64,000 nucleotides of DNA from Candidatus Poribacteria bacterium (GTDB taxonomy: Bacteria; Poribacteria; WGA-4E; PCPOR2b). The notes below the pieces were generated by a model. The model was not told the origin of the DNA and ran no database searches. It was given only the letters and a program-made list of their open reading frames with translations. The position numbers and the translations under genes were made by a program. Shown in pieces: positions 1-64,000 of the stretch. Location: NCBI GenBank assembly GCA_965215015.1, contig OZ244042.1, positions 1,472,001 to 1,536,000 of the forward strand. The letters run 5' to 3'. Position 1 is the first letter of the stretch. Each line of letters opens with the position of its first letter.

Positions 1-3000
1 AGTTTCACCTTCCGCCACAGGTCTAAGCTCAACGCGTAACTCGTTTGGCGAGATGTCAAGTTGACTGGCTGCAAACTGGCGTAACAAGAAACCAAAAGAA
101 TAAAGTGCGGCTCGCCAGTATTCGTTTTTCTGATTAGGCATAATACCAACTGGAATCTCGTCAACCTCAATTAACAGCACATCGGTCGTCTTGGAAGCAT
201 AAAGTGCTACCTCCCGTGGAGGTCCTATCAAGTCGTTTTCCTCGTTGAAGTTGTACCTTTCGTGTTTTACAGCCAATTCATAACAGACTTCAGCCGATAC
301 AAGTGCTTCGCTTTCACGCTGTTTTTGGAGGACGAACAACTGGTTGTCATTGGTGTTGATCGAAAACAGTTTTAGTTTGCTAGCAGTACTCAATCGGAAA
401 TTGAGTTGCTTTTCTAGCATCGTAGGTGAGTCCGAAGGTAAACGGGGATATGTGGATCGCGGTGTCCAATTGAAGGACTCATGGGCATCATCAGGTTTGA
501 AATTAGTCAGAAATCCTTTCGGTTCAATTCCTTGAATTAGTTTGAACTCTTCAGAACCGCAAATTTGGCAGTTATTTTTCTTGTTAGCGAATTCAAAAAC
601 AGCTTTACAGCTTTCACAGAATCCTATCAATTTTTCATGCGCGATTCCACTTTCAGATACCAAACCTCCCTGCTCCGGTTTGTAGGAGACGATACCTATC
701 GAAGTGTGAATTTTTTTATCCTTGATGGTCTCTGAGCCGGGAGCGAATTGACTAATGGCTATCTCGATATCTCGATCAACAACACCTGATGTGGGAGGCC
801 AATTGGTAACCCGCGGAGGTTGATGATACAATAAACGAACACCGGTTGGGAAACCAAACATCGGCAAAATTCCGGATTCCGCAAGGGACTGGCTCAACTC
901 GTCATCTTCAAAAGGATGCACTCCGGCACAGCAATCAATCTCACCAACGAGGTCATTCAGCACCCAATCTATGAGTTCTTCCTTTTTGTCTTCCAGTTCA
1001 GTCTCTGTGGCAAGTAATTGCACAATCTGCTTAATCTTCTTTTTGTTATTTAGCCTCCATTCTACAACCCTTTCTCGATTCGTTTCCCAATCAGAAACTT
1101 TTCCAAATTCGCCATGGACATTTTTCTCGTTGTCTGTCACCACTCTTGATAACCGTGAAAAGGCATTGCATAAAACCTCTTTAGCCAAAACTCGTTTGAG
1201 AATGTCCGGGCTCCGCATATCAAGATATGGTGTCGGTGTCGCGGCGTTTGTGATCTCGTCCGTGTGGGTAAAATAGTGGTCATCATGGGTTTGTAGGCGG
1301 CAGAGCGTCAAAGCATGGGCGATCGGTTCTCCACGTCGTCCAGCGCGCCCAACACGCTGTTGATAGTTGAAACGCTGTGGTGGGACATTCCCCATCAAAA
1401 CTATTGAAAGCGCACCGATGTCAACCCCAGCTTCCATTGTTGTTGTTACGCTGAGGAGGTCAATCTCATTCGTTCGCTGATTTTCACCATCAAGGATAAC
1501 CCCTTGGAACCAGCGTTGACGGTTTGGCCGTTCCTCCGAATCGGTTTGTGCAGTTAACTCTTCGCAATGAAAACGGTAAGGCTGAATCCCAAGTCTGTCT
1601 GAATCGGCTTGATAGGCGTAGTAACCATATTCTTGTAATTCGTCCGGTATAAATTTCTCTAACTCCGAGAGGCAATTCGTATTTGTGCAAATTCCCCCTG
1701 CCTTGTAAAGATGTTTACGACGGCATGTGACACACCGGAAGATTATGCCCCCTTGAGGGCGACGCAGGTTAAGTCTTTCAACAAGGATGAGATAGTCCTC
1801 AAAACTGTTTGATGATTCTAACTGTTCCTGGATTGCTCTGATAAGCTCTTCCTCAGAGCACCTAATCTGTTCCGCCGATTTTTCCAAGTAGACTCGGAGA
1901 AATTTGGGCATCGACTTTTCTTCGGCGTAGGGACGGTAAATTTTGGTATATCTCCGTTCGCCAAGGATTCGGGCAACGGCAGACATTATTTCAGCGGGAT
2001 TTACTCCTTTAATTAACCACTTGTCCGGATCAGTATTAGGTTCACACCACGCGAGTCCAAGACCCTCTAAGCCCATGTTTCTTCTTGCAAACAGAAGTTG
2101 TTCAGCAATTACTTTTTTTAATTGGGTTTCAATCTCTTGCAAAAGCCGATCTTGATGAGGTTCAAGCAGCTGTGAATCGCGTAGTGTTACGGAACTCTCT
2201 CCCCATTGACAGATCTCCTCCCACTTATGTTCTATCTCCTTATTATTTCTACCTTTTTCCCGAGAAAATTCAACCTTATCACCGTATCCGCCGGGATTCA
2301 TGCCAAGTTTGATAAATTCGTTAAAACAATCCTTCTGAAGAGCGGTAAACGGATAGTTGCTTCCAAGTGTGGCTAGCTGATTTGCCTGATCTAATGTCAG
2401 AGGTTCATCGTCATAAAAAGCGTCCTCAATTGAATCAAGTAATTGTCGTTGGTCTGGATATTTTTCTCTCAAATGACGAATTGCATGTCTAAATTTGGAT
2501 CCTGGGCTTTTAGGATTACGAATGATCGCCAGGGCTGGATCTACTGCTTGTTTTTTCATCGCTTCAACCGCGATGAGTCGAATCATGTCCTGATAGTGAG
2601 ACCACTGAATCCCAACTGCATATTTTGCCGCATCCTGTCGACTATCTGAGAAGATGATGGTCTTTCGTTCGGATTGTACTTGAACAGTTGCTTGTAAGGT
2701 TTGGGTGAGGATTTGGATTACTTTTTGCAAACCTGTTCTACTATTACGGAGTGGTGAACCTACCTGCTCTTTGCCATTGACAACAATCTTTTCCCTGGAT
2801 AAATCCCATACATCTCCACAGTATGGGCAATACTTAGGAATTTCTGAGCACCAATCTTCTGGTTGGTGAATCTTGTAAAAATAACCATTGGAGTTCGTCG
2901 TGGAATCCGGGATAAGTTTTCCATCGGATGGAGAAAACTGCGCGGAATGCCAACTTCTCTTGAGACCGTTTTGGCTCCAACCCCCACGGGGTTGATTAGG

Positions 3001-4815
3001 AGTTTTCTTCCTCGGCCAAAAGATAGCGTAAGTTTCGTAATTCCGATCTTTAACCCCCTTTTCAGGTAAACCCCTCAATTCTTGATAGTCACCACTGAGA
3101 TACCAACCTGGAGCCTCGTCCGAGATTAGCTGTTTATATCCACCAAAAAAGAGATCTCCGCACGTTTCGCAGGTTAACAATTCTAGCACTCGTGAACCAC
3201 ATTCATCACACAAAACACGTCGATTTGCGAACAATTTTCCAATGAAAATGTCGTTGTTTTCCCCTCGACAATTCGGATTGCTACATGCCCACAATCCCTC
3301 AAAGTTTTTGAAGAAGTAATGGACACGAAACGGTAATAGGGCCTGATCTTTTTTTATGTCCTTCTGTTGAATTGTGTAGCGAATAAGACCACGGATAGTA
3401 TCCTCAGAAAGTGGTGTTGGACTTACTCGGTTTGCGGCTTTCAGCATATCCCCGATCGTCGAGGCATTTAACTTTCCATTATTATTACAAAGTTGTACCA
3501 CAGCCGACTTGATGAGTTCCTTTGGAATTTTGTCCAACTGAGTGGCATCTCTATTTTGATCGAACGCTTCAAACTGTGCAGCGTGTTTGAGGGATTCCTG
3601 GAGCTCAGTACTTTGATCAGGGTGTTGTGGTGAACTAATGATTTTGAATTTTCTCCTTCGCGCAAAAAATTGACGGAGGTATTCGCTTCCTTCATCGCTT
3701 TCAAGTGAAGCACTTGATGCAATGATTCGCAGTTTTGGCGATTCAGGTTCAAGGCCAAGCCGATTAAACAGTGTCCGAAGAAGATAAGCAACCTCCGATC
3801 CTGCTGTTCCGCGGTAGGAGTGTAATTCATCAACAACAAGATGGAAAACACTGTCTTTTCTTTCTAGCCATGCTTTAGTTTTTTCAAAGATAGGCTGTTC
3901 TAGGTTGCGGATGAGCATAATATTCAGCATTGAGTAGTTTGTGATTAGGATGTCCGGCGGGTGATCCTGCATGTCCCACCGAGACCACATCTCAGCTGTG
4001 TCAACATCGGTTGAAGGAAAAAAATAACGCTTCTGCTCGGAATCGCTAACTTTTTCAGCTTGCCTATGTAACTTCTCTAGTTGTTTTTGAAATCTTTGGA
4101 GGTTTTCCAGCTTTTTTTCACCTGGGACCGGTGTCAAACCAGTATAGCGACCAAAGTAAAATCGATTGTTACCCCGATTTTCATGGAGCCATCTCCGTGC
4201 TGCCGGACTGTCACAAGCCCGGCGTAGACGCATGAGTTGATCTTCAACAAGTGCGTTGAGTGGATACAAAATTAACGCACGAAGGGCAGCAGGACGTTCT
4301 TCGTCTTGACGCTGTGGAATAGGCTTTTCTGTTTTACTCTCAAAATTTTGCCACCACGGATGATTTGAATTCCGATAGCCGTAGCTGTTCCATTTCCGTG
4401 ATTCTTCGACGAGATAGTTGAAGATTGGAAGTAAAAAACACTCTGTCTTTCCAGAACCTGTGCCAGTCGTGACAACGACATCCTCACCATCAATAACCGA
4501 TGCTTTAATTACCTTTGCTTGATGGTCATAGAGCAGGCGGTCTTTTGGTGCAAGTCCATCATCACCACCTCGCGCGAGAAAATCACCAAGTTCGTAAGAC
4601 AGTTGTAAATGGTTGCATAACTGCGACAGAGTTTTCCCGGAGGAGGGATAAGGAACAATTGGTTCAAAGCGTGGGTCTTGGAAAAGCAGCCCGTTTTCCC
4701 GCAATAGTTTGTTACGTTCCTCTTCGAGTTCCGTACTATTAAAACCCAAAATTGTTTGGATGTAGCGAATGTAAGAATCACAAAGCAGTTCATAAGTTTC
4801 AAATGGATCTGACAT
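1..4815 (-). CDS. druE: Large DEAD/DEAH SF2 helicase with DUF1998-like C-terminal region, Druantia DruE-like (3' end runs off window, >1600 aa)
   Basis: Absent from the ORF track, consistent with no stop inside the window. ATG at 4815 overlaps the upstream stop (TGATG). Motifs read in one frame: [26 protein letters not shown] (~4470), [22 protein letters not shown] (~3831), [12 protein letters not shown] (~1365), several CxxC pairs, [19 protein letters not shown] near the edge. Confidence 0.8.
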
Positions 4816-5711
4816 CAAATAACCTCCCAATCTTGATAGAGTGATTTAGTCAATCGGTATGCAATACCAACTGGTACATCGGAGTAGCAAGCCCAATCAC
4901 CCCTCCATTTTGGTGGAAATCCTGAGCATAGGGTCGCGCACCGATCAACAATTAGCGGCACAAGCAAATTTCGATTGACACACCATGTCTGAGATTTTTT
5001 TTCGTAAAAAATCAGTCTAGTCTTTCTGACGAAGGTAGAAAGTAGAAGCCATTCCCCCCAGTCACGCGGGACTTTTCGTTGGTCGTAACCAGATTTTAAG
5101 ACGTAGACATCGGGACCGTATTGAGGGATTTCGTAAAGCTCATCATAATCTAAAGAATCGTTATCCTTTTCGTATTTCAGGTTATTGATATTGAACTTGT
5201 TCAGCGAATCGGAAAACGGTATTTCGACTTGCGGAAAATTGGCGCGCTTGGGGGACGGCAATACGCTCGATAACTTGGCAGAAAATGCTCGACTAATGTG
5301 AATGCCCCAATTTTCAATTTTGGTGAAAGAAGTTTCCGTCAGTCCGGTCAACACAATGGTCGTTGGGGCGTATTGCTCTAGAATCAAATGCGATTTTCCT
5401 CCCATTTTGGAAATATAACTTTTGATTTCTTTAAGAAAGTCGGGAGACCGACTTCCGACAAGTACATATCGATCTTCCACCGCCGCTTCAACCAAGACAG
5501 TAGGCGCAATTACAACCTTGTCCAAATTCATAGGATTGTAATCAAGGTGTCCAAGTCGTGCTAGTGATGTCAGGTAAGTAGAATCTTTCAAGTTGGATTC
5601 ACCTTCTGCAAGATTTTCAACTGCCTCTTTGAATTTTTCCCAACTCAGTTCACCGACATGTGACAAGTAATAAAGGAGTCTATCAAAGATATTTGTTTCC
5701 GTTTGGTTCAT
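4815..5711 (-). CDS. Hypothetical defence protein, DruD-position
   Basis: 298 aa, overlaps both neighbours; [16 protein letters not shown]...LARLGHLDY; size and position match type I Druantia accessory genes. Confidence 0.6.
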
Positions 5712-7645
5712 TCATCTTCCTCGCTTGCTTGTAGTAATCCATCTCGGAAATGCGGCAATTCACGATTTTCATCGTCAATCAAATTTTGCACTATCTCGAT
5801 TAAATCGCGGCGGTTCTCAATCCACGGCAAAAGGCGTAAAGTCAAAGCCCAATCAAGAGCTCGGGACGGTGCTAGAATATCATGATGTGAAAGTTGAAGA
5901 TAACGTTGAATATCCCGAAAAAGCACTGTTGGGACTTGCAAACCTGTATCTTTGATCTTTGTGCAAAGTGGATCAAGGAATGTGAGTTGACTATTGTGCT
6001 GTGGATTAGCATCAGCACCTGGTCGACACCAAGATTCCCATTCAGACTTTGTAACAATAACACCCGACGGTTTCAATTTTAGGGACTCAATCGGTTCTCG
6101 GTTTTGTTGTGGTTCTGGCAGACGTGTAACCCAAGTATAAACGTCCTCATTCGTTTCACAACGATTCATTCCGGAATAACGGGTGAGAAAAACTTTGATA
6201 GCACCCTCGGAAAAATCATTGATCCATTTAAGAAATTGTGGCAGATAACTATCTGGAAATGACCGATCGCAATTGTTCAAATGGATTGCCCAAGGCATAT
6301 TGCCTATTTCAAGCATCCTCCTGACCGAGATATCAAGATCCATTTGTCTCAATTGTTCCCCAAAACATTCTTGAGAAAAGAGCTGAGGAAACCAATCTTG
6401 TAACCCGAGCCAACCCATTTCCACATCGATTTCTGTAACGTACAAGTGATTATCGCACATCAGCCGCCAAACATCAATTATTCGTGTATCAGCAACCTCA
6501 AGTGCAGGAAAAGCCTTCAGAGCAACATGAATAGCATTTGCGGTCTCCTTAGAATCCGTTACACCAAACCTTCGTAGGCAATACGCAAAACTGTCCAAGT
6601 AGTCCTCATTTTCATCGTTGTAATGCTCTTCTTCCGCTTCCAATTTGACAGCATAATGTTTCCCAATCTGTACAGATTGATGGGCGATTCGCGGTGCATG
6701 GGTCATTTGATGTTGTTGTTCTTCTTCTATTTTAATTTCAATAATTGCTCTGTCCATACCATCAAGCCGGACTTCAATAGATTCGACATGTTTTTGGAAA
6801 CGTTGATCGAGTTGCGCGATTTTCAGCTCCATATCATTAATATTAAATTCGGCAGCCGAAAGTTGAGTCGCAAGAGATATAACTGATTCCTCTACCTTGG
6901 TAAGCCGTGAATTGATCAATTGGCTAATTCTTTTGTTAAAATTTAATTTTATTTTAGAAAGTTGAGACTCGAAAGATTTGGTTACCTCTGTAATTTGTTG
7001 ATCGAGCTTCTGTGCTGTTTTGTCGGTGGAGGCAATTTCAGAAATTCGCGAATCAAGTGAATTGATAGTTTCAGATAGCTGATTGACCTGATCAGGAAGG
7101 ACCGCTAGCTGCTGCTGTCGTTTAATTTCTGCCTGGGGAAGTGCCTTTTCAATGAGGGTTTCGATCTCATCTGAAGGAAGGAAGTAACCATAGTCATAAA
7201 AGCGTCGAATTGTCTCCCGATCAATCTGGTTGTTGCGACTTGCTTCCAACAAGGTTTTGAAACACTCGATATCGAGTTCGCTATTTGATGGTGCGACGCA
7301 CTGGCGGTTTTCATCAAAGTCCGATGAGTTGTCAAACTCAAGTAAGAGCTTATTTAGTTCACGATGCGATTCAACCCAAGCGGTCCAAGCCGTTTGGAAC
7401 ATGTCCCAAATGACGGAATTGGTAAATTTTCGTTCCTTTTTCAACCTTGAAATCAACATTGGGACTGTTCGTGTTAGTGGAGCATGCCCCTTTCGGAATC
7501 CTGGCACTTGACTTTGAAGCAACTTCTCCCGTATAAACTGTTTTCCTGTTTTATCTGTTATTTCTTCCAAGAAAGTAACAAAATCTTTTGCATTCCGTTC
7601 TATTAAAATACCCCGCTTCTCTTCTGAGTACGGTTTTGCTTCCAT
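5708..7645 (-). CDS. Coiled-coil protein with degenerate McrB-like AAA+ domain, DruC-position
   Basis: 645 aa; heptad region ~aa170-310; VEMGWLG, IHLNNCDRSFPDSY, ALDWALTLRLLPWI parallel McrB-family motifs but no Walker A. Confidence 0.55.
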   Translation of the reverse strand: MEAKPYSEEKRGILIERNAKDFVTFLEEITDKTGKQFIREKLLQSQVPGFRKGHAPLTRTVPMLISRLKKERKFTNSVIWDMFQTAWTAWVESHRELNKLLLEFDNSSDFDENRQCVAPSNSELDIECFKTLLEASRNNQIDRETIRRFYDYGYFLPSDEIETLIEKALPQAEIKRQQQLAVLPDQVNQLSETINSLDSRISEIASTDKTAQKLDQQITEVTKSFESQLSKIKLNFNKRISQLINSRLTKVEESVISLATQLSAAEFNINDMELKIAQLDQRFQKHVESIEVRLDGMDRAIIEIKIEEEQQHQMTHAPRIAHQSVQIGKHYAVKLEAEEEHYNDENEDYLDSFAYCLRRFGVTDSKETANAIHVALKAFPALEVADTRIIDVWRLMCDNHLYVTEIDVEMGWLGLQDWFPQLFSQECFGEQLRQMDLDISVRRMLEIGNMPWAIHLNNCDRSFPDSYLPQFLKWINDFSEGAIKVFLTRYSGMNRCETNEDVYTWVTRLPEPQQNREPIESLKLKPSGVIVTKSEWESWCRPGADANPQHNSQLTFLDPLCTKIKDTGLQVPTVLFRDIQRYLQLSHHDILAPSRALDWALTLRLLPWIENRRDLIEIVQNLIDDENRELPHFRDGLLQASEEDE

Positions 7646-7647
7646 GG

Positions 7648-9657
7648 TTACCTACTTCCTTGCTTGCGAAGATCTGCATAGGACAAAGCCGTTTCGTGGT
7701 ACTGCTCTAACTTCTTTTGAACGATAGATTGCAAAGCAACATTCTGATCTAGATGTTCGATTATCTCGCCCAACCACTTCGGGACCAAAGTCTTGTCCTG
7801 TTTGAGCTCTATCGCGGTCTTCACGACCAATGAGATAAGCTCAGCAGGGGCTTTGGAGGATAAATCACTATCCTTTTTGGGAGTCGAGGGTTCAATTTGT
7901 ACATCATCCCATGTAGTTTCGGGAATGTCTGTTCCAAGGAATTTTGTGCCCGTGAGCCACATTCCGGATTCCGCTGTAGCCTCCACAATTTTCTTTGTAG
8001 AATAGATTGGCATCTCCGAAACATCTTGAGATAAGGTAACGATTAGAGTTCGATTATTGTGTTCCAAGCAACGCTTTGGGGTTATGATTCGTAAATCACT
8101 CGTTTTACTTCCGTAGGAAATTCTATGAACTCCTGAACCTAGTATGCCATCCAACGTAACAAGCCGGTCCTTACCTACTGACAGCTCTTGGGAGTCTATC
8201 TTTAAAGGCTCTTCACTGGAAAGCCCAAGGTCGGGAACGAACACGGTAGGAAGGCAGATGTTGAGATAGGCTCTGTGACCGTGTTGGTCTCGAACCGATA
8301 ATCCACCAATGAGACGAATCCGTTTGCTAGAATCAATAGACAATCGCCAAAGTTCTTGGTTGGAAACAGATAAGGGTTTGGTAGGTGTACCCCGCAGGCA
8401 GACCCAACCATCATAGATGGGACTTGGCGTCTTAGTCTCTAGTTCACAAGTCTGTTCTACACAAGCAATAACTGGATTAGCAAGCCGTTTGCGGAAGACA
8501 ATCAGGTGATCTTCATACAGTTGCATGTTTCGTTGGGAAAGCCAACTGTCGTCACGTTCTGAATCTTTTCGGAAAACCCAGATATCAGAACGACTTAGGG
8601 TGTAAATTATTGGTTTGACTTCAACCGTTTGTAATTGTAGACGATCTGGCAAATTCCAAAACATGCCTCTCGCATCAATAACTGAACGAAACCACTTTTC
8701 TAGACCAGATGTTTGCAAACACTTAATCCCTAAAGGGTTAGTTTCGCAGTTTGTTGCGCCTCTACCATGTCTTGGGAGCCAGTAGCGCACTCCTACCTTG
8801 TCGAACGGATTCAATCGGAGTTCAACATTAATTGATGCTATTGTGTAGCTTTTGGAAGCAAGGGCTGCATCAGGTGGAATTTCACCATTCCAGTGTTTTA
8901 GAAGTGATTTGACCTGGCTAAGTATGGACCTTTTATAGGATTCATTGGAAAGGTAACGCTTTATTTTAACAGATCCCGTTGATGATATACACCAATAACG
9001 AAGTTGGTGTTCCAGTTGAGGATCAGGGAGATTTGAAAACGGTGTAAGGTTATTCTGATGAAAAAATTGGTAAACAGCACGTCGATCTTGTTCGCTAATC
9101 AAGCATTGTGAAATCGGGTACCAAACATATCTACGATTTAATGGACCTTCGGTCAGATATAGTTCAATATTGTAATGATCGCTTACCCACTTCTGAAGAT
9201 GTTTCCAAAGTTTCTTGAATTCTTGACGCTTAATTCCTTTTGGAATTCCTTGATCAGATTTGTCAAACAGGAGTTCATTTAACCGTAGGTAGTAGTTCGT
9301 ATGAGAAGCACTAACTGAAGATTCCATTCGCGACGCGGCAAGAACAGCTAGGGCGAGGAAAGCCACTTGAGGTGGTTCTTCTTCCGAAGTGGCCCACCAT
9401 GAATCCCGTAAATTTGTTGGATTGATTCGTTGGAGATTCACACGATCGTCAGTAACAACTTTGTTCCTGACAGCTACTTTCAAACTTATGACAGCATTTG
9501 CCAGCTTGAAATTAGACAGCTCCGCTATTTCAGAAAGTTTTTCAGCATTTGTTTGCAAGAAGACAATTTCACCGGGCTCACACTCTTGAAAAAAGTAGGA
9601 GATAATGGCTCGGTTCCACTGTTCATAGTGCATGATGATAAATATGATCTTCCTCAT
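7648..9657 (-). CDS. Hypothetical defence protein, DruB-position
   Basis: 669 aa (true start may be MHYEQW); YEQWNRAIISYFF, NYYLRLNELL, YVWYPISQCLI; first gene of the coupled operon. Confidence 0.6.
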   Translation of the reverse strand: MRKIIFIIMHYEQWNRAIISYFFQECEPGEIVFLQTNAEKLSEIAELSNFKLANAVISLKVAVRNKVVTDDRVNLQRINPTNLRDSWWATSEEEPPQVAFLALAVLAASRMESSVSASHTNYYLRLNELLFDKSDQGIPKGIKRQEFKKLWKHLQKWVSDHYNIELYLTEGPLNRRYVWYPISQCLISEQDRRAVYQFFHQNNLTPFSNLPDPQLEHQLRYWCISSTGSVKIKRYLSNESYKRSILSQVKSLLKHWNGEIPPDAALASKSYTIASINVELRLNPFDKVGVRYWLPRHGRGATNCETNPLGIKCLQTSGLEKWFRSVIDARGMFWNLPDRLQLQTVEVKPIIYTLSRSDIWVFRKDSERDDSWLSQRNMQLYEDHLIVFRKRLANPVIACVEQTCELETKTPSPIYDGWVCLRGTPTKPLSVSNQELWRLSIDSSKRIRLIGGLSVRDQHGHRAYLNICLPTVFVPDLGLSSEEPLKIDSQELSVGKDRLVTLDGILGSGVHRISYGSKTSDLRIITPKRCLEHNNRTLIVTLSQDVSEMPIYSTKKIVEATAESGMWLTGTKFLGTDIPETTWDDVQIEPSTPKKDSDLSSKAPAELISLVVKTAIELKQDKTLVPKWLGEIIEHLDQNVALQSIVQKKLEQYHETALSYADLRKQGSR

Positions 9658-9833
9658 ATAGTGAGGGATGTAAAAATGTCTTAGGTGAATAAGTCGTGCA
9701 CTCCTTAGAATAAAGGCCTCTAGCAGCCAACTTATTGTCTAGTACGCCGGAAGGGGGTCAAAGGCCTCCATCAATGTCTATTAGAACAATCATCACTATC
9801 TGGTCTCCTTATAATTTTCGGTGAAGTCTGACT

Positions 9834-10808
9834 TCAACCTCGTTCAGCTTCCGCACAAAGCTGTGCAGCGTATTGGACTCGGCGCATCACGTCAATATTT
9901 GCCCGGGGACTACCTCCCGCATGGATGGAATCAAAGAACCCTCGGAGGCTTTCGCGCATACCCACGAACCCGTAAGTGGGTGGCGAGGCAGGGGTGTGTT
10001 CACGATGCCAATCATCTGTTTCACCACGCCATCCCCACCTCCCGGTCTGTAAATCGGCGATAATTTCTCCGGATCGACAGGCAACAGTCAGCTCAATGAC
10101 GGTCCCCTGTGGTATCACCAAGTTAAATTCAAGCTGACCGATTCCTCCGCCAGAATAAACTAGCGATGCCCAACCGGCATCCATCAGTGTCCCGTTACTG
10201 TGGTGAACTCCTATAACAGATGCTTGAATTGCAGTCTGTGTGAAGATGCAATCTAGGACATCAAGATACCAACAGCCTAGCCAAAGAAAGAAACTCTGCC
10301 CCTGAACTTCCTCATACCACGCGCCACCTCCATATCCCCAGGCACACCACAGACGGATTTTCGCCATCAACGGTTCACCTATCGCGCCGGACCGGAGAAG
10401 TTCTAATACACTGTCCATCACCGGCAGGTATCGGAGCTCCAAATCGGCTTGAACCACGCATCCACTTGATGCCAGTGCGTCCAGTACGTGTGTGACTGTT
10501 TCCGAATCTTCTGCAACGGGCGGTTCAAAAAACAGATGCTTCTGGGATGTTGCCGCCGCTTGAAGGACCGGCGCATGAAGGGAATTAGGGAGCGCAATCA
10601 AGATAGCGTCAACGGTTGAATCATTCAACAGGTCGTGATAGTCCTCAAACGTCTTCGTCCCTTTCCCGAACGTCTGTTTTGCAAGAGCTCTTGTGGTATG
10701 ACTCCGAGCGGAAACAGCCACAACCCGAACCTGTGATATCTCTGCAAGCAAAGGTGTGTAGGCTTGGCGAGCCCACTGACCGAAACCAATGATTCCAATA
10801 TTTGTCAT
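9834..10808 (-). CDS. Gfo/Idh/MocA family oxidoreductase
   Basis: IGIIGFGQWA Rossmann start, ALPNSLHAP, KHLFFEPP. Confidence 0.85.
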   Translation of the reverse strand: MTNIGIIGFGQWARQAYTPLLAEISQVRVVAVSARSHTTRALAKQTFGKGTKTFEDYHDLLNDSTVDAILIALPNSLHAPVLQAAATSQKHLFFEPPVAEDSETVTHVLDALASSGCVVQADLELRYLPVMDSVLELLRSGAIGEPLMAKIRLWCAWGYGGGAWYEEVQGQSFFLWLGCWYLDVLDCIFTQTAIQASVIGVHHSNGTLMDAGWASLVYSGGGIGQLEFNLVIPQGTVIELTVACRSGEIIADLQTGRWGWRGETDDWHREHTPASPPTYGFVGMRESLRGFFDSIHAGGSPRANIDVMRRVQYAAQLCAEAERG

Positions 10809-10861
10809 GGTATCATTCTACTTTATACCTTTCTGCGATTAATCCCTGATAGGCTTAACCC

Positions 10862-11179
10862 CTATTGCATTGGTGAGAAGGAAGTCGGAATCAGGGTGTC
10901 CGAAATAACTTCCGCAACGATTGGCCCATTCGCTTCGGTTTGTTCGCGGGCTTTAATCCATTCAGGATCTGCGCGGAAGCCATCCCATGCCGCCTCCATC
11001 GCTGCTTCGCTTTCATATCTACAGATATACACTAGTTCGTTGACCTCTGGGTGTCTCCAGAATCCAACGACTTCTATGCCATGCCTTTTGAATAGACCAA
11101 AGGTGATATTTTCAAACCGGTTGAGGATGTCCGGCATTCGACCTTCCGGAATTATATAAGTACGAAGTTCGTAAACCAT
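10862..11179 (-). CDS. NIPSNAP family protein
   Basis: MVYELRTYIIPEGRM...AWDGFRADPEW; start reassigned to ATG 11179 behind AGGAG. Confidence 0.85.
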   Translation of the reverse strand: MVYELRTYIIPEGRMPDILNRFENITFGLFKRHGIEVVGFWRHPEVNELVYICRYESEAAMEAAWDGFRADPEWIKAREQTEANGPIVAEVISDTLIPTSFSPMQ

Positions 11180-11298
11180 TGTTATTCTCCTTATGTAAAT
11201 GTAATACGTAGGTTGTCCGACAGCATGGAAATTGAACACCACCGGTTGAAACGGCGTCTCAATGCGACGGATATTTGGGACAAACAGTCCGATTAAAT

Positions 11299-12333
11299 CT
11301 AACCCAGTGGAGTAACCATAACCCAGAACGGTTGACTTCCAACGGCGTAGTCTTGAAGCGGCTGCAACTCGCCGGTTTCTGCATCCACACGATAGCAAGT
11401 CATTGTGTCCGCAGCCTCGCCAGCACCGTAAAGATAAGCACCTGTCGGGTCAATATTGAATGATCGCGGACTCGCCGAGATCGGAAAATGTCCAAACGGA
11501 CTGATTGACCCATCGGTGTCAATGTTGAAGCCGACAATACTGTCGTGCCCCCGATTGGATGCATACGCCCATTTCCCATTCGGATGTACCTCCACATGAG
11601 CTGTTGCTCCGCCCTCTGTATAGTCCGAGGGCAAGGTCGAAATATTCTGGAAAATCTCGAGTGTGCCCTTTTCGGGGTCGTAGCGGTGGGCAGTCACTGT
11701 GTTGCCCTGCTCATTGACGATGTAAGCGACATCCCCTTGAGGCCGAAAACAGATATGGCGGGGACCCGTTTCATCGTCGGGCGGTGCCAGTTCGGCGGGG
11801 GTATTAGGGGTGAGTTGACCCGACTCGCTATCAAAGCGGAATTGGCTGGTCTTGTTATTCGGGCAGACGTGCGGGACAAAGACGAAGCGATCTTCGGTCG
11901 CTGAGAGGATTGCGTGAGCCTTCTCGCCGGTATCGACATATTGCACTAGTTCTCCGATTGCCCCGTCGTCTCCTAGCCGATGTACGGTGACGCCGCCCCC
12001 ACCGTAGTAAGCAGTGAGCAGGAAACGTCCGTGCCTACCCGTGGTGAGATGGGCAGGAATACCGATGCCGGTATCTACCTTGTTGATGAGGGTGAGTTCA
12101 CCTGAGTCAATATTAAGACGAAAACTTGCCAACGTGGTTGATCCCACGTGACCATCATACATTACGTTTCCAGACGGATGCAGACAGAGAGCCCCTGAAG
12201 GTCCGTGCGCGTTGCTAGTTGAATGCAGCTTTAATGCGCCTGAATCGGGGTCCATGTCATAGCATTTAATCTGTTCGTCCCCGGTAAGAGAAACAAATAC
12301 GACACATCGGTTTTTATCGTTTGGCATATACAA
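11299..12333 (-). CDS. Lactonase family beta-propeller (6-phosphogluconolactonase-like)
   Basis: GPRHICF, YASNRGHDSI, SPRSFNIDPTG motifs. Confidence 0.85.
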   Translation of the reverse strand: MYMPNDKNRCVVFVSLTGDEQIKCYDMDPDSGALKLHSTSNAHGPSGALCLHPSGNVMYDGHVGSTTLASFRLNIDSGELTLINKVDTGIGIPAHLTTGRHGRFLLTAYYGGGGVTVHRLGDDGAIGELVQYVDTGEKAHAILSATEDRFVFVPHVCPNNKTSQFRFDSESGQLTPNTPAELAPPDDETGPRHICFRPQGDVAYIVNEQGNTVTAHRYDPEKGTLEIFQNISTLPSDYTEGGATAHVEVHPNGKWAYASNRGHDSIVGFNIDTDGSISPFGHFPISASPRSFNIDPTGAYLYGAGEAADTMTCYRVDAETGELQPLQDYAVGSQPFWVMVTPLG

Positions 12334-12571
12334 TAAACTCCTATTTTGTGACGGTTTACTTAAAGTCTATATAATCCATTCGGGCAGCGAAAATTCAGCG
12401 CAAAAATGACTGGCACATCATTACAGACGGCACCGTAGTTTCACACACTCTAACTTCGTACCTGAATGGCTCAAATTCTACCATTTTAGACCAACCGAAT
12501 GCCAATCGAATTTTATGCGAACCCAGTACGCTCGCAAGGGCGACTTGAGCACCGTACAATCGCGGATAGGC

Positions 12572-14101
12572 CTATTCGATGACTGACTGTGAGCGAATCT
12601 GCCACATCGTAACCTCCGGTGGGTCTAGAGTCAAGGAGTAGAATTTGGTCCCCGAAAAAATATAAAACCGCAACTTGATGTAGAACTCGTTTTTAGGAAG
12701 ATTGGGGTAACTCGCTTCGCGTTCTTCGCTCACACCAGGCCAGCCGGGAATGCCATTCCACGACAGCACGCTGTCAAGGGTGTCCCCGCGGATAGGATCG
12801 CAATCGGCGGCGGTGAAACCGGGGATGGGCGCGCCGGTGTCTTCTAATACTTCATATCGTAGTTCGCCCGCTGTGGCATCCACGTTAGCCGTCACCGTTC
12901 CCCCTGATTCTTGACGGAAGCGATGAGTGGTCAGAATCCCCGGCGCATACGAATCTGCTTCCACGCTGACATAACCATCGGGCCGGAGTTGTGCAACCCC
13001 GATTCCTGTCTGTTGTTCTTTTGGGGTCCCTGCATAGCGCAACTGTGGTGTACGGTTGTTATGGGTTACGCCGACCCCATTGTAGTAAAACCAAAGCATC
13101 CCATTGTGATGAATAGGACCAGAGACGTACATGGACCCCCAATCCCATGCGCCGGGTTTGCCACGAGGAATAAATGGTTCGCGGTACCGCTTCCATGAGA
13201 CCGTATCACGGCTTACAGCTAGTTGTGGTTCAACGACTCCATCTACCCGCGCTGGCAGTGCTACTGCCCCCGTGGCGTTGCCCCAGTAAAGTTCCGGTTG
13301 TTCTATCGCGTATGATTCGGCCAAATCAGTAAAAAAGACACTGAGCATGATTATATGTAATCCACCGTTTGTGCGGTTGGCCGTATCATAGCCTGCAGCG
13401 TAAAACTCCGTCCCCGGCGGGTCATCGAGGTCTTGATCAATGACTGTGCGTAGGCCGGACCAATTGAGGAAGTCCTGACTGTCACGCCGTCCGAGAACAC
13501 GGGTTCGACGACTTGAACCGCGCTGGCTATAAGATATGTAAGGCGCTTCGGGGTTGATGGAGCCGCCGAAGGTTTCTGCGGGAGAGCCGAAAGCGAAGAG
13601 CTGTTTCTGATGATTGTGGGGGCCGGAGGGATAGTGACACCAGTTGTATCCATCCGCCGAATAGAGTGCTTGCCAGATGCCTTCATGGGGGACATGGGCT
13701 ATCCGCTTCCACCGATAGGTTTCATCTGTTTCATGGGGGTCGTACAGGATGCTCCCAAGTGATGGGCAGTCCCTCGGCCAATTGATGATGTTGTTGTTTT
13801 TGGAGGCTTTAAACTCGACGATACCCAAATTAGGACGTTCCCAATGAATGCCATTGTGGGACTCTAAAACGCACATTACGGAGTTTACGCCCGGATAGTA
13901 CATCCGAAAGGTGTGATTTTTCTCATCGTAGATGATTGCTCCTTGAACGACCTCGCTTTCCCACGGCCGATCCGGCTTAACCGTGTGAAGCGGTTCGTCA
14001 ATAGTGATTTTCTCTGGACAATTGAGGACGCGATGCGCTCCAACCATCGATTCGATGAAGAAATCGTCTATAAATACCTGCTTTCCTGGATGCATTTCCA
14101 T
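12572..14101 (-). CDS. Glycoside-hydrolase-like (GH32/43 clan-like) beta-propeller hypothetical protein
   Basis: KQVFIDDFFIE, SxDGxxW Asp-box-like repeats, LRPDGYVSVEA tail; start at ATG 14101 behind AAGGA. Confidence 0.6.
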   Translation of the reverse strand: MEMHPGKQVFIDDFFIESMVGAHRVLNCPEKITIDEPLHTVKPDRPWESEVVQGAIIYDEKNHTFRMYYPGVNSVMCVLESHNGIHWERPNLGIVEFKASKNNNIINWPRDCPSLGSILYDPHETDETYRWKRIAHVPHEGIWQALYSADGYNWCHYPSGPHNHQKQLFAFGSPAETFGGSINPEAPYISYSQRGSSRRTRVLGRRDSQDFLNWSGLRTVIDQDLDDPPGTEFYAAGYDTANRTNGGLHIIMLSVFFTDLAESYAIEQPELYWGNATGAVALPARVDGVVEPQLAVSRDTVSWKRYREPFIPRGKPGAWDWGSMYVSGPIHHNGMLWFYYNGVGVTHNNRTPQLRYAGTPKEQQTGIGVAQLRPDGYVSVEADSYAPGILTTHRFRQESGGTVTANVDATAGELRYEVLEDTGAPIPGFTAADCDPIRGDTLDSVLSWNGIPGWPGVSEEREASYPNLPKNEFYIKLRFYIFSGTKFYSLTLDPPEVTMWQIRSQSVIE

Positions 14102-14244
14102 GTGGTTTTCCTTTTGATCAATTCCACGTACCGGATGTAGTGTTAAATCCGTTGACAGGTTGTCAATTGCTGTGCTATGATGATGATGTTTTCTCCTTGC
14201 TAAGTATACGCAAGTTGCTGTTATCTGAGGGGTGCTCATAATTA

Positions 14245-14700
14245 TTGTCTGAATCGCGGATTAAACAGATCCAGCAGATTGCTAGGTGGTAGATGGGGCA
14301 AGATGCCCTACCTATGGGGTTGGGGATATTTTGTTTTTCCCCATTCGGGTTGGGAGTTTAATGAAAGTTGCGTGTTAGCCAAGCTATATGCCATAACGAT
14401 TGTGTGATTTATGGCACGCGGAGTGTGCCTACTTCTTTATGAGCACCCCCAGTTATGTGAGGTGTGATAAAAGTCAACCTCCTATATCCCTTGGTCGGGC
14501 AGCCCTGATAAATCAGGATTTCGCTTACGCTCAACTTGTTCGACTGCCAAAGTCCCAGTTGCTTTGAATCCCAATCTTATCAGAAAGAAATGCTATCAAT
14601 AGGGGGCGCAGATTTCCCAATCTATGATCGCAGACATGGCAGGTTAGGAAACCCGAATTGCATCGAGGACAGGCTCTGCGCCACGATTGGATTGTGATTG
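14245..14700. repeat. Intergenic cluster of short REP-like palindromes
   Basis: ttgtctgaatc half-element (as in the 30.7 kb repeats), ggcacgcggagtgtgcc, ccctgataaatcagg. Confidence 0.4.
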
Positions 14701-14910
14701 TCAGATGGCAGTAAGTATAATAGTAGTTCCTTGTGTTCAAGCAGCTACGATCACTGTTGCATGAAACACTGTTGCATGAAATGGAAAAACGTATCCATTC
14801 TCCACGCGAAAACGGAGTATGTTTTCTAGTGTAACTCAAGTTGCTAGGTTCTGAGGTTACGGCTACTAGCAACCTATGTTAAGTATACAGAACTAAAGGA
14901 CGAAGAGGCA

Positions 14911-16035
14911 ATGAAGGACTCAAATGCACAAAAACAAGCTGATAATGGCGCGTTAGCAGCCCATGTGGACGATTTGTTGCGCCCGGAGGTGCTGGAGGCC
15001 TTTGACCGCACAGCCTTCGAGCACAATGGATATTGGGTATGGGAGGACGTACTGACCGACGCCGGTCGAAAACAGTTCACCGCCAGTCTACAGAAATTGC
15101 AGCACATGAACGACTGCATCCTTACGGATACCGACTGGGCTTCCATCGACTTTGAGGCGCGTGGATTGACATCCCCTCCTCCAGAGCAAATCACTCCAGA
15201 GTTTTTGACATCTTGCTGCGGTGGATCAGAGCAGATGCCCAACTTCCTTAGATCAGAGACGCGTGCATATATGCACGACCATGGACTTTTCGGTCCGGGC
15301 CCTGCGTTAGTTACACGCGGATACGAGTCGCTGGGCGTCATGCCGGAATATTTTCCTGCCGGATACGATGACTTCATTATGGATATTACCACCGCCCATC
15401 CCCAGATGATGGAGCTATTCAAGAAACTCTTCGGCGACCGCTTCGTGCTTGACCACTGCTTAATGCTTAACCGGGGAGCTGGATCGCCAGGCAGGCGTTG
15501 GCATGCTCACCAGTATCGAGACGGGCAGTACGAGGTCGAAGACCCTATCGGCACCGGTAAGGCATTAACCCCTGAGTTTCTACAGCAGCAGTGCATCCGA
15601 ACACTGTGCTATCCGGAAGGTGCAGAAAGTGGAGGCGGTGCGGAACTTGGGGTTATCCCGGGATCCCATCTTTACCGCATCCCGTACAAGTGGAACACAG
15701 AGCGACCTGATGAAGACGCCGACATGCAGGCAAATTGGCTGATGGGAAAGACCCACGCCATCACAGGCAAGCCGTTGGAAATTGTACATCTATCGCTACC
15801 CCCCGGGAGCATGGTTTCCTTTGTTCACCATATGCCACATCACGTCCAACGCCGGCCGCCGGGGGCACCCACCCGGTGGGGGTTGCTGATGGCGTATCGA
15901 ACGCCAGATCCCGCAGCCTCGCCAGCTAAGTGGACAAACGGTGTGCCAACCCATTGGGTAAAGCGTACTGCGGCAGCAGGAAAACTCTCCGATGCAGAGC
16001 GTCGCGTGTTCGAGGCGGACAACCCCCTTAACTGA
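14911..16035 (+). CDS. PhyH-like Fe(II)/2-oxoglutarate dioxygenase
   Basis: FEHNGYWVWEDVL, WHAH, LGVIPGSH, PPGSMVSFVHHMPH. Confidence 0.75.
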   Translation: MKDSNAQKQADNGALAAHVDDLLRPEVLEAFDRTAFEHNGYWVWEDVLTDAGRKQFTASLQKLQHMNDCILTDTDWASIDFEARGLTSPPPEQITPEFLTSCCGGSEQMPNFLRSETRAYMHDHGLFGPGPALVTRGYESLGVMPEYFPAGYDDFIMDITTAHPQMMELFKKLFGDRFVLDHCLMLNRGAGSPGRRWHAHQYRDGQYEVEDPIGTGKALTPEFLQQQCIRTLCYPEGAESGGGAELGVIPGSHLYRIPYKWNTERPDEDADMQANWLMGKTHAITGKPLEIVHLSLPPGSMVSFVHHMPHHVQRRPPGAPTRWGLLMAYRTPDPAASPAKWTNGVPTHWVKRTAAAGKLSDAERRVFEADNPLN

Positions 16036-16039
16036 TCCA

Positions 16040-17269
16040 TCAAGACTGTGAATCCACAGTCCGCCCGCCCGTCAACCCCTTGTCGTAGCTCGGTCGAAAT
16101 AACTCGGTGAGAACAGCTGGTAGTTCGCCCCGTTGCGCTTTCATCGCCCATACCGGCGGGATTGAATGCGATGGCTGGGCGTAACCGGTCACATCACTGG
16201 GTTTCTTGTAGCAGTAAAGTGAGCACCAGCGAGTCTTTCTGCCCAAGGCTTTGGGTGCTACTGCATGTGCGGCATGCGACAAGCAGCAGACCACTGACCC
16301 CGGAGGAATCGAGAGATATTCAATTTGAAGCGGCTCGGAAGTAACAGGATGCACTCGTCCTGCCAACCAACCCTGCCGCATCTCTTCGTCGGTGTCAGCC
16401 CGGCAACCCGCTGGATCTCGAAAAAGATGGCTGCCCCGAATGATTTTGAGGCCCCCGTCGTCCTCGGCTTCAAAACCTTGGGGGTAACAAAGCGTAAGAT
16501 TGAAATTCGGTTGTGCCTGGTACTCCGACAGATTTGCTATGCCGCAGTTGTCCGCCCCACCCCCGATCTTATGACTGTGCCACGCGCCACCGGGATAGCC
16601 TGGGGGTCTAGTCAATAGCTGGTTGTGATCGAAATAGATGGTGTTGCTGCCGAGGCACATCCGCTGCAGTCGGAGCATCTGTGGGTGTATGAGGACGTTC
16701 ATTAAGTACGGGACGTGCCCTGCCGGAAAATACTCGGCAAAAACACTATGCTGCCGCAACGTCTTCACGCCAGCCTCATCGTCCGATTGCGGCACCCGCT
16801 GGCTTCCTCCGAGGGCGTTATTAATCTCCTCAACGGTGAGACATTTTGTTGGTAGTTTGCGCCCAAGAACGCCCCAATCAATTTGGGTCCAGTCTGATCT
16901 CAGCAGTCTATCGTTGAGTTGCTGACCATATTTCAACGCCGCTGTCCAGTCTTCGATAGCTTTGGGTGTCATGACTTCTTTTAGAACAGCATATCCATCC
17001 CTCGAAAAACTGGCGTCGTCGAATTGTGCAATAACCGCAGACATGTCGAATAGCGGTTCGCGATTTGCTTCTAACCGGCCCCAATCGCTATCAAACCACT
17101 GCACAGGAGAGTGCCCATTGGCCAGGAAGCTGGGGCGGGTGGCACCTGCAAGTTCACCGGTTGAGCGCAGCAGGAGCTGGGCTAATGTCGGATCTGACAC
17201 TCCGGGGACGAGAAGTGGGTTCTGGGGCATTGTGGGAGCAGAATCAGGAGATGACACTTTTTCCTTCAT
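16040..17269 (-). CDS. PhyH-like dioxygenase, paralog of 14911-16035
   Basis: FSRDGYAVL, EYFPAG shared with neighbour, WHSH, GGLKIIRGSH, PPGSVVCCLSHAAH. Confidence 0.75.
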   Translation of the reverse strand: MKEKVSSPDSAPTMPQNPLLVPGVSDPTLAQLLLRSTGELAGATRPSFLANGHSPVQWFDSDWGRLEANREPLFDMSAVIAQFDDASFSRDGYAVLKEVMTPKAIEDWTAALKYGQQLNDRLLRSDWTQIDWGVLGRKLPTKCLTVEEINNALGGSQRVPQSDDEAGVKTLRQHSVFAEYFPAGHVPYLMNVLIHPQMLRLQRMCLGSNTIYFDHNQLLTRPPGYPGGAWHSHKIGGGADNCGIANLSEYQAQPNFNLTLCYPQGFEAEDDGGLKIIRGSHLFRDPAGCRADTDEEMRQGWLAGRVHPVTSEPLQIEYLSIPPGSVVCCLSHAAHAVAPKALGRKTRWCSLYCYKKPSDVTGYAQPSHSIPPVWAMKAQRGELPAVLTELFRPSYDKGLTGGRTVDSQS

Positions 17270-17572
17270 AGCTGACCTCTTTTCCCAAAAATTATGGGCG
17301 GATTTTCTAGGAAAATCCGATTGTTGGCATATTAACCTGATAGTTTACATCATCCCAACAGGTAACGAACTTTTCCTTGATTTGTTAGATTGATAATGAT
17401 AGTATCTTGTTGCAGTTTAGCACCTTGTAAGTAGACTGTCAAGCCGAAAAAACCACACGGTATAGACGGGCACCGGAGTTCATATAACTTATCTCTCCGG
17501 AGCCTGAATAACTCCCTGAATTCGCACACATTCAGTTACGTCCAAATCAAGAAAGGAGCGAATCTTGATCCG

Positions 17573-17832
17573 ATGATAAACATTGTAATGGTCGGTGCTG
17601 GAGGGATTGCCAGAACACATGCTAGCTCGCTGATGTGCATCCCTGGTGCAGATATCGTTGGCGTCATTGACCCGCATAAAGAGCGTGCTGAAACCCTTGC
17701 AAGTACGGTTAGGGCAACAGTTTATCAGAACTTAGAAGATTGTATGGATGGAGCCGATACGGACTGGCTGCCCTCAAAGTCTCGCATGCCATACTCGATT
17801 CTCACTACAAAAAAGAGGTGATTACTTTATGA
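17573..17832 (+). pseudogene. Gfo/Idh/MocA oxidoreductase with large internal deletion
   Basis: N-terminal IVMVGAGGIA...DCMDGAD joined out of frame at ~17760 to a typical C-terminus GLAALKVSHAILDSHYKKEVITL*. Confidence 0.7.
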
Positions 17833-17919
17833 TTGTGGAGAATCGGTGAACCGTCGGGACTGTCAAGTTTAGTGATGGGGACTATCTGGATGTACCACAA
17901 CATGCTGTCAACCATCAAG

Positions 17920-18471
17920 CAGGGAAACGACGGGAATTTCTATGTCGGGGATACTGGATGGCATCCGGACCTGGGGTGGGATCCGCACATCCCGGATGGG
18001 GAAAATGACCCCAACCGCAACATTGCACAGTGGCAGTATCACTACCGTCCGAGTATCAAGGTTGCGTTCTATCTGGATTCTGTCCGTAAAGATACCGGCT
18101 GCCTTCGCGTTATTCCGGGTGCACATCGGAATCCGTACCACGACCAGTTATGGTCGCTCCATCTGAATGTCCCTTCCGCTATATCCGAAGACGACTCCTA
18201 CAAGTTCGAGAATGTGCGTCCAAAACTCCTTAAGATGTGGGAGCAGGCGACGGGTGATAAGGAAGGTGGGAGGCAATTTCTGTCGAATCCCGATATGAAT
18301 CACTTTGGACTCGCACCATGCGATATTCCGAGTTTCCCCATTGAATCTGAGCCGGGCGATGTGGTCTTCTTCAGCCATCAACTCTGGCATGCGTCGTTTG
18401 GGGGGCGTGTAGGTAGACGGATGTTTACGCTAAACTTCCGAAGCGCACTAACTGAAAGTGATTGTGTATAG
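17920..18471 (+). pseudogene. 5'-truncated PhyH family dioxygenase
   Basis: GNDGNFYVGDTGWHPD, IKVAFYLD, GCLRVIPGAH, EPGDVVFFSHQLWHAS; the normal N-terminal segment is absent. Confidence 0.65.
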
Positions 18472-18507
18472 TATCTTCTCTAGAAAATTTTAACGGAAAG
18501 GTTTGTT

Positions 18508-19368
18508 ATGGAATATCGTGAACTTGGAAGGACAGGGATGCGGTTGAGCGTCATCGGGACGGGCGGCCTTCTAGCACACTATTGGGAGGGAGAATCGGGC
18601 CATCCGCCACCCGAAGAGAAGCGGCAAATCTATCTGCGGGCAGTCGAATCTGGGATAAACTTATTTGATATGGGCTACGGGGACGAGATTCATATTCCAG
18701 AAGAATTGAAGGGCAATACAGACGAGCGTTACTTCTCCCTGAAAGTCGGCGCACCCGCAGCAGCAGGTTTGGAAGGGATAATTGACAAACATCTTATGAA
18801 CCTACGTAGAGATGCGATTGACATCCTCCGGGTACACTATTATGCCTACATGAACGACATCCAACTGAGGAAGCGAATTACCGATCTCAAGCAGATGGGG
18901 AAGGTGCAATCGCTCTGTCTGATACGCCACTTTGAGGAGGACCAAAATGCCTATGTAGCGCGCGGTCCAGAAAAGGCCGCAGACGCAGACTTGGTTATCT
19001 ACAATTACGTCTGTCGTGGTCAGGCTCCGGGTATTCGAGCATCGTCCAAAGCTGGAAAGGGAGTCTTGGTAATGAAGGCACTCGGTGGGCAATACTTAAG
19101 CTGGAAACATAAAACTGGGACGGACTGGACCAAAGCGACGGAGGAAACTCTGGTGAAGCTTTCACCCCTCGGTGAGAATATGCGCAGCGAATTACCACTT
19201 GTCTACTCTTTTACCGCCGGTCCCTGGAGTGAGTTAGTTGAGTCTAAAGAGAAGATTTCGCCGACCGGGAAGGCATTATCATGGGTGCTTGAGAACCAAG
19301 GTGTGAGCAGTGCGCTCGTGGCGGTTGCCAGTGTCAAAGAACTTGAGGCTGTCTTGGAGGGTATATAG
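18508..19368 (+). CDS. Aldo/keto reductase family protein
   Basis: MEYRELGRTGMRLSVIG, GINLFDMGYG, LRRDAIDIL, VMKALGG. Confidence 0.8.
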   Translation: MEYRELGRTGMRLSVIGTGGLLAHYWEGESGHPPPEEKRQIYLRAVESGINLFDMGYGDEIHIPEELKGNTDERYFSLKVGAPAAAGLEGIIDKHLMNLRRDAIDILRVHYYAYMNDIQLRKRITDLKQMGKVQSLCLIRHFEEDQNAYVARGPEKAADADLVIYNYVCRGQAPGIRASSKAGKGVLVMKALGGQYLSWKHKTGTDWTKATEETLVKLSPLGENMRSELPLVYSFTAGPWSELVESKEKISPTGKALSWVLENQGVSSALVAVASVKELEAVLEGI

Positions 19369-19577
19369 AAAGTCTCTAATAACCAATGGGGCGTTGATAC
19401 AATCCCCGGTCAAAGACTGAGAGTGAAAAGTGACAACAATCTGTTCATTGGTATATTAGTTGATTGGTTCATTCATGAACTAATGGACCAAGGGGTAGAA
19501 ACGTCATCCTCACCGATTGGCACCAAAAAATTAATACAAATTACGAGACTGCTACAAGATTGTTAAGCGAGGTTTTC

Positions 19578-20333
19578 ATGGATATACAACTGACATCGGT
19601 TCAAAAAGAAGAATATCAGCGCGATGGTTATACTATCGCCACAGGTGTGTTCGATCCGGATGAGTGCGATCGGTTTATTGAGTATATGATGGACCTACAT
19701 GCTGGGCGCAAGATCGTCGAGGGTTATCCCCCACGGGAGCCGAACGACTGGAGGCGGACACATAATCGCTCCCTTCACGAGCCTGTAGGGCTAGAGTGGA
19801 TGCTCGATGCTAGATTGTACCAACCGTTGCGGACGCTCCTCGGCGATGAGCCGGAGGCGGTACAGAGTATGTATTTCTATGTAGGTTCGGAACAACGCCG
19901 GCATCAGGATGCGTACCATCTACCGGGCTGTATGTCCGCATGGATTGCCCTTCAAGAGGTTGGCGCATGGAACGGGAGCATCCACGTCCAACTCGGTTCT
20001 CACAAAGGACCAATTATTGATAAGAGGGATTTTAGAACGGACGAAAACGGCAGCCGGGGACCTTGGTATGGCTGGCATCCCGAAGACGCATTCGATGCCC
20101 TGTTTGAACGTAACGGGCTTCCAGAAATCACTGTCGAAGCCTCAAAGGGAGACGTGGTATTCTTCCACGGTAGGCTCATCCATCGCGGCGGTCCCATTTT
20201 GGAGCCGGGGGCATTTCGCCACAGTTTTGCGTGTCACTACATCCCCCAGTCTTTTAACCCCTGGCCCTATGAAGAGCTGCCGAGGTTGCGGATCTCATTC
20301 GATAGGGTCTGCCGATTTACGCCGACCCATTGA
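19578..20333 (+). CDS. Phytanoyl-CoA dioxygenase (PhyH) family protein
   Basis: YQRDGY, HQDAY, SAWIAL, GSH, KGDVVFFHGRLIHRG. Confidence 0.85.
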   Translation: MDIQLTSVQKEEYQRDGYTIATGVFDPDECDRFIEYMMDLHAGRKIVEGYPPREPNDWRRTHNRSLHEPVGLEWMLDARLYQPLRTLLGDEPEAVQSMYFYVGSEQRRHQDAYHLPGCMSAWIALQEVGAWNGSIHVQLGSHKGPIIDKRDFRTDENGSRGPWYGWHPEDAFDALFERNGLPEITVEASKGDVVFFHGRLIHRGGPILEPGAFRHSFACHYIPQSFNPWPYEELPRLRISFDRVCRFTPTH

Positions 20334-20454
20334 GCACGTCGGGAACGGGATTTCCCTCCCACGGTGAGAGAGGCAGTCCTGCCTCGTCAAGTCCACACCT
20401 TACAAAGTCTCTAGAGACCGAATTTTGCCAAAAACTCGGTTTCTCTGCCCTTTA

Positions 20455-22101
20455 CTACTTCTTCATCGTCGTAAGTACAAGCTGTGCCTCGCTCTGTTGG
20501 ACGTCAGGCCGTTTCTGTTTCTTTTTCATACCGCGAAAATCACGCGCTGCTTGTCCGGCATCTTTGGCACTCAGGAAGTGATACCCCTCGCTTTCATACG
20601 TCTGGATCGATGGAAACTCCTCAGTCCGTGCAGCAACAATCAAGAGCTCCGCACCAAACGGCGGGGCACACTCAAACTCCTCCGGAATTTCAACAACGCG
20701 GTTCACCTTCGACTGGTCAATGTAGTGGGTGTCGTAGAGAAGCGTACGCCTGCCATCGGCAAGGATATAGAGCAACCGGAGGTAGGCTTCTCGATTGACG
20801 CGAACGAAAACCTTCATTGTCTCGCCCTCGGTGTAAAGCAGGTGCTCACTTCCCTTGTCTGTCCACATCTCGACCTGTAAGCCGCTAACGAACTCGCCTT
20901 CGGCGAAAGCGTTCTGCTCAATGAGGGCTTGCTTATAATTTTGCGGTTTGAAGTTGAGGCCTTTCATCCCCCGGTCAAACTTCACAACAACTCCCGCCCT
21001 AACTTCACCTGTTTCCACATCCCGCAATGGCGCCCGAATCGTGATTTCATCGCTGTTTTCCCAATAGGTGCCCGAAAGGAGCAGTGTCGCCCCCGTATCT
21101 TTTGCAAAATCGCGCCTGTGCTGGACTGAACGAGGACGAAAGTTGCCGCGTGAACGGTGCGTCTGATTGACAGTCTTCCACTTGGCTAGCTGCCCAAGTT
21201 GCGCCTCAAGCGCGGCGAGGAGTTGACGGGAAAAACGACTGGCCATCTGGGTATCTTGGTAGGTGAACGGTGCCAACAAGACTTTGCCCTCCGGTTGTTC
21301 AACCTGCTTTGAGAGTTGAAGCACGACAGCGCGGGCAACGCCATCAACGGAAGTGAGCGATTCTGATACGAGTTGCTCAACGCGATTGATGACCTCTGTA
21401 TGCGACAGGATCGGTGCGACATCGGGTTTGCCAGAAAGCTTCTTCGTGGCAAACCTCAACTCATCGAAGGCGACATCGCTCGGACTGCTGTCATGTTTTG
21501 TCACCAACAAAATAATCTTGGCCTCTTTCAATGCCTCGTAAAGTGGATAGGTGCTCAGGTATTTCTCCACTGCTATATCTATTTTTGAAGCTTTTTCTGC
21601 CGCTTCAGCATCGGCAAGGATTCGCCTTATTTCTTCATGCAGTTCTGACACCTGTTTGGTGTAGATATGTTTGAGTTTAGCGCGGCGGACGTAGGCGAGA
21701 ACGTATGTGGTTGGATTGCGTCCGGAATCAATGTAGGCTTCCGTTTCAAGCCCTAACAGTTTTAGTGCTGTCTCACTCTGGGTGACTCCGCTATACTGCT
21801 GGGATAGCATCCCTTCCATTTCTGATTCGGAGGTGCGAATGACACTCCTGACCTTTGTGACGATGTTGCGGGATACATCCGCTCGTGCGTTGTCCGCAGC
21901 AATTTGGCGAGGTTCCGCCCCGTCACCCCAAGCACTCCCGAAGCCAATGAGGTAAATGTGAACAGGCCGCTCTTCAGAACGCCCATAGTTCTTGACCCAA
22001 TCAGGTTTTGCGGCGTAGCCAGTTATTGTGAATAGAATTAAGAAACAAACAAGCGGTTTGCACATAATTAGCGATATGTTGTTTAAGTGCATCGTAATCA
22101 A
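20455..22101 (-). CDS. Exported LPP20-like / FlgO-like / DUF4384 multidomain protein
   Basis: Signal peptide, KPDWV, ADNARADVSRNI (LPP20-like), central CsgG/FlgO-like segment, C-terminal VEMWTDK...YTEGET...PPFGAE (DUF4384); true start probably a few codons downstream. Confidence 0.65.
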   Translation of the reverse strand: MITMHLNNISLIMCKPLVCFLILFTITGYAAKPDWVKNYGRSEERPVHIYLIGFGSAWGDGAEPRQIAADNARADVSRNIVTKVRSVIRTSESEMEGMLSQQYSGVTQSETALKLLGLETEAYIDSGRNPTTYVLAYVRRAKLKHIYTKQVSELHEEIRRILADAEAAEKASKIDIAVEKYLSTYPLYEALKEAKIILLVTKHDSSPSDVAFDELRFATKKLSGKPDVAPILSHTEVINRVEQLVSESLTSVDGVARAVVLQLSKQVEQPEGKVLLAPFTYQDTQMASRFSRQLLAALEAQLGQLAKWKTVNQTHRSRGNFRPRSVQHRRDFAKDTGATLLLSGTYWENSDEITIRAPLRDVETGEVRAGVVVKFDRGMKGLNFKPQNYKQALIEQNAFAEGEFVSGLQVEMWTDKGSEHLLYTEGETMKVFVRVNREAYLRLLYILADGRRTLLYDTHYIDQSKVNRVVEIPEEFECAPPFGAELLIVAARTEEFPSIQTYESEGYHFLSAKDAGQAARDFRGMKKKQKRPDVQQSEAQLVLTTMKK

Positions 22102-22107
22102 TGGACA

Positions 22108-22272
22108 GGGGGCCCGGGGACCGGATTTCTGATAGGCGAAGGGGTCAGAGGCATTCAGCTATTTATAGATAGTGGTACGTGAAACGGAGAACCGTCGGCA
22201 AGCCTCGGCTTTACTCCCTCCTGCTTCGATGAAACCAAGGACGCGTTTCCGTAAATCTGTTGAATATCTCAT
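22108..22272 (-). mobile_element. IS630-family transposase 5' remnant
   Basis: MRYSTDLRKRVLGFIEAGGSKAEACRRFSVSRTTIYK* with in-frame stop; homologous to 42486 ORF. Confidence 0.75.
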
Positions 22273-22480
22273 AATACTTGAAGTTTAACAGATTTCTAAT
22301 ACAATGTCCACTTACTTTCTATACTTCACCATAAATAAACGTTGAGATTTCAAGTAGAGATATGTTTTGTACCTACCCAACGAGAGTAACACAAGTGCTA
22401 ATGGAGTCCAACACTCTATCTTACCGGGGCAACCTCTCTTGATGTAGTCGCACAATTCGTTGGGCTAGTTATTGCACTAT

Positions 22481-24166
22481 TTATTTTATAATGGTAACAA
22501 AGGTAATTGTCTGTTGCTTTCTATTATTAGCACCATCCTTGACGTCAATTTCAATCTTGTAGGTTCTTGAGTTGACAAGTTCCTGTCCCGGAACCACAGT
22601 CAGCGTTGCTGTTTGACCCAACACGTTTGCAATCCAATTAAGGTCCGTTCCCACCTCATTGGTCAGCTTTATGCTTCCAATGATTGGTTCGTCGAAATCA
22701 AATCTGAAACCGCTAGCATTGATTGGTCCAATATTGACCCTTGTGTTTCCATCTGACACCGTTCCACTTACAATTGATGGCCCCGTCGTATCCGGGACAG
22801 TAATGGTAACAAGCTGTGAAAAAAGGCCGCCTGAACTCGCTCTGACAGTCGTTCTACCATTACTCCGGGCGGTGACAAGTCCGGTTGGACTGATAGCTGC
22901 TACAGACGGATTACCGATCACCGCATCTGTGATGAGGTAGTTGTTGGCATCGCGCACAGCGGCACTCAGCTGCAACGTCTGGCCCGCGACGATCGGAAAT
23001 AGGTTGACTGGGCTGATTTCGATTGTGGTCGGTAACTGTACCACGGTTATGGAAGCTGTTGAGGATTCGGCACCAGATGTCGCTTTGATATAAACTGCCC
23101 CGTTACCCCGGGCGGTAACGAGTCCCCGAGGACCCACACTAACTACACTGGGATTGCTGCTTGACCAACGCACAATCGCGCCTGGTATGGGTTGGTTTTT
23201 CCCGTCCTTTATTGTAGCATTTAACTGAATAGTGTCTCCAAGTGCTATCAACTTCGCCGCCGCGGGGGTGATGTTGACAGTAGTTGATGCCTGCTCCACC
23301 GTTATCGCCACGGTGGTTGACACCCCCCCAGATGTCGCTCTGATAGTAGCTGTCCCGTTACCCCGGGCGGTAACGAGTCCCCGAGGACCCACACTAACTA
23401 CACTGGGATTGCTGCTCGACCAACTCACAATCGCGCCTGGTATGGGTTGGTTTTTCCCGTCCTTTATTGTAGCATTTAACTGAATAGTGTCTCCAAGTGC
23501 TGTCAGCGTTGCAGCGGCGGGGAGAATGCTGATTATGGCAGGCGATCCGATAATGACCAGTTGGAGGGTATCATTGCTACCCTCCGCTGCTGTCCACGCG
23601 ATGTTGAGAGTAGTTGCGCCCGGAGCTAGACCGGACGGTCCCCAAATAGCAGTGTGCCCTTGCACCACAGCATGCCTACCATTTATCGTTACAACGCCCG
23701 GTGGCGCACTAAAATTGAGAGTTAGCAATCCACTACTGAGCATCTGGGCACCCGCCTTCGGCTCACTGCTGAGAAGTTCTGCTACTTTTTCTACGTTCAT
23801 CGCAAGCTGATTCCCACCGCTTGAAATATTAACCGTGCCAGAACCCACGAATAAACGGTTCCCTGTCTTAAAGACTTCTACCTTGACTTCCCTCCGGTTG
23901 CCAACCGGAACATCGTTAACCGTTACTTCATAAGTTTGTTTGTGCCCTTCGACAATTGCAAGATGTTGTTCCTTTACAATCTGATTTGGAATGTCAGCTG
24001 CTGTTATTATTATTCTGAGGGTATAATCCCCAGCTGCCATTGGACTCAGAAAGGCGAGAGGAATATCTATTGAAGAAAAATCGTCTACATCGTCGCCGCT
24101 GCAGCTTAAGAAAAATAGAGTGAACCCCATAGCAAACCCTATCATCGAAACCAAACTTTTTGACAT
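22481..24166 (-). CDS. Ig-like (Big_2) repeat lipoprotein
   Basis: Lipobox FLSC; repeats WSSSNPSVVSV..GLVTARGNG, two near-identical with ~255-bp period; C-terminal Ig-like domain. Confidence 0.8.
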   Translation of the reverse strand: MSKSLVSMIGFAMGFTLFFLSCSGDDVDDFSSIDIPLAFLSPMAAGDYTLRIIITAADIPNQIVKEQHLAIVEGHKQTYEVTVNDVPVGNRREVKVEVFKTGNRLFVGSGTVNISSGGNQLAMNVEKVAELLSSEPKAGAQMLSSGLLTLNFSAPPGVVTINGRHAVVQGHTAIWGPSGLAPGATTLNIAWTAAEGSNDTLQLVIIGSPAIISILPAAATLTALGDTIQLNATIKDGKNQPIPGAIVSWSSSNPSVVSVGPRGLVTARGNGTATIRATSGGVSTTVAITVEQASTTVNITPAAAKLIALGDTIQLNATIKDGKNQPIPGAIVRWSSSNPSVVSVGPRGLVTARGNGAVYIKATSGAESSTASITVVQLPTTIEISPVNLFPIVAGQTLQLSAAVRDANNYLITDAVIGNPSVAAISPTGLVTARSNGRTTVRASSGGLFSQLVTITVPDTTGPSIVSGTVSDGNTRVNIGPINASGFRFDFDEPIIGSIKLTNEVGTDLNWIANVLGQTATLTVVPGQELVNSRTYKIEIDVKDGANNRKQQTITFVTIIK

Positions 24167-24461
24167 TGTCTATCCTCTTCTCCTTTGTTGTTTACCAAAT
24201 GTTTATCCGCGAGATGGATCTCCCACCTGCCTAAGAGCTTGTTACTGGACAATTCACCACACGGTTTGTAGTCGCGCAATCGATTGCATATCTTGAAAAA
24301 GCTGGCGAGATATCAACAGACTACAAACGGGCGAACAATTGTCCTACTATGAACCTCGACTGGCGCAGTTGCAAAATTCGTTGTGAGTATTAACCGGCGC
24401 GGATTTGACAAACTTTCGACACACAATACCATCCCTGTTGGGGAAAGAAGGTTACCGTTTT

Positions 24462-25781
24462 TTACGGAATACTTATTGAAATTTTTAAGTTCCCGGTCTG
24501 TAGTTGACTTGCCTGGTCGCTTCCACCATCGCTATCGTTTCCATCATCGCTATCGTTTCCATCGTTGCTACGATTAGAGAGTACGAACGCGGCGACACCA
24601 GCTCCAGATGCTGCAACAAACCCTCCGATAATAAAAGGCCATTTTGATCTGCCGCTTCGGATCGCTGGCAACCGTTGGAGCATAGGGTTGACTTCCACCT
24701 CTCGGCCCGCTTTGATACTGATTTCCTGTGTATAATCCTCGTAATCCTCAAGGGTTAATTTCAACATGTGTGTTCCAACCATCACATCTTGAATCCGCAC
24801 CGGTGTGCGTTGTGCTTGCAAAACATCAGCAAGCATTACTTGCGCCCCAGTGGGCTGGGAGTTAACAAAAATCGAGCCGGTTTGCCCCGGTGGCACTGGA
24901 CCCCCAGGAAGCACAAAAATGAAACTCCCTTTGTTCAGTTCCGGACCCATAATTTTACCATGCTGTGGATGTTGCGCTCCATTGTTGTATTCAGGCACTT
25001 TCCTCGCTAGGTGTGCTCCCAACTCCTCTCCTGTTATGTAACCATCAGGGAATGGATCTTTTGCCTTGCCTTGGATGAGGTCTAAGAACTCCTGCTTAAA
25101 AACACTATAGTTGGGGAGCTGTTCATTAGCACGGCCCGCAGTGATGAACTGCCGTACCGGTTGTTTGACACGAGCTGAGATGTGTTCGGAAGTTACCCCG
25201 GCTCGTAAGCTGAGAATCATGCCGGAAAAGCAGCTGTCAAACACAAGCAACATATGCCGTGATTGTACCAACCTCACTTGTTTAATCAGCAATGTCAGAT
25301 CCATAGCTTTGAGTTTGAAGTTGATTACGTCTTTTTCTGGCAACGGCGCGTCAATCATTACCAGATAGCCAAGGTCTTCGCCGGTTGCCATCTTCTGGGT
25401 GTAGCCATGCCCTGCATAATAAAACAGGAGGCGGTTGTCTGGATCTCCACCGGCGTTGACGATGAAATCAGCGAACACCTTTTCAAATTCCTGCTTCGTC
25501 AAATCTTTTTTTAACGTTACGGAGAAGCCGTGCACCTCAAGGACATCTGCGACTTCATCCACGTCCTGAAGCACGCCTGAGAGCTGGGACCAACCCTCGG
25601 TGTAGCTTCCGTTGCCAACGACGAGAGCGTAGGAGTCTTTATACAGTTCAATTTCTTCGCCCTGCTGCGTGCGGACTGAGATGGTTTTTATATCGCGAAT
25701 TGCCTGTGCAAACAACTCTCCTGCGGCGACCAAATATAAACAAAGCGGCGTAACAAGTAGGGAAATCAGGCGTTTTGTCAT
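24462..25781 (-). CDS. Exported caspase-family (C14) peptidase + PEGA + C-terminal hydrophobic segment
   Basis: Signal peptide; SYALVVGN, YYAGHG, FDSCFSG dyad; PEGA GSIFVNSQPTGAQV; KWPFIIGGFVAASGAGVAAFVL; start at ATG 25781 behind AAGGAG. Confidence 0.85.
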   Translation of the reverse strand: MTKRLISLLVTPLCLYLVAAGELFAQAIRDIKTISVRTQQGEEIELYKDSYALVVGNGSYTEGWSQLSGVLQDVDEVADVLEVHGFSVTLKKDLTKQEFEKVFADFIVNAGGDPDNRLLFYYAGHGYTQKMATGEDLGYLVMIDAPLPEKDVINFKLKAMDLTLLIKQVRLVQSRHMLLVFDSCFSGMILSLRAGVTSEHISARVKQPVRQFITAGRANEQLPNYSVFKQEFLDLIQGKAKDPFPDGYITGEELGAHLARKVPEYNNGAQHPQHGKIMGPELNKGSFIFVLPGGPVPPGQTGSIFVNSQPTGAQVMLADVLQAQRTPVRIQDVMVGTHMLKLTLEDYEDYTQEISIKAGREVEVNPMLQRLPAIRSGRSKWPFIIGGFVAASGAGVAAFVLSNRSNDGNDSDDGNDSDGGSDQASQLQTGNLKISISIP

Positions 25782-25925
25782 AATAATCTCCTTTGAAGGC
25801 TGCGAACGCGCAGTCAAGGTTCATTCTTTCCACAGTTTACCGTTCCGTTAGGATTTCAAGCGTTTTACCATCGTAAAAATTGCCTTTCATTTCTACTCAC
25901 TGTAAAGGCATAAAAAGGTAAAAAT

Positions 25926-28775
25926 TTAAGGGGGTGCAGTCCTCGCACAACGAAACCTGAAGTAGGGATTTGTGAATGTTGGAGCATTTCCGCGGCGATC
26001 AGCGACGCGCAGGGACCTCGAATTACCGACCCACGAGCCACCGCGCAACACTCTATTATTTTTAATATTTGTGAAATTACTTGTAATATCTGTAATACTA
26101 TTCACCCTTGCAATCGGATTGCGACGCGGTGAGATTTTATAGTAATTCCCTTGATATTCGTCTAAGCACCACTCCCACACATTGCCCGCTATATCGTAGA
26201 GCCCATAAGGGTTAGGGGCATAGCTCCCCACAGCAGTCGTGCCTCCAAGATTACTATTGTAGTTTGCCTTGTTTGCATCTATCGAATCCCCCTCCCACGG
26301 ATACTTTTTACCCGACAATCCACCCCGTGCTGCCCTTTCCCACTCTGCCTCCGTTGGCAAATGCTTGCCCGCCCACTCCGCATACGCCATGGCACCGTAC
26401 CAACTCACATACACAACGGGGTGATTTCCTCTACCGTAACTGTTTCCAGTCCAGTGTTTTAGATAATTCCCATCGTGGTACCTTCTAGGTATCTGGTCTT
26501 TCCCCCACCACGGGTTGGCATCAACGAACTCCTTATATTGTACATTGGTCACCTCGTATATGTCTATATAGAACGCATCGACATAGACGGTATGCACCGG
26601 CTTTTCGTCAAAATTACCATCGTTACTTCCCATCTGAAAGTCGCCTGCGGGAATAAAGACCATGCCCTCAAGCGAGTCACTACTTTGGCGTATCTTTGTC
26701 TCCTCCAAGCGGACCTCCCACAGCGTTTGTTGGCCGCCTCTCAGCATTAACCTTTCCACGTGGCTCTTGTAACCCGAAAGCTCTAAGCGTATCTCAATCT
26801 GTTTTTCACGCGCCCTCCCGGTGTCAATCTCATAGTCATGTAACGGCGTTTGTCCAATCGAGTCACCCTCACCCTCAATGTAGACAAGTGCCCCGCTCGG
26901 TATGCTAGTAACCGTCAACGTTCCGGTTCGAGAGATGATTTTCTCCAAGGGGATATCCCGCAGCGTTTGTTGGCCGCCTCTCAGCACTAACCTTTCCACG
27001 TGGCTCTTGTAACCCGAAAGCTCTAAGCGTATCTCAATCTGTTTTTCACGCGCCCTCCCGGTGTCAATCTCATAGTCATGTAACGGCGTTTGTCCAATCG
27101 AGTCACCCTCACCCTCAATGTAGACAGACGCACCGCTCGGTGTGCTAGTAACCGTCAACGTTCCGGTTCGAGAGATGATTTTCTCCAAGGGGATATCCCG
27201 CAGCGTTTGTTGGCCGCCTCTCAGCACTAACTTTTCCACGTGGCTCTTGTAACCCGAAAGCTCTAAGCGTATCTCAATCTGTTTTTCACGCGCCCTCCCG
27301 GTGTCAATCTCATAGTCATGTAACGGCGTTTGTCCAATCGAGTCACCCTCACCCTCAATGTAGACAGACGCATCGCTCGGTGTGCTAGTAACCGTCAACG
27401 TTCCAGTTCGAGAGATGATTTTCTCCAAGCGGACATCCCACGGCGTTTGTTGTCCACTTCTCAACGTTAATTGTGTTATGGCGCGCTTGTAGCCTGAAAG
27501 TTCTAAGACGACCGTCACCCGTTTTTCGTGCCGTACACCTATATCCATCTTATGGCTCGTCAGCGGGGACCTCCCAATCAAATCATTGTCAACGTAAATA
27601 TCAGCACCGCTCGGTGTGCTAGTAACCGTCAACGTTCCGGTTCGAGAGATGATTTTCTCCAAGCGGACATCCCACGGCGTTTGTTGTCCACTTCTCAACG
27701 TTAATTGTGTTACGGCGCGCTTGTAGCCTGAAAGTTCTAAGACGACCGTCACCCGTTTTTCGTGCCGTACACCTATATCCATCTTATAGCTCGTCAGGGG
27801 GGACTTCCCAATCCAAGCATTGTCAACGTAAATATCAGCACCGCTCGGCGTACTAGTAACCATTAACAGCGGAGGCGTGGGAGGGAGGGGCTCCGCTGGC
27901 AGCACAAACACAAAATCACCCTTGTCCAACTTCGGATTGCGAATTTTGCCATACTGCGGGTGTTGCGTGGGGTTGTAGACCGGCACCTGATTTTTCAGAT
28001 AAAACCCTAACTCCTCACCCGTTATGTACCCATCACGAAACGGCTCATCTGCACGTCCCTCAATTAGATCTAAGAACGCTTGTTTAAAATCGCTGTGGTC
28101 TGGCACTACTTCCCCCGCCCGCCCCGCTGTAATAAACTGCCGTACTGGATACTTAACGTTGTCCGAAATGCTTTCAGAAGGACGACGGAGGCGATCCCGC
28201 ACATTGAGAATTGTCCCGGAGAAGCAGCTATCAAATATAAACAGCACATGCCGCGCCAAGATTTTCTCTGCCTGCGTCACAAGCGATTCCATAGGGATAC
28301 TTTCAAGCTCAAAATCGATCTTATTTACCTCCGGTGTAGGCGCATCTACCATGACAAGGTATCCGAAGGCTTCACCGGTTGCACCTTTGCGAGTGTAGCC
28401 GTGGCCAGCGTAGTAAAACAGGAGCCGATTGTTAGCGGCTTCACCAGACTTCAAGACAAACTCCGCAAAAGCACGGTCAAATTTAGCCTTCGTCAAATCC
28501 TTTTTTAATGTAACGTTAAAGCCATGTTTTTTGAGGGCGGTTTCAACTTCCTTCACATCCTTGAGGGCACCCTCCAGCGGATCCCAGCCCTTTGTGTAGG
28601 TTCCGTTGCCAACAACGAGGGCATAGGAATCTTTATACAGTTGAATCTCGCCAGCCGTTGTGTGGACGGTGATAGGTTTCATGCCACGGCCTGTCTGCGA
28701 AAATAGATCTCCAATGATGATTAGACAAAAAAAGGAGACCATCGCAACGCATTGGAAAATCGGAGGTTTTGTCAT
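25926..28775 (-). CDS. Exported caspase-family peptidase + 5 PEGA repeats + FGE-sulfatase (C-lectin fold) domain
   Basis: YYAGHG/FDSCFSG; five VTS(T/I)PS(G/D)A repeats; MVFIPAGDFQMGS, LPTEAEWERAARGG, GNVWEWC, RVLRGGSW. Confidence 0.9.
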   Translation of the reverse strand: MTKPPIFQCVAMVSFFCLIIIGDLFSQTGRGMKPITVHTTAGEIQLYKDSYALVVGNGTYTKGWDPLEGALKDVKEVETALKKHGFNVTLKKDLTKAKFDRAFAEFVLKSGEAANNRLLFYYAGHGYTRKGATGEAFGYLVMVDAPTPEVNKIDFELESIPMESLVTQAEKILARHVLFIFDSCFSGTILNVRDRLRRPSESISDNVKYPVRQFITAGRAGEVVPDHSDFKQAFLDLIEGRADEPFRDGYITGEELGFYLKNQVPVYNPTQHPQYGKIRNPKLDKGDFVFVLPAEPLPPTPPLLMVTSTPSGADIYVDNAWIGKSPLTSYKMDIGVRHEKRVTVVLELSGYKRAVTQLTLRSGQQTPWDVRLEKIISRTGTLTVTSTPSGADIYVDNDLIGRSPLTSHKMDIGVRHEKRVTVVLELSGYKRAITQLTLRSGQQTPWDVRLEKIISRTGTLTVTSTPSDASVYIEGEGDSIGQTPLHDYEIDTGRAREKQIEIRLELSGYKSHVEKLVLRGGQQTLRDIPLEKIISRTGTLTVTSTPSGASVYIEGEGDSIGQTPLHDYEIDTGRAREKQIEIRLELSGYKSHVERLVLRGGQQTLRDIPLEKIISRTGTLTVTSIPSGALVYIEGEGDSIGQTPLHDYEIDTGRAREKQIEIRLELSGYKSHVERLMLRGGQQTLWEVRLEETKIRQSSDSLEGMVFIPAGDFQMGSNDGNFDEKPVHTVYVDAFYIDIYEVTNVQYKEFVDANPWWGKDQIPRRYHDGNYLKHWTGNSYGRGNHPVVYVSWYGAMAYAEWAGKHLPTEAEWERAARGGLSGKKYPWEGDSIDANKANYNSNLGGTTAVGSYAPNPYGLYDIAGNVWEWCLDEYQGNYYKISPRRNPIARVNSITDITSNFTNIKNNRVLRGGSWVGNSRSLRVADRRGNAPTFTNPYFRFRCARTAPP
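26700..27860. repeat. Intragenic tandem PEGA repeats (3 x 240 bp, 2 x 234 bp)
   Basis: Near-identical nucleotide blocks at 26761/27001/27241 and 27421/27655. Confidence 0.9.
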
Positions 28776-28838
28776 GGAAGGGGCCTTACTATAAAAATAT
28801 AAAACCTGAATTTGGACTGAAGGGGTATTCCCTGGTTC

Positions 28839-29693
28839 TTAGGTAAGTGATGTGCGGAGAAGGACATGACAGACGCGTTTCTGCACATCATACCATCGTT
28901 CAACCGTCTCTATTCCCTTTAAGGTGACGTCAATATGAGTGCGGGTGATTATCCTCAGGGATCCTCTATGCAATTTTTTTAGAATAGAAACGTTTGATTC
29001 AATAGTGAGTGCAAGATTGACTCGGGCTCGGTGTTCTGCTCTCGCCCACGCTTTGTCGGGATAAGCCCCCATATGGCTTTGTCCGTGCGCGTAAGTATAC
29101 CCCGGCTGACTTGGAAGATTTTCAAGCCAGTTAGGAGGGGAGGGACTAGCGGTTGTGACGTGGTTGGGCAGGTTGGGTGTCGTGCCTAACCCCACAAATA
29201 TCATCGTTAACGCTTCGCCATGATAGGTTGCCAAGTGTTCGTGTTTCTCTTGGACGTGTTCTTTTACACCGGCATCTAGTTCTTCCCGAAATCTTGGTAT
29301 TAGCTGCCCATTTATCGAAATCTGCTTTCCATGTATGCGGACACGGGTAGATTTCGCTACGCTCTCAATTCCATCATCAATAGCCTTCTTTAAGGCTTTT
29401 TCAGGATATCGCCCGGTCAATGCGTACCCTACAGCGGTCGGAAACGGGAGATCAAGTAGTGGCTGCCAAAACCAATATGGATACGCGATGTTTGCGTTCT
29501 CTGTGCGGGATGGGGAGACGGAAGGACCGGAAGCCACCACCGACGTGTCCCAATCAACTTTTGAGGATTGGCAACTCATGAGCAGAAATATAAAAAAAAC
29601 AGACAAATATCTGTATTTTCCCATAAATCCATGTTCTTTATCACGAATTACGCGAGTTGGTATGCACAGACTCTTTTGAGCCCGAGTATTCAT
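28839..29693 (-). CDS. LPP20-like lipoprotein (two modules)
   Basis: Lipobox LMSC (likely start MGKYRY at 29624); PNWLENLP, AEHRARVNLALTI. Confidence 0.6.
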   Translation of the reverse strand: MNTRAQKSLCIPTRVIRDKEHGFMGKYRYLSVFFIFLLMSCQSSKVDWDTSVVASGPSVSPSRTENANIAYPYWFWQPLLDLPFPTAVGYALTGRYPEKALKKAIDDGIESVAKSTRVRIHGKQISINGQLIPRFREELDAGVKEHVQEKHEHLATYHGEALTMIFVGLGTTPNLPNHVTTASPSPPNWLENLPSQPGYTYAHGQSHMGAYPDKAWARAEHRARVNLALTIESNVSILKKLHRGSLRIITRTHIDVTLKGIETVERWYDVQKRVCHVLLRTSLT

Positions 29694-29865
29694 AAGGAGA
29701 GTGCCTCGCCTAATAATATAGGGAGGAGGTCACTGTCCCGCTGTTTGAAGTTAGGAAAATTCTTCTTACTTCATCGCGGCACGGTGATTAAGGTGAGCTC
29801 CGGTACAACAGGGTTATCCCCATTGTACCGGAGTAACGGTGGCGTACCTCGTTTACAGGCAGTTC

Positions 29866-30516
29866 TTATTGAGTCTGCGACGTAGCTGGATCCCCATCCT
29901 GACCTATTGGACTGGGAATAGAGGGTTGCCCTGACTGTTCTTCCCGCTCGCGGAGGTCCTTAATCTTTTCTGCCAGTTCGTTGTGCCCCTTCCAGGCCTG
30001 GAACTCTTGATACAAGGCTGCCTCATTGCTAATCTGTTTAACAAGCGGATCCTCAATATTGCTCTTTATAGGCATTCCCAACATAAGTTGCACGTCGTAT
30101 AATCCACTTTTTTCCGTAGCTTTTGTTGTGATAACGGCAGTATCTTGTAATGTCTCATCGGCAAGACTCTCGGAGACTTGACTAAAAACGGCATTAATTC
30201 TTGCGTCGGCCTCTCCGCCGAGCTGTTGCTGAAAATCCTTGGAAAGCGCAGTAACCTGTGCCTTCGCTTTAAGTGCCATGGCCGCCCTTGCTCTTTGCAT
30301 TGCCATTGACCTTGCCATGTTCAGGTTTCGCGAATTACCGAGGCCGATGGTGTAGAGAAAGCCGTCAGTGCCATCGGGGTGGGGTTCGAGTATGTGAACC
30401 TCGCGCGCTCCTGGGTCGATAACTGATTGGGCGACCTCTTTACCACCGCAACCTACCAAGACCAACCCCGCGCCAACGCAGAGGAGAAGTGTTATATTTA
30501 AAATCTGTTTCATCAT
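29866..30516 (-). CDS. LPP20-like lipoprotein
   Basis: Lipobox LVGC; LYTIGLGNSRNLNMARSMAMQRARAAMA; RBS AAGGAG. Confidence 0.65.
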   Translation of the reverse strand: MMKQILNITLLLCVGAGLVLVGCGGKEVAQSVIDPGAREVHILEPHPDGTDGFLYTIGLGNSRNLNMARSMAMQRARAAMALKAKAQVTALSKDFQQQLGGEADARINAVFSQVSESLADETLQDTAVITTKATEKSGLYDVQLMLGMPIKSNIEDPLVKQISNEAALYQEFQAWKGHNELAEKIKDLREREEQSGQPSIPSPIGQDGDPATSQTQ

Positions 30517-30679
30517 TTTGAAACTCCTTTTTCAACTTGAAGGTTGGCACGGATGCCTTATGCACCCGTGTGAGTTTCAGCCGCAAAGGCTGAAGATTAA
30601 CAGTCAGGCGATCTAACTGACATCTGTTATTGCCCCGCGATGGAACTTGCTTAAATAAGTTGACCTCAACTTACTCTAA

Positions 30680-31109
30680 AGAATCAGGATTCTCAAGATG
30701 GAAGGATTTTCGGGATAGCGAATGGCAATGGATAGAGTCAATCCTGTGAATCCTAAAATCCGGTAAAACCAGATTCAGACAAATGTCGCGATGATTTTGG
30801 AGGCTGAGGTGTAACTTGTCAGAATCAGGATCTTCAAGATGGAAGGATTTTCAGGATAGTGAATGGCAATGGATAGAGTCAATCCTGTGAATCCTAAAAT
30901 CCGGTAAAACCAGATTCAGACAAATGTCGCGATGATTTTGGAGGCTGAGGTGTAACTTGTCAGAATCAGGATTCTCAAGATGGAAGGATTTTCAGGATAG
31001 TGAATGGCAATGGATAGAGTCAATCCTGTGAATCCTAAAATCCAGTCAATCCCGATTCAGACAGAATGCGGCGATGATTTTGGAGGAGGGTGTGTAACTT
31101 GTCAGAATC
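30680..31109. repeat. Three tandem ~141-bp palindromic (MITE/REP-like) units
   Basis: Units start at 30680, 30821, 30962; bounded by ttgtcagaatc...gattcagacaa inverted ends with internal ggatt/aatcc arms. Confidence 0.85.
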
Positions 31110-31302
31110 TACTTTCCGGAGGCAACCTTCTTCAGATAGGCCTTTGTCTCTGTAGGCTTTTTCGCAATAAGTCGTTACATACCTATTTAACGCGCAGAAG
31201 AATCCGGGTGGAAGGATGGGCGACTCACTTCGTCACCCATTCTTCCACTACTGTAGAGATACTGTTCGTTGAGGAGATGCTAACCCCTCCTGCTCGCTGC
31301 GT

Positions 31303-31836
31303 TTACCGCTCGCGAAGTTCTAGAACCTTTTTTGCTAAGTCGTTATGTCCTTTCCACGCTTGGAACTCTTGATATAAAGCTTCATCTTGACCGATTTCCT
31401 TAACAAGTACATCTTCGATATTATCCTTTATGGACATTCCCAACATCATGTGTACGCTGTACAGCCCATTTTTCTCCGTCACCTTCGTTTTGATAATGCT
31501 AGATTTTATTAACCGTTGATCGGCGAGGGCCTCGGAAACTCGAGTAAAAGCGGCGTTGATTTGTCCGGTAGCTCCTGCGCCGAGTTGTTGCTGAAAGTCC
31601 TTGGACAGCGCGGTGACATGCGACTGAGCCACAAGTGCCATGGATGCCCTTGTTCTTTGCGTTGCCATTGCCTTCGCTAAGCTTAAATCGCGCGATTCAC
31701 CTATGCCAACAGCGTAGAGCAATCCATCTTTGCCATCAGGAAAAGGCGTAAGTGTATCACTTTTACCGCAGCCGACGAAAACCAGCCCCGCGCCGATACA
31801 GAGACAAAATATGAGAGTTAAAATGGATTTCAACAT
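31303..31836 (-). CDS. LPP20-like lipoprotein, paralog of 29866-30516
   Basis: Lipobox FVGC; shares ALSKDFQQQLG and ALYQEFQAWKGHN; start at ATG 31836. Confidence 0.7.
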   Translation of the reverse strand: MLKSILTLIFCLCIGAGLVFVGCGKSDTLTPFPDGKDGLLYAVGIGESRDLSLAKAMATQRTRASMALVAQSHVTALSKDFQQQLGAGATGQINAAFTRVSEALADQRLIKSSIIKTKVTEKNGLYSVHMMLGMSIKDNIEDVLVKEIGQDEALYQEFQAWKGHNDLAKKVLELRER

Positions 31837-31870
31837 TGCAAAACTTTTTCCTTCGGCAAAAAAACTTATT

Positions 31871-31907
31871 TTGACGTACTCCCCCACCCTGAAGGGTAGG
31901 AATTTTC
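31871..31907 (-). mobile_element. Orphan IS200/IS605-family right end
   Basis: gaaaattcctacccttcagggtgggggagtacgTCAA hairpin + TCAA, similar to the end at 61691-61726. Confidence 0.55.
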
Positions 31908-32276
31908 ACCTGTCCAGAGTATAAAATTGTGCTATCAACAAGGTTAGCCCGCCGAAGCGGAACGGGCACCCTCTTCCTCATGGGTTGACGCCCCAACCCT
32001 ACCCCCCGCAAGCAGGGGAAGGAGAGGGAATGATTGCTGCTGTGGTCTCTATCTGAGTGTGTATGGCAATTTGACACTGCCAAAGTCAATTGTTTTTGAC
32101 GTATCAACGTATTTGGGCTGACTACATCCCCTCTCTAAAGGGTTTGGGCTGCGGGGCTTGGCAGTAAGATTGATAAATCGTCGAACTACGAGGCTTTGAG
32201 GGGGTAACTGCGTAAATTCTGAAAGTTAAACCGAATCACCCCTAAAATACTATTTTAACAACTGACAAGGAAAATA

Positions 32277-33332
32277 TCAATTATTTTTTTTTATCGCGTC
32301 AACCAACTTATCTGCCCCAAAACGGATGACATCCGTGGCGGGTAATCCTGTCTCTTGCTCTATGGCTTCAACGGCTTGATGCGCTTCCGCTTCTGTGAGA
32401 TCAAAGCAATTGAGGCCAATTCCAATGACTTTGGCGGGTTTAATGGGGTTGGCAAGCATCTCATACTGACGGATTAATTCCGGTACCGGAGGCAGCGGCA
32501 CAGTGTATCGGGCAACAACCTTCCGTGAGGGTTGATGGCAGAAGATTATCGCATCGGGCATCGAGCCGTGCAGGAGGCTCAATGTAACACCCGAATAGCC
32601 GGGGTGCACTAGCGATCCCTGTCCTTCGACGATGAGGAGATCGCGAGCTCTTTTTGCCCCTTCGAGCACAATCTCCTCCGATGCCCCCGCTGTGAAGTCC
32701 GATACGACTGCGTCAATGGCAATTCCCCAACCGGAGATCATAATACCGTTCTGACCAGTCGCGCAAAACTCGGCGTCCAATCCACGATTCCGTGCGGTCT
32801 CTGCGAGCTCAATCGCTGTCACCATTTTGCCGATTCGACAATCCGATCCGACAGTCAGAATAACGGTTGGATCCACCTCGTCGGCTTTGCAGGTCGCAAT
32901 CGGCAGGTCTGCCGGCGGTTTACGCACATCCCACAGCATAACATTGTGGCGTTTGGCGAGATCAGCGAGTTGTGGATCCTCACTTAGGAATTGGTGGAGC
33001 CCACTCATGACATGCAGCCCGTGTCCGATAGCTTCCTTTAGAATTGCTATCCACGTTTCAGGCAGTTGACCCCCCGGCGGCGCAATGCCAATTGCGAGCA
33101 TCGTTGGATTCAATTCCATCGCTTCCGTAAGGCTACTAAGGACCGGAATTCCCTCCCCGATTTCAATGACTTCGCTAACATCTTTCCCGGCCTGTTCGCT
33201 GTCGATAACAGCAACGACATTTTCGGTATGGTAGCGCACTAATACTGTCGCTGCTTTTGATTCGAGGATGCCGAATGAACCTTCGGCGAGAATCGCCATT
33301 TTCTGTGCTTTGGGATTGAGTTGTTGTTCCAT
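32277..33332 (-). CDS. DUF1611 protein (D-glutamate N-acetyltransferase DgcN-like), copy 1
   Basis: LTVGSDCRIGKM, ATGQNG, IVEGQGSLVHPGYSGVTLSLLHGSMPD. Confidence 0.85.
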   Translation of the reverse strand: MEQQLNPKAQKMAILAEGSFGILESKAATVLVRYHTENVVAVIDSEQAGKDVSEVIEIGEGIPVLSSLTEAMELNPTMLAIGIAPPGGQLPETWIAILKEAIGHGLHVMSGLHQFLSEDPQLADLAKRHNVMLWDVRKPPADLPIATCKADEVDPTVILTVGSDCRIGKMVTAIELAETARNRGLDAEFCATGQNGIMISGWGIAIDAVVSDFTAGASEEIVLEGAKRARDLLIVEGQGSLVHPGYSGVTLSLLHGSMPDAIIFCHQPSRKVVARYTVPLPPVPELIRQYEMLANPIKPAKVIGIGLNCFDLTEAEAHQAVEAIEQETGLPATDVIRFGADKLVDAIKKNN

Positions 33333-33366
33333 ACGCCTTGTCCTTATTTTTTTTTGACAGTCTTTG

Positions 33367-33624
33367 TCATTGATACAACATTTCTTTGACTGAAAATTGT
33401 GCTTTTAATTGCAAGAGTTGCGCTTCTGGGAGCCCTGTAATTTCAGCGATGATCTCAATTTCCATTCCCTTGGCAAGCATCACCCTTGCGGATTCAATCT
33501 TTCCTTCCCTTTTGCCTTCGACCCGGCCTTCTCTTTTGCCTTCGACTCGACCTTCCCTTTTGCCTTCGACTCGACCGTTGTGAAAGATTTGTTGCTTCTC
33601 TTTTTCTAATGCGGTAATTAACAT
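33367..33624 (-). CDS. Stand-alone Rpn C-terminal small protein (RpnS-like antitoxin), copy 1
   Basis: Duplicate of the Rpn C-terminus from MLITALEKEK; RBS GAGG upstream. Confidence 0.7.
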   Translation of the reverse strand: MLITALEKEKQQIFHNGRVEGKREGRVEGKREGRVEGKREGKIESARVMLAKGMEIEIIAEITGLPEAQLLQLKAQFSVKEMLYQ

Positions 33625-33629
33625 CGTCC

Positions 33630-34640
33630 TTACCTCTTTTCTGAGGGAAGCTCTGCCTTCAACTGCAAGAGTTGCGCTTCTGGGAGCCCTGTAATTTCAG
33701 CGATGATCTCAATTTCCATTCCCTTGGCAAGCATCACCCTTGCGGATTCAATCTTTCCTTCTCTTTTGCCTTCGACTCTGCCTTCTCTTTTGCCTTCGAC
33801 TCTGCCTTCCCTTTTGCCTTCGACTCGACCTTCTCTTTTGCCTTCGACTCTGCCTTCTCTTTTGCCTTCGACCCGGCCGTTGTGAAAGATTTGTTGCTTC
33901 TCTTTTTCTAATGCGGTAATTAACATCGTCCTTACCTCCTCTTCATCTTGATAAATAGTTTCTAATGACTCATAGTCTCTAGCTGCAATCCGTCCGTGGA
34001 GTGCCAACTGCTTGAACCAATTTAAAAACAGACTCACTGCCCCCTTGTCCGCCTCCGATGAGAACAGATTCAGCAACTCTGTCTCCAGCACATCTACATC
34101 GTAATACGATTCCGCTAAAAACAGTGTAGAGACGATGTTTCGGATTTTCAAAAGGGCTTGCTGGCTGTATCGGTTTTCAGCAATAAGGAAATACTGAAAA
34201 TCTAACGCAAACGCGCCCAATGACGGCGTCTGCTCAATTAAATCAGAAAGGTTAATCGGTGCTGTCCAACGGTCTTCTCCATTGTATAGCACGATGGGGA
34301 AAACCGCGGGCAATTTTTTTACCTGTTTATGCTCGGCAACATAGTCCATGTAGAAGTTGGTAATGTAGTTGAGGGCTCGTAACGCCATGAACGGGTCGAC
34401 CGTGGATTGGAACTCAATGAGGATATAAATGTAAACCTCATGGTTAAGCAACTGAACTTTGTAAATCAAATCACTTTCGGTTTCCTTGTAGTGTTGGGAG
34501 ATGAATGACTTATCAAGGGTTTCACAAGTCGCAAAATCCAGGTGATTGACCCATTCTTGTGTAACAAAGGTCTCAATCAGTTGCCGGAATATGGTCTGAT
34601 TTGAAAAGAGTTTTTTGTATCCGCTGTCGTGAATGTTCAC
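33630..34640 (-). CDS. Rpn/YhgA family PD-(D/E)XK nuclease (Transposase_31), copy 1
   Basis: HDSGYKKLFS, ESDLIYKV, YILIEFQSTVD, PIVLYNG, EGKREG repeats; internal RBS + ATG at 33926. Confidence 0.9.
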   Translation of the reverse strand: MNIHDSGYKKLFSNQTIFRQLIETFVTQEWVNHLDFATCETLDKSFISQHYKETESDLIYKVQLLNHEVYIYILIEFQSTVDPFMALRALNYITNFYMDYVAEHKQVKKLPAVFPIVLYNGEDRWTAPINLSDLIEQTPSLGAFALDFQYFLIAENRYSQQALLKIRNIVSTLFLAESYYDVDVLETELLNLFSSEADKGAVSLFLNWFKQLALHGRIAARDYESLETIYQDEEEVRTMLITALEKEKQQIFHNGRVEGKREGRVEGKREGRVEGKREGRVEGKREGRVEGKREGKIESARVMLAKGMEIEIIAEITGLPEAQLLQLKAELPSEKR

Positions 34641-34678
34641 CGTTAGCCCCTCTCAAAGACTTGCGTCGGACGATTCAC

Positions 34679-35500
34679 CTATTCGCCCATTTGCTGACCG
34701 GTGGGTTTGTTGAGTCGATTCCCCTGAGCTTCATTCTGTATTTGTCGAGCAATGATTCTCACCGGCGTTGCTTTGGGCGGCACAACATCTGTATTGACGC
34801 GGTAGGTTCGGTCGTCTGTACCGCCGGGCAGCGGATGGTTGAAGATTGAATCTGGGTCACGGTACACCGCAATAATATTGTGAAACAGTTGGGTGGTGAA
34901 CTGGTTACGGATAAAACGTCCACCTGTGAATACCCAATGGGTTTGCCGCATCGGTTGTTTAGTCATCGCATTCCAGATTAATTCTTCAGCGCGATGCCAA
35001 ATGATCTGCTCACCACGTTCCCATTCAACCCATAGCTCGACTGGATCGCCTTCGGGGAGATGAGGGTCACCTTCCACAGTGAGGTTCATGCCCGGATTCA
35101 AGTTCAAGCGGAGAAGCGCAAGCTGGATGTGTATCGGTTCGGCATCGAGCATAAGGAGGCTTTCATGTGTTTTGCCCAGTTCGCCGACTGCAAAAAATTC
35201 GAGGATGGTCTCTGGACTGATAAGATTGACTTCACCGTTCATGACCACTTCATGTTTATTTACATCAACCGTGACAGTCCTCAATTGGTAGATACCATCG
35301 CCGATGTCGCGGATAGCGGAGGTTGGGTCAACTACCTCCGCGGACTCCGGACGGATGGCTAATTGCTGCGATGTGATATTGTTACCACGGTCCAGGTCCG
35401 CAATATCCTCATTTGGGTCAACAATGGCATAGAGTGTATGATCCCCATCCTCACTTGGGATCCAGTTAATCGCAGTAGTCGTTTCGTCGAGATTCTTGTT
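34679..35500 (-). pseudogene. 5'-truncated duplicate of the 3' end (CARDB tail + YdjY-like domain) of gene 45675-48152
   Basis: Matches 45675-46496; homology ends abruptly at 35500 with no proper start. Confidence 0.85.
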
Positions 35501-35506
35501 GAGGTA

Positions 35507-35980
35507 TTATTCTGCCTCAAGTGCCGTTAAATCCTCAACGCCAGCCATATCAGCTAGCATCTTTGCGTATTTTCTTAGGACTTCCTGTAACTGTCCTAAT
35601 TCGGTACGAAACCTTTCGCATTCACTCTCATCTTTGAATGCACCTGCTAAACTTAGTTTGTGCCATTCTGCTGTAAACGGTCTAATTACCTGATTCAAAA
35701 CTACAATAGCTATCTTTGTAAACTCGATACAATCCCTGCCATGAGTTTTGATAATCTCACGGGTTAGCCCAAAAAGTCTGTAAATGCTGTCAAGAGCAGT
35801 ACCCTCGTCCCCGTGTTCTGGTTTAAGATGTTGAGTTGCTACCCTAGTAAGCATTTCAATGTATAGTTCCCAAGCTGCATCTTTATCGGCAGGTTGTGGC
35901 TTCCATTCCATTTCCAAAAATGACACGTTAATCTTCAAAGAGGTCATATCCCAATTCTTAAGCCATTTTTTCCATTTCAT
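35507..35980 (-). CDS. Unknown helical protein coupled to TIR gene
   Basis: ATG 35980 overlaps TIR stop (ATGA), RBS AGGAGG; AAWELYIEMLTRVATQ...ALDSIYRLFGLTRE...LNQVIRPFTAEWH. Confidence 0.75.
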   Translation of the reverse strand: MKWKKWLKNWDMTSLKINVSFLEMEWKPQPADKDAAWELYIEMLTRVATQHLKPEHGDEGTALDSIYRLFGLTREIIKTHGRDCIEFTKIAIVVLNQVIRPFTAEWHKLSLAGAFKDESECERFRTELGQLQEVLRKYAKMLADMAGVEDLTALEAE

Positions 35981-36537
35981 GATTTGCCTCCTAATTTTGG
36001 TCGTCCCGGACACTGACGGTTATACTTAAACCTCTTTCTTGGATTCACAATAAGATGGTTTTTTGTAGTCCTCGCAAGAAAAGCACTATGGATTGCGTTA
36101 GACAACGTATCTTTTCTAGCCGGATAGTCAATCAATCTCGCGTAACAATCCTCTTGTTTCAAATTCAGCTTTAACCGATTTGGGAAGGACGCATTTCTTG
36201 TGTAACTTGGTAATTTCACTCCAAGTAAACCATTTGGTGTTACAGTTTCACCGCTTCTAAGAGAGGATTGGAGTTCCCAATCAACATATCGCCGTGCCCA
36301 CGTACACCTACCCATAAGGACAATCGTTACAGTTGAATCCCGCAAATAAAGCTCTCTGATACGGCTCATCACATAATCCGTATCATCACTGTTAATAATA
36401 TCATCTTCCCTTCTTATGCCCAAACCCCGTGTAATGAACACATTTCTTTCATCACCAAAGGTTTGAACAAAATCATCGACTTGGCGTTGGTCATCGTGAT
36501 GATAGGAAATAAAGACCTTATGTCGGGTAGTATTCAT
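35977..36537 (-). CDS. TIR domain protein, Thoeris ThsB/DUF1863-like
   Basis: HKVFISYHHDD, IRELYLRDSTVTIVLMG, RRYVDWEL (catalytic Glu), PNGLLGV; strong RBS. Confidence 0.85.
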   Translation of the reverse strand: MNTTRHKVFISYHHDDQRQVDDFVQTFGDERNVFITRGLGIRREDDIINSDDTDYVMSRIRELYLRDSTVTIVLMGRCTWARRYVDWELQSSLRSGETVTPNGLLGVKLPSYTRNASFPNRLKLNLKQEDCYARLIDYPARKDTLSNAIHSAFLARTTKNHLIVNPRKRFKYNRQCPGRPKLGGKS

Positions 36538-36673
36538 TTGTCATGCCCTCCTTTCACTGAGAAATCATCGGCAAGAAAAAGATTGAATAGCATAACATAT
36601 TAAAAAAACAAGCGTCGATCATATATCAGCGCGTCCACTCTGCTTATGCTTGAGAACCGTTAGTCAACAAAAT

Positions 36674-37352
36674 TCAATCCCTAGCATATGGAGAATTAGG
36701 GTAATGCTCTATCAGTAGTTGTTGCCCTAGTTCTTCGCAAGTTGCCTTGAAATATGGTGTGATACTCTCACTTGATATTCCATGTGTTTCTGCTAAAAAC
36801 TCCCCTAGTGTTTTCATTGAGTTTGCATTGAAATTAACAAAGGGTGTACGACTACCCCGCCGTGTGGCTGTTGGCACTTGGTCGCGGTGGAGTTCTTCCA
36901 CATTCTCAATAAAATCACACAGTAAAAGCTGCTCATGGTAGGCTATATAATTCAGGGGGCAACCCTCACCCCAATAGTATGCAACGCCGCGTAGTTGTCG
37001 AAGGCGTCACGCTCCCACTGTCCAATATCCTGCCACCGAAGTGATTTCCTGTTAGCTTGTCGTGCGATATAATCAATACGGCGTTGGCTGTATATTGGGG
37101 TCTGAGTGCATTTGTATTCTAGCAGATAAACTCTGTCTGGATTCTGAGATTCCACGACAAAAAATCCGGTGCATAACGGACATGACGGGCGGTTTCATTC
37201 CGAACAAAACGAAGGCTCTCCCTGACGTTCTCCGGTATATGTGTCTCATAACCAAACTCAACGTGATATAGAGAGGAAAACTTATCCCAAATACCGCCCT
37301 TTACTGTGTCAATTAAGAGGTTAGCCTTACTCGACCTTTCCTCAAATTTCAT
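36674..37352 (-). pseudogene. Frameshifted PD-(D/E)XK nuclease-like gene
   Basis: ATG 37352 overlaps upstream stop; MKFEER...RYAPDF, frameshift in T-run (~37160), ...VYLLEYKC...GVRVA, frameshift in C-run (~36957), ...GSRTPFVNFN...YARD*. Confidence 0.65.
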
Positions 37353-37858
37353 AGTCCTGTACCACCTATCATAGTGTTCCGGTTTAGATTGCAAGCAACC
37401 ATATCCCACTGAGCTACTATAACCTGTCGTGGCCTCTTGCCCTTTTCCCAATGGTATTCCAGTACATCACGTCTTTGATAGTCCTGTAACAAAGAAGCAA
37501 GTGTCGAAGAAACTCCCAAAGGAGAAATCAAAAATGAGTAAAGTGGTTGGGCAATTCTACTGTAGCCTAAAAGTTGGGAAAGGTGCGCCGGTGTTAGGCT
37601 GGTGTTCTTACATTCTACAAAAGCTAGAGAAGTAGCTTCCTCTGCATGGTGAACGAATCCAACAATATCAACTCGAATATCCCATGTAACCTGCTCCGCT
37701 GGAAATCTACCCTTGCTATATGTTCTCAAAAAACGGGAAATTGGGGTGTGTGGCAGGTCATAAACATCAACATCAGCATTTCGGAAGCAACTTCTAAGAA
37801 AATCCTCTAACCAGCGGCAAACATCAGGATACATTTCTCCTTCAGATCCATACTTCAT
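37349..37858 (-). CDS. Small PD-(D/E)XK endonuclease
   Basis: SEGEMY, IRVDIVGF, FVECK, LSQLLGY (QxxxY motif of Mrr/NucS/RecB-like nucleases). Confidence 0.7.
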   Translation of the reverse strand: MKYGSEGEMYPDVCRWLEDFLRSCFRNADVDVYDLPHTPISRFLRTYSKGRFPAEQVTWDIRVDIVGFVHHAEEATSLAFVECKNTSLTPAHLSQLLGYSRIAQPLYSFLISPLGVSSTLASLLQDYQRRDVLEYHWEKGKRPRQVIVAQWDMVACNLNRNTMIGGTGL

Positions 37859-38807
37859 CTTCCTCTACTTCCTCCAGTAGGGCTTCATGCTTATTAAAAT
37901 CCCATAACTCTTGTTGCATCATCTCAGGTCTACGAGGGCAACCTAGCTTTTTGCAGATTTGCCAGTAAGCGTTGAAATGTTGTCCTTTTAGGCGGTCGTC
38001 CAGTCTTTCATCGCTTTCCCGTTTATCCTTCGGCTTCCGTTTCCTCAACTGTTTTCTGCCAACACAAGGATTATAAGACTTCTTCGGGTGATGCTCCCTG
38101 TCGTGTTCGATAAATTCTCTCAAGATGGCTTGCTTGTGAGGCAAAGAAAAACCGATTTCTCCGAATGGCACGGCAAAAATGTTAATCTGGTGTTCTCGAA
38201 AGTCCCTTCCCATGTTTGGGTGTCCCCAAGTGATTAGCTGAACGGGTATGGTTAAATGTTCTTCCAGTATCGTACAAAGCTGGACGGGCATTTCCCAATT
38301 TGTCTGATAATTCAGTACATCAAGTCGGACACGATGTGCGCCGTCAACATAGCGGTTCGCGTGTCTGATATTTCCGGCAACATCAGCAAAGCCCCTTATG
38401 TATTCTCGCTTCCAGTCCTTTGGTACTTCTGGAGAAAAGAATATTTCCGGCACTAAAAAATGCTCGTATCCCGTGCGTTCCGCAGTGTGCATTAAGATAT
38501 TCCGCCACACCATTGTATTTCTGAAAAAGCGTAATACGAGAACAACCTTGTTGTCTCTATTTACAACGCTAACATCAGCACCCGTCAAGTCTAAAATGCG
38601 CTCTTGTATCTGTTGTAACCCAAGGAGTATAGAAGTGTTAGTATCAAAAGTCTCGGTTATACCATCTACTGCAAGAGATTGGTAGGGAAACTCAATAATA
38701 ACCTGCCTTGTGCCACCACTTTCTGATATTCTCCCCCTTGCTGTTATCAAACCAAGCAAGTAAGCGACATCAGCGTCAATATAGTCTATAACTTCGATTA
38801 GGCTCAC
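37842..38807 (-). CDS. LAGLIDADG-fold protein lacking catalytic acidic residues
   Basis: VAYLLGLITARG and REYIRGFADVAG two-motif arrangement; C-terminal Cys/His cluster and basic patch. Confidence 0.6.
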   Translation of the reverse strand: MSLIEVIDYIDADVAYLLGLITARGRISESGGTRQVIIEFPYQSLAVDGITETFDTNTSILLGLQQIQERILDLTGADVSVVNRDNKVVLVLRFFRNTMVWRNILMHTAERTGYEHFLVPEIFFSPEVPKDWKREYIRGFADVAGNIRHANRYVDGAHRVRLDVLNYQTNWEMPVQLCTILEEHLTIPVQLITWGHPNMGRDFREHQINIFAVPFGEIGFSLPHKQAILREFIEHDREHHPKKSYNPCVGRKQLRKRKPKDKRESDERLDDRLKGQHFNAYWQICKKLGCPRRPEMMQQELWDFNKHEALLEEVEEDEVWI

Positions 38808-38818
38808 TGGATATACTC

Positions 38819-39655
38819 CTACGGCTTTTGAAAAATTAGGATAAATTCATGGATTTTATTGATACGAAACACGCTCGGATAGCCAAGTGGACGCAAGTTA
38901 TTGTATTCCTGTCCTCTATCCCATATAATCATGTCGTCAAAAATAAAGCCAATATCCTCCATGAATCGAGAAATATCCATGTGATATGGGTAAAAGCGAT
39001 TCTTTTTTCGTAAATCCATGACAATGACACAACAGTAGCTTTTGGGCTTCATAACCTCATAGACCTGCTCGAAAATCTTACTAAGTTCTAGCAGGAATTT
39101 TTCATAATCACGAATCTTCCCTAAGTCTGCCTCTGTCTCTCCGTAATCACGCTGTTCCTTATAATCAGCCGTCCGCTTTTCCAGAAGAATATCCCAATAT
39201 GGAGGTGATGTAATCACCATATCCACACTATTTGGAGACACATACTTACACAGTTCTCTACTATCAGCAACATGGACTTTTATATCGGTTGGACCTCCAA
39301 ACGGAATCGTCTGACTAACTCTACCTTCAGCGATTTCGGCAAACTCTGGAGAAATCTCTATCCCTATAGCGTCCTTTCCTAATTCTTTGGCGGCCATGAG
39401 GGTAGAACCAACTCCAACAAAAGGGTCAAATACTAAGCGAGCTTTTTTATTAGTGAAGCATTCTACCAGACGGCAAGCCAACGCACTCGGAAACATAGCA
39501 GGGTGTTTTAAGTCTGTTTCTTCCCGTGTTTTCCTTACATCATTCCAAACTGAGATTGAGTACCTTAACCACGTCTTTCCATCTAATTCATTTCCTCGCT
39601 TGAGTTCAGGTGTTTCCTTTTCCTCCGTACTAGCCGTGATTCTTTTTTTAGGCAT
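38819..39655 (-). CDS. DNA amino-methyltransferase (m4C/m6A), alpha-type motif order
   Basis: KHPAMFP, VFDPFVGVGST (motif I) before ITSPPY (motif IV), IIWDR, HEFILIFQK. Confidence 0.9.
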   Translation of the reverse strand: MPKKRITASTEEKETPELKRGNELDGKTWLRYSISVWNDVRKTREETDLKHPAMFPSALACRLVECFTNKKARLVFDPFVGVGSTLMAAKELGKDAIGIEISPEFAEIAEGRVSQTIPFGGPTDIKVHVADSRELCKYVSPNSVDMVITSPPYWDILLEKRTADYKEQRDYGETEADLGKIRDYEKFLLELSKIFEQVYEVMKPKSYCCVIVMDLRKKNRFYPYHMDISRFMEDIGFIFDDMIIWDRGQEYNNLRPLGYPSVFRINKIHEFILIFQKP

Positions 39656-39782
39656 TGCTTGATTCCTCCAATAGTCAATACTTTTTACTTGTAATGCAAT
39701 CTAACCCTAAAAGCGAACCAATATTATACCACTCTAACACTTCACCTATCATTTGCTTTACCGTACCTCCCACGAGGAAAGC

Positions 39783-39883
39783 CCCATAGACTTCTCCCGT
39801 AAGAAACCGTAGATAAACCAAAAACGGTTATTTTTCTAAAGATGCTGGCAAACCAGACACTTTACAGGGGAGAAGTCTATGGG
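39783..39883. mobile_element. ~100-bp MITE with 16-bp perfect terminal inverted repeats
   Basis: cccatagacttctccc ... gggagaagtctatggg. Confidence 0.65.
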
Positions 39884-39924
39884 ACGAAAATTCCTCAACA
39901 TGGTCGGAATTTCAAAAATTCAGT

Positions 39925-40089
39925 CCATCTCCATACCCCCAGGCACACCACAGACGGATTTTCGCCATCAACGGTTCACTTATTGCGCCGGACCGGAGAA
40001 GTTCTAATACACTGTCCATCACCGGCAGGTATCGGAGCTCCAAAATCGCGGCGGTCCCATTTTGGAGCCGGGGGCATTTCGCCACAGTT
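39925..40089. repeat. Chimeric relic of 10324-10446 and 20182-20226
   Basis: Direct sequence matches to the Gfo/Idh/MocA gene and the PhyH gene, joined at ATCG. Confidence 0.9.
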
Positions 40090-42202
40090 AAGGCCTAAGG
40101 CGTTTTAACGAATTAGAACACCACTTTCGTACTATGCCGCTTCTGTCATTCAGTCCGTTGAGGAGCACATCAAGAGTTCTTTTATCTCCAACTTGACCAC
40201 ATTGCCCTAGGGCTTTGGCAGCAGCAGCTCGAGCATGATGATAGGAGTCATTTTCTAGGACTCCAATGAGTGAAAACAGTGATGCTTTATCACCTATTGA
40301 TCCAAGAGCTTCAGCTGCTGCTGTTCGAACAATTCCGTCCTCATCTTTTAAAGCATTGCATAAAGGTTGAACTACTGAAACATGTTTTAATTTTCCCAAA
40401 GTTCTAGGTGCCTTGCGTCGAATTTTCTGATCTGGCGATTGTAACTCAAATATTGCAGATTGTAGGAGTTGCTTTTCGTCAACAAGTAATACCCTAATAG
40501 ATTCTTCGTGTTTTTGAATCAACGAAGAAATGATGTTGTTAACCTTTTCTTCAAGATTATCTTCAAGCAGTTTGATCAACACTTTATAGGCGGCGGTTGA
40601 ATCAATTTTGACCAAGGCACGGATGGCATGAATTCTTACGTCTGCGTTTGAATCCGATTTCGCCATGTCAAGCAGTCTTTGCCAATATTTCTTTTCAAAC
40701 TGACATAAAGCTCTGACCGACATGACCCGAAATCTTGCAAGATGGTTATAGGTTAACCGTACAAACATCAGTTCATCATCCGGAGTCACACCTCCATCAA
40801 TTAGTCCTTTTAGGATGCTCACTTGAGTATTCAAAGGTATCTTTCGCCTTTGAGCTTGGTTGAAAACATTTCTGAGATAGTTCCTTGATTTAATCTCACC
40901 GATTGCACCCAAAGCAATATATGCGGTATTACAGACCCTTGAATTAGTATTTTTCGTTAGGCTTTTAAGTATTTCAATTGCTGAATCTTTCTCCTTGATA
41001 TTTAACTTTACAGCAGCATTCTTTAATGATGTGATAGCACGCAATTGTGCATTGGTTGATAATGGTTCTTTAATGGCTTTACAGAGAAAGAAAAATAATC
41101 TCTCAGGTGCTATATCATTCAAAGTGCTTAAAACTATATAAGGAAGTGAGCTTTTTTTGGCTGTATTTAGAATATGCAGTAAAAGTGAAACGGCAACTTC
41201 ACTGTCTTGTAAAAGCCTTAAGAGGCTGCAACATAATTTTAGATTCGCGCTCGCAAGTTCAGCAATATATGGCAATATACATGAGTTGTCCAGAAAGAAA
41301 AGTGCTTTTAACCGTATTTGGGCTTCTTTTCGTCGTTTTTTGTGATCGCTTTTCAGTTCGCTAATTAACCACTCAACAGAATCTTCCTCAAGTTCGCCAT
41401 AAGAAAATTCAATCTCAATGGTGCTTTCGCTTGTTTCTCCATTGGTGAGATTGTCATCAACATTAGGTTCATCTTCAATTTCACTAGGCCCTTCTGGATG
41501 AATAATAATAACTTTAGATTTCTTCCGGTATTTGGACGCCGTTACAACTCGTTCGCGCAAATTGTTCAACTCTGCAAATTTAATATCTTGTCCTCGTGGG
41601 GCAAAACGTTTGCCAATTTGTGGAGCGGATACAGATGATTGTTTGATTAGCGAATGTTTTCTCTTTTGTTTTAGAACTTGGTTGACCGTTACAACAGACT
41701 CTGTAACTTCCAAGCGTTCCTTAACTTGTTCAATCATTTCTGCTGTCAGGATTTCCGCATTAAACCAATAGACATACATATCGTCAAGAATTTGTCGAAT
41801 GGCCATCCGATCAGTAACTTCTATTCCATATTCAACATTTGATTTTAGGCCGGATGGGGTTAGGTTAGAAGAAGTTACAATTGCTGAATTCTCATCAAAG
41901 ATATAAACCTTCGCATGGAGATTGGATATACATTTTACTGTTACCTCCAACCCGGATACCTCTACAAGCTGCAGCAGTTTTTCAAACGCTTCCAAATCTG
42001 AGGATCCGTCGATTAAATCTTGAATTCTAACCCGCGTCAAAATTTGAACCGATACGTTAGGATGATGTTTCGATTGTAAAGTCTCACATAGAAGACTAGC
42101 AACAGGATATTTGATGTAGGGACTGGATATGAATAAGGATTTTTCAACTGCATGGACTTTTGAGAAAAAGTAATTCTCCCACGGTGGTTGAATATATTGC
42201 AT
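40088..42202 (-). CDS. PLD-family nuclease domain fused to HEAT/PBS-lyase repeats
   Basis: LFISSPYI, NLHAKVYIFD, TSSNLT...NVEYG (single HxK motif); C-terminal VRTAAAEALGSIGD, RAAAAKALG repeats. Confidence 0.8.
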   Translation of the reverse strand: MQYIQPPWENYFFSKVHAVEKSLFISSPYIKYPVASLLCETLQSKHHPNVSVQILTRVRIQDLIDGSSDLEAFEKLLQLVEVSGLEVTVKCISNLHAKVYIFDENSAIVTSSNLTPSGLKSNVEYGIEVTDRMAIRQILDDMYVYWFNAEILTAEMIEQVKERLEVTESVVTVNQVLKQKRKHSLIKQSSVSAPQIGKRFAPRGQDIKFAELNNLRERVVTASKYRKKSKVIIIHPEGPSEIEDEPNVDDNLTNGETSESTIEIEFSYGELEEDSVEWLISELKSDHKKRRKEAQIRLKALFFLDNSCILPYIAELASANLKLCCSLLRLLQDSEVAVSLLLHILNTAKKSSLPYIVLSTLNDIAPERLFFFLCKAIKEPLSTNAQLRAITSLKNAAVKLNIKEKDSAIEILKSLTKNTNSRVCNTAYIALGAIGEIKSRNYLRNVFNQAQRRKIPLNTQVSILKGLIDGGVTPDDELMFVRLTYNHLARFRVMSVRALCQFEKKYWQRLLDMAKSDSNADVRIHAIRALVKIDSTAAYKVLIKLLEDNLEEKVNNIISSLIQKHEESIRVLLVDEKQLLQSAIFELQSPDQKIRRKAPRTLGKLKHVSVVQPLCNALKDEDGIVRTAAAEALGSIGDKASLFSLIGVLENDSYHHARAAAAKALGQCGQVGDKRTLDVLLNGLNDRSGIVRKWCSNSLKRLRP

Positions 42203-42250
42203 TTAACACTCTCCAAATTGGTTGATTTTTTTACTATAGTAAACACAAGA

Positions 42251-42435
42251 TAGGACTTACGCAGTTGAACATTCAAGTCTTGTAGTTCGGCTATTCCGCG
42301 CCGCAGGACACCACTTCTAACGTCCGATGAATTGGACAACTACAGTAGGTTTTGGTTTGTAATAGGGCGATTTATCAACCTAACCTCCGAACGCGCAATG
42401 AAAGCACGACTACAAATTCAAGTGCGTAACTCCTA
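42251..42435. mobile_element. ~185-bp MITE-like element
   Basis: Ends taggacttacgcagttgaa / ttcaagtgcgtaactccta; REP-like ttgtagt...actacaa interior. Confidence 0.6.
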
Positions 42436-42485
42436 AGAAGAAATAAATAGGCTATTTTTCGCAGATATGCTATATTATTGAGATT

Positions 42486-43300
42486 ATGGCACATTCATCA
42501 GATTTACGCACACGCGTCCTTCAATTCATAGAAAATGGGGGCAGTCAAACAGAAGCCGCAAGACGCTTCAACATTGCCCGTGCTGCGATTTACCAATGGC
42601 TCAACGCACCGGATCCTCTCGCGTGTGGAAACCCCGGGACCCGACACCCAAGACAACTTGATCCAACAGCACTGGTTGAACATGTCAAGGCATATCCTGA
42701 CCAAACCCTTGACGAACGCGCCAAACACTTTGGGGTTTCAAAGTCCTGTGTGGCCTATGGACTGCGAAAACTGGAATACACTCGTAAAAAGACAACTGGA
42801 TATAAAGGAGTAATGTCCACAAAAACAGGCAGCCTATCAGCAATGGAAGCTTCTGACAACACCTTAATTTACGTTGACGAGACCGGTTCCCAGATGAAGC
42901 CTTCAGAAGTTATGGCTATGCCCCCGGGGCGAACCCGTCTATGGCTGGATACCCAGCCAAAAAACGCGCACCATGATTTTGATAGCGGCACGACTGAATA
43001 ATCGGTTGACTGCCCCCAAGCTCTTATCGGGGAGTTGTAATACCGACAGGTTCAATACATGGCTTGAACAGGAGTTATGCCCCCTTTTGGATGCCAATAG
43101 TGTGGTGATAATGGATAATGCACGGATTCACAAGACCCCTCAGACCCGAAAATTGATTAAAGGTCGTGGTGCGGCGTTGGTATACTTGCCCCCCTTTATT
43201 CGCCCGATTATAATCCCGTTGCACACGATTTACCAATCTCAAACGGTGCCGGTCATACAATGCGGATGAGCCTCTTAAGGAGATTATCAATATGTATTGT
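42486..43300 (+). mobile_element. Degenerate IS630-family transposase
   Basis: MAHSSDLRTRVL HTH, YVDETG, IMDNARIHK, frameshifted YSPDYNPVA (third catalytic Glu lost); several frameshifts. Confidence 0.85.
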
Positions 43301-43321
43301 TAATTATAGAATCTACTATGA

Positions 43322-44377
43322 TTATTGAAACCTCTGAATCGCGTCAACCAACTTATCTGCCCCAAAACGGATGACATCCGTGGCGGGTAATCCTGTCTCT
43401 TGCTCTATGTCTTCAACAGCTTGATGGGCTTCTGCTTCGGTGAGATCAAAGCAGTTCAGGCCAATCCCAATGACTTTGGCGGGTTTAATGGGGTTGGCAA
43501 GTATCTCATACTGACGGATTAATTCCGGCACCGGAGGCAGCGGCACAGTGTATCGGGCGACAATCTTCCGTGAGGGTTGATGGCAAAAGATTACCGCATC
43601 GGGCATCGAACCGTGCAGGAGGCTCAGTGTAACGCCCGAATAGTCGGGATGCACTAGCGATCCCTGTCCTTCAACGATGAGGAGATCACGGGCCCTTTTT
43701 GCCCCTTCAAGCACAATCTCCTCCGATGCCCCCGCTGTGAAGTCCGATACCACTGCGTCAATGGCAATTCCCCAACCGGAGATCATGATACCGTTCTGAC
43801 CAGTCGCGCAAAATTCGGCGTCCAATCCACGATTCCGTGCGGTCTCTGCGAGCTCAATCGCTGTCACCATTTTGCCGATTCGACAATCCGATCCGACAGT
43901 CAGGATAACGGTTGGATCCACTTCGTCAGCTTTGCAGGTCGCAATCGGCAGGCCTGCCGGCGGTTTACGCACATCCCACAGCATAACATTGTGGCGTTTG
44001 GCGAAATCAGCGAGTTGTGGGTCATCACTCAGGAATCGGTGGAGCCCACTCATGACATGCAGCCCGTGTCCGATAGCTTCCTTTAGAATTGCTATCCACG
44101 TTTCAGGCAGTTGACCCCCCGGCGGCGCAATGCCAATTGCGAGCATCGTTGGATTCAATTCCATCGCTTCCGTAAGGCTGCTAAGGACCGGAATTCCCTC
44201 CCCGATTCCAATGACTTCGCTGACATCTTTCCCGGCCTGTTCGCTGTCGATAACAGCAACGACATTTTCGGTATGGTAGCGCACTAACACTGTCGCTGCT
44301 TTTGATTCGAGGATGCCGAATGAACCTTCGGCGAGAATCGCCATTTTATGTGCTTTGGGATTGAGTTGTTGTTCCAT
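43322..44377 (-). CDS. DUF1611 protein (DgcN-like), copy 2
   Basis: Near-identical to 32277-33332; HPDYSG instead of HPGYSG; different last residues. Confidence 0.85.
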   Translation of the reverse strand: MEQQLNPKAHKMAILAEGSFGILESKAATVLVRYHTENVVAVIDSEQAGKDVSEVIGIGEGIPVLSSLTEAMELNPTMLAIGIAPPGGQLPETWIAILKEAIGHGLHVMSGLHRFLSDDPQLADFAKRHNVMLWDVRKPPAGLPIATCKADEVDPTVILTVGSDCRIGKMVTAIELAETARNRGLDAEFCATGQNGIMISGWGIAIDAVVSDFTAGASEEIVLEGAKRARDLLIVEGQGSLVHPDYSGVTLSLLHGSMPDAVIFCHQPSRKIVARYTVPLPPVPELIRQYEILANPIKPAKVIGIGLNCFDLTEAEAHQAVEDIEQETGLPATDVIRFGADKLVDAIQRFQ

Positions 44378-44410
44378 ACGCCTTGTCCTTATTTGTTTTG
44401 ACAGTCTTTG

Positions 44411-44644
44411 TCATTGATACAACATTTCTTTGACTGAAAATTGTACTTTTAATTGCAAGAGTTGCGTTTCTGGCAGCCCTGTAATTTCAGCGATGAGCTC
44501 AACCTCCATTCCCTTGGCAAGCATCCCCCTTGCGGATTCAATCTTCCCTTCCTTTTTGCCTTCGACCCGGCCTTCCCTTTTGCCTTCGACTCGGCCGTTG
44601 TGATAGATCTGTTGCTTCTCTTTTTCTAATGCGGTAATTAACAT
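44411..44644 (-). CDS. Stand-alone RpnS-like small protein, copy 2
   Basis: MLITALEKEK...; two GRVEGK(R/K)E units. Confidence 0.7.
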   Translation of the reverse strand: MLITALEKEKQQIYHNGRVEGKREGRVEGKKEGKIESARGMLAKGMEVELIAEITGLPETQLLQLKVQFSVKEMLYQ

Positions 44645-44649
44645 CGTCC

Positions 44650-45636
44650 TTACCTCTTTTCTGAGGGAAGCTCTGCCTTCAACTGCAAGAGTTGCGCTTC
44701 TGGGAGCCCTGTAATTTCAGCGATGATCTCAATTTCCATTCCCTTGGCAAGCATCACCCTTGCGGATTCAATCTTCCCTTCCTTTTTGCCTTCGACCCGG
44801 CCTTCCCTTTTGCCTTCGACCCGGCCTTCTCTTTTACCTTCGACCCGGCCTTCCCTTTTACCTTCGACTCGACCGTTGTGATAGATCTGTTGCTTCTCTT
44901 TTTCTAATGCGGTAATTAACATCGTCCTTACCTCCTCTTCATCTTGATAAATAGTTTCTAATGACTCATAGTCTCTAGCTGCAATCCGTCCGTGGAGTGC
45001 CAACTGCTTGAACCAATTTAAAAACAGACTAACTGCCCCCTTGTCCGCCTCCGATGAGAACAGATTTAGCAATTCTGTCTCTAGCACATCTACATCGTAA
45101 TACGATTCCGCTAAAAACAGTGTAGAGACGATGTTTCGGATTTTCAGAAGGGCTTGTTGGCTGTATTGGTTTTCAGCAATAAGGAAATACTGAAAATCTA
45201 ACGCAAACGCGCCCAATGATGGCGTCTGCTCAATTAAATCGGAAAGGTTAATCGGTGCTGTCCAGCGGTCCTCTCCATTGTATAGCACGATGGGGAAAAC
45301 CGCGGGCAGTTTTTTTACCTGTTTATGCTCGGCAACATAGTCCATGTAGAAGTTGGTTATGTAGTTGAGGGCTCGTAACGCCATGAAGGGGTCAACCGTG
45401 GATTGGAACTCAATGAGGATATAAATATAAACCTCATGATTAAGCAACTGAACTTTGTAAATCAAATCACTTTCGGTTTCCTTGTAGTGTTGGGAGATGA
45501 ATGACTTATCAAGGGTTTCACAAGTCGCAAAATCCAGGTGATTGACCCATTCTTGTGTAACAAAGGTCTCAATCAGTTGCCGGAATATGGTCTGATTTGA
45601 AAAGAGTTTTTTGTATCCGCTGTCGTGAATGTTCAC
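44650..45636 (-). CDS. Rpn/YhgA family nuclease, copy 2
   Basis: As copy 1, with one fewer 8-aa repeat; internal start at 44922. Confidence 0.9.
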   Translation of the reverse strand: MNIHDSGYKKLFSNQTIFRQLIETFVTQEWVNHLDFATCETLDKSFISQHYKETESDLIYKVQLLNHEVYIYILIEFQSTVDPFMALRALNYITNFYMDYVAEHKQVKKLPAVFPIVLYNGEDRWTAPINLSDLIEQTPSLGAFALDFQYFLIAENQYSQQALLKIRNIVSTLFLAESYYDVDVLETELLNLFSSEADKGAVSLFLNWFKQLALHGRIAARDYESLETIYQDEEEVRTMLITALEKEKQQIYHNGRVEGKREGRVEGKREGRVEGKREGRVEGKKEGKIESARVMLAKGMEIEIIAEITGLPEAQLLQLKAELPSEKR

Positions 45637-45674
45637 CGTTAGCCCCTCTCAAAGACTTGCGTCGGACGATTCAC

Positions 45675-48152
45675 CTATTCGCCCATTTGCTGACCGGTGG
45701 GTTTGTTGAGTCGATTCCCCTGAGCCTCATTCTGTATCTGTCGAGCAATGATTCTCACCGGCGTTGCTTTGGGCGGCACAACATCTGTATTGACGCGGTA
45801 GGTTCGGTCGTCTGTACCGCCGGGCAGCGGATGGTTGAAGATTGAATCTGGGTCACGGTACACCGCAATAATATTGTGAAACAGTTGGGTGGTGAACTGG
45901 TTACGGATAAAACGTCCACCTGTGAATACCCAATGGGTTTGCCGCATCGGCTGTTTAGTCATCGCATTCCAGATTAATTCTTCAGCGCGATGCCGAATAA
46001 TCTGCTCACCACGTTCCCATTCAACCCATAGCTCGACTGGATCGCCTTCGGGGAGATGAGGGTCACCTTCCACAGTGAGGTTCATACCCGGATTCAAGTT
46101 CAAGCGGAGAAGCGCAAGCTGGATGTGTATCGGTTCGGCATCGAGCATAAGGAGGCTTTCATGTGTTTTGCCCAGTTCGCCGACTGCAAAAAATTCGAGG
46201 ATGGTCTCTGGACTGATAAGATTGACTTCACCGTTCATGACCACTTCATGTTTATTTACATCAACCGTGACAGTCCCCAATTGGTAGATACCCTCGCCGA
46301 TGTCGCGGATAGCGGCGGTTGGGTCAATTGCCTCCGCGGACTCCGGACGGATGGTTAATTGCTGCGATGTGATATTGTTACCACGGTCCAGGTCCGCAAT
46401 ATCCTCATTTGGGTCAACAATGGCATAGAGTGTATGATCCCCGTCCTCACTTGGGATCCAGTTAATCGCAGTAGTCGTTTCGTCGAGGTTCTTGTTAAAG
46501 AGTACCTCTTGAGAATCAATCTTTTTTCCACCCCGCGCCGGAGCACCATCGTAAAAATCCACCGGAACCGTTGACTCAATTGGCGCACCGGTATTTGTCA
46601 GTGTGACACTGATTCGCACAGGGTCGCCGACGCGCGGCGAAGGTGGGGAGTAACGAAGGCTACGGTTTACCGCACCGAGGTCTGGTTGTATCGGCTTCGG
46701 CAACGAACGTGTCAGAAACATCAGCGCAAAGCAGGTTGTTGGGAAATAGTCCTCGTGATCGATCCAGCGTCCATCGGGTTGCTGCTCAGCAACGAACATA
46801 CTAGCTATGTCCTGATACCAATCATGTCCGACAAGCCTATCTAGTTTCGGGGGGATATCGCAGAAGCGTTGTAATGTCACAAAATAGTAGTGATGCCAAG
46901 AATTTGCGCCGGGATTTCGGGTGAGCGACCAGTGTTTCTGGATCCACTGCAACCCCTTCTGTACTTGTGGGTCCTCAACAGGAACGCCAAATGCGCGGAG
47001 CGTCCAAAGTCCCGTTGCTGTCATGCTACCGTAGACACCTTCCGCCCAAGGCGAACCGTGCTCCACCCGATTATACAGCCAGCCGCCGGTTTCTGTCTGA
47101 TTGCTACGAATCCACTCCTCGGCGCGTTTCCAAGTCTCTGAGGGAACTTCGAGTCCCCACTGTTTTGCAGCGTAAAGGGCATAGACCACCCAGTTAAAGT
47201 GCGCTCCATCGGCTGTCGCACCGTAGCCCCAACCGCCAAAATCTCTTGGATCTGAAAACTCCTCACCGCCAAATGGTAATTGACTTTTAACGAGCTGATT
47301 CACCGAAAACTGAGCGCGTTTGCGATATTCCGGCAGGTTGGTAGCGACGAGTGTTGGCAAAACGATAGAGTGAACGTAGACATCAAAGGTATTCCAATCC
47401 TGCTGCATGAGAAAATCCAACCCCTGTTGCATCGCCGGATCTGATGCAGGAACCCCCGCCGACATTAAAGCGAGCAATGCAAGCGCAGTTTCTTGCTTGC
47501 TATCTTCCCCCAGATCCCATGCTGGACCGGGCAAAAGATCTTCAGACAGCCCTTTAAGGGTTGCGCCGCAGATGACGCAGATTGAGATAAGCTGGTTTTC
47601 GGAACCACACTGCAAACAGGTGCGGTTATGTTTTCCCTGCTGGGCTCTTATCCACGCTACCCCTCTTTGAATTGCGTTTTGGATCTGCTCAGGGGTTGCC
47701 TTGGGAAACGTACGCCGCGTTGCAGTAATTGAGGTGTGAGCAATGTTATTGCTGCGATTGGCTTCCTGAATCTCTTTGTCGTCCCCAGCCGGGTTGACGA
47801 CAGCATACACTGCCGTTTTCCCAGGCGGTGGTCGCCACTGTGTTTTGACCCTTTTTAATTGACCGACCCCCAACCCCAAAATCACATCTCTGCACATAAT
47901 CTGCAGCGGGGTTGTCCCCGGTTCGCCTTCGTAAAGATTGACCACCAAATCCTCATTCATCGTCGGAGCAACCTGTCCCACGTTTTTAACGATGATGTAA
48001 ACTGTGATTTCCTCTCCCTCAAGCGGAGTAGGGTTGGAAAACACAAAACTTGTGCTATCTATCTCAAAGTCCGGTAGTGGTATTTGTTGTGCCTGTGCGT
48101 GAAATGGGATGAGGAAGGGTATCAGAGCGAAAAGGAAACGAAATCTATACAT
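45675..48152 (-). CDS. Exported CARDB + prenyltransferase/squalene-cyclase-like alpha/alpha barrel + CARDB + YdjY-like domain protein
   Basis: Signal MYRFRFLFAL (start 48152); CARDB VVNP..EIQEANRSNN; QW-like repeats GGWGY, NQTETGGW, QQPDGRW; CxxC..CxxC insert; LEFFAVGELGKTHES. Confidence 0.7.
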   Translation of the reverse strand: MYRFRFLFALIPFLIPFHAQAQQIPLPDFEIDSTSFVFSNPTPLEGEEITVYIIVKNVGQVAPTMNEDLVVNLYEGEPGTTPLQIMCRDVILGLGVGQLKRVKTQWRPPPGKTAVYAVVNPAGDDKEIQEANRSNNIAHTSITATRRTFPKATPEQIQNAIQRGVAWIRAQQGKHNRTCLQCGSENQLISICVICGATLKGLSEDLLPGPAWDLGEDSKQETALALLALMSAGVPASDPAMQQGLDFLMQQDWNTFDVYVHSIVLPTLVATNLPEYRKRAQFSVNQLVKSQLPFGGEEFSDPRDFGGWGYGATADGAHFNWVVYALYAAKQWGLEVPSETWKRAEEWIRSNQTETGGWLYNRVEHGSPWAEGVYGSMTATGLWTLRAFGVPVEDPQVQKGLQWIQKHWSLTRNPGANSWHHYYFVTLQRFCDIPPKLDRLVGHDWYQDIASMFVAEQQPDGRWIDHEDYFPTTCFALMFLTRSLPKPIQPDLGAVNRSLRYSPPSPRVGDPVRISVTLTNTGAPIESTVPVDFYDGAPARGGKKIDSQEVLFNKNLDETTTAINWIPSEDGDHTLYAIVDPNEDIADLDRGNNITSQQLTIRPESAEAIDPTAAIRDIGEGIYQLGTVTVDVNKHEVVMNGEVNLISPETILEFFAVGELGKTHESLLMLDAEPIHIQLALLRLNLNPGMNLTVEGDPHLPEGDPVELWVEWERGEQIIRHRAEELIWNAMTKQPMRQTHWVFTGGRFIRNQFTTQLFHNIIAVYRDPDSIFNHPLPGGTDDRTYRVNTDVVPPKATPVRIIARQIQNEAQGNRLNKPTGQQMGE

Positions 48153-48263
48153 ACGACCCCCTTCTTTATCTGTTAAGCTCAGATTGGTTAAAAAAGTTGA
48201 GAGAATTAACAATCGCGGATTAAAGATGAAGCAGGTAAATGGGCAGTTCTAGCCGTACATGTG

Positions 48264-49256
48264 TTATTGTCCCGCCCAATTTCCAACAGAAACAAAAGAG
48301 GGTTGTGGTATTGGACTTTGAACCAATGCCTGCCCTTCTGCCGAAAATTTGGTAACCATTCCTTCCAATGGTGGCATCCCAATCTGTTGGTCGGCAACCC
48401 AAATGCTTCCATCCTGGGAACTTACGCCAATTGAGAGGATTGCAATCCCTGCCTCAGGAACTTCTACCAGCTTTTGACCAGCCGCAGATAATTTAACGAG
48501 AGTATTGGAGCTCGCAACGACCCAAAGATTGCCATTTTTCTGGTTGACACTCGGAGAGCTTGGCAGCTTAATGTCGGCAATTCTGAGCATTTCCTGACCG
48601 CTTGGACTCAATTTTACAATAACATTGGCGTGTGGGTCTGTCACCCACGCATTGCCAGATTGGGAATTGACAGCGACATACTTGGGCTCTTTCAGTTTTA
48701 CCGGGGAGGTCGCAGCCACTGTGCCCCCCGCACTATACCGAGCAATCGTTCCGCGAGAGTCTGTGACCCAGCAACTACCGTCGGTGCTATTGACCGCAAC
48801 TTCTGGCTCGTGAACGCCAGTGACTGTCGCAAGGACCTGACTGCCATCGGCTGAAAATTTCTGAACTGTATTATTCCCACCGACCCAGACGGTCCCATCA
48901 GTCGGGTTGACTGAGACAGCATGCGGCTGTGTAATTGGTGGAAGTTGAATGAATGCTTGGTTGGGATCTGGGCTTGCAGGGTTATATCTGAAGACCGCCC
49001 CCGCAGCGGAAACAGCAATCCATACAACGCCACTTTTCGGATCCACCACTGCCGCGTTCGTTTGGCTGACAGCCACAGGAAAAGAAATACCACTTTGATC
49101 ACGACTGCCATCCGGATAGAACTTATAAATGGTATCCCCCCCGCTGACGACCCAGCATTCACCATTGTAACTCGCGTGAAGTGGGTTGAGTGAAACCATA
49201 ATGAGAACAAGCATCGCTAATAACATCTGTAGTGTACGCGAAACACACTTTTTCAT
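48264..49256 (-). CDS. Exported NHL-like beta-propeller protein
   Basis: Signal peptide MKKC...; repeated P..V(A/S)VNxxxGxxWVxD blades. Confidence 0.7.
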   Translation of the reverse strand: MKKCVSRTLQMLLAMLVLIMVSLNPLHASYNGECWVVSGGDTIYKFYPDGSRDQSGISFPVAVSQTNAAVVDPKSGVVWIAVSAAGAVFRYNPASPDPNQAFIQLPPITQPHAVSVNPTDGTVWVGGNNTVQKFSADGSQVLATVTGVHEPEVAVNSTDGSCWVTDSRGTIARYSAGGTVAATSPVKLKEPKYVAVNSQSGNAWVTDPHANVIVKLSPSGQEMLRIADIKLPSSPSVNQKNGNLWVVASSNTLVKLSAAGQKLVEVPEAGIAILSIGVSSQDGSIWVADQQIGMPPLEGMVTKFSAEGQALVQSPIPQPSFVSVGNWAGQ

Positions 49257-49486
49257 CTGACTTAATCTCCTATAAATGTTTGGGCGTAATCGTTGTGAGA
49301 ACAAATTGCATCAAGGCAACAAGATGTCAATAGATTAACACATCCACTCGCAATGTTCAAGCATTTTTGGATGACTTGACAGCTTAACCTTGCTCATGGA
49401 ATCCGAATCAGTTATAATTGTTATAGCTAAACTGTGACGAGGATACAGTACCTTCAAGGTTCCATGAAACATACCATAATAAAGAC

Positions 49487-50266
49487 ATGATTGCCTTAAT
49501 CCTTAAAGAGCTGCGTTGTTACGCCTACCAACCCAAGTATCGCCGCACCCAGCTTATCATTTTATTTATTCTTGCTTTCGTCCTGTTTGCCACAGCATTT
49601 GAGCAATTCGCGTTAAGCCGTGGACGACCACAAATTCTAGTCGGTGAAAGCATTTATTCCCTCCTAATACCGCTCTTTTTTTGTCTGTTACTTGGCTTGG
49701 TCGTCCCACTGCAGGCCATTGAGTCATTTCAGATTGAACGACACAGATCGAATTGGGATCTATTTACTCTCACACCCATCGGTCATCGAAAGTTGCTTTT
49801 TGGTAAGCTGATGGGAGCGGTTTTGGCACTACTGTGGTGTATTGGTTTGACGATTCCACTCTTTGGGATTTCGGTTTATACGGGCGGATTGGAGATACGT
49901 CAACTACTTCAGTGCGGACTGGTATTTATTGTCGGATTTATAACCTTTTTTTTAATTGGAGCATATTTTATTTTATTGGGGCATCTAAATCATGCGAAGG
50001 AGCGGAGTTACGCCGTTGTGCTGCTACTGACTTTTACGCCACTTATTGCTCCTGCATTGACACCGTTGGTGGATATTCCAACAACTTTACTAGAACTGCT
50101 AAGGGTATTGAGCCCCTTGTGTGTGTTAATCGCTATTGTAAAACCTGACATCTACATTGCCCTCGGCATCGCACCTATTTGGGTGTGGATGGTACTTTAT
50201 CACGCAATTCTATCTGTGGTACTCTTCGGCGTTTTGAGTTGGCAACTTGAAAAGCGGAGCCTGTAA
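49487..50266 (+). CDS. ABC-2 type transporter permease-like membrane protein
   Basis: LILKELR, ERHRSNWDLFTLTPI...LFGKL, multiple TM segments. Confidence 0.75.
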   Translation: MIALILKELRCYAYQPKYRRTQLIILFILAFVLFATAFEQFALSRGRPQILVGESIYSLLIPLFFCLLLGLVVPLQAIESFQIERHRSNWDLFTLTPIGHRKLLFGKLMGAVLALLWCIGLTIPLFGISVYTGGLEIRQLLQCGLVFIVGFITFFLIGAYFILLGHLNHAKERSYAVVLLLTFTPLIAPALTPLVDIPTTLLELLRVLSPLCVLIAIVKPDIYIALGIAPIWVWMVLYHAILSVVLFGVLSWQLEKRSL

Positions 50267-50877
50267 TAATTCAAGTTGCTAGGTTCTGCTGACATTTGGG
50301 TGTCGTATATGAACCTTGACCGACAGGCTACCTGCCGGTATTGGATCGGGTAAGAATCGGACCTCCTAGCCCGACCTCTTTCCAATTCTCTATGGCAAGC
50401 TGGGAAGCCTACTCCACGAGTCCAAGCCAAAAGTTTGCTGAGCCACGAGCAGTTTATTGATTTATCGCGCACCAACCGAGTGCTATACACATAGCACTCC
50501 TTCCCGATAAGATCGGGATTCAAAGCAATTGGAGTAAGGGAATTGGACGTATTACCTTCTATAGACATATCGCCCCGCTGGGGCGGAGGGTTGATTAACT
50601 TACTTAATTTTAACAACAACTCGATGGATATTCAAATAGCAATTTGGATTGTAATACTTAAAATTAACGCTCATGTTAAGAAATCGTGCAACAGCCTCCG
50701 AGTTTTTTCGGCAAAACTCGGAAGCTCTGCGTATTTTGGACCCTCTTTTTATATGCGCCAAAATCAAATTTAAGTATTAACCTTCATCTTAGTCACTTTG
50801 AGGCGTTACCGAGATATGACTGAATTGCTCATAACAAACATAAGTCTATTTTTCCAAGCGAATTTGATGCCACTTAA

Positions 50878-52164
<1,287 letters not shown>

Positions 52165-52499
52165 CCTCATGGTGCTAGTTCGCAACTGTTGATATGATCG
52201 TCCGTCGGAGACCGAGAGTAAAACATGATGCCTGAAACGTGAATGAACCACTGAACTCTTGAACAATGTGGAAAAGATATCTTCACCAATTGGCAACTTA
52301 GGCTATAACACGGGAATCCCCGGTAGACCTCCGGGATTAAAGAGTGTTATCTTGACAAAAGATAAATGATCTACATGTCAATTTGACATATAGAAGATGG
52401 GCAAAACTTTCGTGCTTTATGGTCGTTACATTGACCAAAAATTTGCTCAATGACACCTGGTGTGCATTTGCAGCGGAATCGGAGTGAAAAGAATTGTTT

Positions 52500-52515
52500 T
52501 GGCATGTCATTTGCT
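52500..52515 (+). promoter_or_regulatory. Putative sigma-54 (-24/-12) promoter of clpB
   Basis: TGGCATGTCATTTGCT fits GG-N10-GC consensus, ~50 bp upstream of the start. Confidence 0.6.
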
Positions 52516-52565
52516 AACTTAACTGTGATTTATATTTCATGCAATACATATCAGGAGAAAAAATC

Positions 52566-55178
52566 ATGCGTATCGATAAATTTACACAAAAGGGCCAAGA
52601 GGCACTCCTAGAAGCACAGAATTTGGCACAGAAGTACAATCATCCGGCGGTCAAACCGGAACATCTGCTCAAAGTGCTAGTGGAGCAAGAAGGTGGTGTC
52701 GTGCCATCTGTTCTCAAACGGATTGGTGTGGATACCGATTCACTACAACAGCATATTGATGAGACGCTAGATCGTATGCCACGCGCCACAGGTGCATCGG
52801 TTCAAGTTGGAATGGACCGGGACCTAGCGAGCGTTCTCAACGCAGCAGAAGTAATTGTCGATAAGATGAAGGACGACTATACCTCCACCGAGCATATCTT
52901 GCTGGCGATGGTGCAGGCGAAAGCGGCTACAGTTCGCGAATTGCTAGCATTCTTCGGCGTGAACGAAAAGAGCATCATGGAGGCCTTGATGGGCATTCGC
53001 GGCTCCCAACGGGTCAGCAGCCCGACACCCGAAGACCAATACGAGGCATTGGTCAAGTATGGGCGCGACCTCACTCAGGAAGCCCGTAAAGGGAAACTCG
53101 ATCCAGTGATTGGTCGGGACGAAGAGATTCGCCGCACAATCCAGATTCTGAACCGGCGCACGAAAAACAACCCGGTACTCATCGGCGAGCCGGGTGTGGG
53201 TAAAACTGCTATTGTTGAAGGGCTTGCACAACGAATCGTGCGGGGCGATGTACCGCTTGGGTTGAAAGAAAAAAGGCTTGTCGCGCTTGATCTTGGCGCG
53301 TTGGTCGCCGGCGCAAAATATCGTGGCGAGTTTGAGGAACGCCTGAAGGCAGTGCTGCAAGAGATCCAAAGTGCTGAAGGACAAATTCTCCTCTTTATCG
53401 ACGAGATGCACACCCTCGTCGGCGCAGGAGCAGCCGAAGGGGCAATGGACGCGTCCAACATGTTCAAGCCGATGCTAGCGCGCGGTGAACTCCACGCTAT
53501 CGGTGCAACCACGCTCGACGAATACCGCAAGCATATTGAAAAAGATGCTGCACTCGAACGCCGCTTCCAGCCGGTCTATGTCAATGAACCTTCCGTTGAG
53601 GACACCATCAGCATCCTGCGAGGCCTCAAAGAGCGATATGAAGTGCATCACGGCGTCCGTATCACCGATAGTGCAGCAATTTCCGCTGCGACGTTGAGCC
53701 ATCGCTATATCACCGATCGTTTTCTACCGGACAAGGCAATTGATCTTGTAGATGAAGCGGCAAGCCGACTCCGCACCGAAATTGATAGCAAGCCGGTCGA
53801 GTTAGACACAGTTGATCGAGAGGCCATGCAACTGCAGATCGAGCGGGAAGCCTTGAGAAAGGAGAAGGACGTCGGGAGCAAAGAACGGTTGAAAAAAATT
53901 GAACAACAACTCGCCAACCTCGAAGAGAAAAGCACGCAGCTGTCCGTCCGCTGGCAAGCTGAGACGAATGCAATCGAGAAGGTCCGCGGCATCCGTGAGC
54001 AGATTGACCAAGCCAACCAGCAAATTGAGGAAGCGGAACGTCAGACCGATTTACAGCGAGCCGCCGAACTCCGCTACGGTCATCTCCGTCAACTAGAGAG
54101 CGACCTTGCTGACGCCGAAGGGGCACTCGTTCAACTTCAGGGTGATGGCGCATTGCTGAAAGAAGAGGTGGACCCTGAAGACATCGCCGCCATTATCAGT
54201 AAGTGGACGGGGATTCCGGCGAGCAAACTACTGGAAGGTGAAATTGAAAAACTGGTCCAAATGGAGAAACGGCTTCATAACCGAATCGTTGGACAGGATA
54301 CCGCTGTCGAAGCGGTAGCACGGGCCGTGCGGCGAAGTCGTTCAGGCTTGCAGGACCCGAATCGTCCGATTGGCTCGTTTATCTTCTTAGGGCCAACAGG
54401 CGTGGGAAAAACTGAACTTGCCCGTGCGTTGGCAGAATTTCTGTTCGATGACGAACAGAACATGGTGCGGATTGACATGAGCGAGTATCAGGAACAACAT
54501 ACTGTGGCACGCTTAATCGGCGCACCACCGGGCTATGTGGGGTACGATGAAGGCGGTCAATTAACCGAAGCCATCCGACGCCGCCCCTACAGTGTCGTGC
54601 TATTCGATGAAATCGAGAAGGCGCACCCGGAAGTGTTCAACGTATTTCTACAGGTGCTCGACGATGGCCGGCTCACCGATGGTCAAGGACGTACCGTTGA
54701 TTTCCGTAACACGGTCATCATCATGACCAGTAACGTCGGCAGCGACTCGATTCTGAACATCGCAGATGACCAGTTGATGCGCGAGCGGGTAACCTTAGCA
54801 CTTCGTGAGCATTTCCGACCGGAGTTCCTAAACCGAATTGACGAAGTGGTATTCTTCCATCGTCTGGAAAGCGAACATATTCGTCACATTGCAGAGATTC
54901 AGCTTGACAACGTTCGTCAGTTGCTCGCCAAACGAGATATCTCAATCGAGATGACAGCGGCGGCAGCAGATCTCCTCATCCGGGAAGGCTACGACCCCGC
55001 TTACGGCGCGCGCCCCCTCAAACGGGTGATTCAGCGGCGAATCATAGACCCGTTGGCGTTGCAGGTTATCCAGAACGAGGTGCGTGCCGGGGACCATCTG
55101 ATCGTTGATGCGAAGGATGATGAACTCACATTCACAGTAACCGAATCGGCTGCAGAAGATAAACTCGCTGCGGGTTGA
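52566..55178 (+). CDS. clpB: ATP-dependent chaperone ClpB
   Basis: [15 protein letters not shown], middle coiled coil, [15 protein letters not shown]; RBS AGGAG. Confidence 0.97.
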
Positions 55179-55678
55179 AAATGAGGTGAACGAGTGGCGG
55201 CGATATACACAAACGCTGCCGTTCCAAACGTGAGGCCCTTCCATATATGCACCCAACGCCAGTTTTGAACTCGACTTCGGCAACACCGTACCAGTGTTCG
55301 GGGAAACATATCAGGGTGTGATGTACACAAAGCATTGTGCCGTACACGAAATACAGGCTGAACGAAGTGTCCTTCCGTGGACCAACGACCGGGACTGGTA
55401 TGCTGACACGCAATCAACGCTAATCGTTACCGACAGTGAAAGAAAATTATCCATAGTACGCTTCACCGACCTGATGACCCCTAAATACAATGCCGGACTG
55501 GGTTGATGGCACCCCAATTCACTTTTCTTAAAAAAACTGCGAACTTAATACAAACTCATCTGCCCAAAGGGGCAGAGACACAAATTAGCAGCCGAAACCT
55601 ACATAATTATTGATAATAAATCCGTGGTTCGGCACTATTCTAACCATTCATCTTAGTAAGAAAGAAGGAGATTTTACC

Positions 55679-56152
55679 ATGAAACGCAGATGGTTCGTAC
55701 TAACCGCCATTCTCGCAATGGCAGCAGTTACCGTTTTCCTCACAAATCAAATTACCCAAGCCCAACGTCCAGACCGCGGCGGGATGCGCGATAGAGCCGG
55801 CGGTGAAAGGCGCGGCGGTTTCGGTGGGATGCGTGGATTCAGTCCTACCTCAATTATTGACAATTCATGGACTGACCTCACATTTGCCGTCAAGGTCGAT
55901 GATGACACACTCATCAAAGCCCGTCCAGTTTATCAGAAACATCGTGATAATCTTGAGAAAGCCTTCAAAGAAGCCAGCAAATCCGGCGATGCCGGAGGAG
56001 CACGTGAAGCCATGATGGAAATTCGCGATGGGTTCCAAACAGATTTGAAGTCAGTTCTGACCGAAGAGCAGATAACCCAACTTGACGCATTCCAAGAGAA
56101 GCGGATGATGAATCGAAGTGGGGGCAGAGGAGGGGGCGGCAGAGGCCGCTAA
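55679..56152 (+). CDS. Exported helical hypothetical protein with Gly/Arg-rich segments
   Basis: RBS AAGGAG, signal MKRRWFVL, VLTEEQ (LTxxQ-like). Confidence 0.7.
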   Translation: MKRRWFVLTAILAMAAVTVFLTNQITQAQRPDRGGMRDRAGGERRGGFGGMRGFSPTSIIDNSWTDLTFAVKVDDDTLIKARPVYQKHRDNLEKAFKEASKSGDAGGAREAMMEIRDGFQTDLKSVLTEEQITQLDAFQEKRMMNRSGGRGGGGRGR

Positions 56153-56169
56153 ATCGCAACATAAAAACA

Positions 56170-56207
56170 GGGGAGAAATGGGTTCGTCCATTCTCCCCTT
56201 GTTCTTT
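56170..56207 (+). terminator. Hairpin / possible intrinsic terminator
   Basis: ggggagaaatgg-gttcgt-ccattctcccc followed by ttgttcttt. Confidence 0.45.
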
Positions 56208-56233
56208 GTCTCGCCAATGAAGGAGGATAATCG

Positions 56234-58258
56234 ATGGAGAAGAAATGGATCCTTGTCATAGTGATTGCCGTCGTGGTCCTTGTATCCGGCGGTTTACTGC
56301 TGTGGGGGCAGTTTGCTAAGGCAACCAAGGAGGAAGCCAGCAATATGCCTGAAATCAAAACCGCTACGGTTGAGCGGGGCAATATTGAGGTGACCATTGA
56401 TGCCACCGGGACCATTGAGCCGCTTAACATTGTCCAGGTGAGTTCCAAAGCTAGTGGTAAAATTTTAGAACTTCTCGTTGAAGAAGGGGATTACGTCGAA
56501 CAAGACGCTGTAATCGCGCGTATCGAAACCACCTATGTTTCAGCAGATCTGGAGCAGGCAAGAGCGGACCTTAGTGCCGCCGAAGCACGCCTCGACCAAT
56601 CGAAGATTAATATTGAACTGCAAAGGGAACAAACCGCGATTCAGATTCAGCAAGCCGAAGAAAAGTTGGCTGAGTCAGAAAAACAGTTGGAACAACTTAA
56701 AGAACAGATACGGATAGAAGAAATAGCCAATCAACGCCAGCTATCTGATGCGAAAAATGGCTACAGTATGGCGCAGTTGCGATACAAGCTCCTGACATCT
56801 GAGACGGTGCGGACGGAGGAAAAGGAGCGTGCAAAGGCGAGCGTGAACCAAGCAAAAGCCAACCTTGACCTTGCCAAAAAGGAGTATAATCGAAAACAGC
56901 AACTTTTCGAGAAGCAGTATATCTCAAAATCGGACCTCGACACCGCCGCGACGCAACGGGACTCGGCGCAAGCACAATATGACTCGGCTTTGCAGCAATT
57001 TGAACTGGTTAAACAACCGGCAAGTCCAGCGGAGTTAGAGCTCTCGCAGGCTGAGATTACGAAAGCAAAGTTCGCCATTGATGCGGCAAACGAACAGATT
57101 GAGAAACAGAAGTATCGTGAGATGGAGATAAAGATTCAGGAACATCGTGTCACACAAGCCAAGGACGCTTTGGAATTAGCACTTGCCAACCAAAAGCAAA
57201 TCGATCTCAAGAAAAAAGAACTTGAAAGTTCCACGGCACAACGCATGCGCAGTGAGAGTGCCTTGCGGCTCGCACAAGAAAGTTATGACGATACGGTTAT
57301 TCGCGCCCCCATCTCCGGCACGATTCTCGAAAAAAAGGTGGAGGAAGGACAGGTAATCGTCTCCAGCTTTAGTGGGGGTGGTAGGGGCGGCTCTGTTTCG
57401 TCCGAAGGTCAAGTGTTGGTAACAATGGCGGACCTCGAAAAGGTGTATGTGGCAACGGAGGTCGATGAAACCGATATCGGCAAGGTGAAGGTTGGTCAAC
57501 TGGTGACCATCACTGTCGAAGCCTATCCGGATCAGCCGCTGCAAGGACAGGTGCTTCGCATTGCACCGCAAGGGCAGGTGGTTCAAAACGTAACAACATT
57601 CAAAGTCATCACTGAGATTACCAATACGCGTCCAAGGGGACGTTGGGGGAGAGGTAGCGGATTTCGCCAAGGTGAAGGCGAGAGCGAATTCACACCGGGG
57701 CAGCGAGAACGCTTTCGCCAGATGCGTCAACAGCGACAGGAAGAAGCAGCACCCTCAGAGAACACCGAAACTTCTGACGAAAATTCAGCGGCTGTCGAGC
57801 CCACAGAAACACCCGATCCGTGGATGGCGATGGCTGACAATTTCTTCGGCAATCAAGGTGGGGGAGATTGGAATCGTGAGGAGAGCCCGTCAGAAGATAC
57901 GGATACACCGTTCTTGAAGCCGGGGATGAATGCGACCGTTGAGATTGCCGCCACGAGCAAGCGGAATATATTGGTTCTCCCAAATGAAGCAATTCTATCT
58001 TTCGGGAGCCGAAAAATGGTCCGCGTCGTTGGCGAAGACGGTCAGCCGAGGCGGCCGCAACCGATTGAGGCAGGCGTGAGTAGTTTCGACAGAACAGAAA
58101 TCATCTCTGGCTTAGATGAGGGGCAGGTCGTCGCCGTGGGCGGTTTCGAGCGGAGAGGCGGCGGGGACATGGAACGATTCAGACGTATGATGGGAAATCC
58201 GGCCTCTACAATGAGACGGATGCAGCGGGGTGCCGGTGGTGGCAGAGGTGGGCGCTGA
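56234..58258 (+). CDS. Efflux periplasmic adaptor (MacA/HlyD-like)
   Basis: VQVSSKASGKI..LLVEEGDYV, long coiled coil, IRAPISGTI, VDETDIGKV, LKPGMNA. Confidence 0.9.
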   Translation: MEKKWILVIVIAVVVLVSGGLLLWGQFAKATKEEASNMPEIKTATVERGNIEVTIDATGTIEPLNIVQVSSKASGKILELLVEEGDYVEQDAVIARIETTYVSADLEQARADLSAAEARLDQSKINIELQREQTAIQIQQAEEKLAESEKQLEQLKEQIRIEEIANQRQLSDAKNGYSMAQLRYKLLTSETVRTEEKERAKASVNQAKANLDLAKKEYNRKQQLFEKQYISKSDLDTAATQRDSAQAQYDSALQQFELVKQPASPAELELSQAEITKAKFAIDAANEQIEKQKYREMEIKIQEHRVTQAKDALELALANQKQIDLKKKELESSTAQRMRSESALRLAQESYDDTVIRAPISGTILEKKVEEGQVIVSSFSGGGRGGSVSSEGQVLVTMADLEKVYVATEVDETDIGKVKVGQLVTITVEAYPDQPLQGQVLRIAPQGQVVQNVTTFKVITEITNTRPRGRWGRGSGFRQGEGESEFTPGQRERFRQMRQQRQEEAAPSENTETSDENSAAVEPTETPDPWMAMADNFFGNQGGGDWNREESPSEDTDTPFLKPGMNATVEIAATSKRNILVLPNEAILSFGSRKMVRVVGEDGQPRRPQPIEAGVSSFDRTEIISGLDEGQVVAVGGFERRGGGDMERFRRMMGNPASTMRRMQRGAGGGRGGR

Positions 58259-58281
58259 TAAACAAGGGAGGTACCTTTTAG

Positions 58282-59496
58282 ATGGGAATACTCGAAAGTT
58301 TAGCGAACGCGTTACGCGGTTTATTAGCAAATAAACTTCGATCGGCACTGACGATGCTTGGCGTGATTATCGGCGTGGGAGCGATTATGACCACAACCTC
58401 AATCGGCGAAGGGGCAAAAGCGGACATCACGGAGCGCATCCAGACGCTCGGAGCGAACATCCTAGCGGTCCGCCCGGGCCAGAGTCGTTTTCGTGGACGG
58501 AGTTCGGGGCAGGACCGTCAGAGTCTGAAGTACGAAGACGCCATGGTGTTGAGGGAACGGGCAAAGAATATTCTCTTGGTCTCACCCGAAGTATCTTCAC
58601 GCACTCAGGTCAAGCATGGAAACAAGAACCACAACACTACAGTTGTCGGCACAACACCGGAGTATCAGATTACAGCGAACTTCCCGGTTGAAAGAGGTGC
58701 GTTTTTTACTGAGAGCGATGTCCGTTCTCGGCGTCGGGTGTGTACGTTGGGAAAGACAGTCGTTGATGAACTGTTCGATGAGCGGGAAGATCCGATCGGC
58801 AAGACTGTCAAGATTCGGGGGCTTAACTTTCGGGTGCTTGGTCTGATGAAGGAGAAAGGGGCAACCGGTTGGCGAAATCCGGATGACCAGATTTTCATTC
58901 CGGTGTCAACGGCAATGAAACGGGTTTTTGGCAGGGATCACCTATCAAGTATCAGCGCGCAGGCAATAAGCAGCGAGGCGATGGAGCCTGCCCAAGCCGA
59001 AATCGAGAATCTCTTGCGGAAACAGCACAAACTCCCCGTCAACAAGGAGCTCGATTTTAACGTGCGGAATCAAGCGGAATTTCTTGAGACCTTGGAAGAA
59101 TCGGGGCAGACATTCACCTACATGATTATGGGCATTGCAATTGTGTCCCTGATCGTCGGCGGAATTGGGATTATGAATATCATGTTGGTCTCAGTGACAG
59201 AACGCACGAGGGAAATCGGTCTGCGGAAGGCAGTCGGTGCCAAACGTCACGATATTCTAATCCAGTTTCTGATCGAATCGATGACACTGTCGATCCTCGG
59301 TGGCCTGATTGGGATTGGCGTTGGGATATTCGGGTCGAAAATGGTGCCATCGCTCTGGGGATGGCGGACAATTATTTCGCCGATGTACACGGCGGTAGCA
59401 TTTTTCGTTGCAGCGTGGATTGGCATCTTTTTCGGCGCGTATCCGGCGTGGAAGGCAGCAAAGTTATCCCCGATTGAAGCACTCAGACACGAATAA
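58282..59496 (+). CDS. MacB-like ABC transporter permease
   Basis: NKLRSALTMLGVIIG, GGIGIMNIMLVSVTERTREIGLRKAVGA, PIEALRHE. Confidence 0.93.
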   Translation: MGILESLANALRGLLANKLRSALTMLGVIIGVGAIMTTTSIGEGAKADITERIQTLGANILAVRPGQSRFRGRSSGQDRQSLKYEDAMVLRERAKNILLVSPEVSSRTQVKHGNKNHNTTVVGTTPEYQITANFPVERGAFFTESDVRSRRRVCTLGKTVVDELFDEREDPIGKTVKIRGLNFRVLGLMKEKGATGWRNPDDQIFIPVSTAMKRVFGRDHLSSISAQAISSEAMEPAQAEIENLLRKQHKLPVNKELDFNVRNQAEFLETLEESGQTFTYMIMGIAIVSLIVGGIGIMNIMLVSVTERTREIGLRKAVGAKRHDILIQFLIESMTLSILGGLIGIGVGIFGSKMVPSLWGWRTIISPMYTAVAFFVAAWIGIFFGAYPAWKAAKLSPIEALRHE

Positions 59497-59798
59497 ACGA
59501 ATTCAGCACAAATGCGTCAAAAAGGCATTCTTGGGCACTTGGGTTAAATTTATCCTATTTCAACTGTCTATATATCCCATTTTGGGAGTTCTTCCACGAA
59601 TTTGAAATCGGAGGCCGGCGGAAGGAGGGAAAGCAGACGATTTCACATCTTACGCGTTACGCATCACGCATCACGTTTCACGCATTATGTCGCACTTTTC
59701 TACTCCTCCTATTCGCCATCGGTTGCGATGGGATAGACGAATCCCTTCGACAGAGCGAGGGGCTAATTCATTCAGGCAGGTATGATGAAGCGGTTGCC

Positions 59799-61049
59799 TT
59801 GCTAGCACAGATTATCTCAGCGGATGATCGAAATCCGAAAGCGCGACTCCTGATGGGCCAAGCACATGAGGCACTGGAAAACTACGATCGCGCGATTCAC
59901 CAGTTGAAAGCTGCAATTCGATTGTACGTTGCCCAACCCGAAGACCGTGCGCTGGCGCGGCTCCGGCTAGCGAAGATTTATCTGAGATTGGGGGTGCGCC
60001 AGGAAGGGATCAATCAATTGCGGGCAATCGTTCATTCCACATCAGATAGTGCGATGATACAACAGGTCGCGGGGCTTGTCACCGATGCTTACCAAGTGGT
60101 TCAGATTACAAAGGGAAATCCGGAAAACTACTCGCCAAACTTCTCCCCCGATAGTACACGGATTGCCCTTGCATCATCCCGTTCGGGTAACAGTGAAATC
60201 TATCTGATGGATGTGAAGGGAAGTAACCTCCAACAGGTTACGTTCACACCAGATTTTAATGAAGATACGCCGCGATTTCTGGGCGATTCACGGTATATAG
60301 TACATAGCCGTGAACCGAAAAGTGCTGGCGAAGTCCAGATTGTCTTACAGAGCGATGGAACAACGCCGGTCTACACTGGCATTTATGCGACTCACCTTGA
60401 TAGCAAGGTAACACAGGAACTTTTGCCACTTGGATTGGGGGTCCGCGTGCCCTGTTTATCGCCAGATTGGAAGCGCGTGGTCTATGAGGCAAGCAGGGAT
60501 AGAACCTTAGACCTATACACCCTAGATCTGAACGACATCAATCTGGAAGATATGGAGGCAAAAATAATCGTGCCCACACGCATCACTGACAGTGAGGCTG
60601 ATGAGGGCAGCCCAACTTTTTTCCCCGATGGGAGACGGCTCGCGTTTGTGTCTGCGGGACCCGAAGGTACAGGCCCTCGCCGCACCGCCCCCGGTCTTAG
60701 TAAACCGCTCCACCAGATCTACACCATCAACGTTGATGGCAGCGACGAAAAACATCTGAATCCCAATCCCTACGACTGCTACAGTCCGGTGATTGCACCG
60801 GACGGGAAAACCATTGCCTTCGTCTCAGGGCGGATGGATGACATTGAGATCTATCTGATGGATATAGATGGAACGAATGAGCGACGCATTACCAGCGGCA
60901 TTGGTGTTTCAATGCAGCCCGCCTTTTCGCCGAATGGGAAAAAGCTCGTATTTGTCTCTGACCGGAGCGGCACCCTCCAAATCTACCTGATGTCTCTTGA
61001 CCAACCAGTGACACGGGAGATTTTAATCCAACGCTTGCAAGGAGAATAG
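59799..61049 (+). CDS. TPR + TolB/PD40 propeller protein (lipobox upstream in frame; start problematic)
   Basis: TPR helices, FSPDxxxIAF repeats; in-frame LLLLFAIGC at ~59700-59726 without in-frame ATG/GTG/TTG. Confidence 0.8.
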   Translation: MLAQIISADDRNPKARLLMGQAHEALENYDRAIHQLKAAIRLYVAQPEDRALARLRLAKIYLRLGVRQEGINQLRAIVHSTSDSAMIQQVAGLVTDAYQVVQITKGNPENYSPNFSPDSTRIALASSRSGNSEIYLMDVKGSNLQQVTFTPDFNEDTPRFLGDSRYIVHSREPKSAGEVQIVLQSDGTTPVYTGIYATHLDSKVTQELLPLGLGVRVPCLSPDWKRVVYEASRDRTLDLYTLDLNDINLEDMEAKIIVPTRITDSEADEGSPTFFPDGRRLAFVSAGPEGTGPRRTAPGLSKPLHQIYTINVDGSDEKHLNPNPYDCYSPVIAPDGKTIAFVSGRMDDIEIYLMDIDGTNERRITSGIGVSMQPAFSPNGKKLVFVSDRSGTLQIYLMSLDQPVTREILIQRLQGE

Positions 61050-61139
61050 CCTCTCGACCGAACTATCATTCCCATTTCTTACTTAATTTTTCAACACTCA
61101 GAAGCTTCCATAGAGCAAGAGTATTCCGCCGTTCTGTAC

Positions 61140-61726
61140 TTTCACCGGAGATGCAAGACCGCATCCAAGTGATTGTCGCAGAGAATTAAGCGCATCATGG
61201 ATATATTGTCCGTGCTATTGAATGTATGCCTGAACTCATTCATCTTCTGGCGAGCATCCCCCCACGCAAGCCATGGGAACCGCCATTTGGTAAAATCAAA
61301 GGGGTCATCTCTAAAACACTCCGTGAAGAGTTCCTCGTATTTCGGAAGCGTCTCCCCCAACTCTGGACACGCTCAAAGTTTGTTACCTCCACAGGGGATG
61401 TGACCTTAAAAGCCTTGAAACAATACATTGAAAGCCAGAAAGGAGTTTAGTGTTGAAGTGTGTCAGGACCGGTGTATTGAAGATTCCCACACAACCTGCA
61501 TTCCCTGAAATCAATGCTGCCGCTGTGGTTTTGCATACCACAGAGACAGCGTTGACGCATTCAACATTCGTAAAAAGTATCAGGGATGTCTCGGCACCCC
61601 TGTAGGGATGGCCATGGCACCGCCCGTTGGGATTCGTTTAGAAATCCGATGTTGTTCTGCTAGAGCAGAGAATATTCTCTGGAAGAACAGAAGAATCTTC
61701 TGCCTTTAGGGTGGAGAGTATGTCAA
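61140..61726 (+). mobile_element. IS200/IS605 relic: truncated tnpA, collapsed tnpB region, right end
   Basis: IHLLASIPP, KIKG, LWTRSKFV, KQYIESQ (Y1 transposase, HUH degraded); right end aagaatcttctgcctttagggtggagagtatgTCAA. Confidence 0.8.
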
Positions 61727-61754
61727 TTGGCAGCACCTCATGAGGTGTTTAAAA

Positions 61755-64000
61755 ATGAAAGGAAGGATGTGTATGGATTATCAGTCACAGAGATGTTCCC
61801 CGTTTCAAGGGGAAGAACTTTACAAAATCTATTTGTTCATTTGCTTAGTTGCATATTTGCTCATTTTACCCCCCTTCATGGTCGGTGCATCCCCAAACGC
61901 CAGTGAATATCAAGTGGAGGCATACCGGACTTTTAGCAGTATCGAAATTGACGGTGATTTCAATGAGCCCGACTGGGATGAAGCCAAATCTGTTAGTCAA
62001 TTTAGTCAGGTTGAACCGGATGCGGGTGAACCAATGACCCTACCGACCGAAGTCCGTATTCTCTACGATCAAGAGAATATCTACTTCGGCTTTACCTGTT
62101 TTGATTCAGATGTTTCCAAGCTAGTCGCCAACGACATGCGACGCGATGCGCGTGAGTTGCATGAAAACGACTATGTTTTTCTTATTCTTGACAGCTATAA
62201 CGATAAACGAAGCGGCGTTGCGTTCCGTGTTAATGCGTTGGGAGCGGTACAGGATACCGCAGTAACCAACAGCGGAGATAGCTTCAACCGAGATTGGGAC
62301 GCGGTGGTGGATTGTCAAAGCCAAATTCATTCTGATCGTTGGACCTCAGAAATTTCTATCCCCTTCGGTCAACTCCGTTTTAAGGAAAGCGATCAGATGA
62401 CGTGGGGACTGAATTTGTCGCGCGGCATCCGCCGAACCAATGAGGAAGGGACATGGGCACCGGTCCCCTCATCGTATGGTGGACGTGCGAAATACCGTAC
62501 CGCCTACATGGGTAGTCTGGTAGGATTAGAAGGGATTAAGCCGAAAAGACAAATTGAGTTTCTGCCTTACGTTTTACCCGGTTTGAGTCGAATCGAAGAG
62601 GATGATAAGACGGATGGAGAATTCGAGGTTGGATTAGACCTCAAGTACGGGTTGACTACGAATCTCATCGCTGATTTGACATTTAACACAGATTTTGCAC
62701 AGGTTGAAGCCGACGAGGAACAGGTTAACCTCACCCGCTTCAGTCTGTTCTTTCCCGAGAAGCGTCCTTTCTTCTTAGAGGGAGCAGGCCTTTTCGATTT
62801 TGGCGTTCCGCGTCCTAGCTTTCGGCGCCCACCGCCGCTGCTCCTTTTCTACAGCCGTCGTATCGGCATCGAAGAAGAACACCCCATTCCAATCATTGGG
62901 GGGGGCAAGATTACGGGAAAAATGGGACCCTATGGCGTCGGATTGCTCAACGTGTTCACCAACGAATTTCACACCGATGAATCAATCACCGACCCCGAGG
63001 ACATTGTCGATGTACCACATACCAACTACTCGGTGCTAAGGATGACGCGCGACCTGTTCAGCGGCTCTCGTGTCGGGCTAATTGCCATTAACAAGCAGGA
63101 TTCAGAGAACTACAATCGCGCCGGTGGGCTTGATTTCTCGTATCGTCCAGCCGACCAACTGGAAATTCGCGGACTGTGGGCACGGACAGCGGATTCAGAG
63201 GAGGATGGTGAACAAGCGGCTGCCTGGTATATCGGTTCAAATTGGCGCGATGACCACTTTGACCTGTCAGCTGGTTACACCGATATCGGTGATAACTTTA
63301 ACCCAGAAGTTGGGTATGTCCGACACCAAGGGAGCCGTCGATTCCATAGTGAAATGCAGTACACACCTCGACCGCGTAAATTGGGGATTCGCGAAATTCA
63401 GGTGGGACCAGAGGTCGATTATATTCTCACTCAGGAAAATGAATTGGAAACGCTTGATCTCGCACTCGGTAGTCGGATTGAACTCGACAACGGTGAGCGA
63501 ATTACGTTTCAAGTCAGACGTACAGCGGAGCATCTCGAAGAAGACTTCGATATATACGAGGACATTATTATTCCCGTTGACGAGTATGAATTTAATTGGT
63601 TTCGTGTTATGGTCGAAACCGATGAAAGCAAGATGTTCGCCGGACAGTTTGGGGTGAATGTTGGAGAGTTCTTCGATGGAACGAGACGGGGGTTCGAGAT
63701 TGATGCCAACTTCAAACCGAATGGACGGCTTGTGGTCGAAACGCAGTATCAATTTGACCGGGTCGAACTCCCATCGGAATCTTTCAATGCAAACGTGTTA
63801 GCAAGCCGGATTGTCTACTCCTTCTCTACCCGTCTCTTTGCAAAACTGTTCGCACAGTGGAACAGTGCAGACGCTGTAGTTTCAACCAACTTCCTGCTCA
63901 ACTATATCTATCGTCCAGGCAGCGACTTCTACTTTGTGTTTAACCAAGTTTATGACGAGGACAGCGGGACGATTGGGCTCTCGGAATCAACGCTTGTCGG
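61755..64000 (+). CDS. CBM9-like + DUF5916 domain protein (3' end off window)
   Basis: Read directly: IEIDGDFNEPDW, TEVRILYDQENIYFGF, NTDFAQVEADEEQVNLTRFSLFFPEKRPFFLEG; absent from ORF track, consistent with no stop in window. Confidence 0.85.
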   Translation, partial: MKGRMCMDYQSQRCSPFQGEELYKIYLFICLVAYLLILPPFMVGASPNASEYQVEAYRTFSSIEIDGDFNEPDWDEAKSVSQFSQVEPDAGEPMTLPTEVRILYDQENIYFGFTCFDSDVSKLVANDMRRDARELHENDYVFLILDSYNDKRSGVAFRVNALGAVQDTAVTNSGDSFNRDWDAVVDCQSQIHSDRWTSEISIPFGQLRFKESDQMTWGLNLSRGIRRTNEEGTWAPVPSSYGGRAKYRTAYMGSLVGLEGIKPKRQIEFLPYVLPGLSRIEEDDKTDGEFEVGLDLKYGLTTNLIADLTFNTDFAQVEADEEQVNLTRFSLFFPEKRPFFLEGAGLFDFGVPRPSFRRPPPLLLFYSRRIGIEEEHPIPIIGGGKITGKMGPYGVGLLNVFTNEFHTDESITDPEDIVDVPHTNYSVLRMTRDLFSGSRVGLIAINKQDSENYNRAGGLDFSYRPADQLEIRGLWARTADSEEDGEQAAAWYIGSNWRDDHFDLSAGYTDIGDNFNPEVGYVRHQGSRRFHSEMQYTPRPRKLGIREIQVGPEVDYILTQENELETLDLALGSRIELDNGERITFQVRRTAEHLEEDFDIYEDIIIPVDEYEFNWFRVMVETDESKMFAGQFGVNVGEFFDGTRRGFEIDANFKPNGRLVVETQYQFDRVELPSESFNANVLASRIVYSFSTRLFAKLFAQWNSADAVVSTNFLLNYIYRPGSDFYFVFNQVYDEDSGTIGLSESTLV

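Follow-up and report, generated by a model that had tools for sequence, protein, structure and literature searches.

A candidate restriction-modification architecture pairing a LAGLIDADG-fold protein that lacks catalytic acids with a small PD-(D/E)XK nuclease

Introduction

Restriction enzymes draw on several folds, PLD and half-pipe among them. Other folds connect them with homing endonucleases: a review ties the two through PD-(D/E)xK, GIY-YIG and beta-beta-alpha-metal nucleases (PMC3384342), and the part of it that we draw on covers LAGLIDADG proteins outside homing only in the form of WhiA. WhiA (DUF199; PDB 3hyi, 8dy7) is a domesticated double LAGLIDADG protein without the metal-binding acids, carries a helix-turn-helix (HTH) at its C-terminus and serves Gram-positive bacteria as a conserved housekeeping regulator. 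A dead LAGLIDADG protein has also been used in engineering: in the fusion reported in PMC3258161, catalytically inactive I-SceI is the DNA-binding module, and R.PvuII, a PD-(D/E)XK enzyme that keeps its own specificity, is the cutter.

Among natural enzymes, the heterodimeric Type IIS/IIT systems BtsI and BsrDI (PMC1950550) and R.BspD6I (2p14 for the small and 2ewf for the large subunit) combine a site-finding large subunit with a small PD-(D/E)XK subunit, and have relatives with both parts in one polypeptide. Their large subunit is a PD-(D/E)XK nickase with reader domains of its own. FokI-type Type IIS enzymes (FokI, 2fok; PaqCI, 8em1; BpuSI, 3s1s) tether a reader, which is a winged-helix or other domain, to a non-specific PD-(D/E)XK module.

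Here we analyse a cassette from a Candidatus Poribacteria genome that encodes a methylase (M), a LAGLIDADG-fold protein with a dead canonical site (B) and a small nuclease (C). The combination looks like a restriction-modification architecture so far undescribed; in the literature that we searched, mainly at the level of abstracts, no paper reports a restriction-modification system with a component of LAGLIDADG fold, although REBASE or paper supplements may contain a predicted entry. Judging from sequences and structure models, we consider it likely that the trio is a Type II restriction-modification system, with a nuclease made of two separate parts, a dead LAGLIDADG protein that reads and a PD-(D/E)XK protein that cuts.

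Results

Layout of the cassette

The window (the whole 64,000-nucleotide stretch of DNA that was analysed) carries the three genes on the reverse strand in the order M (38819-39655, 278 aa), B (37842-38807, 321 aa, GTG start), the proposed DNA-recognition subunit, and C (37349-37858, 169 aa), the proposed cleavage subunit. The tight coupling described in the original prediction holds in the ORF coordinates, with a gap of 11 nt between M and B and an overlap of 17 nt between B and C. All the motifs quoted there were found: VAYLLGLITARG is B14-25, EYIRGFADVAG is B135-145 and SPPY is M150-153, and in C the ECK motif (C82-84) has D64 upstream and Q95 and Y99 downstream. Chance does not explain these reading frames, because homologues are numerous (403 for B and 188 for C at E<=0.001) and purifying selection on B and C is strong.

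The island that holds the cassette has repeats and an IS630 remnant on its flanks. The AT-richness ascribed to this island is real but modest, with a GC content of 0.427 in the trio and 0.420 in 35501-43337 against 0.484 in the rest of the window. A promoter-like site on the same strand (39723-39752), about 70 nt upstream of the start of M, has 10 of 12 hexamer matches and an extended -10 TG in a promoter scan, and a terminator-like hairpin (37164-37181, reverse strand) lies about 170 nt downstream of C. Both are weak evidence: the region holds four promoter-like sites against 5.7 in shuffles, and four terminator-like sites against 3.0 expected, with no excess in either case. An Rfam search of the whole window found no family at the gathering score.

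M is a circularly permuted amino-methyltransferase

M had been called an SPPY amino-methyltransferase, and it is a PF01555 enzyme of the N6/N4 type with both its AdoMet and its catalytic motif intact. The Pfam match (E 1.2e-34) falls in two stretches, and M also matches the PADLOC model MTase_II (E 1.6e-45). In the alignment with PDB 2zie (E 8.7e-29), residues 126-247 of M correspond to residues 23-138 of the chain, and residues 13-118 to 181-282. The protein is circularly permuted, with the AdoMet motif FDPFVGVGS (76-84) preceding the catalytic SPPY. The latter is retained in 88 of the 93 loci with a methylase match, and the FxGxG-type motif is conserved too. The SPPY motif suggests that the mark set by M is probably N4-methylcytosine.

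B has a LAGLIDADG fold without the catalytic acids

The AlphaFold2 (AF2) model of B (pLDDT 82.6) adopts the double-motif LAGLIDADG fold that had been proposed for it, and Foldseek and VIA matches agree. All PDB matches of B listed by Foldseek have this fold (homing endonucleases, a maturase and WhiA), with an E of 7e-7 for I-Tsp061I. VIA Z scores range from 15.4 to 13, with 15.4 for PI-PfuI (rmsd 2.9, 189 residues aligned) and PI-SceI, 15.2 for I-Tsp061I, and 13.8 for both I-DmoI and WhiA. Like I-DmoI, I-Tsp061I, PI-PfuI and PI-SceI, B has this fold with a pair of packed LAGLIDADG helices that end in Gly. In contrast to these enzymes, it lacks the catalytic acids, an intron or intein context and a Pfam LAGLIDADG match; B lies between a methylase gene and C, and a common homing target is not apparent either, as the flanks differ across lineages.

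The catalytic Asp positions had been read as Arg and Ala, and R24 and A144 indeed occupy the two metal-binding positions. Among 91 homologues, a set that includes one duplicate locus (L100 = L013), position 24 is Arg in 86, Lys in two and Asn in two, with one gap, and position 144 is Ala in 72, Thr in 11, Gly in seven and Ser in one; neither position holds Asp or Glu in any of them. With both metal-binding acids lost, B is predicted to be unable to cut by the homing-endonuclease mechanism. The Cys/His cluster noticed near the C-terminus is a family trait (C248, H277, C285 and C290, conserved in 88-91 of the 91 homologues), and is followed in the AF2 model by a disordered acidic tail.

Searches with B against Pfam and PADLOC (both at E<=1) and NCBIfam found no family, including none of LAGLIDADG_1, _2 and _3, and Pfam and NCBIfam gave neither an HTH nor a WhiA match. 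The same three collections (PADLOC again at E<=1) gave no family for C, and sequence and profile searches of the PDB with B and C returned chance-level hits (E at least 0.24), so that the two non-methylase proteins are without a known match in these databases. Neighbours of B in the ESM Atlas carry LAGLIDADG_3 (scores 0.94 and 0.92), which we regard as a lead only. The metal-binding positions of T. maritima WhiA are Arg and Gly (PMC3384342), compared with Arg and Ala in B. B differs from WhiA in having no HTH match, in its Cys/His cluster and in its mobility, its gene being tied to those for a methylase and a nuclease.

Domain 2 is the most conserved part of B, with a mean column identity of 0.72 against 0.48 for domain 1. 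It contains two clusters, W194-GHPN198 and E205-H-Q207, that are constant even where the accompanying methylase differs, and therefore are not specificity determinants. They could serve for docking or make up a second active site that has gone unrecognised. If the latter, B would be live: H196, N198, E205, H206 and Q207 would make up a non-canonical site, and B and C would cut one strand each, in the manner of BtsI, BsrDI and BspD6I. Such an enzyme would account for how one C suffices to cut both strands, BtsI and BsrDI do spread two catalytic sites over two subunits (PMC1950550), and each of the five residues is at least 95% conserved across the 91 homologues, among them branches whose methylase differs. 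However, no known nuclease motif or Pfam family was found in B, and the cluster might just as well be a surface for docking or for contacts with the backbone. It sits in the beta3-beta4 hairpin of domain 2 of the AF2 model, away from the helix ends where, according to PMC3384342, this fold has its active site. We regard a live B as unlikely.

C is a minimal PD-(D/E)XK nuclease

C had been described as a nuclease of 169 residues with little room for recognition. The AF2 model (pLDDT 75.5) has a minimal PD-(D/E)XK fold with the alpha-beta-beta-beta-alpha-beta core and the catalytic motif on strands 2 and 3, and C is, by sequence and model, a bare catalytic module of this class with an intact predicted catalytic site. 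D64 lies just before the strand formed by residues 65-70, and E82 and K84 lie at the end of strand 77-83. Together with Q95 and Y99, each of these residues is present in 98 of 99 C homologues, the remaining sequence being gapped. Family-wide, this invariant D-ExK site contrasts with the dead LAGLIDADG site of B.

Nearly all of the 50 VIA-wide matches listed for C are PD-(D/E)XK nucleases. The Z scores include 8.4 for BsaWI, the best, 8.2 for AF1548, 7.9 for PaqCI and 7.3 for the NucS-type repair endonuclease 2vld, and also 6.9 for MspJI, 6.6 for the BspD6I small subunit (rmsd 3.9, 123 aligned) and 6.1 for FokI. The best Foldseek matches are MspJI and PaqCI (E 1.8e-3), and the structural scores are thus moderate, with Z at most 8.4 and E at best 1.8e-3. 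Many of these matches are cleavage modules that rely on another recognition domain (PaqCI, MspJI, the BspD6I small subunit, FokI and BpuSI), the FokI-type modules having Z scores of 6.1-7.9.

Restriction enzymes of about the size of C can be self-sufficient, as R.PvuII is. C alone might then be a small homodimeric Type IIP enzyme, with B as an accessory protein (a controller or regulator, a stabiliser or an antitoxin-like inhibitor) and not the reader. The operon has no C-protein, a gap that a regulator would fill, and the review cited above gives both the example of a very small PD-(D/E)XK enzyme and, in WhiA, a precedent for a dead LAGLIDADG regulator (PMC3384342), to which B has a match with Z 13.8. 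Against this, the nearest folds of C include the many recognition-less modules named above, and Pfam found no HTH in B. Moreover, B is the larger protein, is as conserved as C and is never absent beside C in uncut loci. We judge this explanation improbable, also in the light of the fused proteins described below.

B and C occur as fusions

In P0372, a database protein of 557 aa, B occupies residues 3-336 (hhalign prob 100, E 6e-45) and C residues 407-555 (E 7e-17). Four metagenomic loci (L060, L061, L062 and L063) likewise have B and C joined within a single open frame, and because their proteins are only 42-49% identical to P0372, the fusions represent a clade and not an artefact. They keep the Arg and Ala positions of B and the D, E and K of C, and join the two parts by a Lys/Glu-rich tether of about 70 aa. 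The PF01555 methylase gene lies convergent downstream in the four fusion loci and is co-directional in the split loci. The fusions surfaced only in an exhaustive profile search; a word-based search for longer proteins containing C scored none. Two further candidates were set aside: in P0102 (491 aa) the intervening stretch reads out of frame and the C-like part cannot be aligned near the C-terminus, which indicates a frameshift product, and P0349 (212 aa), which looks like a deletion chimera, was left out of the fusion count.

A long flexible linker fits a reader joined to a cutter better than a regulator joined to an enzyme. The fusions resemble FokI-type enzymes in this linker, but their reader would be a LAGLIDADG saddle, and most members of the B/C family keep reader and cutter as separate genes. 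With respect to BtsI, BsrDI and BspD6I, the difference lies in B, which has a LAGLIDADG fold without the catalytic residues of that fold. Compared with the man-made I-SceI/PvuII protein (PMC3258161), B and C are natural, widespread and paired with a methylase.

The trio is conserved as a unit but patchily distributed

The three genes occur together elsewhere: 56 of 58 loci from genomes have all three, as do 34 of 40 from metagenomes. In the genome set, M adjoins B at 56 loci, and so does C at 56; the 58 loci belong to Poribacteria, Chloroflexota, Acidobacteriota, Armatimonadota, Myxococcota, Gemmatimonadota, Latescibacterota, Zixibacteria and one archaeon. Clustering of the ORFs in these loci revealed no other gene common to more than 15 of them, antisense shadow ORFs aside. 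The spacing between B and C was assessed in 102 loci, with C starts estimated and with the window's own locus and two duplicates included: the genes overlap in 59, are 0-30 nt apart in 36, 31-100 nt in two and more than 100 nt in one, and are fused in four. Uncut loci with C always have B.

More distant B/C pairs were found on a 6.5-kb plasmid of L. plantarum (Lactiplantibacillus) and in two phages (hhalign E 9e-32 for the B-like gene, 1e-16 and 2e-20 for the C-like genes). Here they follow a 700-aa fusion of an EcoRI-methylase-like and a C5-methylase domain (m6A+m5C) that is unrelated to the PF01555 protein M. B and C thus stay tied to a methylase although gene order and methylase family change. 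A two-domain m6A+m5C methylase is typical of asymmetric Type IIS sites (Alw26I, Eco31I, Esp3I), and in this respect the Bacillota/phage branch resembles Type IIS systems.

The cassette is present in none of 19 same-genus genomes and in two of 21 other relatives, a patchy distribution typical of mobile defence genes. Given its absence from all 19 same-genus genomes searched, it has probably not been present long enough to leave an imprint on the genome. The trio might instead be a selfish mobility or addiction module, with B and C cutting a long, rare site for spread or retention of the cassette and M acting as the antidote. The LAGLIDADG ancestry of B suggests long sites, the plasmid copy adjoins a toxin-antitoxin gene, the phage copies adjoin an excisionase, and the repeats and IS630 remnant flank the island in the window. 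Yet the flanking genes vary between lineages and no common homing target is visible. In 14 Poribacteria loci the cassette occupies the same place on the chromosome, between conserved flanks, which suggests that it has been retained vertically for a long time. This explanation also overlaps with a Type II restriction-modification system, since post-segregational killing is a known side of ordinary systems of that kind (PMC3384342). As an account that excludes host defence, we consider it very unlikely.

Discussion

The original prediction of a two-subunit restriction enzyme with a LAGLIDADG specificity subunit is supported by the fold of B, the co-occurrence of the genes and the absence of a match to B or C in Pfam, PADLOC, NCBIfam and PDB sequences. 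We infer from these data that B reads sequence, that B and C make contact in the split form and that methylation blocks cleavage. In such a system, M would mark the host copies of a short site, and B, as a monomeric, pseudo-dimeric LAGLIDADG saddle, would bind the site where it is unmethylated. C, which appears to have no room for a reader of its own, would be held at the site by B, non-covalently in the split forms and through the tether in the fused forms, and would make the cut. Both strands could be cut if C dimerises as FokI does, or by sequential nicking. The gene order, with abutting or overlapping reading frames, would allow the methylase to be made first, and B and C together. Structure prediction of the B+C complex gave ipSAE values of 0.19 and 0.09 (mark 0.32) without controls, and these values count neither for nor against binding.

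We speculate, tentatively, that the LAGLIDADG saddle serves purely as a reader, a sixth structural solution for restriction enzymes. B, monomeric and asymmetric, would recognise a site that is itself asymmetric or of unusual length, and would place a FokI-like module, separate or tethered, to cut alongside. The variable domain 1 of B would set the specificity, and the invariant domain 2 with its GHPN and EHQ clusters would dock C.

Some observations count against the reader-cutter reading as a whole. Saddles of homing endonucleases usually read 14-40 bp, a length that greatly exceeds both a useful restriction site and the reach of a 278-aa methylase. The structural matches of C are moderate, and enzymes of about its size, such as R.PvuII, can work without a separate reader. 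The part of B that is most conserved is domain 2, with clusters that are not specificity determinants. WhiA shows that DNA reading can be lost from a dead LAGLIDADG domain (PMC3384342), and this precedent weighs here, the DNA-binding role of B being a predicted one.

If the trio works as a split restriction enzyme with its methylase, restriction enzymology would gain a new fold, and homing endonucleases would prove to have been domesticated a second time, independently, by cells and their mobile elements. The family would be a natural counterpart of the engineered dead-meganuclease nucleases and, with reader and cutter both split and fused, would provide natural parts for understanding how site readers combine with nuclease modules.

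Organization of the trio and its genomic setting

The three genes lie on the reverse strand in tight succession, as the original prediction had described: M, the methylase (38819-39655, 278 aa), is separated by 11 nt from B (37842-38807, 321 aa, GTG start), which overlaps by 17 nt with C (37349-37858, 169 aa). The motifs named in that prediction were found at residues 150-153 of M, at residues 14-25 and 135-145 of B, and at residues 64, 82-84 and 95-99 of C. The trio also resides in an AT-rich island, but the contrast is only modest (GC 0.427 in the trio versus 0.484 in the window outside the island, 35501-43337).

The 7.8-kb low-GC island is bracketed by the two copies of a 3.2-kb direct repeat (32293-35500 and 43338-46496; 3208 nt, 95.4% identity). 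Each copy carries genes for a DUF1611 protein and for a YhgA-like Transposase_31 (Rpn-type) protein, the latter containing an internal tandem 'GRVEGKRE' repeat region, plus a 201-aa ORF assigned to no family. At the right edge of the island lies an IS630-type transposase (42486-43269, forward strand; HTH_Tnp_IS630, E 1.5e-27; DDE_3, E 3e-12), split into two overlapping ORFs and apparently frameshifted and truncated. At 30680-31102, a 141-nt unit occurs three times in tandem, the first copy sharing 97% and 77% identity with the others.

Two further groups of reverse-strand genes flank the trio within the island. Located 432 nt upstream, a 704-aa PLD-HEAT protein (40088-42202) combines an N-terminal PLDc_2 domain (E 6e-14) with C-terminal HEAT repeats (E 1.5e-35); it is DrmC-like in PADLOC, matches the NgoFVII restriction enzyme N-domain weakly, and may be a separate defence gene. 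The gene for a ThsB-like TIR protein (35977-36537; PF08937, E 8e-19) shares 37 nt with that of a 168-aa protein without family (35507-36013), and the two may form a TIR defence module. Neither the PLD-HEAT nor the TIR gene recurs at any of 58 homologous genome loci.

B has a predicted LAGLIDADG fold with a replaced active site

B has no family in Pfam, PADLOC or NCBIfam and no sequence relative in the PDB, and all of its 403 homologues (E ≤ 0.001) are unnamed or 'hypothetical'. Structural matches nevertheless support the LAGLIDADG fold that had been proposed. Foldseek returned 131 PDB matches at E ≤ 0.001; every entry listed among them is a LAGLIDADG protein, including I-Tsp061I (6.9e-7), bI3 maturase, I-AniI, I-DmoI, PI-SceI and WhiA. 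With VIA-align, the model reached Z 15.4 for PI-PfuI (rmsd 2.9, 189 residues aligned) and PI-SceI, 15.2 for I-Tsp061I, and 13.8 for I-DmoI and WhiA. As a further lead, LAGLIDADG_3 occurs among ESM Atlas neighbours with scores of 0.94 and 0.92.

The catalytic Asp positions are replaced by R24 and A144. We compared 91 sequences, from the window and from loci of genomes, metagenomes, a plasmid and phages (one duplicate included), and found no acidic residue at either position: position 24 is Arg in 86, Lys in two, Asn in two and a gap in one, and position 144 is Ala in 72, Thr in 11, Gly in seven and Ser in one. The predicted C-terminal Cys/His cluster is conserved in the same set (C248 88/91, H277 91/91, C285 89/91, C290 89/91), is absent from the Bacillota branch, and is probably a structural zinc site.

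Conservation is unevenly distributed over the protein, with a mean column identity of 0.72 in domain 2 (sheets and loops) versus 0.48 in domain 1. Two domain-2 clusters, W194-GHPN198 and E205-H-Q207, are at least 95% conserved, also across branches with different methylases, and therefore are not specificity determinants; domain 1 would be the more likely seat of specificity. The clusters may dock C or hold the backbone, or they may constitute a second active site, in which case B would itself carry a non-canonical catalytic centre in this conserved His/Asn/Glu cluster. We favour a dead LAGLIDADG reader that relies on C for cleavage.

C is a PD-(D/E)XK nuclease

Like B, C has no family in Pfam, PADLOC or NCBIfam and no sequence match in the PDB. 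It has 188 close homologues, and an exhaustive profile search gave 317 cluster representatives (E ≤ 0.001), nearly all of 150-190 aa. Searching representative structures with the predicted model (pLDDT 75.5) yielded almost exclusively PD-(D/E)XK nucleases: BsaWI (Z 8.4), AF1548 (8.2), PaqCI (7.9), the NucS-type repair endonuclease 2vld (7.3), MspJI (6.9), Can2 (6.7), the BspD6I small subunit (6.6), BpuSI (6.2) and FokI (6.1). These values are moderate, and Z 7-8 can reflect just a common arrangement. D64, E82 and K84, which belong to the D..ECK motif of the small nuclease anticipated earlier, are each present in 98 of 99 homologues, the remaining sequence being gapped. Taken together, the uniform structural list and the conservation of these residues put the PD-(D/E)XK assignment on firm ground. 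Among the matches are many cleavage modules that leave recognition of the site to a partner domain or subunit.

M is a permuted amino-methyltransferase

M matches PF01555 (N6_N4_Mtase) in two stretches (E 1.2e-34), and its best PADLOC Type II methyltransferase model scores E 1.6e-45. The closest PDB match is 2zie (E 8.7e-29), with M 126-247 aligning to chain residues 23-138 and M 13-118 to 181-282. From this order, M is circularly permuted relative to that beta-class protein, the AdoMet half being N-terminal and the SPPY half second. The next matches are the cytosine-N4 methyltransferases 8s9m and 8s9n (E 1e-15). By a general rule, the SPPY motif would indicate N4-cytosine rather than N6-adenine methylation. 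Loci with a methylase match number 93 (window locus and two duplicates counted in): the motif is intact in 88, lies outside the alignment in four and reads SPPC in one.

Conservation and fusion of the cassette

With a single genome searched for each species, 58 loci were identified; they span nine or more phyla, and one of them is archaeal. By tblastn, the methylase lies beside B in 56/58 and C lies beside B in 56/58, so that the trio co-occurs across genomes. M is missed at L053 and L055, where the contig edge falls at B. C is missed at L016, where the sequence stops 54 nt past B, and at L049, a decayed copy in which M and B are partial and C is lacking. Another decayed copy, L017 (= L101), has a methylase match ending at residue 221, B beginning at residue 96 and C intact, as if the M and B remnants had been joined through one deletion. 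When all ORFs of 70 aa or more were clustered across the 58 loci, only M, B and C were widely common, followed by antisense shadow ORFs and then by flanks common to about 14 Poribacteria loci. In these approximately 14 genomes (L001-L014) the cassette has constant chromosomal neighbours, unlike the repeat-flanked island of the window.

Over 102 loci (C starts estimated; window locus and two duplicates counted in), B and C overlap in 59, are spaced by 0-30 nt in 36, by 31-100 nt in two and by more than 100 nt in one, and are fused in four. Among close relatives B is patchily distributed, as is typical of mobile defence genes: it was found in none of 19 same-genus genomes and in two of 21 other genomes of the family and order. 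In one of these two the open frame is just 230 aa long and matches B residues 96-317.

The C profile search also retrieved a 557-aa protein, P0372, in which residues 3-336 match the B profile (probability 100, E 6e-45) and 407-555 match C (E 7e-17). When metagenomes were searched with P0372 as query, 40 loci were retrieved; B and C share one open frame in four (L060, L061, L062 and the 5'-cut L063) and are separate genes in 36. The four fused proteins share only 42-49% identity with P0372 and thus represent a diverged clade, not an assembly error. They retain Arg and Ala at the LAGLIDADG positions and the D, E and K residues of the C portion, and the linker is Lys/Glu-rich and about 70 aa long. 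An extra CxxC...CxxC (zinc-ribbon-like) insertion in domain 1 is found in L060-L063 and P0372, but not in split forms. A PF01555 methylase is encoded downstream on the opposite strand in 4/4 fusion loci, and upstream on the same strand in split loci; it is present in 34/40 metagenome loci, the misses being five contig starts and L082, with a truncated B.

A distant branch with a different methylase

Searching plasmids and phages with B (tblastn) gave matches of 27-29% identity in two L. plantarum plasmids and two phages. In the loci analysed, from one plasmid (L102) and both phages (L103, L104), a gene encoding about 290 aa is followed by an overlapping one that encodes about 166 aa. The plasmid B-like gene matches the B profile (hhalign E 9e-32), and the C-like genes of the plasmid and one phage match the C profile (E 1e-16 and 2e-20). 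The plasmid pair lies beside a YafQ-type toxin gene, and one phage pair beside an excisionase gene.

In all three loci the pair is preceded by a 700-aa fused methylase, consisting of an EcoRI-methylase-like domain (E about 1e-118) and a C5-cytosine methylase domain (E about 1e-72). It follows that B and C form the constant unit whereas the methylase is exchangeable, as would be expected of a restriction endonuclease. Two-domain m6A and m5C methylases are typical of asymmetric-site Type IIS systems (Alw26I, Eco31I, Esp3I), which would suit B as a monomeric, asymmetric reader.

Proposed mechanism and relation to known systems

We hypothesize that M methylates a short site, that B would bind the unmethylated site through its saddle without being able to cut it, and that C, recruited or tethered by B, would hydrolyse the DNA. 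DNA reading by B, B-C contact, a methyl block of binding and the mode of two-strand cutting are what we infer from the folds and gene arrangements.

As working analogues, the heterodimeric BtsI and BsrDI (PMC1950550) come closest, together with BspD6I and the modular FokI-type Type IIS enzymes, but in none of these does the reader have the LAGLIDADG fold of B. WhiA, a known domesticated and dead LAGLIDADG protein, carries an HTH domain and acts as a regulator (PMC3384342). The links between restriction and homing enzymes named in that paper are PD-(D/E)xK, GIY-YIG and beta-beta-alpha-metal, with LAGLIDADG not among them. A man-made counterpart of dead reader plus cutter, inactive I-SceI fused to PvuII, is described in PMC3258161. 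A full-text literature search, judged on titles and abstracts, retrieved no paper on a LAGLIDADG component of a restriction system.

As far as computation goes, the folds, dead and live sites, linkage, fusions and methylase swapping established here support the original proposal of a two-part restriction enzyme with a protecting methylase. We consider it fairly probable that the trio is a restriction-modification system whose endonuclease is split into a LAGLIDADG reader and a nuclease cutter; restriction-modification itself is of a known kind, whereas this endonuclease architecture is undescribed in the literature covered by the search.
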